Assembly (NCBI RefSeq): GCF_000196355.1
Contig: NC_007614.1
Coordinates: 570,001 to 602,000, forward strand
Direction of reading: 5' to 3'
DNA length: 32,000 nt
From: Nitrosospira multiformis ATCC 25196
Lineage (GTDB): Bacteria; Pseudomonadota; Gammaproteobacteria; Burkholderiales; Nitrosomonadaceae
Shown: positions 1 to 32,000 of the stretch, in pieces
Layout of the letters: every line of letters starts with the position of its first letter
How positions within the stretch are numbered: position 1 is the stretch's first letter
The notes under the pieces: model-generated
Told to the model about the DNA's origin: nothing
Seen by the model: only the letters and a program-made list of their open reading frames with translations
Database searches by the model: none
Made by a program: the position numbers and the translations under genes

Positions 1-283
1 ATGCTGCCGCTATGCCGAATACCAGATTAAGCGGAACTGCAATGGCGGCTGCGGTCAGGGTAAGCTGAATGGCGGACACCGCATCCGGCTCGGTAATTGC
101 GGCAATGTAAACATCCCAGCCTTTCTTGAGCGCTTCGTAGAAAACCGATATCAGGGGTACGAAGAGAAAGAGTGTAAGAAAGGCCAGCGCAAGCCCGATC
201 AGGGACCGCCGCACCCACGCGGATTCCTCGACGGGCCGCACCCGGCCTGAAGGGACGGGCAACGGAAGAGCAATAGCAGTCAT
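1..283 (-). CDS. cysW: Sulfate/thiosulfate ABC transporter permease CysW, N-terminal part; the gene continues beyond the left edge
   Basis: Absent from the ORF track because it is open at the window edge. My translation of the reverse complement from ATG at 283-281 gives MTAIALPLPVPSGRVRPVEESAWVRRSLIGLALAFLTLFLFVPLISVFYEALKKGWDVYIAAITEPDAVSAIQLTLTAAAIAVPLNLVFGIAAA. This matches the N-terminal layout of CysW (TM1, periplasmic loop, then the ..AIxLT...A..AVP.NLVFG.. segment). GAGGA lies 7 nt upstream, and the start is 16 nt after the cysT stop. The 27..218 ORF in the track is a different, non-coding frame. Confidence 0.85.
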   Translation of the reverse strand, partial: MTAIALPLPVPSGRVRPVEESAWVRRSLIGLALAFLTLFLFVPLISVFYEALKKGWDVYIAAITEPDAVSAIQLTLTAAAIAVPLNLVFGIAAA

Positions 284-299
284 CAGGATATCCTCATGC

Positions 300-1136
300 T
301 CATACTGTCGATGAACTCCGGCTGCGACTCCACCATTGCAGCAGGTTAATGATCAGGAGCAACACGAAAGAAATCACGAGCATGACCACGGCGAGCGCCG
401 TAGCGCCTGCATAGTCGTACTGCTCGAGCTTGGTAATGATCAGGAGCGGCGTGATTTCGGAAATCATCGGCATGTTGCCCGCAATAAAAATAACGGACCC
501 GTATTCCCCGATCGCACGGGCAAAGGCAAGCGCAAAGCCGGTTATCAATGCCGGAAAAATCGCGGGAAAAATGATTCGCAGGAATGTGTGCAAGCGGGTC
601 GCGCCGAGCGTAGCTGCTGCTTCTTCCAGTTCAGGTTCGAGGTCTTCCAGCACAGGTTGCACCGTTCGCACTACAAATGGCAATCCGATAAACGTCAGCG
701 CCACGAAGACCCCTGCTGGCGTAAAGGCAACCTTGAGGCCAACCGGCTCCAGATACTGGCCGAACCACCCGTTCCCCGCATAGAGCGCTGTCAGGGCAAT
801 ACCGGCTACCGCGGTGGGCAGGGCAAATGGAAGGTCTACCAGCGCATCGATCAGCTTCTTTCCTGGAAAGTGGTAACGCACCAGCACCCACGCAACCAGG
901 AGCCCGAATATCGCATTGAGCAGCGCCGCTGCGAATGAGGCCCCAAATGTCAACCGATAGGAAGCCAATACCCTTGGTGTCGTCACCACATCCCAGAATT
1001 CGGGCAAGGTGAGTTCTGCAGTGCGAACAAATGCTGCCGAGATTGGAATCAGAACAATCAGGCTCAGATAAAGCAACGTAAATCCAAGCGCCAGATTGAA
1101 TCCGGGCAGAACGCTGTGTTGCCTGAACGTGCCCAT
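300..1136 (-). CDS. cysT: Sulfate/thiosulfate ABC transporter permease CysT (CysU)
   Basis: The ORF 300..1301 contains a 278-aa protein starting at the internal Met (MGTFRQHSVLPGFNLALGFTLLYLSLIVLIPISA...), similar in length to E. coli CysT (277 aa). It shows the MalFG-type EAA loop (EEAAATLGATRLHTFLRIIFP) and multiple TM helices. The 55 codons upstream (MPVPIFSRGAF...) overlap the preceding gene and look non-coding. The ATG at 1136 lies 1 nt after the stop of the upstream gene. Confidence 0.9.
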   Translation of the reverse strand: MGTFRQHSVLPGFNLALGFTLLYLSLIVLIPISAAFVRTAELTLPEFWDVVTTPRVLASYRLTFGASFAAALLNAIFGLLVAWVLVRYHFPGKKLIDALVDLPFALPTAVAGIALTALYAGNGWFGQYLEPVGLKVAFTPAGVFVALTFIGLPFVVRTVQPVLEDLEPELEEAAATLGATRLHTFLRIIFPAIFPALITGFALAFARAIGEYGSVIFIAGNMPMISEITPLLIITKLEQYDYAGATALAVVMLVISFVLLLIINLLQWWSRSRSSSTV

Positions 1137-1137
1137 T

Positions 1138-2031
1138 TCAGATTCTCGCCGCGTCGATATAGTGCTGCAGCGTCCGGATGCGCCGGGAGGAAGCCTCTGC
1201 GCTTCGGTACTCTGTCGTTGCAGCAGGTATGAACAAGTCAAACTCAATCGCCTGCGCTGGTATGCCGAGAAAGCGCCCCTGGAGAAGATCGGCACCGGCA
1301 CGAACAGCCCCTGTCAATTGTCGCGCTGTTTCGATCTCACGGAACAAAACCTGCGCGCCAAAGCGATGAATGACATCCACCAGCGGCCCTGCGTCTCCCA
1401 GCCTTTGAAGAACGGAGGCCTCCAACCGCACTACGTCCGGATACAGCGGATACAGGCTGGCAAGTTCCGCTACCCAATCGTCGCCGGCATCGTTGTGATT
1501 GATGGCTATGCGATAGCCGTGCGAGCGGTAATTGCTGATTACGTGTTTGAGCAGCTTCCAGTTGCGATTCACCTCAGCCGGAATTTCAATTACCACCCGG
1601 GAAGTCTCCACGCCGATGATATCGAGGATGCTTTTGAACGCTCGGCCATGGTCATCTTTAACGCTCTCCAGCAGGCGTGGCTGTACGGTGACGGAAAGAT
1701 TGCCCTCATGAGAGCGCCCGCTGAAGTAGTTAAGCACGTGCACTGCGCGGCACAACCGGTCAAAACGTACCAATGGAGCGTCTCCTTCCCCGAGAGACAG
1801 GACTTTCCAGGGTGATAAGGGATTTTCCTCACTCACGACAGAACGGATATAAGCTGCATGTCCTGCCACGCTGCGTGTTTTTGCATCGAATACTGGCTGA
1901 AATACGCTTGATAGCGAGCAGTTGAAAAAATGTCCCATGATGAAACCATTCTCCGCTCGAGTCACCGCATAATCGGTTGACTCCTGGATGCGCGCCAATT
2001 CATCCTTTTCCTGTGATGAAGAAATGCTCAC
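1138..2031 (-). CDS. Stand-alone EAL-domain-like protein with degenerate catalytic motifs; probably not an active c-di-GMP phosphodiesterase
   Basis: 297 aa with a GTG start at 2031 and AGGAG 7 nt upstream. The EAL-fold landmarks appear in the canonical order but are mutated. FQPVFDAKTRSVAGHAAYIR replaces YQPI...G.EALxR. LSVTVQP replaces lsvNls. VVIEIPAEV replaces ElTE. YRIAINHNDAGDD replaces DDFGTG. VVRLEASV replaces iKiDrsf. VLFREIETARQL replaces vaEGVEt.eq. LLQGRFLG replaces QGy. The stop TGA (1140-1138) is 1 nt from the cysT ATG. Confidence 0.65.
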   Translation of the reverse strand: MSISSSQEKDELARIQESTDYAVTRAENGFIMGHFFNCSLSSVFQPVFDAKTRSVAGHAAYIRSVVSEENPLSPWKVLSLGEGDAPLVRFDRLCRAVHVLNYFSGRSHEGNLSVTVQPRLLESVKDDHGRAFKSILDIIGVETSRVVIEIPAEVNRNWKLLKHVISNYRSHGYRIAINHNDAGDDWVAELASLYPLYPDVVRLEASVLQRLGDAGPLVDVIHRFGAQVLFREIETARQLTGAVRAGADLLQGRFLGIPAQAIEFDLFIPAATTEYRSAEASSRRIRTLQHYIDAARI

Positions 2032-2127
2032 TTTTCATCTCCTTTCAAAAATTTCCTGGACGTCGATTTTCTGAATGTCAGCATGGTTGTTTTGCGGTTT
2101 TCAGTGCAGACGGTACGACTTGTGCTG

Positions 2128-3120
2128 TTATTTCTGATAAATCTGATCAAAAGTGCCGCCATCGGCAAAGTGAAGCTTGTGCGCGTTCTTCCAGCCCCCA
2201 AACGCATCGTCGATCTTGAACAGCTTGAGGCCGGGAAACTGACTTGCATATTTCGCTGCGATTGCGGCATTGGTTGGACGGTAGAAATTCTTAGCGGCAA
2301 TCTCCTGGCCTGTGTCTGAATAGAGATATTGGAGATAGGCTTCCGCGATGGTACGGGTACCCTTCTTGTCGGCCACCTTGTCTACCACCGCGACCGATGG
2401 TTCGGCAAGAATGCTGAGGGAGGGTGCCACAATTTCAAATTTGTCGGGCCCGAGTTCCCTGATAGCGAGGAATGCTTCGTTTTCCCACGAAATGAAGACA
2501 TCGCCGATGCCGCGCTCCACAAATGTCGTGGTTGAGCCGCGCGCGCCCGAGTCCAGCACAGGGACATTCCGGTAGAGCTTTGCTACGAACTCCTTCGCCT
2601 TGGCATCGTCGCCGTACGTTCGCTTGCCGTATTCCCACGCGGCGAGGTAATTCCAGCGGGCGCCCCCCGAGGTTTTCGGATTGGGGGTGATTACGGCGAC
2701 GCCGGGCTTGACCAGGTCGTCCCAGTCTTTGATGTTCTTGGGGTTGCCCTTCCGGACCAGCAGTACGATGGTTGAAGTGTAAGGCGTGCTGTTATGCGGC
2801 AAGCGCTTTTGCCAGTCCGCCGGCAGCAGGCTGGCTTTTTCCGCGATTTCATCGATGTCCTTCGCCAGCGCGAGCGTCACGACATCAGCATCAAGCCCGT
2901 CGATGACAGAGCGTGCCTGTTTCCCGGAGCCGCCATGAGATTGTTTTATGGCTATTTTTTCTCCGGTCTTGCTCTCCCAATGCTTCGCGAATGCCGAATT
3001 GAACTGCTGATACAGCTCGCGAGTCGGGTCATAGGATACATTCAATATTGTTTTATCTCCCCAGGCATTGCCTCCCCACAGGAGGATTGCGGTAAGGCTC
3101 GTCGTTATCCATGCTTTCAT
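2128..3120 (-). CDS. sbp: Periplasmic sulfate/thiosulfate-binding protein (Sbp/CysP family)
   Basis: 330 aa with signal peptide [21 protein letters not shown]. The protein resembles Sbp end to end, including [56 protein letters not shown] and [17 protein letters not shown] is present. Confidence 0.93.
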
Positions 3121-3180
3121 TTTCGTATTCTTCCTTTAGGCAGGTGAAGCCAGTAAGTGAAATCAATAAGTGTCAAATAA

Positions 3181-4809
3181 TCAAAATGCGCTCAATACAA
3201 CTTCAACGTAAAAAAAGTCCGAACTCCCCGGGCTTCTGCCCAAGGCCGCTATTTGCCGGTTGCGCACAAACTCCCCGCTCGTGAAATGCGAATAACCGAT
3301 GGTTGTGTCGATGTGTTTCGCCAGCTTGTAGCGTGCCCGGATGTCGAAATTGTGTCCGATGAAATCACCGCTGCTTCCGGTCGCATCGCGGTTGGAAAAA
3401 CTTCCTCCGTTACTTCCATTGCCTCTGAAGAGGTTATTGAGGCGGTCGGTATCGCTGGCCAGCCAGTACCAGCTGTAGCCGCCATCGATCCGCAGGTCCT
3501 TGAACGGCTGGAACTCGAGCTTTATCTTGGGGGATTTGATATTCTCGAAAACGATGTAATCGTCCGCTGACCACGGTCGCGCGAAACCGAAGAACCGTTC
3601 GAAGCGGTTATTTACGTTGTCATTGGGATTGCGATCGCCGCTGGCGTAACCGTAAAAGGCGCTGATACGGGGTTTCCACGCGTGTTTGAGCGTATAGCCC
3701 AGCTCGGTGATGTATGCATGGGCCTGATGTTCCTGCGTGCCATTCCGACCGAACTGGTAGATCAGGTTGAAATCGAAGTCCAGACCCGTATCGCCTATCT
3801 TGCCGTATCCCCTGAGAGCGGGTGAATGAATATGACGGTCGATTTCGCCTGTCTTGCTGCCATCCTGCGTCAGTCCCATGTAATAGGGCTGGAGTGTGAT
3901 GAAATCCGACCATTTGCGCCAATGGCCGATGGCGCCGTAGAACCATTGGTTCTCGATGCGCTCGTCAAACTCCGTCAGCAGCCGTTGAACAGGCTGGTAG
4001 GCCCATAAATCCCCCTCCCAATCGTTGACTTCCTGTCCCAGGTTGATGCGAAAACCTTCGAAGGTATTGGTCGTGTTGCGCCATTCATTGCGGCCGATCA
4101 GACGCCGGTCCAGCGCCTCATAGGCCATGCGGCCCACGCGCAACCTGAGCGGGCGCTGCTGTTTCAGGTCGTCTTGACCCAGCGCGCCCTTGAAATACAA
4201 TTCGGCATAGGCCTGGATGAGGTCGTGCTCATTGAAATCACGGTCATCGGGTGGAAAATGGCCGTTGTAGCGGCGGGAATCCTGGAATTCCACCGCGGCG
4301 CGTAGCGGATCGAATATTTCGCGGATTCCGAAGTAGGCGCGGGAGCGCAGCAGGAAGGGCTGGTCCAGCCTGAGTTCGGTGCGCCGTATATCGTTGCTGC
4401 GGAATTCGTAGCGGGTACGATGATCGATGCCCACATCCAGCCAGTAGATGTCCTTGAAAGCTTCAATCCCGGTTTTGCTCAGGGTGCGCACATAGCGCGG
4501 CGGATCGGATTCGGGCTGGGTCGAGTAGCTGCTGGAAGGCCTGAAGTAGCCCGTCGATTTTTTTTCCTCCTTTGTTGCCGCTGCCGCTGTTTTTCCAGCC
4601 GATGTATTTCCATTTGATTTGCTGCTTGCTCCCGAGGGATCGGCCTTTCCTTTTTCTTCAACAGGGACAGCACCGTTCTGAGCAAACCTGTTTTCCTGTT
4701 CCGTCATTTTGAATTTTTCGGTGTCGATCGTGTTTGCATCTGCCTGAGCACCGCTCCATGGCGGTATCGCGAGAGCAAACGCAATGACTGTTCCCAGATA
4801 AAACTTCAT
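3181..4809 (-). CDS. Outer-membrane beta-barrel protein (porin-like, resembling the alginate-export/AlgE-like family) with a long low-complexity N-terminal segment
   Basis: I place the start at the internal ATG at 4809 (MKFYLGTVIAFALAIPPWSGAQA|DA signal peptide), with AGGAGAG upstream. The 42 codons upstream in the track ORF lack any signal. The C-terminus YVEVVLSAF ends in Phe, the OMP beta-signal. Amphipathic beta-strand patterns recur (DFDFNLIYQFG, AYITELGYTL, ISAFYGYASGD, IRARYKLAKHIDTTIGYSHF). The family assignment is from memory and was not searched. Confidence 0.7.
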   Translation of the reverse strand: MKFYLGTVIAFALAIPPWSGAQADANTIDTEKFKMTEQENRFAQNGAVPVEEKGKADPSGASSKSNGNTSAGKTAAAATKEEKKSTGYFRPSSSYSTQPESDPPRYVRTLSKTGIEAFKDIYWLDVGIDHRTRYEFRSNDIRRTELRLDQPFLLRSRAYFGIREIFDPLRAAVEFQDSRRYNGHFPPDDRDFNEHDLIQAYAELYFKGALGQDDLKQQRPLRLRVGRMAYEALDRRLIGRNEWRNTTNTFEGFRINLGQEVNDWEGDLWAYQPVQRLLTEFDERIENQWFYGAIGHWRKWSDFITLQPYYMGLTQDGSKTGEIDRHIHSPALRGYGKIGDTGLDFDFNLIYQFGRNGTQEHQAHAYITELGYTLKHAWKPRISAFYGYASGDRNPNDNVNNRFERFFGFARPWSADDYIVFENIKSPKIKLEFQPFKDLRIDGGYSWYWLASDTDRLNNLFRGNGSNGGSFSNRDATGSSGDFIGHNFDIRARYKLAKHIDTTIGYSHFTSGEFVRNRQIAALGRSPGSSDFFYVEVVLSAF

Positions 4810-4931
4810 TCCTCTCTCCTGTCTCGTCCTTCCGGTTGCGCGGTCAAGGACCGATGTAATCTGTTTTATTTGGCCTCCAGTCATTTGGTCGGCTTTTATG
4901 CCTGTGGCTTCCCGCTCTTGCATTATTCCCT

Positions 4932-5153
4932 TCACTTTCTCTGGCCAGCCTCGCTACGCCCCATCCGGATTTTTTCCCGGCACTCTATCTGGGTAATCTT
5001 GCCGTCATGAATGACCACCTCCACCGAGCCATATTCGATATTTGCAATGGCGTACAGAATCCGTTGTTTAACGTCCACGGGTATCCGTCTGCCGGATTGT
5101 CCGGATCCATAATGCTTTTCTTCCAGATCAATGATTTCAGGGGTGGCCGACAT
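4932..5153 (-). CDS. DUF2292 / YezD-family small protein
   Basis: 73 aa from ATG at 5153 (the track ORF begins two codons earlier at a TTG). The core QRILYAIANIEYGSVEVVIHDGKITQIECREKIRM matches the remembered DUF2292 signature (..YGSV.l.v.dGkvvqie..ek.r). No clear Shine-Dalgarno sequence. It is the first gene of the sulfate cluster. Confidence 0.6.
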   Translation of the reverse strand: MSATPEIIDLEEKHYGSGQSGRRIPVDVKQRILYAIANIEYGSVEVVIHDGKITQIECREKIRMGRSEAGQRK

Positions 5154-5225
5154 GGTCAAAACGGTTGCAGAGTCTGTGGAAGCGACACGTTACCAGTGAC
5201 GTTTTATAATTCAAACTAATATCAT

Positions 5226-5254
5226 TTGATTTGCTTATCTGTTTTTTGTATATA
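5226..5254 (+). promoter_or_regulatory. Candidate sigma70 promoter for ttcA inside the divergent control region
   Basis: TTGATT (5226-5231), a 17-nt spacer, then TATATA (5249-5254) preceded by TG. A second candidate lies upstream: GCGACA (5182-5187), 17 nt, then a perfect TATAAT (5205-5210). Sequence pattern only. Confidence 0.3.
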
Positions 5255-5411
5255 CAGCGTGAGCGTTGATACATGCTCAGCAACTGGGACGGCACTGTCC
5301 AAACCGCATCCAATCTGGGAAAATTACTGGTGCAGTTCAGAAGCCGGGATTGAACCCGAGCCTATGGGGGCGGGAACCGATGAGTATCTTGAGAAAGAGG
5401 TTGCAGCGGGA

Positions 5412-6308
5412 ATGGGAACAGGAATAGAAATGTTGTCCAGAAAGGAGCAACATAACGCCAACAAACTGCATAAGCGGTTGAGGCGGCTTGTCGGGACGGC
5501 GATCGCTGATTTCAACATGATCGAGTCTGGAGACCGGGTAATGGTGTGTCTCTCGGGCGGAAAGGACAGCTATGCTCTGCTCGATATCCTCCGCAGCCTG
5601 CAGGCACACGCAGCCACACAATTCGAGCTGATTGCGGTAAATCTGGACCAGAAGCAGCCGGGCTTTCCGGAACACGTGTTGCCGAACTATCTTACATCCA
5701 TCGGCATGCCTTTCCGCATCGTCGAGCAGGATACCTATAGCGTGGTGAAGCGCTTGATACCGGAGGGGAAAACCACTTGCAGCCTTTGTTCACGCTTGCG
5801 CCGCGGGGTCCTGTATCGCGTGGCAGACGAACTGGGAGCAACGAAAATCGCGCTGGGCCACCATCGCGATGATATTCTTGAAACCCTGCTTCTCAATCTG
5901 TTTCATGGCGGTAAGCTGAAAACCATGCCGCCCAAGCTGGTAAGCGATGATGGCAAGCATATCGTCATCCGGCCGCTTGCCTACTGCAAAGAGAAAGACC
6001 TGGCCGCCTATGCGGAAATGGAAAATTTCCCGATCATCCCCTGCAACCTGTGTGGATCACAGAAGAATATGCAGCGCCAGGTGGTAAAGGAAATGCTGCA
6101 GCAATGGGATAAAAAGTTTCCCGGCAGGCTGGAAAACATGTTCAGCTCTTTGCAGAACATCCAACCCTCGCATCTGCTCGATTCCTCGCTTTACGATTTT
6201 CATGGGCTCAAAACCGGGAACGGGCCTGTCGTCGACGGCGACAGGGCATTCGACCCCGAGCCCTTCGAGCCGGGCGTGGAAGAACTTCTGAGCCTGAACA
6301 AAGACTGA
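5412..6308 (+). CDS. ttcA: tRNA 2-thiocytidine(32) synthetase TtcA
   Basis: Near-collinear with E. coli TtcA: [50 protein letters not shown] (PP-loop SGGKDS), [30 protein letters not shown], and [11 protein letters not shown] (Fe-S cysteines). The start is ambiguous between ATG 5412 (same spacing to KEQ as in E. coli) and ATG 5430 (better AGGAA RBS). The 5226-5411 part of the track ORF is unlikely to be coding. Confidence 0.9.
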
Positions 6309-6364
6309 AAGAATCACATCACCCTCGGCCAACTGGTGGATAAATCAAGTAAAGCACGCCTCAA

Positions 6365-7774
6365 ATGAGAAAACCGTCCGGATCAGTTTCGCAGCCAGCT
6401 CCACTGTCAGTTTCACCGCTGTCAGTTTCACTCTGGCTGGTTTTTATCGGCTTGCTGGTCATTGCGCTGCCGGGCTATCCGGCTTTGCCTTTCAGTGACA
6501 CCAAAAATGGTGTGCCGACCCTGGCGCCGGTGCTTCAGGACGTGACCCCGGCGGTCGTCAATATTTCCGTAGTGACGCGCTCGGCCATAGAAGAGAATCC
6601 CTTGTTTCGGGACCCTTTCTTCCGCCGCTTTTTCAATCTTCCGGAGCAGGAGGCCCGGCCGGAGCGCAGTGTGGGTTCCGGCGTGATCATGGATGCGGCC
6701 AAGGGTTATGTGGTGACCAACTACCACGTGATCAAGGATGCGCAGCAGGTGGTTGTGACACTCAAAGACAGGCGCCAATTCCAGGCGAAGCTGGTGGGGA
6801 CGGACCCGGGTACCGATATTGCCCTGCTGAAAATCGATGCCAAGAACCTTAAGGCGCTGCGCCTCGGTGATTCCGATCTGCTCAACGTCGGGGATTTTGT
6901 CATCGCGATCGGGAATCCGTTCGGTCTGGGGCAAACGGTAACATCCGGCATCGTCAGCGCATTGGGAAGAAGCGGACTGGATATCGAAGGCTATGAAGAC
7001 TTCATCCAGACCGACGCCTCCATCAATCCGGGCAACTCCGGCGGAGCCCTCATCAACCTCAAGGGGGAACTGATCGGCATCAACACCGCCATCATTGGTC
7101 CCGCAGGCGGCAACGTCGGCATTGGTTTTGCGGTTCCCAGTGTGATGGTGAAGGCAGTCCTCGATCAAATCCTGCGCTTCGGCGAGGTACGCCGCGGCAG
7201 ACTGGGAGCGAGCAGCGAAGATATTACGCACGACCTGGCGGCCTCACTGGGGTTGCCTTCCACGGAAGGCGCCATCATCAGTGCGGTCGAGCCGGGATCG
7301 CCTGCGGAAAAAGCCGGGGTGAAACCGCGTGATGTGATAACGACTGTCAACGGAAAACCTGTGCGGAACTCGATTGATTTGCGCAACAAGGTTGGACTGA
7401 TGCCCATCGGGGAGACGCTGGATCTCGGGCTGATCAGGAATGGGAAGCGGCTGACTGCGAAAGTAAAGATAGCCAAGCTGGCGGAGGCTTCCAGTGCAGG
7501 TGCGGAGGCCGTGCCGGAGGTCTCAGGCGCAACCGTGGCGGACTTGAAACCCGGCGCCCGCCGGGGAATTGAGGGCGTGATGGTAACAGACGTGGAAGTC
7601 AATAGTCCCGCCTGGCTGCGGGGCATCCGGCCGGGGGACCTCATCATTGGCGTCAATCGCCGCCAGGTCCGTTCGGTGCAGGAGTTGCTTGCTGCTCTCA
7701 AGGCCAGCAGCCAGGGACGGCTCACCCTAAGCCTGATACGGGGCGACTTCAGGGTGACTATCAGGATCAGGTAA
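6365..7774 (+). CDS. degP: Periplasmic serine endoprotease of the HtrA family (DegP/DegQ/MucD-like) with two PDZ domains
   Basis: 469 aa with an N-terminal hydrophobic signal. The catalytic triad context is present: VVTNYHVIKDA (His), GTDIALLKI (Asp), GNSGGALINLKGELIGINTAI (Ser). Two PDZ-like segments follow (GAIISAVEPGSPAEKAGVKPRDVITTVNGKPV and GVMVTDVEVNSPAWLRGIRPGDLIIGVNRRQV). Confidence 0.92.
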   Translation: MRKPSGSVSQPAPLSVSPLSVSLWLVFIGLLVIALPGYPALPFSDTKNGVPTLAPVLQDVTPAVVNISVVTRSAIEENPLFRDPFFRRFFNLPEQEARPERSVGSGVIMDAAKGYVVTNYHVIKDAQQVVVTLKDRRQFQAKLVGTDPGTDIALLKIDAKNLKALRLGDSDLLNVGDFVIAIGNPFGLGQTVTSGIVSALGRSGLDIEGYEDFIQTDASINPGNSGGALINLKGELIGINTAIIGPAGGNVGIGFAVPSVMVKAVLDQILRFGEVRRGRLGASSEDITHDLAASLGLPSTEGAIISAVEPGSPAEKAGVKPRDVITTVNGKPVRNSIDLRNKVGLMPIGETLDLGLIRNGKRLTAKVKIAKLAEASSAGAEAVPEVSGATVADLKPGARRGIEGVMVTDVEVNSPAWLRGIRPGDLIIGVNRRQVRSVQELLAALKASSQGRLTLSLIRGDFRVTIRIR

Positions 7775-7923
7775 ATCCGTTTCCCGAATATCCTGAAGCC
7801 GAATCGCTTCCGATAGTCTCTTTAGCCGCTCACAGCACTTCAAAATACATGATCTCTCGCTTTCCTTCCGGCCTCGCTGGAGCCGGGCCCTCACCCACGG
7901 AAATGCCTGAGTTCGCGGTATAA

Positions 7924-10554
<2,631 letters not shown>

Positions 10555-10585
10555 AGATACGAAAACCGGAACTCGAGGATTGCCG

Positions 10586-11098
10586 ATGAAAAAAATCCTG
10601 TTGCTTACATGCTGTCTCTTGCTCGCGGCTTGCGGCTTTCAGTTGCGGGGCACCGCCGCGCTTCCGTTTGATACGCTTTATATTTCCTTCCCGCAAGGAC
10701 ATCCCATCGGTACCGATCTCAGGCGCCTCGTTCGGGCGAGCACCAGCACTCGCCTCGTTGACAACCGGAAAAAGGCCGAAGCCATACTGGAGATTCTCAG
10801 CGTCACCAATGACAGACAGATCATGTCCGTGTCAGGCGGCGGGCGCGTTCTGGAGTTTGAACTCCGGTACCGGGTTTCCTTCCGGCTGCTCGATGCCAAA
10901 GGGGAGGAACTCATTCCCACCAATGAACTGGCCCTGCGTCGAATCATGCCTTTTACCAATCAGCAGGTGGTCGCGAAGGAGGGGGAAGAGGCAATGCTCG
11001 TGCGGGAAATGCAGAGTGATTCGGCAGATCAGATCGTGCGGCGCCTTGGAGCAGTCAAGGTGGCGGAACTGAATAAGTCTCCACAGGTGAACCCCTGA
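10586..11098 (+). CDS. lptE: LPS-assembly lipoprotein LptE (RlpB)
   Basis: ATG at 10586 follows GAGGA at 6-nt spacing (the track starts at a TTG two codons earlier). Lipoprotein signal with lipobox LLAAC|GFQLRG (compare E. coli CGWHLRD). The C-terminal MLVREMQSDSADQIVRRL resembles E. coli MIVKEMYDRAAEQLIRKL. The leuS-lptE-holA order is conserved. Confidence 0.85.
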   Translation: MKKILLLTCCLLLAACGFQLRGTAALPFDTLYISFPQGHPIGTDLRRLVRASTSTRLVDNRKKAEAILEILSVTNDRQIMSVSGGGRVLEFELRYRVSFRLLDAKGEELIPTNELALRRIMPFTNQQVVAKEGEEAMLVREMQSDSADQIVRRLGAVKVAELNKSPQVNP

Positions 11099-11137
11099 CC
11101 GTTGACGCCTGTGTTGCGGTAACCTGAAGGCGAAGGC

Positions 11138-12154
11138 ATGCGTATTGCGCCCGAACAGCTTGCGCGGCATCTCGATAAACAGCTTGCACCGCTTTATACG
11201 GTATCCGGCGACGAATTACTTCTGGCAATCGAAGCTGCCGACCTGATCCGTGTAAAAGCGCGCCAAGGCGGGTATATCGAACGGGAAATTTTCAACGTCG
11301 ATAGCTATTTCAACTGGACAGAGCTGGAACGGTGCAGCAACAGCCTGTCGTTGTTCGGCGAAAGACGTATAATCGATCTGCGCATCCCCTCGGGCAAGCC
11401 GGGCAATCAGGGCAGCGCCGTTTTGGAGAAATACTGCCGCGCCCTGCCGCCAGATACCGTCACACTTGTCACCCTGCCCCGGATCGACCAGCAAGGTGCG
11501 GCAACCAGATGGTTCAAGGCGCTTGATGCAGCAGGAGCAGTCATTACGGTTTATCCGGTAGAACGCGGGCGGCTGCCCGACTGGATAGGCCAGCGGCTCA
11601 CCATGCAAGGGCAGAATGCCGACATCGACACGCTGCAATTTCTTGCCGACAAGGTAGAGGGCAATCTGCTCGCAGCCTATCAGGAACTCAAGAAACTTGC
11701 GTTGCTTTATCCACCCGGAATGCTGTCGTTCGAGCAGGTGAAGGATGCCGTGCTCGATGTCGCCCGTTATGATGCATTCAAACTATCCGATGCAATGGTT
11801 GCCGGGGATACCGCGCGCTATACGCGCATCCTGGAGGTTTTGCAGGGTGAAGGCATGGCATTGCCGCTGATCGTCAATACGCTGGCGGGGCAGATCCGCC
11901 TTCTTGTCGCGATTCGTACCGGACTCGACGCAGGGAAACCGCCGGGACAATTGACCAGCCAGTCTCGAGTATGGCGGGACCGGCAGAAAATAATGGAGAA
12001 CGCCGCTCGCCGCCTGAACCTTGAACAGTTGGCATCGGCGTTGTCACATGCCGCTAAAATAGACAGAGTCAGCAAGGGCGTTGCAAGCGGCGATCCCTGG
12101 GATGAGTTGCTCCAACTGGGTTTGCGTTTTGCGAAGATCGGGCAGCGGCAGTAG
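11138..12154 (+). CDS. holA: DNA polymerase III delta subunit
   Basis: 338 aa. It begins MRIAPEQLARHL...LYTVSGDELLL (E. coli: MIRLYPEQLRAQL..AYLLLGNDPLLL) and has the GNLLAAYQELKKLALL motif (E. coli: GNLLALAQALERLSLL). It sits in the conserved position after lptE. Confidence 0.87.
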   Translation: MRIAPEQLARHLDKQLAPLYTVSGDELLLAIEAADLIRVKARQGGYIEREIFNVDSYFNWTELERCSNSLSLFGERRIIDLRIPSGKPGNQGSAVLEKYCRALPPDTVTLVTLPRIDQQGAATRWFKALDAAGAVITVYPVERGRLPDWIGQRLTMQGQNADIDTLQFLADKVEGNLLAAYQELKKLALLYPPGMLSFEQVKDAVLDVARYDAFKLSDAMVAGDTARYTRILEVLQGEGMALPLIVNTLAGQIRLLVAIRTGLDAGKPPGQLTSQSRVWRDRQKIMENAARRLNLEQLASALSHAAKIDRVSKGVASGDPWDELLQLGLRFAKIGQRQ

Positions 12155-12277
12155 TTAAAGCATGGCAAAACGATGACGCAAACGGAGGATAGCCGGCATA
12201 GGCCGGGCTTCACCCGATCTGCCGTTACTGAACTCTTATCCGCGAACGCCGGAGTAGAGGAATTCTGGCAGCGGACT

Positions 12278-12380
12278 ATCAAGGCGCCGTCATACCCGCG
12301 AAAGCGGTATCCGGATTTTCTTGAGATAATAATATTATGAATCAGCGGGTTTCCGCCTTCGCGTAAATGACGATCAAGGT
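12278..12380. repeat. REP/MITE-like palindromic element: imperfect 25-26 bp inverted arms around an AT-rich core, flanked by a 7-bp direct repeat
   Basis: The left arm is CGTCATACCCGCGAAAGCGGTATCC (12288-12312). The right arm is GGGTTTCCGCCTTCGCGTAAATGACG (12347-12372). The reverse complement of the right arm matches the left at 19 of 25 positions. The left arm contains a CCGC-GAAA-GCGG mini-hairpin. ATCAAGG occurs at 12278-12284 and again at 12373-12379. Confidence 0.45.
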
Positions 12381-12549
12381 TTTGCCCAAGGCACTCTCCC
12401 TTATTACCAAGCCGCCGTCATTGCCGATGGAGCTCTCCGGATTTCCATGAATTTTATTCCTGACAATAGTCGGGCTTGACCCGGAATCCAGTTCCGGAAT
12501 CCCAGTTACTCCTGCAATTTTAATTTACTGTCTGAATGGAACCATTGAC

Positions 12550-13815
12550 ATGGACATCATCGACATCAAGACCTATATGCACTCCATCGGGCGTGAAGCC
12601 CGAGCCGCCTCGCGCTTGATTGCCAAAGCGGAAACGGCGGCCAAGAACCGGGCACTTACACAGATGGCGGTGGCTATAAAACGGGATGAGCAGCAGCTGT
12701 TGGCAGCGAATGCCCGGGACGTGGAAAATGCGAAAGAACGGGGATTGGAAGCGGCAATGATAGACCGGTTGACGCTCACGCCCAAAAGCGTGGCGAGCAT
12801 GGCCGAAGGTTTGCTGCAAATAGCAGCGCTAGCCGATCCGGTCGGTGAAATAAGCGATTTGAACTACCGTCCCTCCGGCATACAGGTGGGAAAAATGCGC
12901 GTACCGCTGGGCGTGATCGGCATCATTTATGAAGCGCGCCCCAACGTCACGGCCGATGCCGCGGGGTTGTGCCTCAAGGCGGGTAACGCAGCGATATTGC
13001 GCGGGGGATCGGAAGCCATTTACAGCAATCAGGCGATCGCGGCGTGCGTCAGGGAGGGGCTTAAGACCGCCGGTTTGCCCGAGACGGCGATACAGGTTAT
13101 CGAAACAACCGACCGGGCTGCCGTGGGTGAACTCGTCACCATGAAAGAATTCGTCGATGTCATCGTGCCCCGCGGCGGCAAGGGGTTGATCGAGCGCATC
13201 TCGAATGAAGCGCGCATCCCCGTCATCAAGCACCTGGATGGCGTATGCCATATTTATATCGACGAAGAAGCGGACCAGGAAAAGGCCATTCGTGTTGCGG
13301 ACAACGCCAAGACCCAGCGCTACGGCACCTGCAACACACTCGAAACATTGCTGGTGCATGAGAATATTGCCGGGGAAGTGCTGCCGCCGCTGTGCAGAAT
13401 CTACCTGGACAAGGGCGTGGAACTGCGCGGCGATCCGGCCTCGCAGGCGATCATTCCGGAAATGAAGGAAGCCAGGGAGGAAGACTGGTATACGGAATAT
13501 CTTGCGCCTGTCTTGAGCGTGCGGGTGGTAAGCAGTCTCGATCAGGCTATCGAGCACATTACGATTTACGGCTCCCAACACACGGATTCCATCATTACCG
13601 AGAATTACAGCAACGCGCGCCGTTTCTTGCGCGAAGTGGATTCCAGTTCTGTCATGGTGAATGCCTCCACCCGCTTCGCGGATGGATTCGAGTACGGCCT
13701 CGGCGCGGAAATTGGTATCTCCACCGATAAGCTTCATGCTCGCGGCCCGGTGGGACTGGAAGGATTGACCAGCCAGAAATTCATCGTCCTGGGTGACGGG
13801 CATATCCGGCAGTAG
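12550..13815 (+). CDS. proA: Gamma-glutamyl phosphate reductase
   Basis: 421 aa, collinear with ProA. Matching segments include [59 protein letters not shown], and the catalytic Cys context [13 protein letters not shown]. Confidence 0.95.
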
Positions 13816-13865
13816 GTTTCCAGGAATAAGGTTCAATTTTATTTCCTTAAACTAATAAGGTTTTC

Positions 13866-15746
13866 ATGGCTCAGCTTACCGAAATCAAAGTACCGGATAT
13901 TGGCGACTTCAAGGATGTCGCAGTGATTGAAGTGCTGGTGAAACCCGGCGATACAGTGGAAAAGGAAACATCGCTTATCACCCTGGAAACCGATAAGGCA
14001 TCCATTGAAGTTCCTTCACCCCAAAGTGGCATTGTGAAGGAACTTAAAGTCAAGGTTGGCGACAAGGTTTCGGAAGGCTCGATCATACTCATGCTGGAGG
14101 CCACAACAGCAGAAGCGGCTGCTCCTGCTAAAGCCTCTGAACCTGGTGGTGCGAGCAAGCAGGAAGAGCCGGCTGAGAAGCCCGCTGCCAACGTTGCTCC
14201 TCCATCGGAAAAAGAGGAAGAAGAGAAAACGCCGGCCTCAGTCGCTGCTCCTGCTCCTGAATCCGTAGCACCACCCGCTGCACCTTCGATTCCACAAGGT
14301 GATATTCATGCCGATATAGTGGTATTGGGTGCAGGGCCGGGTGGCTATACCGCCGCCTTTCGTGCTGCCGATCTCGGCAAGAATGTGGTCTTGATCGAGC
14401 GCTACTCCACGCTTGGCGGCGTCTGTCTCAATGTGGGCTGCATTCCCTCCAAGGCGCTGCTGCATGTGGCGAAAGTCATCACCGACGCCGAGGAAACAGC
14501 GCAACAGGGTATCGCTTTCGCTAAGCCCGGCATAGAAATAGACAAACTGCGAGGATGGAAGGAATCCATCATCGGCAAACTCACCAAGGGATTGACGGGG
14601 CTGGCGAAGCAACGCAAGGTGAAGGTAGTGCGGGGAACGGGCAGGTTCACTTCGCCGAATATGATCGAAGTGGAAACCTCCGACGGAAAAAAAACAGTGT
14701 CGTTCGAGCACTGCATCATTGCCGCGGGTTCTGCTGCCGCTCGCATTCCCGGTTTCCCCTACGATGACCCGCGGATCATCGATTCCACTGGCGCGCTCAA
14801 GCTGGAGAGCATCCCCAAGCGCATGCTGATCATCGGGGGCGGCATTATCGGTCTCGAAATGGCGACGGTCTACGATGCGCTCGGCAGCAGGATCAGTGTC
14901 GTCGAATTGATGGATCAATTGATTCCCGGCGCGGATGCCGATCTTATCCGGCCGCTGCACAAACGCATACAGAAACGCTACGAGGCCATCTACCTCAAAA
15001 CCAAAGTCACCAGAATTGAAGCGCTGCAAGAAGGATTGAGAGTCACGTTCGAAGGATCCTCGGAAGGTGGCGGCCCAGAGGGCACTGGAGCACCCGAACC
15101 GCAAGTATATGACCGGATCCTGATGGCGGTAGGACGCCGGCCAAATGGCCGCGAAATTGGGGCAGAAAAGGCAGGTATAGCTGTGAACGAGCGTGGCTTC
15201 ATCCCGGTGGATAAGCAGTTGCGGACCAACGTCTCTCACATTTTCGCCATAGGCGACATCGCGGGCGAGCCCATGCTGGCGCACAAGGCATCGCATGAAG
15301 GCAAACTGGCGGCGGAAATCATCGCCGGCGGGGAGAAGATGAAGTCAGCAGCGTTCGACGCTCGCGCCATTCCCTCGGTAGCTTACACCGATCCTGAGAT
15401 CGCCTGGATGGGCCTCACCGAAACCGAAGCCAAAAAGCAAGGTATCGAAATCGAAAAAGCGGTATTTCCGTGGGCCGTCAGCGGTCGTGCTTTGGCAATG
15501 GCGCGCGACGAGGGCATGACAAAGTTAATCCTGGACAAGAAGACGCGGCGCATTCTCGGCGCGGGCATCGTAGGCATCAATGCCGGCGAACTGATATCCG
15601 AAACCGTACTGGGATTGGAAATGGGCGCGGATATGGAAGATATCGGCCTTACCATCCATCCGCATCCGACTCTATCCGAAACAGTGTTCTTTGCCGCTGA
15701 GATCGCGGAGGGGACGATTACCGATCTTTATATGCCGAAGAAGTAG
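13866..15746 (+). CDS. lpdA: Dihydrolipoyl dehydrogenase (E3) with a fused N-terminal lipoyl domain and an Ala/Pro/Glu linker
   Basis: 626 aa. Residues 1-78 form a lipoyl domain with the lipoyl-lysine motif [13 protein letters not shown] (K44, nt 13995-13997). An approximately 70-aa linker follows ([12 protein letters not shown]...[25 protein letters not shown]). Then comes a canonical E3: [17 protein letters not shown], the redox disulfide [16 protein letters not shown], and the C-terminal HPHPTLSE. Confidence 0.93.
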
Positions 15747-15755
15747 AGGATCAAT

Positions 15756-15810
15756 GGGGTCGGAGCCGATTGACTTTCAGAAATCAGTCGACTCCGACTC
15801 CTTGATTTTG
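15756..15810 (+). terminator. Intrinsic terminator hairpin between the convergent lpdA and rh50 genes
   Basis: GGGGTCGGAGCCGATTGAC (15756-15774), loop TTTCAGAA, then ATCAGTCGACTCCGACTCC (15783-15801). 15 of 19 positions pair. TTGATTTTG follows on the plus strand. It lies 10 nt after the lpdA stop and 27 nt after the rh50 stop. Confidence 0.55.
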
Positions 15811-15828
15811 GCTCAGGCCACCGCCCTT

Positions 15829-17052
15829 TTAAGTTGAAGTCTCGCCTTCCAGCACTATGGCCTCGATTTCCGTAGCTTCCGGTCCTTCGGTGTGGGTGAA
15901 TTCCTCACTATCCTCGTAAGCCAGACGGGTTGTGCCGGTGGCCCTGATGAGCGCGCCAGCCGCGAGTCCTGCTATCAGAGCGAACACGACACTGAAGGCG
16001 ATGCCGATGAATTGGGCAACTGCTATGCCGGGCACGACCAGGACAGCAACGAATGCACCCAGCAATCCCGGCATTCCGTGCAGATTATGGACGCCACAGG
16101 TGTCGACGATCTTGAAGCGTCTCTCAAGTGCGGGTTGAATGAACACGAACCCGATGACGCTGACCGCGCCGGCAAGCAGGCCGATCGCAAAAGCACCTGT
16201 CGGCGACACGATATTGCAGGTGGAACCGATCGCTACTCCGCCGGCCAGCGCGGCATTCGCCATATCGACCATCGAGGTTTTGCCTTTATGGAAATATGTG
16301 CTCAAGAAATATGTGGTGATCGTGGCGCCGCACAGAGCGAGTACAGTGTTGACCACTGTCTGCGGCATCTGCTCGAAGGGAACGATGGCGGTGGCGAAAC
16401 TGGGCCAGAAAAGCCACAGGACCATTGAACCCAGCATTGCGAATCGATCAGAAGTCGCATCCGACTCAATCGGCTGGCTTCGTTGTCGCGCCGTGGTCAG
16501 CGCAAGGGATAACCCCAAGCCAAAATATGCACCGAACGCATGTATGATGATCGATCCCGCAGTATCCTGAAATCCCTCGGTCATACCCATTCCATTATCC
16601 AGCACCAGCCATTCGTTCAAGAGATAAGCAGGAATCAGGAGCAGCGCCAGCAGTGCGTATTGGAAAACGCGGAGACGACCGAGGACCGCGCCCATGGCGA
16701 TCAACCCGGACGCTACCGCGAATTCAGCAAAGAGCAGTGCCTGCACCGTGTTCGGAGCAATTTCGTGGGCGAATACGCCGTTTGCGCGAAGCAGAATGTA
16801 AAGCGGAAGACCGACAGCGACTACCAGATATGTTCCGGTCGTGGCTCCAAATCCATATCTTTTGACAAATACCATGAGAAAGCCGAAACCCACCAGCAAC
16901 ATGGCGAGGATATGGATTACATAATTGTATTGAGCTACCTGTCGTGCCTCGTTAAGCTGGGGCGCAGTGCCCCCCTCGCTCGCCCAGGCACTTAAATACA
17001 ACAGAAAAAAACCGGCTGTGCCACACAACGTCATGCAGAGACTTTTTTTCAT
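15829..17052 (-). CDS. rh50: Rh-family (Rh50-type) ammonium/ammonia channel
   Basis: 407 aa from ATG 17052, with GGAGGG 5 nt upstream (the track ORF starts 4 codons earlier). N-terminal signal MKKSLCMTLCGTAGFFLLYLSAWA. There are about 11-12 TM helices. Rh-type twin-His contexts are present (IIIHAFGAYFGLG and CGVHNLHGMPGLLGA), along with AGGVAIGS. Confidence 0.85.
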   Translation of the reverse strand: MKKSLCMTLCGTAGFFLLYLSAWASEGGTAPQLNEARQVAQYNYVIHILAMLLVGFGFLMVFVKRYGFGATTGTYLVVAVGLPLYILLRANGVFAHEIAPNTVQALLFAEFAVASGLIAMGAVLGRLRVFQYALLALLLIPAYLLNEWLVLDNGMGMTEGFQDTAGSIIIHAFGAYFGLGLSLALTTARQRSQPIESDATSDRFAMLGSMVLWLFWPSFATAIVPFEQMPQTVVNTVLALCGATITTYFLSTYFHKGKTSMVDMANAALAGGVAIGSTCNIVSPTGAFAIGLLAGAVSVIGFVFIQPALERRFKIVDTCGVHNLHGMPGLLGAFVAVLVVPGIAVAQFIGIAFSVVFALIAGLAAGALIRATGTTRLAYEDSEEFTHTEGPEATEIEAIVLEGETST

Positions 17053-17669
17053 TTTTCCCTCCATATTGTTTACGGTTATCTGACTTGCCCAGGCACAGTG
17101 TGAACCTCGATAGCCTCAAGTACAATAGGGATATTTCAATAAAGTAAACGGACTTCAATTTAAAAAAGAAATACGCGGCCGGGCTTCGAAGTCTCAGCAG
17201 GAGCAGGCGGTATTGATCCTGGGATGTTCGCCGTATGGGAGGGAAAGAAGAGCAGGATTGTGTAGCGGAATTCAAGAAGGACCAGACGAAAAATTTCTGG
17301 TTTCCATACTGTGGAGAGAAACAGCAGATTGCATCTTGCTAGATAGCATACTCACGAGACTTTGAGCCAAAGGCGATGCACCTGATCTTGGATGGCGGCA
17401 AGAAGTGAAGTGCTGTTTGGGGAGTATCGGAGGGCAATGCCTCCCGCGTTTCAGATGGAGGATGGAGAATGGTATTTTCACGGCAGGGCAACGGGGTTGC
17501 GGTCTAAGATGAAGAGGGTGCGCTCAATGCACCCGTTCGCGCAGTGCGACGGCAAGGCCGTTCTTTCCGGACCACATCCTTGGACGCAACATTCCCGGCC
17601 TGCGAACTCTCACTCTTCTTCCCCCGGAACTCGGTTTCGCTGCCCGTTAAAATCCCAGGAGTCCCCTTC

Positions 17670-18296
17670 TTACAGCCTCTTTCTTGACTGATATCTGCGA
17701 TAGAGTTCAAGGACCTTGGGCACGTAATTTCTGGTCTCCTGAAACGGTGGAATCCGGTTTCCGTACTTGATGACGTTGTTTTCGCCAGCATTGTAGGCGG
17801 CCAGGGTGAGGCTCAGATTTCCGTTGAACATTCTCAGCAGCTCGGTGAGATATCTTGCGCCGCCATGGAGATTCTGCACGGGATCGAAGCGATCGATTAC
17901 GCCATATCTTTGGGCAGTTTCCGGCATGAGTTGCATCAGGCCCGCCGCACCCTTTTTTGAAACCGCCCTGGGGTTGTAGGCCGATTCGACAGTAACCACG
18001 GCGTGGAGCAGTGCGTCTTCAAGGGCGTGGGCGCGGGCGACTTCCTTGATTACCGAACCATATTGCGCCTTGAGTGATGCGACCGGATGCCCGTTATTTG
18101 AAGCGGTCCGTGATTTCCTGGAGTTGGCGCTGCTCCCGATGAATGGAACATACCGTTCATCCGCAGGGACGTTGCTGAAATGCACCACCCCATGTTCATC
18201 GGTAAACGAGTAGATGATCTCTGCAGATGCGGGCTGTGTCAATCCATAGCTCAGCAATATCGCTATGGTCAGCGGTGTCGATGATTTCAAGCTCAT
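17670..18296 (-). CDS. Secreted lytic transglycosylase (SLT domain) with an N-terminal DUF4124-like segment
   Basis: 208 aa with signal peptide ...LTQPASA|E. The DUF4124-like segment is IIYSFTDEHGVVHFSNVP. The SLT catalytic region is LLHAVVTVESAYNPRAVSKKGAAGLMQLMPETAQRYG...AAYNAG. Confidence 0.85.
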   Translation of the reverse strand: MSLKSSTPLTIAILLSYGLTQPASAEIIYSFTDEHGVVHFSNVPADERYVPFIGSSANSRKSRTASNNGHPVASLKAQYGSVIKEVARAHALEDALLHAVVTVESAYNPRAVSKKGAAGLMQLMPETAQRYGVIDRFDPVQNLHGGARYLTELLRMFNGNLSLTLAAYNAGENNVIKYGNRIPPFQETRNYVPKVLELYRRYQSRKRL

Positions 18297-18381
18297 AAAG
18301 CCGGAGTCCAGGCTTTCGCCTTTTTTGTATGCCCCGAAGTGGCTGCTAGATTATACTCATGCTCATGTTAAATATTTACTT

Positions 18382-18412
18382 TTTATAAACAGGTATTTTC
18401 CCTGTTTATAAA
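18382..18412. promoter_or_regulatory. Perfect 12-bp inverted repeat (possible operator or AU-rich hairpin) between rsmA and the transglycosylase gene
   Basis: TTTATAAACAGG (18382-18393), spacer TATTTTC, then CCTGTTTATAAA (18401-18412). It lies 97 nt downstream of the rsmA stop and 86 nt upstream of the transglycosylase ATG. A minus-strand TATAAT (plus coordinates 18350-18355) lies between the palindrome and that ATG. Confidence 0.35.
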
Positions 18413-18508
18413 TGAGAAGCGGAGAGCGACAGGGCTTGGTTCGATTGGCTTTTTGCTCTGATCTCAGTTCAGAACTTAGCGTAACACTTCTGCTACTTTC
18501 AATCGACT

Positions 18509-19288
18509 TCAACCGGATCTGACTCTATTAAAGTAGTTTGTAATCGCTACATACTGCGTAATCGATAAGTTTTCCGCTCGAAGATTAGAGTCGATTCCCA
18601 GCTTGAGATAATCCTCCCCCGTAAGATAATCGCGTAACGTGTTGCGCAGTATTTTGCGGCGCTGCGAGAAGGCGGCGGAAACGATTTCCGCAAACAATTT
18701 TTCCTGGCTCGCCTCGATTAGCGGTTTCTTGAGTGGAATCATGCGAACCACGGCCGATTGGACCTTTGGCGGCGGGTGGAAGCATTCAGGCGGAACGATG
18801 AAGAGTTGCTCCATCTCGAAGCGGCATTGCAGCATGACTGAAAGCCGTCCGTAATCCGAAGTAGAGGGTTTGGCTACCATGCGGGCGACCACTTCTTTCT
18901 GTAGCATGAAGTGCATGTCGCGGAGGTGGTCCGTGAACCGGCTCAGGTGGAAAAGGAGCGGAGTGGAAATGTTGTAGGGCAGATTGCCCACTACCCGCAG
19001 ACTTTCACCGAGGCTGGAGAAATCGAATTCGAGCGCATCCCCTTCATGTACTGTCAGCCTTTTCGCAGAAAATTCATTACGTAGCCGCTTCACGATATCC
19101 CGGTCGATCTCCACCACATGCAGATGTTCAAGTGACTGGAGCAGGGGCTGCGTCAATGCTCCCAGTCCTGGGCCGATCTCTACCATTACATCCTCCCGGC
19201 GGGGATGGAGGGCGTGAACAATGTCGGTTACGGTTTGGGAGTCAACCAGGAAATTCTGGCCGAAACGCCTGCGGGGGGTGTGCTGCAT
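18509..19288 (-). CDS. rsmA: 16S rRNA (adenine1518/1519-N6)-dimethyltransferase RsmA/KsgA
   Basis: 259 aa: PRRRFGQNFLVD, SAM-binding VMVEIGPGLGALT, and VVGNLPYNISTP. It sits in the conserved position after pdxA. Confidence 0.95.
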   Translation of the reverse strand: MQHTPRRRFGQNFLVDSQTVTDIVHALHPRREDVMVEIGPGLGALTQPLLQSLEHLHVVEIDRDIVKRLRNEFSAKRLTVHEGDALEFDFSSLGESLRVVGNLPYNISTPLLFHLSRFTDHLRDMHFMLQKEVVARMVAKPSTSDYGRLSVMLQCRFEMEQLFIVPPECFHPPPKVQSAVVRMIPLKKPLIEASQEKLFAEIVSAAFSQRRKILRNTLRDYLTGEDYLKLGIDSNLRAENLSITQYVAITNYFNRVRSG

Positions 19289-19357
19289 GGTTTATGAGGG
19301 TTTGCAGGTTCGTTCATCCTTTGACAAGCTCAGGTGAACGGGATGCAGGGTTGAGAG

Positions 19358-20338
19358 TTATCGCTGATGCGCAACCAGCGATGCCGCCATTTCGATTGCC
19401 GCCACCAGGCTGCCCGGATCAGCTTTGCCTGTTCCTGCCAATTCAAGCGCGGTGCCATGATCCACGGAGGTACGGATGATGGGCAATCCCAGAGTGACGT
19501 TGACGGCAGTGCCAAAGCTCGCGTGCTTGAGCACCGGCAGCCCCTGGTCATGGTACATGGCGAATATGCAGTCGTAATCCTTCAGCTTCGATGGATTGAA
19601 AAGTGTATCGGCAGGCAGGGGGCCGATCAGACTCATCCCCCCGGCGCGCAGCTTGTCGAGCGAAGGGATGATGATATCGATTTCTTCCCTGCCCAGATGA
19701 CCCGATTCCCCTGCATGAGGATTCAGGCCCGCAACGGCAATGCGGGGCTTCGGAATACCGCAGCGAGTGACCAGATCATGCTCGATGATGCGCAGTTTCT
19801 GCTCCAAAGCATCGCTCGTAATGGCACTCGCGACGTCTTTCAGGGGGAGGTGGGTAGTCGCGAGTGCTACCCGCATCCCGCCCCCGGCGAGCATCATGAC
19901 GGGGCGGCCGTTTGTCAGTTGCGCGAGATATTCGGTGTGGCCAGTAAAAGAAATGCCGGCGTCATTGATGACGCCTTTGTGCACCGGCGCCGTTACCATT
20001 GCATCAAACTCGCCATTGACGCATCCAGCAACAGCCCGCTCGAGCGTCTTCAGCACATAGGACGCATTAGCGGCATCGGGTTTACCGGGAGTGGCAGTTT
20101 CGGCCAGAGGAATGTGCAGCACATGCAAAATCCCTTCGCCCGGCCTGTGTTCGGCGCGGGAGGAGTAGTCCGTTATTGTCAAGGGAAGCCGGAGCAAGTG
20201 CGCGCGCTCCTGCAGCAATTCCCTATCGGCAATGACAATGAGCTTGAAAGGCAAACCGAGTTGCGTGATCTGCACGCACAGGTCGGGACCGATGCCGGCG
20301 GGTTCCCCTGCGGTGAGCGCGAGCTTGGGATTATTCAA
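19358..20338 (-). CDS. pdxA: 4-hydroxythreonine-4-phosphate dehydrogenase
   Basis: 326 aa: LALTAGEPAGIGPD, FTGHTEYLA, AGLNPHAGE, DAMVTAPVHK, and TSVDHGTA. It sits in the conserved position after surA. Confidence 0.95.
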   Translation of the reverse strand: MNNPKLALTAGEPAGIGPDLCVQITQLGLPFKLIVIADRELLQERAHLLRLPLTITDYSSRAEHRPGEGILHVLHIPLAETATPGKPDAANASYVLKTLERAVAGCVNGEFDAMVTAPVHKGVINDAGISFTGHTEYLAQLTNGRPVMMLAGGGMRVALATTHLPLKDVASAITSDALEQKLRIIEHDLVTRCGIPKPRIAVAGLNPHAGESGHLGREEIDIIIPSLDKLRAGGMSLIGPLPADTLFNPSKLKDYDCIFAMYHDQGLPVLKHASFGTAVNVTLGLPIIRTSVDHGTALELAGTGKADPGSLVAAIEMAASLVAHQR

Positions 20339-20374
20339 CTTCGGCCCCCGTCTCTTACAAATGTTAACAGACCC

Positions 20375-21697
20375 TTAGCCTTCTTCCAGCCGATACTCGA
20401 CATACGCCCGGTCCCGCAGGCGCTGCAACCATTCCTGGAATGCCGTCTCAGCTTTGCGGGCACGGATCGCCTGGCGTGCAGACTGGCGTTTGCGCTCCTG
20501 ACTTACGTCCTGGGTGCGGCGCTCGATGACTTGAATGAGATGCCATCCAAAGGGAGATTGGACAGGACTGCTGATTTCTCCCGGTTTGAGAGCGCTCATG
20601 GCCTGTTCAAATTCCGGCACCGTATCGCCCGGCGAGATCCAGCCGAGATCACCCCCGGTGGGGGCGCTGGCGTCTTCCGAATGAAGCTTCGCCAGTTCCT
20701 CGAACTTGCTGCCATTATCCAGGCGTTCCTTCAATTCGGTTACACGGCGGTGAGCATCGGCCTCCGAGGTGAGCTCGCTGATTTTTATCAGAATATGGCG
20801 TGCATGTGTCTGGTCTATCATAGTGGTCACCGTATCCTGGTTGCGGCGTTCGACCAGTTTGAGGATATGAAATCCATTCGGGCTCGGAATTATCCCGGTG
20901 ATTTCCCCCGGTTTCATTGGGGTCAGTATTTCGGCAAACTTTTTTGTGAGCTGGGCAGCAGGACGCCAATTGAGCAGGCCGCCTTCCATCGCATCAGGCG
21001 CATCCGAGAATTCCGCGGCTACCTGGGCAAATTCGGTTCCTGCCTTCAATTTTGCCAAGGCGCTTTCTGCCCGTTGCCGTGCCGCATCGCGTTTCAAAGG
21101 GTCGGCTCCTTCGGAGACCTGTATCAGAATATGAGCAATGCGATATTCGTCGCTCTGGCTGGGCGAATCTTCCTGCGTTTCCAGAAAATGATCGACTTCC
21201 CCTTCGGTCACGCTGACGCGGTTGCTTACCTCACGCTCTTTCAGTCTGACCAGGATGATTTCATCGCGAATCTCGTCACGGAACTTGCTGAAGCTGACCC
21301 CGTCTTCCGCCAGCGCCCTGTCGAACTCCTGCAGGGACATCTTGTTTTCCTGCGCGATACGACGCAAAGTCTGGTCGAGTTCCGCGTCGCTCACGGTCAG
21401 TCCGGTTTCATTCGCAAGTTGCAGTTGCACGCGGTTCAGGATTATTCGCTCCAGAAGCTGTTTTTCCAGCACGGCTGGCGGGGGAGGCTGTACGCCTTGC
21501 TTTTGCAATTGTTTCAGCATGGCGCCGAGCATTTCATCCAGTTCATGCCGGGTGATCACATTCTCATTCACGACCGCAACGATATGGTCGATGGTTTCCA
21601 CCCCCGAATGCGCCGGTTGCTGGGCAATGGCCATTCCGGCAAGCAGCGTTAAAAAGGGAAGGGAAAAGGGGGAACGCGACGACAATTTCGTGCCCAT
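20375..21697 (-). CDS. surA: Periplasmic chaperone / peptidyl-prolyl isomerase SurA
   Basis: 440 aa with a signal peptide. The N-terminal chaperone domain is IVAVVNENVITRHELD. Two parvulin domains are present (ARHILIK...GGDLGW, and HILIQV...GGLLNW), plus FGWHLIQVIERR. Confidence 0.92.
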   Translation of the reverse strand: MGTKLSSRSPFSLPFLTLLAGMAIAQQPAHSGVETIDHIVAVVNENVITRHELDEMLGAMLKQLQKQGVQPPPPAVLEKQLLERIILNRVQLQLANETGLTVSDAELDQTLRRIAQENKMSLQEFDRALAEDGVSFSKFRDEIRDEIILVRLKEREVSNRVSVTEGEVDHFLETQEDSPSQSDEYRIAHILIQVSEGADPLKRDAARQRAESALAKLKAGTEFAQVAAEFSDAPDAMEGGLLNWRPAAQLTKKFAEILTPMKPGEITGIIPSPNGFHILKLVERRNQDTVTTMIDQTHARHILIKISELTSEADAHRRVTELKERLDNGSKFEELAKLHSEDASAPTGGDLGWISPGDTVPEFEQAMSALKPGEISSPVQSPFGWHLIQVIERRTQDVSQERKRQSARQAIRARKAETAFQEWLQRLRDRAYVEYRLEEG

Positions 21698-21767
21698 GTG
21701 AATAAGCTTCTGGAATAGGGGAGAGATAGCGTGATCGTGACGTGCGAACAGTGATAGATGCGAGGTG

Positions 21768-24557
21768 CTATGGCCCTTCTATCAAGCCGCTTCCCTGGCT
21801 ACCCGTCCTGATATACCCGGGAATGCTGCGTTGCAATACGGTCAACGGGTTCGATCCGATTTGCATCAGGCCGTTCAACTCAAGTTGCAAAAAAGCCGCT
21901 GTGGTCGATTTCTGCGTAGCAAGGGTCAAATGCTGGAGCACAAACCGCAACGACCAGCAGCAGGCATTATACTCAACTCCTGCCAGCCCTTCCAGAATTC
22001 TCTTATCCTGTAACGAGTAATTCAGGCGGGCCACCGTCTGCCATCTTTCCGACCATCGCCATTGGCTGGAAGCATCCACCTGATGCAGCACATCCCGGGT
22101 AAAACGGTAACCGAAATTCAACACGCGACCCGGCTCCGGACGATAGCTCACACCCGAGCGGACCACATCCGCTAGCAGGCGCGTCTGGTCAAACTGGAAG
22201 CTGGTGTCAGTACTGATGGTCGGTGTAAGAAAACCCGACACTGCGGCAATAAAATCAGGTCGGCGATCGATGGTTTGCGGGGTCTCCAGTGTGATCCGGC
22301 GATCGATAAAGCTTAATTGATGCCCGACCGCCAAACGCAAACGCTCCCTCCCGGTACTGGATTCCAGCAGGCGGGTCGTCAGGGCAAAAGTCACCTGGTT
22401 GGCATCATTGATACGGTCGCTCCCGCTGAAACGGTTTTCCGCCAGCATCTGGGCAAAGCTGAAATCAGTCTTGGCGGAATCGAAATTCGGCAACTGATCT
22501 TGCGCGCGGAATGGGACGTAAACATAGAACACCCGCGGTTCGAGCGTCTGCGTAAAGCTTTCTCCGCCCAGCGACATTTTGCGATCGAAGGCAAGCCCGC
22601 TGTCGAGGCTGAATATCGGCAAGGTGCGGGTGGGGTTTTCCTCGGACACGCCGGCACCCTCCCCGAGGCTGTAACGGGTGTAGTGCATCCCCACCTTGGG
22701 CGTGATGAAACCGAACGAATTGCGAAGAGGGTAGCTCATGCTTGGGAAGAGCACGGTCCTGCTGCCGTTGACGAGGGTGGGGTGGGAGAAGTTGGTCCAG
22801 CTCCCGGAAAGATTGACATCGACCCCCGTTCCGAAGACGTCCGGCTTATTCGCGTTCAATCCCACCTGGGGCAGGCGTTTGTAAGGCACGACAATTGCGG
22901 CCAGGGGATCCTGAATCGTCTGGAAGCTCTGGACAAGCGAGGTTACGTTAAATGTGCCGTCATCCCCCAGCCCGCGATTGTAAGACAGCAATCCCTGCTG
23001 CAGCAGGTTGGTGCGGGATGTGAGATTCAGGTTGTTGCCAAAGTCGCGAAAATAGGTTGCATCCGACACCCTGTTGTAATCCAGGCGAGCGGAAAAACCA
23101 GCGCCCAGATAATGATTGTGCCAGAACGACGTGCGCCACCGCGTCGTTTGCGTATCCAGGTCACGAGGCACGATGTCGGCGAGCAGATTGCTGCTCGAGT
23201 TTTGGCCCAGAAAGCGAAATTCGTTGTTGATCGCCAGGCCGCGCTTTGACATCAGGCGTGCGGAAAACGTGGCGTCATAGTTGGGGGCGATGTTCCAGTA
23301 GAAGGGTACAGCCAGTTCAAGGCCGGTCCTGCTGCCGGTACCGTAGGTCGGCGCCAGCAATCCTGATTTGCGCTCGCCGCTGTATGAGAAATTCATCCAG
23401 GGGGTATACAGTATCGGCACATCCTTGAAGGTGAGCTTCACATTTTTGGCGGTGCCCACTTTCTTGTCATTGTCGAGCTTCAGGTCGGCCACCTGGAGAA
23501 CCCAGCTGTCGTCTCCCACGGGGCACGTGGTATAACTGGCCTTCTGCAGGCGGTACTGGTTCTCGCCTTCGAACAGGAGCATGCCCGCATAACCGCGACT
23601 GCTCGCATCCTTCAGACGATAGCTGGGTTCGCTTAACTGGCCCGTTTTGCTCAGCAGATTGAATTTGAGATCGGATCCTTCCAGGATGTCACCTTCCTTT
23701 TCCACACGGACGTTGCCCTGGGCTTCGGCATCGTTGGTGCCCTGGTTGTATTTCATCCGCTCGGCGGAAATAAACTGAGGGCCGGCAGACAGTTCCGCCT
23801 TGCCTATCGCTTCGATTTCCTCCTCCACGTGGCCTTGCAAGCGATCCGCAACCACGAACACGGGGGACTGTTTGTCCGTTTCCGCTTCAGCTTCTGCCAG
23901 TTTTTGCTCGATTGCCTCGGGCTCAGTCTCGCCGGCAAGACGCAGCTTTTCGTCGCCTGCTTCTTCCCTGTGACCTCCAATGCGCTCGCCTTCTGCAAAC
24001 CCCGGTCTATCTTGGTCTGCTTCGGCCGGTGCAGGTGTCTTCGCGGGCTTCTCCCCGCGCTTTTGCGCGGATAAAGTGCGCGGTGCGGACTGGGTCCTGG
24101 TGCGCAGCCTGGGCTCTCCTTCTTCTGCGGCAGGCCCGGGAAGGCGTTCCACGCCACCCGGTAAAACCATACTTTCCGCCTTCTCCGATTCCTGGGCTGA
24201 GGTGCCTGTCCGGGAGTCGGTTTTTATCGCGGGGGATAGTGTATAGTTCTGCTGAGGCGCGGATGGCGTGTCTTTTGCGGCGGGGTCCGCTTTTTGGTTG
24301 GGTTTTTTTATCTGGTCGGTTGAAATGGTCGAGCGACTGCGCAATTCACTCTCGCTTCTGGTGCCTGACTCGTATTCATGATGGCCCCGGATGCGTTCCG
24401 TATCGATAACCACCGGTTTATCGTCACCCTCACCAGAAGGGGTTGCGCGTCCCTGCTCCGGCTTTGAAGAAAGCGGCGGCAGATCGGCACGCGCATTGCA
24501 GGCAAGGCAAAACAACAAAAACAACCAGCCAGCGGAACGGATAAAACGCAATTTCAT
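21768..24557 (-). CDS. lptD: LPS-assembly outer-membrane protein LptD (Imp/OstA) with an unusually long low-complexity N-terminal extension
   Basis: 929 aa with signal MKLRFIRSAGWLFLLFCLACNARA. The OstA-N-like region starts near VVADRLQGHVEEEIEAIGKAELS...GNVRVEKEGDILEGSDLKFN. A large C-terminal barrel follows (TYGTGSRTGLELAVPFYWNIAPNYDAT and similar). The lptD-surA-pdxA-rsmA order is conserved. Confidence 0.92.
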   Translation of the reverse strand: MKLRFIRSAGWLFLLFCLACNARADLPPLSSKPEQGRATPSGEGDDKPVVIDTERIRGHHEYESGTRSESELRSRSTISTDQIKKPNQKADPAAKDTPSAPQQNYTLSPAIKTDSRTGTSAQESEKAESMVLPGGVERLPGPAAEEGEPRLRTRTQSAPRTLSAQKRGEKPAKTPAPAEADQDRPGFAEGERIGGHREEAGDEKLRLAGETEPEAIEQKLAEAEAETDKQSPVFVVADRLQGHVEEEIEAIGKAELSAGPQFISAERMKYNQGTNDAEAQGNVRVEKEGDILEGSDLKFNLLSKTGQLSEPSYRLKDASSRGYAGMLLFEGENQYRLQKASYTTCPVGDDSWVLQVADLKLDNDKKVGTAKNVKLTFKDVPILYTPWMNFSYSGERKSGLLAPTYGTGSRTGLELAVPFYWNIAPNYDATFSARLMSKRGLAINNEFRFLGQNSSSNLLADIVPRDLDTQTTRWRTSFWHNHYLGAGFSARLDYNRVSDATYFRDFGNNLNLTSRTNLLQQGLLSYNRGLGDDGTFNVTSLVQSFQTIQDPLAAIVVPYKRLPQVGLNANKPDVFGTGVDVNLSGSWTNFSHPTLVNGSRTVLFPSMSYPLRNSFGFITPKVGMHYTRYSLGEGAGVSEENPTRTLPIFSLDSGLAFDRKMSLGGESFTQTLEPRVFYVYVPFRAQDQLPNFDSAKTDFSFAQMLAENRFSGSDRINDANQVTFALTTRLLESSTGRERLRLAVGHQLSFIDRRITLETPQTIDRRPDFIAAVSGFLTPTISTDTSFQFDQTRLLADVVRSGVSYRPEPGRVLNFGYRFTRDVLHQVDASSQWRWSERWQTVARLNYSLQDKRILEGLAGVEYNACCWSLRFVLQHLTLATQKSTTAAFLQLELNGLMQIGSNPLTVLQRSIPGYIRTGSQGSGLIEGP

Positions 24558-24920
24558 GTGAAGTTCTTCAACCTGAAAACGATATCATCCGGAAATGGAT
24601 GAATGCCTATTTTCAAGCTCATAAGTCTCGCGTCACCGTATGGAAGCTGCTGTATGGAAGCATGGAGCGCGGAATAGGGGCGCCACGCATGCAAATGGAG
24701 CTGCTCCTGCGTGCAGTCCGCCGCTCAACCGGCACAGCAGGGGGCTGCAAGCAAACAAAAGCTGTAAGTGTAACAAAAAAGAGTGGCAAGCCAGCAGGGA
24801 TGAGGTTGAACGAACAATCGAAGCACGCTGACAGGATGGAACGGCTCAATTCCGGGCGGGCATATTTTAATCGCAAGCAGGCGGACGCGTAATTCATTTT
24901 ATATACATCAGGAGCAAGCT

Positions 24921-26291
24921 TTGCATATTCATATCCTTGGCATCTGCGGCACATTCATGGGAGGCATTGCGGCAATCGCACAGGAAGCGGGGCACAAGGT
25001 TACCGGTTGCGATGCAGGCGTCTATCCCCCGATGAGCACGCAATTGAAATCACGGGGTATCGAGTTGATCGAAGGATTTTCCTCGGAACAAACCAGGCTG
25101 AATCCTGACCTGTTCGTTATAGGAAACGTGGTGAGCCGCGGCAATCCCCTCATGGAAGAGATTCTTGACCGCAACCTGCCCTATATTTCCGGTCCTCAAT
25201 GGCTTTCGGAGAATGTCCTGCGGGACAAATGGGTGCTTGCGGTCGCGGGAACGCATGGTAAGACCACAACCAGTTCCATGCTGGCGTGGATTCTCGAATA
25301 TGCCGGAATGGAACCGGGATTTCTCATTGGCGGCATACCGCAGAACTTTGGAATCTCGGCCAGATTGGGGAATTCCGGTTTTTTCGTCATTGAAGCCGAT
25401 GAATACGATACGGCTTTTTTTGACAAGCGTTCCAAGTTTGTCCATTTTCATCCAAGAACAGCCATTCTCAATAACCTGGAATACGATCATGCAGATATTT
25501 TCAGGAACCTTGAGGAGATCGAGCAGCAGTTTCACCACCTCGTGCGTGTCGTTCCCGGCAAGGGTCTTATCGTCAGCAATGGCCAGGAAGAGAATCTGGA
25601 GCGGGTCTTGCGGAAGGGATGCTGGACACCCGTCGAAAGAATAGGCGTCGCCAATGGGTGGGAGGCAGACGTCCTCACGGATGGTGCAGTTGCCGTATCC
25701 TTTCTGGGGGAATCGCAGGGAACGCTGCTATGGGAATTGTTGGGAAAGCACAACCGGATGAATGCACTCGCCGCACTGGCTGCTGCTCGTCACGCCGGTG
25801 TAGCGGTAAAGGCAGGCATTGCCGCACTGGCGGAATTCAGGAATGTCAAGCGCCGCATGGAAGTAAAGGGTATAACAAGGGACATCACGGTCTATGACGA
25901 TTTTGCCCATCACCCGACAGCGATTCGGACAACGATTGACGGGCTGCGCAGCAGGGTGAAGGGGGCGCGCATCATCGCCGTGCTTGAGCCACGTTCGAAC
26001 ACCATGAAAATGGGCGTATGGAAAGAAAGTCTGGCAGACAGCCTAACAGGGGCGGACGTAGTGTTCTGCTACGCCGCCAACCTGGGCTGGGATTTGCCGC
26101 AAGCGCTGCTTCCACTGGGCGAAAAGGCGGTTGCCTTTGAAGAGCTGGATCAATTGATAGCCGCGATTACGGCATATGCCCAACCAGGCGACCATGTACT
26201 CATCATGAGCAATGCCGGTTTTGGCGGTATTCACGAAAAACTGCTCACAAGGATGGCTGCAGTTGCAGCAGACGAAGTTGCCAGCGGGTAA
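24921..26291 (+). CDS. mpl: UDP-N-acetylmuramate:L-alanyl-gamma-D-glutamyl-meso-diaminopimelate ligase (murein peptide ligase)
   Basis: 456 aa with a TTG start and AGGAG 6 nt upstream. Near-collinear with E. coli Mpl: (M)HIHILGICGTFMGGIAAIA, VYPPMSTQL, AVAGTHGKTTT, FFVIEADEYDTAFFDKRSKFVH, YDDFAHHPTAI, and LEPRSNTMKMG. Confidence 0.94.
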   Translation: MHIHILGICGTFMGGIAAIAQEAGHKVTGCDAGVYPPMSTQLKSRGIELIEGFSSEQTRLNPDLFVIGNVVSRGNPLMEEILDRNLPYISGPQWLSENVLRDKWVLAVAGTHGKTTTSSMLAWILEYAGMEPGFLIGGIPQNFGISARLGNSGFFVIEADEYDTAFFDKRSKFVHFHPRTAILNNLEYDHADIFRNLEEIEQQFHHLVRVVPGKGLIVSNGQEENLERVLRKGCWTPVERIGVANGWEADVLTDGAVAVSFLGESQGTLLWELLGKHNRMNALAALAAARHAGVAVKAGIAALAEFRNVKRRMEVKGITRDITVYDDFAHHPTAIRTTIDGLRSRVKGARIIAVLEPRSNTMKMGVWKESLADSLTGADVVFCYAANLGWDLPQALLPLGEKAVAFEELDQLIAAITAYAQPGDHVLIMSNAGFGGIHEKLLTRMAAVAADEVASG

Positions 26292-26350
26292 AGGTCAAGC
26301 CGCCGTCAATCAGACAGACAGATATGGCAGGACAGGAACCGGATTGACAA

Positions 26351-26869
26351 TCACCGCGGTGATTTTATCTTGCCGCAATTGGCGCTGATCCAGCGCCCCG
26401 TGGTATCCGCATGCTCATTGACGGGAGTGTTTTGCATCGTACCAGTGAACACGGTCCATCCCGAGAAACTTTCCGGCGTCGTAAACGAGCCCTCGGCTCG
26501 CCCCTTGCCCTGTAATTGGGGATTGGTGCAGACGAGGTCCATCTTGTAGTCATTCCCGGTGCGGATGGCATTTTGGATGCTGCATCCCGCTTCGTGAACG
26601 TGCAAATAGGAAGGAATCTCCTGATCCGCCATTTTCCGGGTGATGCAGATTCTGGAGGTGGCCGCTCCATTCTCGATCCGGGGTAAATCCAGTCCATATT
26701 GCTTCGCCAGCTTCGTCAGTTGCTGCATTTGTTCAGGCGGAATCCGCGGCACCAGGGCCAATAGCATCGACGTCGTCGTTATTTCCCATAAGCCGGGCCG
26801 TACGGAGGCGTCTGTCGCATGGCCGACCGAGACCACGAATAACAGTAGTGATGGAAGGATTTTTCGCAT
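26351..26869 (-). CDS. Secreted DUF3617-family protein of unknown function
   Basis: 172 aa with signal peptide MRKILPSLLLFVVSVGHA. The mature N-terminus carries the PGLWEITTT motif I associate with DUF3617. Conserved Cys pairs are present (C..C..C..C). Size is typical for the family. The family call is from memory. Confidence 0.55.
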   Translation of the reverse strand: MRKILPSLLLFVVSVGHATDASVRPGLWEITTTSMLLALVPRIPPEQMQQLTKLAKQYGLDLPRIENGAATSRICITRKMADQEIPSYLHVHEAGCSIQNAIRTGNDYKMDLVCTNPQLQGKGRAEGSFTTPESFSGWTVFTGTMQNTPVNEHADTTGRWISANCGKIKSPR

Positions 26870-27596
26870 CGAATCTTTCAGACCGTTCTTCAGATATCAA
26901 CTGTCAATTATACCAGTCGCCCACAAGGGAGTTGACTCGCGGAAAGCGGAAGGTTTATGTGGCAGACCGATGTTTAGGAAATTCCGTTCCGTTATGAGAT
27001 GGGTAAAAATGCGATGAGGTTGAGATGTTCCTTTACTCGGATCCGAAGTGTTGCCCGCCGCATCGCCCGGGAATTTATGCTGCAGCATCCGGACTTCCTA
27101 CTTCGGTGCAGGCCGGCCGCGAAATCTGGTACAAGGCGACCGCCCGCAACAGCCGCTTTCATATCTATGTGTTTCCCCAGCGCCTCAATGTACTTGTACT
27201 GGTCGACTGGGGTGACAAAGTGCCCATGCCGCGTCCCTCGCATCGCGGAAGGGAGGTCCCCGGATGCAGACAACGCCTCATCCATCCATTGCTTTACTAC
27301 GGGCTAAGGTAGCAGAGTGACTGCGTGCGGAGACGGGCCGTACTCCTGGCGCGATGGAAGTGATTGCCACAGGTTATGAGAACCTGTGCCCTTGCCTCCC
27401 ATCCGCTACCCCTGCAGCACATTTCGGGGCGCCGCAACGGGGAGGAACTGGAGTCGATCGGTGAATTGCTCTCCTTGCCGGAAGGATGCGCAGAGTCATG
27501 AACGGGAATATAAGTGCGGCTCACCTTCCGCTGCCGCCGGTGTCAAATTCCGGGAGAGGGCACGACCAGGAGGAGGCGGAAGATATGGAAACCCTA

Positions 27597-29657
27597 TCAG
27601 ACCTGCATCCTTTCCGCATCCTCGCGGATCACGTCGCACGCTTTTTCGCTTATCATGTAGATGGATGAAGCGATGAAGAACCCGGGTATTTTGGGGAAAA
27701 CGGAAGCATCCACAATGCGCAGGTTCCGGGTGCCATAAACGCGAAACCGGCTGTCGACGACAGCCATGGGATCAGTGGCGGCGCCCATTTTACAAGTGCA
27801 GGAGGCATGATGTCCCCACGCCTGGTTTTTTATAAAACGTTGTATCTCTTCACGGCTCTTGACTTCCGGGCCAGGCAGAACCTCCTCCTCGATCACGTCG
27901 GAGGAGAGCCTGACGATATTGCGCACTGCTTCCACTCCGGCGACAAGTGACTCCATGTCTTCTCCAGCGTTCGTGCCTTCCGAAAAATAATGAAAGTTTA
28001 TATCCGGCACATCGCGCGGATCGGCGGACCGCAGCGTGACCCGCCCGGCTGTATTGGCGGTATGGCCCTTCAGGATGGCCCAGGTAAAGGCGTTTTCTGT
28101 CCTGGCAATGTTATTGGCATAACCCGGATAATATCCGCGGAAATCCCCGATCAGCCCGAAAATGAATAAATCGGGATCCGGGCGTTCTGGAAACGAGCGC
28201 TTCATGAGCGCGATCGTCGCACCATTGGTGGTGTAGGGCCCGACGCCCTGAAGCCACTGGCTGAACTGGGAATCAGGCGCCTCGCCCGGGGCGGGACAGC
28301 GGAGCTTCATTCCCTTGATCAGCGGGATGTTTTCCCTGAGCCGGGTAACCACGCCCAGTTCATAACGATCTTGGAGGTTTTCTCCCACCCCTGGCAAGTC
28401 TACTTTTACCGTGATGCCATGCCCCTCCAGTTCTTCCCGAGGACCGATGCCGGAGAGCTTGAGCAACTGGGGTGTATTGAATGCGCCTGCGGAAACGATC
28501 ACTTCCCGTTCGGCAAGCACGGTTTCCCCGATCCCCGGGGCTGCTGTCCCATGTCGCGGATCCGCACGGTACTGATGGGCGCCGGAAATGTACTCCACTC
28601 CATAGGCCTTGTTCTGTTCATCGAGCAGGATACGCTTCGCCAGCGCATGAGTTCTGACTTCGAGAAAATTCGGACACTGCTCGCGAACGCGCAATATGTA
28701 CTCCCGGGCTCCAGCCCGACGCCCCTGCCGGGTGGTGATCGGTATCTTGCACAAGCCTTCTGGCCTTCTCCGGATAAAACGCCAATCGTTGGGATCACCA
28801 TGGGTTTTTATCTTGAGCAAGGTCCGTTTGATCGGGTTGATAATGCCGCTGAGTGATTCCTCGAGCGCGGCTTTTGAGAGCCTCCTAAGGACTTTGTCCC
28901 TCAGCAGCATTTCCCGCTCTGCCAGATTTGTTGGAAGCCAGCCTCCGAATCCATGGCGGCTATCCGGTTCTTCAGCCCGGGTGGCATACTCGCAGCGCTC
29001 CATGCGCTTGAAGTATTTCTGCATATTTTCGCTGCGCCAGGATTCGTCGCCGGTCTTTTCGGCGATATAGTCCCAATCGCTATTGTGGGGATAGATCAAC
29101 AGCATGGCATTGTGCGCGGTACATCCCCCCAAGGTCCCCGAGCGCGGGTACAGCACGCCGTTCCGTTCCGGAATGAACTTGTCATCCCGTTTCTGCTGCT
29201 CGTCGTCCGCATAGTGACGCACAAAGAAGTCCCAGCGCAGCGCCTCGTGCTCGGAGGCGCGCGCGTGAAAGGCGGGAACGTAATATTCGCAGGGATCGTC
29301 TTCTCCCCCAGCCTCCAGCAGCAGCACGCGGAAACCCTTCAAAGCGAGGTTGCAGGCGAGCGGACCTCCGCCCGCTCCGGAACCGATGATGATGTAATCG
29401 AATTTGTTCCCGGCAGCGGAGGGACAATTCAGGTGGACAAAGGGGCGCGAGGACCCCTTCCAGAGAAGGGTAGAGCAACTGGCAAGAAAGGTGCTTGCGC
29501 CGGATACCAGCAGGGCGGTGAGCTTGACAAAACGGCGTCGGGAGATCAAGGCGAAATCAATCGTATTTTTCTGCGGAGAGTCGCGAAAATGATTATAAAG
29601 GAAAAGTTTCCGCCGGTTTGGCTGCAACTTCCCTTCGGTTTGGCCTCCGTTTTGCAA
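27597..29657 (-). CDS. GMC-family FAD oxidoreductase (choline/alcohol dehydrogenase-like) with a twin-arginine signal and a lipobox-like cysteine
   Basis: FAD ADP-binding fold YIIIGSGAGGGPLACNLALKGFRVLLLEAGGE. The C-terminal GMC active-site region is WGHHASCTCKMGAATDPMAVVDSRFRVYGTRNLRIVDASVFPKIPGFF. The Tat motif SRRRFVK is at residues 39-45 (nt 29543-29523), followed by a hydrophobic stretch and LASC (nt 29486-29475). The start is uncertain. The track start at 29657 is a TTG only 10 nt from a strong hairpin. An in-frame TTG at 29549 would give MISRRRFVKL. Confidence 0.85.
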   Translation of the reverse strand: MQNGGQTEGKLQPNRRKLFLYNHFRDSPQKNTIDFALISRRRFVKLTALLVSGASTFLASCSTLLWKGSSRPFVHLNCPSAAGNKFDYIIIGSGAGGGPLACNLALKGFRVLLLEAGGEDDPCEYYVPAFHARASEHEALRWDFFVRHYADDEQQKRDDKFIPERNGVLYPRSGTLGGCTAHNAMLLIYPHNSDWDYIAEKTGDESWRSENMQKYFKRMERCEYATRAEEPDSRHGFGGWLPTNLAEREMLLRDKVLRRLSKAALEESLSGIINPIKRTLLKIKTHGDPNDWRFIRRRPEGLCKIPITTRQGRRAGAREYILRVREQCPNFLEVRTHALAKRILLDEQNKAYGVEYISGAHQYRADPRHGTAAPGIGETVLAEREVIVSAGAFNTPQLLKLSGIGPREELEGHGITVKVDLPGVGENLQDRYELGVVTRLRENIPLIKGMKLRCPAPGEAPDSQFSQWLQGVGPYTTNGATIALMKRSFPERPDPDLFIFGLIGDFRGYYPGYANNIARTENAFTWAILKGHTANTAGRVTLRSADPRDVPDINFHYFSEGTNAGEDMESLVAGVEAVRNIVRLSSDVIEEEVLPGPEVKSREEIQRFIKNQAWGHHASCTCKMGAATDPMAVVDSRFRVYGTRNLRIVDASVFPKIPGFFIASSIYMISEKACDVIREDAERMQV

Positions 29658-29666
29658 TAAGAACTC

Positions 29667-29693
29667 GCACCGCTCCCCTCGGTGGAGCGGTGC
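29667..29693 (-). terminator. GC-rich 10-bp stem-loop between the cytochrome c gene and the GMC gene (terminator, attenuator or mRNA-processing/stability element)
   Basis: GCACCGCTCC (29667-29676), loop CCTCGGT, then GGAGCGGTGC (29684-29693), a perfect 10-bp stem. On the minus-strand transcript it is followed by GAGUUCUUAUUGC, which is only moderately U-rich. It lies 28 nt after the upstream gene's stop. Confidence 0.4.
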
Positions 29694-29721
29694 TTCTGGT
29701 GGTGATCCCTCACGCGGCGCG

Positions 29722-32000
29722 TCACATCGTTTTCAGGAATTCGATCAATGCGCGTTTGTCGCTATCTCCGAGTCCCGGCCGTCCTTCGTCTCCCGGCAGA
29801 TAATCGGTCCCAAAGTAGTGACCCCGGTTGACCACGAAGTCCGGGCATTTGCTTACGCCGAGCAGGGGATCGACCAGATTGGAATAGACCTTGCGTAATT
29901 CCGCATCCGTGATCCGATCGGGCGTTACCTTGGCGGCGATCAAATCTCCCAGATGACCTTTGAGTGTCTTCAGCAGCGTCTTGACTTCGCCGCCTCTTTT
30001 TTCGAGGTCCAGGTTGGACAGAAGGCTGACGGGTGTGCCCTCCGGTATGGGGCCCAGATTCAACACGCCGTCATGAATCGGCAACCTCACATACCAGGGC
30101 AGATAACCCTCCGGTATCAGCAGCCAGCTTCTCGCCCAGGTTCGATCGATAATGCCTGGCACTTCCTTGCCCGAGCGGGTGACATATGTGCGGTTTTCGC
30201 AGCTTGTTCGTTCCTGATCTCCATAATTCTTTTCCGCATAGTAACTCCCCCCGTACAGGTCTTCCTGGTCGCAGTAGCGTTTTTCCGGCCAGAGCAATTG
30301 CTCTATCCCGCTATAAAAGGATTTCATCCTGTCCTCAACGGTGCCTGAGGGATAGAATTTGCCCAAGGTGTTATTCAACAGAAAGGGCGCCGAGGACCAG
30401 AGGCTCGCAAGCGAAGGCGGCCGGATATACCCGCGACCGCCATCTGGCATGGGATAGGAGCGGGGCTCCCGTGTCACGGGATGGTGAACCAGCGCACTTC
30501 CGACCGAGGGTAGTTCTTTGTACGAGGTGGAAGAGAAATTATCCCAGGTATCCCCCTTGAGCGCGTTGGTTGCAAGGGAAGCGCAAATATTCGTTTCAAG
30601 GAGGGTGACAGGAACGCGCAACTCGGTAGAAAGATAATTGTCAGCAAGAAAATCCTCCTTCAGTACGATCTCTTTCATCTCCTGCCTGAACTCGTCGGTC
30701 TTTGTCCAGTTCCAGTACTGGTTCCAGCAACTCAGGTAATCAGGCCCGACGCAACCGTTATTGGGGAAGAATTTTACCGCTTTCTCCGGCAGCTTGCTCG
30801 AGTGGCAGCCGGCGCAGTTCTCCGCAAATACTTCCTTGCCGCGTTTCAGGGTGGCCGCATCAGCGGTCAAATGATGCCGGCCTCCCGGCGCTTCCGCCAG
30901 ATAATCCGGCCGGCTGGCTGCGAGGAAAAACAGCGATGTATCCAGGGTCTGGTTTTCCGTTGCCCGCCAATAGCTGGAATTCTTGTTGGCAGTGGCGATC
31001 GGGAATGGCGTGAATGGCTTGCCCCCGATGAGTGGATTGATATGCTGAAGCCATTCTTCGCTGAAGAGTCCGATATTTACGAAAACGCGGTTAAAGGCGC
31101 CGAGCGCGCCCACGGAATCAGCCCCATCCTTGAGCACCCGTGGGGTGAACACCGTACCCGATTTTTCGAAGAACCTTCTCAGCGGACTTTCGGAAGATAT
31201 TTCCCGATAATCATTAAACTGCTTATTGTTCAGCTCATCACCCGTCAGCTGCTCCTTGCCCGAGCGCAATGCATTTTTCATTCGCGCACCCAGGTTATAT
31301 ACCCCATTCATGCTGCGCGGATTATTCATGTAGTCCGTTGAAATGAGGGAAGTATCCAGGGCACCGGGGCGATTGGTGCTGAGGAACTGATAGGCGAAGC
31401 TGTTCTTGTCGGCTTCGTAGGCGAATATCCGGTCGAACCAGAAATATTGCGCCCCGGGATTGGAATTAAGGTTGGCCCACTGCGGGTTCTCCGGATCCTT
31501 CGGCGGATTGGAAGGGTTCGGGCCCACATGACAGAATCCGCACGACATCCCCACCCGGTAGGGCTTCACCAGATTTGCATCGTTGTAGTAGGACGGATCG
31601 GTATAATACCTTTCCGGGTCCCAGCGCTTTTTTGCGGCCTCATCGAAATCGGGATTGGGGAACAACCGCAGTCCTACAATCCCGCTCGCATATCCGTAGT
31701 AGGACCCGATCGGCACTGTCTTCCCCCGCGACCCGATCTTTACGCCAGGGTATTTCTCTTCATTCTCGAACGGGTCGCTTGCGCAATTCGGATCGCGCAC
31801 GTCGAGATACAGGCCGAAGCGGTCGGGGCGTCCCAATGGATTGCCCTGTGCATCCACGTTTTTCCTGAAGCACGGTTCATTGACAAGACCGAACCAGTAC
31901 CATCGGTTATCCCGGCTATATCCGGGATTTTTCATGAGGTGCGGATGATTTGAAAGCACCTTCAGGAGATCGAAGCTGCCCTGGCTGTTGATATTGAGAT
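29722..32000 (-). CDS. Large periplasmic di-heme c-type cytochrome, distantly related to cytochrome c peroxidase/MauG; the N-terminus lies beyond the right edge
   Basis: There are two CxxCH motifs: CGFCH (nt 31542-31528) and CAGCH (nt 30816-30802). CCP-like C-terminal landmarks are present: IRPPSLASLWSSAPFLLNNTLG (compare vPsLRn...tAPYfHdG) and the terminal DSDKRALIEFLKTM (compare ...LvaFLktL). The track starts the ORF at a GTG at 31959. My translation shows the frame stays open to base 32000 (..LNINSQGSFDLLK-VLSNHPHL..), so the gene is probably truncated by the window. Confidence 0.75.
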   Translation of the reverse strand, partial: LNINSQGSFDLLKVLSNHPHLMKNPGYSRDNRWYWFGLVNEPCFRKNVDAQGNPLGRPDRFGLYLDVRDPNCASDPFENEEKYPGVKIGSRGKTVPIGSYYGYASGIVGLRLFPNPDFDEAAKKRWDPERYYTDPSYYNDANLVKPYRVGMSCGFCHVGPNPSNPPKDPENPQWANLNSNPGAQYFWFDRIFAYEADKNSFAYQFLSTNRPGALDTSLISTDYMNNPRSMNGVYNLGARMKNALRSGKEQLTGDELNNKQFNDYREISSESPLRRFFEKSGTVFTPRVLKDGADSVGALGAFNRVFVNIGLFSEEWLQHINPLIGGKPFTPFPIATANKNSSYWRATENQTLDTSLFFLAASRPDYLAEAPGGRHHLTADAATLKRGKEVFAENCAGCHSSKLPEKAVKFFPNNGCVGPDYLSCWNQYWNWTKTDEFRQEMKEIVLKEDFLADNYLSTELRVPVTLLETNICASLATNALKGDTWDNFSSTSYKELPSVGSALVHHPVTREPRSYPMPDGGRGYIRPPSLASLWSSAPFLLNNTLGKFYPSGTVEDRMKSFYSGIEQLLWPEKRYCDQEDLYGGSYYAEKNYGDQERTSCENRTYVTRSGKEVPGIIDRTWARSWLLIPEGYLPWYVRLPIHDGVLNLGPIPEGTPVSLLSNLDLEKRGGEVKTLLKTLKGHLGDLIAAKVTPDRITDAELRKVYSNLVDPLLGVSKCPDFVVNRGHYFGTDYLPGDEGRPGLGDSDKRALIEFLKTM

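Follow-up and report, generated by a model that had tools for sequence, protein, structure and literature searches.

The 32,000-nt window analysed here, a stretch of the Nitrosospira multiformis ATCC 25196 genome, carries two neighbouring genes on its minus strand, one for a di-heme c-type cytochrome lipoprotein of the RoxA-like superfamily and one for a GMC-family FAD oxidoreductase. The cytochrome gene (29722-32000) is present as its 3' 2.3 kb, with a reading frame of 758 codons and a stop that runs from 31998 down to 29722 and is open at the window edge. Its visible part is identical, at 758 of 758 residues, to the C-terminal part of the 881-aa protein ABB73834/Q2YBN7 of the same strain, and about 123 residues therefore lie beyond base 32000. 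The GMC gene was assigned from Pfam matches and an AF2 model. The 64-nt gap and 686-aa product of the original prediction hold for its longest frame (27597-29657) and not for its likely start, a TTG at 29549, which gives 650 aa (27597-29549) and a gap of 172 nt. This start agrees with RefSeq WP_238529854 (649/649 identical), and it is where cross-genus conservation of the GMC region begins.

Residues of the cytochrome are given in full-length numbering. Its first heme-binding motif, CGFCH (31528-31542; C276/C279/H280), is invariant in our cytochrome alignment (A1), occurs in 116 of the 120 listed homologues, and is aligned by hhalign to CAVCH of the RoxA-like family. By analogy with H195 of RoxA, its heme is a candidate for the catalytic one, with the His as its sole protein ligand. 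The second motif, CAGCH (30802-30816; C518/C521/H522), coincides with a Pfam Cytochrom_C match, has invariant Cys, Cys and His, and anchors the hhalign alignment with the RoxA-like family (Prob 85%). The two lie 242 residues apart, in line with the roughly 240 first proposed, and each of the 120 listed homologues has two CxxCH motifs and no more, at a spacing of 239-245 residues. Between 30361 and 30441 lies a CCP/MauG/RoxA-type motif, GGRGYIRPPSLASLWSSAPFLLNNTLG, in a region matched by NCBIfam NF040606 in 52/52 members tested; via the RoxA-like family alignment (A3) it aligns with GYIAPPLYGAWATAPYFHNGSVP of RoxA. The MauG-motif His, kept in RoxA, RoxB and PA2077/78, is here a Leu, as it is in 102 of the 120 listed homologues (APFLLNN). 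Near the C-terminus, NRGHYFG (29809-29829), found in 115 of these 120, contains a His850 that is invariant in A1 and is collinear with 'GNsNaGHeG...ALVEYlKTl' of the RoxA-like family and 'GNDNGGHDF...ALIEYIKTL' of RoxA. His850 may be the distal ligand of heme 2, corresponding to RoxA H641. The full-length homologue P0001 carries a signal peptide and a lipobox, LLIGC.

This cytochrome family is large and strongly conserved. We recovered more than 7,700 homologues at 56-98% identity. At 50% clustering the family counts 2,696 representatives, of which 884 reach E<=1e-30, it is present in at least 566 of the 600 genome stretches examined, and identity between phyla is unusually high at 56-64%. Databases give the family no functional annotation beyond 'hypothetical' or 'c-type cytochrome', and a check for membership of an already characterised family placed neither protein in one, the GMC being named 'choline dehydrogenase'.

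The cytochrome is an enlarged, very divergent relative of RoxA-like di-heme oxygenases, and not a canonical CCP/MauG protein. RoxA itself acts on C=C bonds, which it cleaves or oxygenates with O2, and its distal Phe (F317) stabilises bound O2. Profile comparison of A1 with A3 by hhalign aligns residues 93-881 with 6-521 in collinear order (Prob 83%, E 9.5e-6), and A3 in turn matches the RoxA structure 4b2n at E 1.9e-17. Heme 1, heme 2, the MauG motif and the C-terminal His are collinear with H195, H394, the H517 motif and H641 of RoxA; H280, H522 and H850 are invariant in A1, and only the motif His deviates. The C-terminal CCP/MauG landmarks predicted earlier are real, but the kinship is with the RoxA-like oxygenase branch and extends over the whole length, beyond the C-terminus. 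The RoxA relationship is nevertheless remote, because NF040606, although matched by all 52 aligned members (E 1e-8 to 2e-12), scores 34.6-36.1 bits against a curated membership cutoff of 150, and neither sequence and profile searches of the PDB nor Foldseek with a low-confidence cytochrome model (pLDDT 68) gave any match, 4b2n included. The RoxA and RoxB profiles are matched only by an 846-aa di-heme paralogue (15-16 bits against cutoffs of 900-1000), which retains the MauG-motif His (APFLHNN), and RoxC is matched by one of the 52 family members (E ~0.01). Classification as canonical CCP/MauG was rejected: PF03150 gave no match at E<=1 with either the window protein or P0001, the motif His is lost, and at 881 aa the protein is more than twice the canonical size.

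Both GMC domains of the flavoprotein lie well above threshold (GMC_oxred_N, PF00732, 9e-25, 88 bits against a cutoff of 23; GMC_oxred_C, PF05199, 2e-33, 116 against 24.6), and the FAD site GxGxxG reads GSGAGGG (residues 56-62). The AF2 model (pLDDT 87, pTM 0.88) has a complete GMC fold, its TM scores being 0.83-0.90 when normalised to the target structures, and its best Foldseek matches, at E 1e-44, are fatty acid photodecarboxylase (FAP), bacterial alcohol oxidase and choline oxidase, with FAP only marginally ahead of choline oxidase. The database name choline dehydrogenase BetA does not fit (TIGR01810, 239 bits against a cutoff of 732; NF002550, 279 against 605). Where GMC enzymes have a catalytic pair of His with His or Asn, the active-site region here (27639-27818) has an invariant His, H581 in WGHHASCTCKMG, and an invariant Phe, F625 in DASVFPKIPGFFI. 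Residue-by-residue alignment to CmO 8b7s, BetA and FAP shows F625 where the second catalytic His/Asn would be, aligned to the Asn of CmO 8b7s and 10 residues ahead of a conserved Glu, so that a hydrophobic Phe-Phe-Ile replaces the polar partner. With this substitution the enzyme could conceivably not oxidise alcohols at all. Unusual invariant residues of the GMC alignment include HH, C584/C586 and FF, and the alignment shows no conserved Cys cluster for an Fe-S centre.

A Tat motif, a hydrophobic region and a lipobox (29475-29543; SRRRFVK at 29523-29543, LASC at 29475-29486) predict that the N. multiformis GMC is a Tat-exported lipoprotein, with TIGR01409 scoring 12.6 bits against a cutoff of 16.7. 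The motifs named in the original prediction are therefore present in the window, but the periplasmic location they imply is not conserved: about 25 of 63 GMC loci have such a signal, whereas in 27 of the 63 orthologues the reading frame extends no more than 38 codons ahead of the FAD motif, which leaves no room for a signal peptide. Signal-less lineages include Nitrosomonas, Methylocystis and Acidobacteriota, and likewise Rhizobium. Because a c-type cytochrome must be extracytoplasmic, the two proteins would lie on opposite sides of the membrane in those lineages.

The gap between the genes holds two elements of possible regulatory significance. The GC-rich hairpin that had been pointed out before lies at 29667-29693 on the minus strand, 28 nt past the cytochrome stop, and consists of a 10-bp stem with 8 GC pairs, a 7-nt loop and a T-containing tail. 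N. multiformis strains share this hairpin, L003 showing a single compensatory change from C-G to U-A, and it is possibly a terminator or attenuator; a scan for terminator-like sites found one against 2.9 expected in shuffles, a count not above chance. Closer to the GMC gene, a -10-like hexamer, TATAAT (29592-29597, minus strand), sits within the conserved block TTTCCTTTATAAT, which all N. multiformis loci share with Nitrosovibrio. It is possibly a separate GMC promoter, and the promoter scan made no call there, a good -35 being absent. Given the hairpin and the conserved box between them, the two genes may be transcribed partly independently in N. multiformis.

Beyond the GMC gene, on the plus strand, remnants of a deleted paralogous module are detectable by tblastn at 27058-27458 (78% and 76% identity), corresponding to residues 50-98 of the 846-aa di-heme paralogue (27058-27210) and to the last 74 residues of a 682-aa protein with two CxxCH motifs (27237-27458). 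In strains Nl7 and Nl12 and in Nitrosovibrio this module is intact and lies between the GMC gene and the DUF3617 gene; in it the 846-aa paralogue is paired with another cytochrome with two CxxCH motifs and not with a flavoenzyme.

The same-strand adjacency noted at the outset is a property of a real conserved module. Across at least 6 phyla, 66 of the 75 informative loci have the cytochrome and GMC genes as immediate neighbours on the same strand, the GMC lying directly downstream in 63 and directly upstream in 3; these loci span, among others, Beta-, Gamma- and Alphaproteobacteria, Acidobacteriota, Nitrospirota, Methylomirabilota and Binatia. This adjacency bears out the suggestion of a functional couple. 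Divergence in one protein also tracks divergence in the other (Spearman 0.70). We found no description of the pair or its function in the literature. The host is an ammonia oxidiser, as had been supposed. The pair is found in every ammonia-oxidiser genus recovered (Nitrosospira, Nitrosovibrio, Nitrosomonas); it is also found in several hundred other genomes, and so is no oddity of N. multiformis.

Around the pair the neighbourhood is variable: there is no universal third gene, and the flanking genes are for the most part housekeeping genes without relation to the pair. Certain neighbours nevertheless recur in independent lineages. We observe a patatin-like phospholipase in about nine loci and in Rhizobium, an animal-haem peroxidase in about 16 loci (Nitrospira, Methylomirabilales and Binatia among them), a lipoxygenase in ammonia oxidisers and a DyP operon in 22 loci, as well as RoxA-like proteins, P450 and OYE ene-reductase. 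On plasmid pRL11 of Rhizobium johnstonii, in S. fredii and in one Methylococcaceae genome, the pair is part of a seven-gene same-strand operon in the order OYE, RoxA-like, 143-aa protein, RoxA-like, cytochrome, GMC, patatin. This context points to oxidation of a lipid-like substrate, and favours a lipid or oxylipin over the sugar- or alcohol-type substrate originally envisaged.

We tentatively propose, at somewhat short of an even chance, that the pair comprises two sequential enzymes of an undescribed oxylipin-type pathway. The substrate class is drawn solely from the gene neighbourhood, and the order of steps and the catalytic heme are likewise proposals. The substrate would be hydrophobic and lipid-like, most plausibly an unsaturated fatty acid freed from membrane lipid. 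In a first step, the N-terminal CGFCH heme of the 881-aa lipoprotein would bind O2 or a hydroperoxide, and the di-heme enzyme would oxygenate or isomerise the olefinic lipid, much as RoxA acts on polyisoprene and PA2077/PA2078 on oleate; the C-terminal bis-His heme (H522/H850) would have a structural or electron-buffering role. In a second, the GMC would oxidise the resulting (allylic) alcohol to a carbonyl via FAD and the retained His581. In larger operons the patatin-like phospholipase might provide the free acid upstream and the OYE ene-reductase might reduce the enone downstream, and in N. multiformis both enzymes of the pair would be held by lipid anchors at the periplasmic face. In favour of this reading, the best structural matches of the GMC model are the fatty-acid-binding FAP and bacterial alcohol oxidases, and its active site is hydrophobic where the polar partner would be. 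Of the coupling models weighed here, a pathway acting on a membrane-permeant substrate is the only one that fits signal-less GMCs alongside an extracytoplasmic cytochrome. Known RoxA-type oxygenases need no partner, however, so a simple two-step pathway does not explain the near-obligate pairing with a flavoprotein. More doubtful is the broader possibility that the pair lies at the core of an oxylipin or lipid-oxidation system that is widespread in bacteria and so far unrecognised. In it a new family of giant RoxA-like di-heme fatty-acid (per)oxygenases would be obligatorily associated with an atypical Phe-GMC, and the pair would be accompanied, depending on lineage, by genes for phospholipase, COX-like peroxidase, lipoxygenase, DyP and ene-reductase.

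A flavocytochrome-type redox couple, in which a GMC dehydrogenase passes FADH2 electrons directly to the cytochrome hemes, is unlikely. The cytochrome would either relay the electrons to the respiratory chain or use them to (re)activate its own catalytic heme, the pair then being a reductase and a heme enzyme; bacterial CCPs do need reductive activation. Near-obligate pairing, fixed order and very high conservation of both proteins are typical of physically interacting subunits, and the pairing of the 846-aa paralogue with a 2xCxxCH cytochrome suggests that such large heme proteins depend on a partner for electron transfer. There is ample precedent for periplasmic GMC-cytochrome c dehydrogenase complexes (PMC6719666). 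The original view of the cytochrome as electron acceptor of the GMC holds up to the extent that both N. multiformis proteins are predicted periplasmic lipoproteins, but as a conserved logic it is weakened by the 27 of 63 signal-less GMCs, whose partners would sit across the membrane. A hitch-hiker subunit that could carry such GMCs through Tat was not found among the pair's neighbours, where DUF4331 carries a Sec signal and the 143-aa protein lacks any, and the large two-heme RoxA-like cytochrome and a GMC lacking an Fe-S Cys cluster are a poor match to the known dehydrogenase complexes.

Less probable still is an oxidase/peroxidase couple, the other coupling first suggested, in which the GMC would make H2O2 from O2 and a di-heme peroxidase or peroxygenase would consume it on a second substrate. 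Fungal GMC oxidases supply haem peroxidases with H2O2 in this manner, the di-heme superfamily contains the H2O2-using CCP, MauG and BthA, and DyP and animal-haem peroxidases cluster near the pair. His146 of the GMC, in GGCTAHN, also aligns with what we take to be the covalent-FAD His99 of choline oxidase, an oxidase, although sequence cannot tell an oxidase from a dehydrogenase. The same signal-less GMCs weaken this hand-off, and while H2O2 crosses membranes, making the topological objection less absolute, passing it across the membrane in about half of the lineages would be wasteful and dangerous, and a diffusible coupling needs no such strict adjacency. The cytochrome, moreover, has lost the MauG-motif His, and the RoxA branch, its closest relative, lacks peroxidase activity (PMC6311187).

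Maturation of the MauG/MbnH kind, in which the di-heme enzyme would oxidise residues of the GMC or another protein to form a cofactor or cross-link, is very improbable. MauG-preMADH and MbnH-MbnP are precedents in which a di-heme enzyme is encoded beside its protein substrate (PMC6405878), and the unusual invariant HH, C584/C586 and FF of the GMC could suit such a role; signal-less GMCs could not meet a periplasmic maturase, though, the cytochrome is nearer the RoxA branch than MauG, and the lipid-enzyme neighbourhood would go unexplained. That unrelated genes merely travel together is scarcely credible, for all that a hairpin and a -10-like box separate them in Nitrosospira and six loci have the cytochrome with no GMC within 10 kb, as the adjacency is kept across at least 6 phyla, in unrelated contexts and on plasmids, with gaps outside Nitrosospira often of 3-30 nt.

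Both proteins thus come from known superfamilies, and the module they form fits no described system. Bacterial oxylipin biology is barely explored, mainly from Pseudomonas, and the proposed pathway, if correct, would give the field a testable and widespread system linked to phospholipase, COX-like, LOX and OYE genes, one copy of which is plasmid-borne in Rhizobium johnstonii 3841, a strain amenable to genetics. Were the broader system real, it would let nitrifiers, methanotrophs, rhizobia and Acidobacteriota produce or remodel oxidised lipids, whether as signals, for defence or to repair their membranes. Nitrifier physiology gains a conserved set of extracytoplasmic oxidative enzymes, and a GMC with Phe for His/Asn is an interesting enzymological variant by itself.

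Compared with known GMC oxidoreductases (choline oxidase and dehydrogenase, FAP, alcohol oxidases and CmO), the pair's flavoprotein shares the fold, the GxGxxG motif and the His in H-x-x-x-T-C-x-M-G, and differs in its invariant Phe, in an N domain enlarged by an insertion of about 100 residues and, in some lineages, in its Tat-lipoprotein signal. Burkholderia FAD-GDH and Gluconobacter fructose dehydrogenase likewise have a GMC-type FAD subunit encoded beside a c-type cytochrome gene and Tat export of the folded flavoprotein. Those complexes have a tri-heme cytochrome of ~45-50 kDa, a small Tat hitch-hiker and a 3Fe-4S cluster in the catalytic subunit (PMC6719666), all three absent from the pair, whose neighbours include no conserved small Tat-signal gene.

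With Pfam PF03150 CCP/MauG proteins the cytochrome shares two CxxCH motifs and the C-terminal-domain motif '(F/Y)-R-x-P-S-L-...-A-P-(Y/F)-(F/L)-x-(D/N)-(G/N)', but where that family has P-Y-(F/L/M)-H-(D/N)-G with its His, the cytochrome has A-P-F-L-L-N-N, and its closest characterised relatives are oxygenases without peroxidase activity. Its sole characterised relatives are the few di-heme enzymes that oxygenate olefins (rubber, oleate). With RoxA and RoxB (Steroidobacter cummioxidans 35Y; PDB 4b2n) and the uncharacterised ~500-aa RoxA-like family (NF040606, Pfam PF21419) it shares two covalent c-type hemes, export, and large size with many loop insertions around a CCP-like core, and with RoxA and the RoxA-like family the motif order followed by a C-terminal Gly-His and an ...ALIE(Y/F)(I/L)KT(L/M) end. 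The ligand scheme, loop insertions and lack of peroxidase activity of RoxA have been described (PMC6311187). At 881 aa the cytochrome is larger than either (678 or ~500 aa), with a heme spacing of 242 versus 199 residues in RoxA, and unlike RoxA it is a predicted lipoprotein and not secreted, is paired with a GMC flavoprotein, and has Leu for the MauG-motif His. The oleate-diol synthase 'FadCcp' subfamily of Pseudomonas aeruginosa, compared by published description only, comprises the 10S-dioxygenase PA2077 and the 7,10-diol synthase PA2078, periplasmic di-heme CCP-related enzymes that oxygenate lipids and do not reduce H2O2 (PMC4496055). These are shorter (634 and 624 aa), keep the His of PYFHNGSVP, and form a tandem paralogue pair without a GMC partner. 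Their heme spacings of 245 and 235 nevertheless lie close to the 239-245 of the cytochrome family, they too have the N-terminal heme bound by one His and the other heme by a second, C-terminal His (PMC4496055), H611 being 23 residues from the C-terminus where H850 is 31, and the lipid-enzyme gene context of the cytochrome is consistent with FadCcp-type chemistry.

The cytochrome gene and the gene for the GMC-family FAD oxidoreductase remain adjacent across related and distant genomes, and together they are a conserved two-gene module. The original prediction of a functional couple would have lost ground had the two not stayed neighbours elsewhere. Instead, in a scan of one genome per species (cytochrome relatives in at least 566 of 600 candidate stretches; 80 loci kept, 5 added from exact-protein look-ups), 75 loci had enough flank to place the GMC gene, and in 63 it lies immediately downstream of the cytochrome gene on the same strand. 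It is immediately upstream on the same strand in three, divergent and upstream in two, 7 kb downstream in one, and missing within 10 kb in six. The pair occurs, among others, in Nitrosospira, Nitrosovibrio, Nitrosomonas, Thauera, Cognatazoarcus, Methylococcaceae, Methylocystis, Methylocapsa, Thiorhodococcus, Marinobacterium, Pseudomarimonas, Acidobacteriota, Nitrospira, Methylomirabilales and Binatia, while the flanking genes otherwise differ and are unrelated between lineages. The further one protein has diverged from its window copy, the further its partner tends to have diverged too (Spearman 0.70 over 64 loci; 0.33, p=0.02, for distant loci). A universal third partner gene was rejected, as the two nearest genes on each side at ~57 loci are mostly singletons.

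Reading frames and motifs confirm that the window ends on two same-strand genes, the upstream one encoding two CxxCH sites. The cytochrome gene is open on the minus strand from 31998, past the window end, to a stop codon at 29722-29724. The 758 residues inside the window match the C-terminal portion of ABB73834/Q2YBN7 (881 aa, N. multiformis ATCC 25196) without a difference and carry CGFCH and CAGCH motifs 242 residues apart. A signal was to be sought on the complete protein, and full-length homologues do open with a signal peptide and lipobox (...LLIGC in homologue P0001, ...LLLAGC in N. europaea); a lipobox-like motif is present in 82 of 112. The GMC protein, identical at 649/649 residues to RefSeq WP_238529854 from the ATCC 25196 genome, bears the predicted Tat-like SRRRFVK, lipobox LASC and both GMC Pfam domains. 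Its proposed length of 686 aa, with a 64-nt gap, holds for the longest ORF, from TTG 29657, but the likely start is TTG 29549 (MISRRRFVK..., 650 aa, 172-nt gap), because the RefSeq start and the onset of conservation among Nitrosospira, Nitrosovibrio and a related uncultured genome coincide there. GenBank entries give 676-697 aa from upstream TTG/GTG starts (window 29549-29657); RefSeq and cross-genus conservation favour the 650-aa form. Rfam and tRNA scans of the window returned no matches.

Between the two genes, the predicted hairpin at 29667-29693 is real in sequence, and a TATAAT at 29592-29597 lies inside a block, TTTCCTTTATAAT, kept in all N. multiformis strains and Nitrosovibrio. A promoter scan did not call the TATAAT because there is no -35. 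Given the hairpin and the conserved block, the GMC gene may have its own promoter in N. multiformis, with the hairpin as a partial terminator. Gaps of 3-30 nt are common in lineages other than Nitrosospira, and this tight spacing argues that co-transcription is the ancestral state. On the far side of the GMC gene, ATCC 25196 has a ~5.5 kb deletion that left two plus-strand remnants, at 27058-27210 (residues 50-98 of an 846-aa di-heme paralogue whose full-length identity to the main cytochrome is 25%) and, fused to it, at 27237-27458 (the last 74 residues of a 682-aa protein with two CxxCH motifs). In strains Nl7 and Nl12, in Nitrosovibrio and in an uncultured relative this module is still whole (the 846-aa protein, a lipoprotein of 302 aa and the 682-aa protein) and stands between the GMC and DUF3617 genes. 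The DUF3617 gene itself (26351-26869, minus strand; lipoprotein-like, 172 aa), directly beyond the remnants, is probably unrelated to the pair, since it is beside the locus in N. multiformis strains only.

The cytochrome is not a canonical CCP/MauG protein: PF03150 was not matched, and the second heme site was the sole region matched in a Pfam search. Sequence and profile searches of the PDB gave nothing specific. An AlphaFold2 model built with 52 homologues reached pLDDT 67.8 and pTM 0.74, was of low confidence near the two heme sites, and found no match in the PDB by Foldseek. NCBIfam NF040606 ('di-heme cytochrome c peroxidase') is hit by all 52 members of the cytochrome alignment, with E values from 1e-8 to 2e-12, though at ~35 bits against a cutoff of 150, and two paralogues touch Pfam RoxA-like_Cyt-c, one of them touching the RoxA/RoxB models too. 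NF040606 is a family of ~500-aa RoxA-like proteins, encoded adjoining the pair in some genomes, whose profile matches the RoxA rubber-oxygenase structure solved by crystallography (4b2n), with E 2e-17. An hhalign comparison of cytochrome and NF040606 alignments is collinear (residues 93-881 to 6-521, Prob 83%, E 1e-5) and aligns four landmarks: the first heme site (RVGMSCGFCHVG versus RVWLNCAVCHTG), the second heme site, the MauG-type motif (GGRGYIRPPSLASLWSSAPFLLNN versus GYANxPLDGIWARSPYLHNG) and the C-terminus (NRGHYFG...KRALIEFLKTM versus NaGHeG...KDAIVEYMKTF, with GGHDF...ALIEYIKTL in RoxA).

RoxA has a CCP-like core swollen by loops and lacks peroxidase activity; His195 is the sole protein ligand of its O2-binding N-terminal heme, and its C-terminal heme is bis-His, through H394 and H641 (PMC6311187). 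By this mapping, the invariant H280, H522 and H850 of the cytochrome would be the equivalents of these ligands. The heme motifs are 239-245 residues apart in 120/120 homologues, unlike RoxA (199) but like P. aeruginosa PA2077 (245) and PA2078 (235), a fatty-acid 10S-dioxygenase and a 7,10-diol synthase, respectively (PMC4496055). The MauG-motif His present in RoxA, RoxB and PA2077/78 is replaced by Leu in the cytochrome (APFLLNN in 102/120 homologues). The cytochrome thus represents an enlarged and strongly diverged branch within the RoxA-like section of the bCCP/MauG superfamily. The protein falls outside every curated family, and its branch counts 2,696 representatives (50% clustering) at E<=1e-3 and 884 at E<=1e-30, with lengths of ~700-1,300 aa. 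In two Acidobacteriota loci a second, 728-aa paralogue follows the first (L062:12246-14432; L080:12172-14361), with the GMC gene divergent upstream; this paralogue retains the motif His (APFLHNN), unlike the main family.

The GMC model is confident (pLDDT 87, pTM 0.88) and best superposes on fatty acid photodecarboxylase, Streptomyces alcohol oxidase and choline oxidase (E 1e-44 to 1e-42; TM 0.83-0.90 on targets). The betA equivalog scores are missed by a wide margin, so the annotated 'choline dehydrogenase' is a mere pipeline label. The catalytic His is retained (WGHH581ASCTCKMG). The second catalytic residue of GMC enzymes is typically His or Asn; here that position is an invariant Phe (DASVFPKIPGFF625I), ten residues before a conserved Glu and aligned to the Asn of chloramphenicol oxidase 8b7s. 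Another invariant His, in GGCTAH146N, occupies what we take to be the position of choline oxidase's covalent-FAD His99, which we treat as a lead.

Because the window ends inside the cytochrome gene, the upstream context is seen solely in other records; the window shows just the housekeeping side of the locus (DUF3617, Mpl, LptD, SurA, PdxA). In the N. multiformis record L082, the genes upstream of the cytochrome are, in order, a tyrosinase, an FAD_binding_4 oxidase, a divergent four-gene operon and a lipoxygenase. In N. europaea (L081) the operon is upstream of the pair, and two animal-haem peroxidases, a lipoxygenase and a tyrosinase are downstream. These form an island of oxidative enzymes, with the pair at its edge (L082:1-9912, beyond window base 32000; L081:5072-9617 and 14807-22670). 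The operon (L082:1547-6239 and L081:5072-9617, both minus strand) encodes proteins of 143 aa and 434 aa (the latter with a membrane hairpin at its centre), a genuine DyP-type peroxidase of ~505 aa (E 1e-37 to PDB DyPs) and a 401-aa protein. None has a signal peptide, and the three other than the peroxidase have no Pfam, NCBIfam or PDB match; a catalase-like assignment of the 401-aa protein, made by eye, was accordingly dropped. The operon adjoins the pair in ammonia oxidisers, uncultured Betaproteobacteria, a Methylococcales genome and Terriglobales. Across 85 loci, recurrent neighbours include this operon (22 loci), animal-haem peroxidases (~16, on the same strand beside the pair in Nitrospira, Methylomirabilales and Binatia), DUF4331 proteins (13), patatin-like or NTE-like phospholipases (9), lipoxygenases (8) and RoxA-like proteins (4).

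The fullest arrangement is a tight, same-strand seven-gene operon on plasmid pRL11 of Rhizobium johnstonii 3841 (526540-538892, RL_RS32270 to RL_RS32240; L086:4026-16378, plus strand), which encodes an NADH:flavin oxidoreductase (OYE), a 508-aa RoxA-like protein, a 143-aa membrane protein, a 491-aa RoxA-like protein, the cytochrome (929 aa), the GMC (597 aa) and a patatin-like phospholipase. Its pair shows 43% identity, and the gene order recurs in S. fredii pSF45436e (L087) and a Methylococcaceae locus (L057); one Competibacteraceae locus also encodes a P450 and a further GMC. pRL110509, an 'oxidoreductase' needed in nodule bacteria, maps ~12 kb away and is not an operon member. The plasmid belongs to a model rhizobium that is amenable to genetics, and the operon offers a ready point of entry for experiments.

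That the GMC is a Tat-exported lipoprotein, as originally proposed, fits the window protein and the ~25 of 63 loci in which an RR motif precedes a lipobox (Nitrosospira, Nitrosovibrio, several uncultured Betaproteobacteria, Thauera, Cognatazoarcus, Nitrospira and some Gammaproteobacteria), but this trait is not conserved. When each adjacent GMC frame was read upstream to the previous stop codon, 27 of the 63 had at most 38 in-frame codons before GxGxxG, leaving no room for a signal; the window protein carries its signal ahead of a GxGxxG that begins at residue 56. The signal-less set includes all Nitrosomonas, Methylocystis and Methylocapsa, most Acidobacteriota and several Gammaproteobacteria (L081:12773-14719, L084:12540-14462, L086:11682-13475 and 24 other loci). 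The N. europaea protein begins MIEPASPENNQIDSDSDEKFDYVVIGSGAGGG, and the Rhizobium protein, also without a signal peptide, begins MSDGPTHDYIVIGSGAGG 3 nt after the cytochrome stop. Since c-type cytochromes are matured outside the cytoplasm, the partners would lie on opposite sides of the membrane in about half of the lineages, unless an unknown export route exists. A Tat hitch-hiker subunit as in FAD-glucose dehydrogenase was not found among the DUF4331 and operon proteins beside the GMC: the former is a Sec protein and the 143-aa, 434-aa, DyP and 401-aa proteins are signal-less. DUF4331 (~375 aa, conserved mature N-terminus SDHADP; e.g., L084:14483-15613, L083:8706-9830) flanks the pair at every locus where it was found, with a signal-less GMC in each; our full-text literature searches found no mention of it.

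From context, we tentatively favour an oxygenation/oxidation pathway in which the cytochrome and then the GMC act on lipid. The cytochrome would oxygenate or isomerise an unsaturated lipid at its N-terminal heme, the GMC would convert the resulting alcohol to a carbonyl, and, where present, a phospholipase and an OYE would extend the pathway upstream and downstream. This would explain the kinship with RoxA/FadCcp, the neighbours, and the way the GMC active site has been reshaped by hydrophobic residues, and it is the sole one of three coupling models to tolerate partners across the membrane, since the substrate can cross. It leaves the strict flavoprotein requirement unexplained, as RoxA and PA2077/78 act alone, and this keeps alive the idea, part of the original prediction, that the GMC passes electrons to the cytochrome. 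That model, which we judge unlikely, draws further support from N. multiformis, where both proteins are predicted periplasmic lipoproteins, and from the 846-aa paralogue, which pairs with another two-heme cytochrome and not with a flavoenzyme. Less likely than either are the hand-off of H2O2 from GMC to cytochrome that had also been proposed, which seems improbable, and a MauG-like maturation role for the cytochrome, to which we give very little credence.

We found no description of the pair, the cytochrome family or the operons in the full-text literature, and database names for the proteins are all generic. The novelty is a large RoxA-like family, as yet uncharacterised, that is locked to an atypical GMC. 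Specialists in heme enzymes and bacterial lipids should find the pairing surprising, and it lends itself readily to testing, but the system is not of a categorically new type, because both folds belong to known superfamilies. Plant and fungal oxylipin pathways are assembled from a phospholipase, fatty-acid dioxygenases (LOX, the COX/LDS-type haem peroxidase superfamily and RoxA/FadCcp-type di-heme enzymes) and an ene-reductase, and, by analogy, the pair's neighbours may be read against that set of parts.
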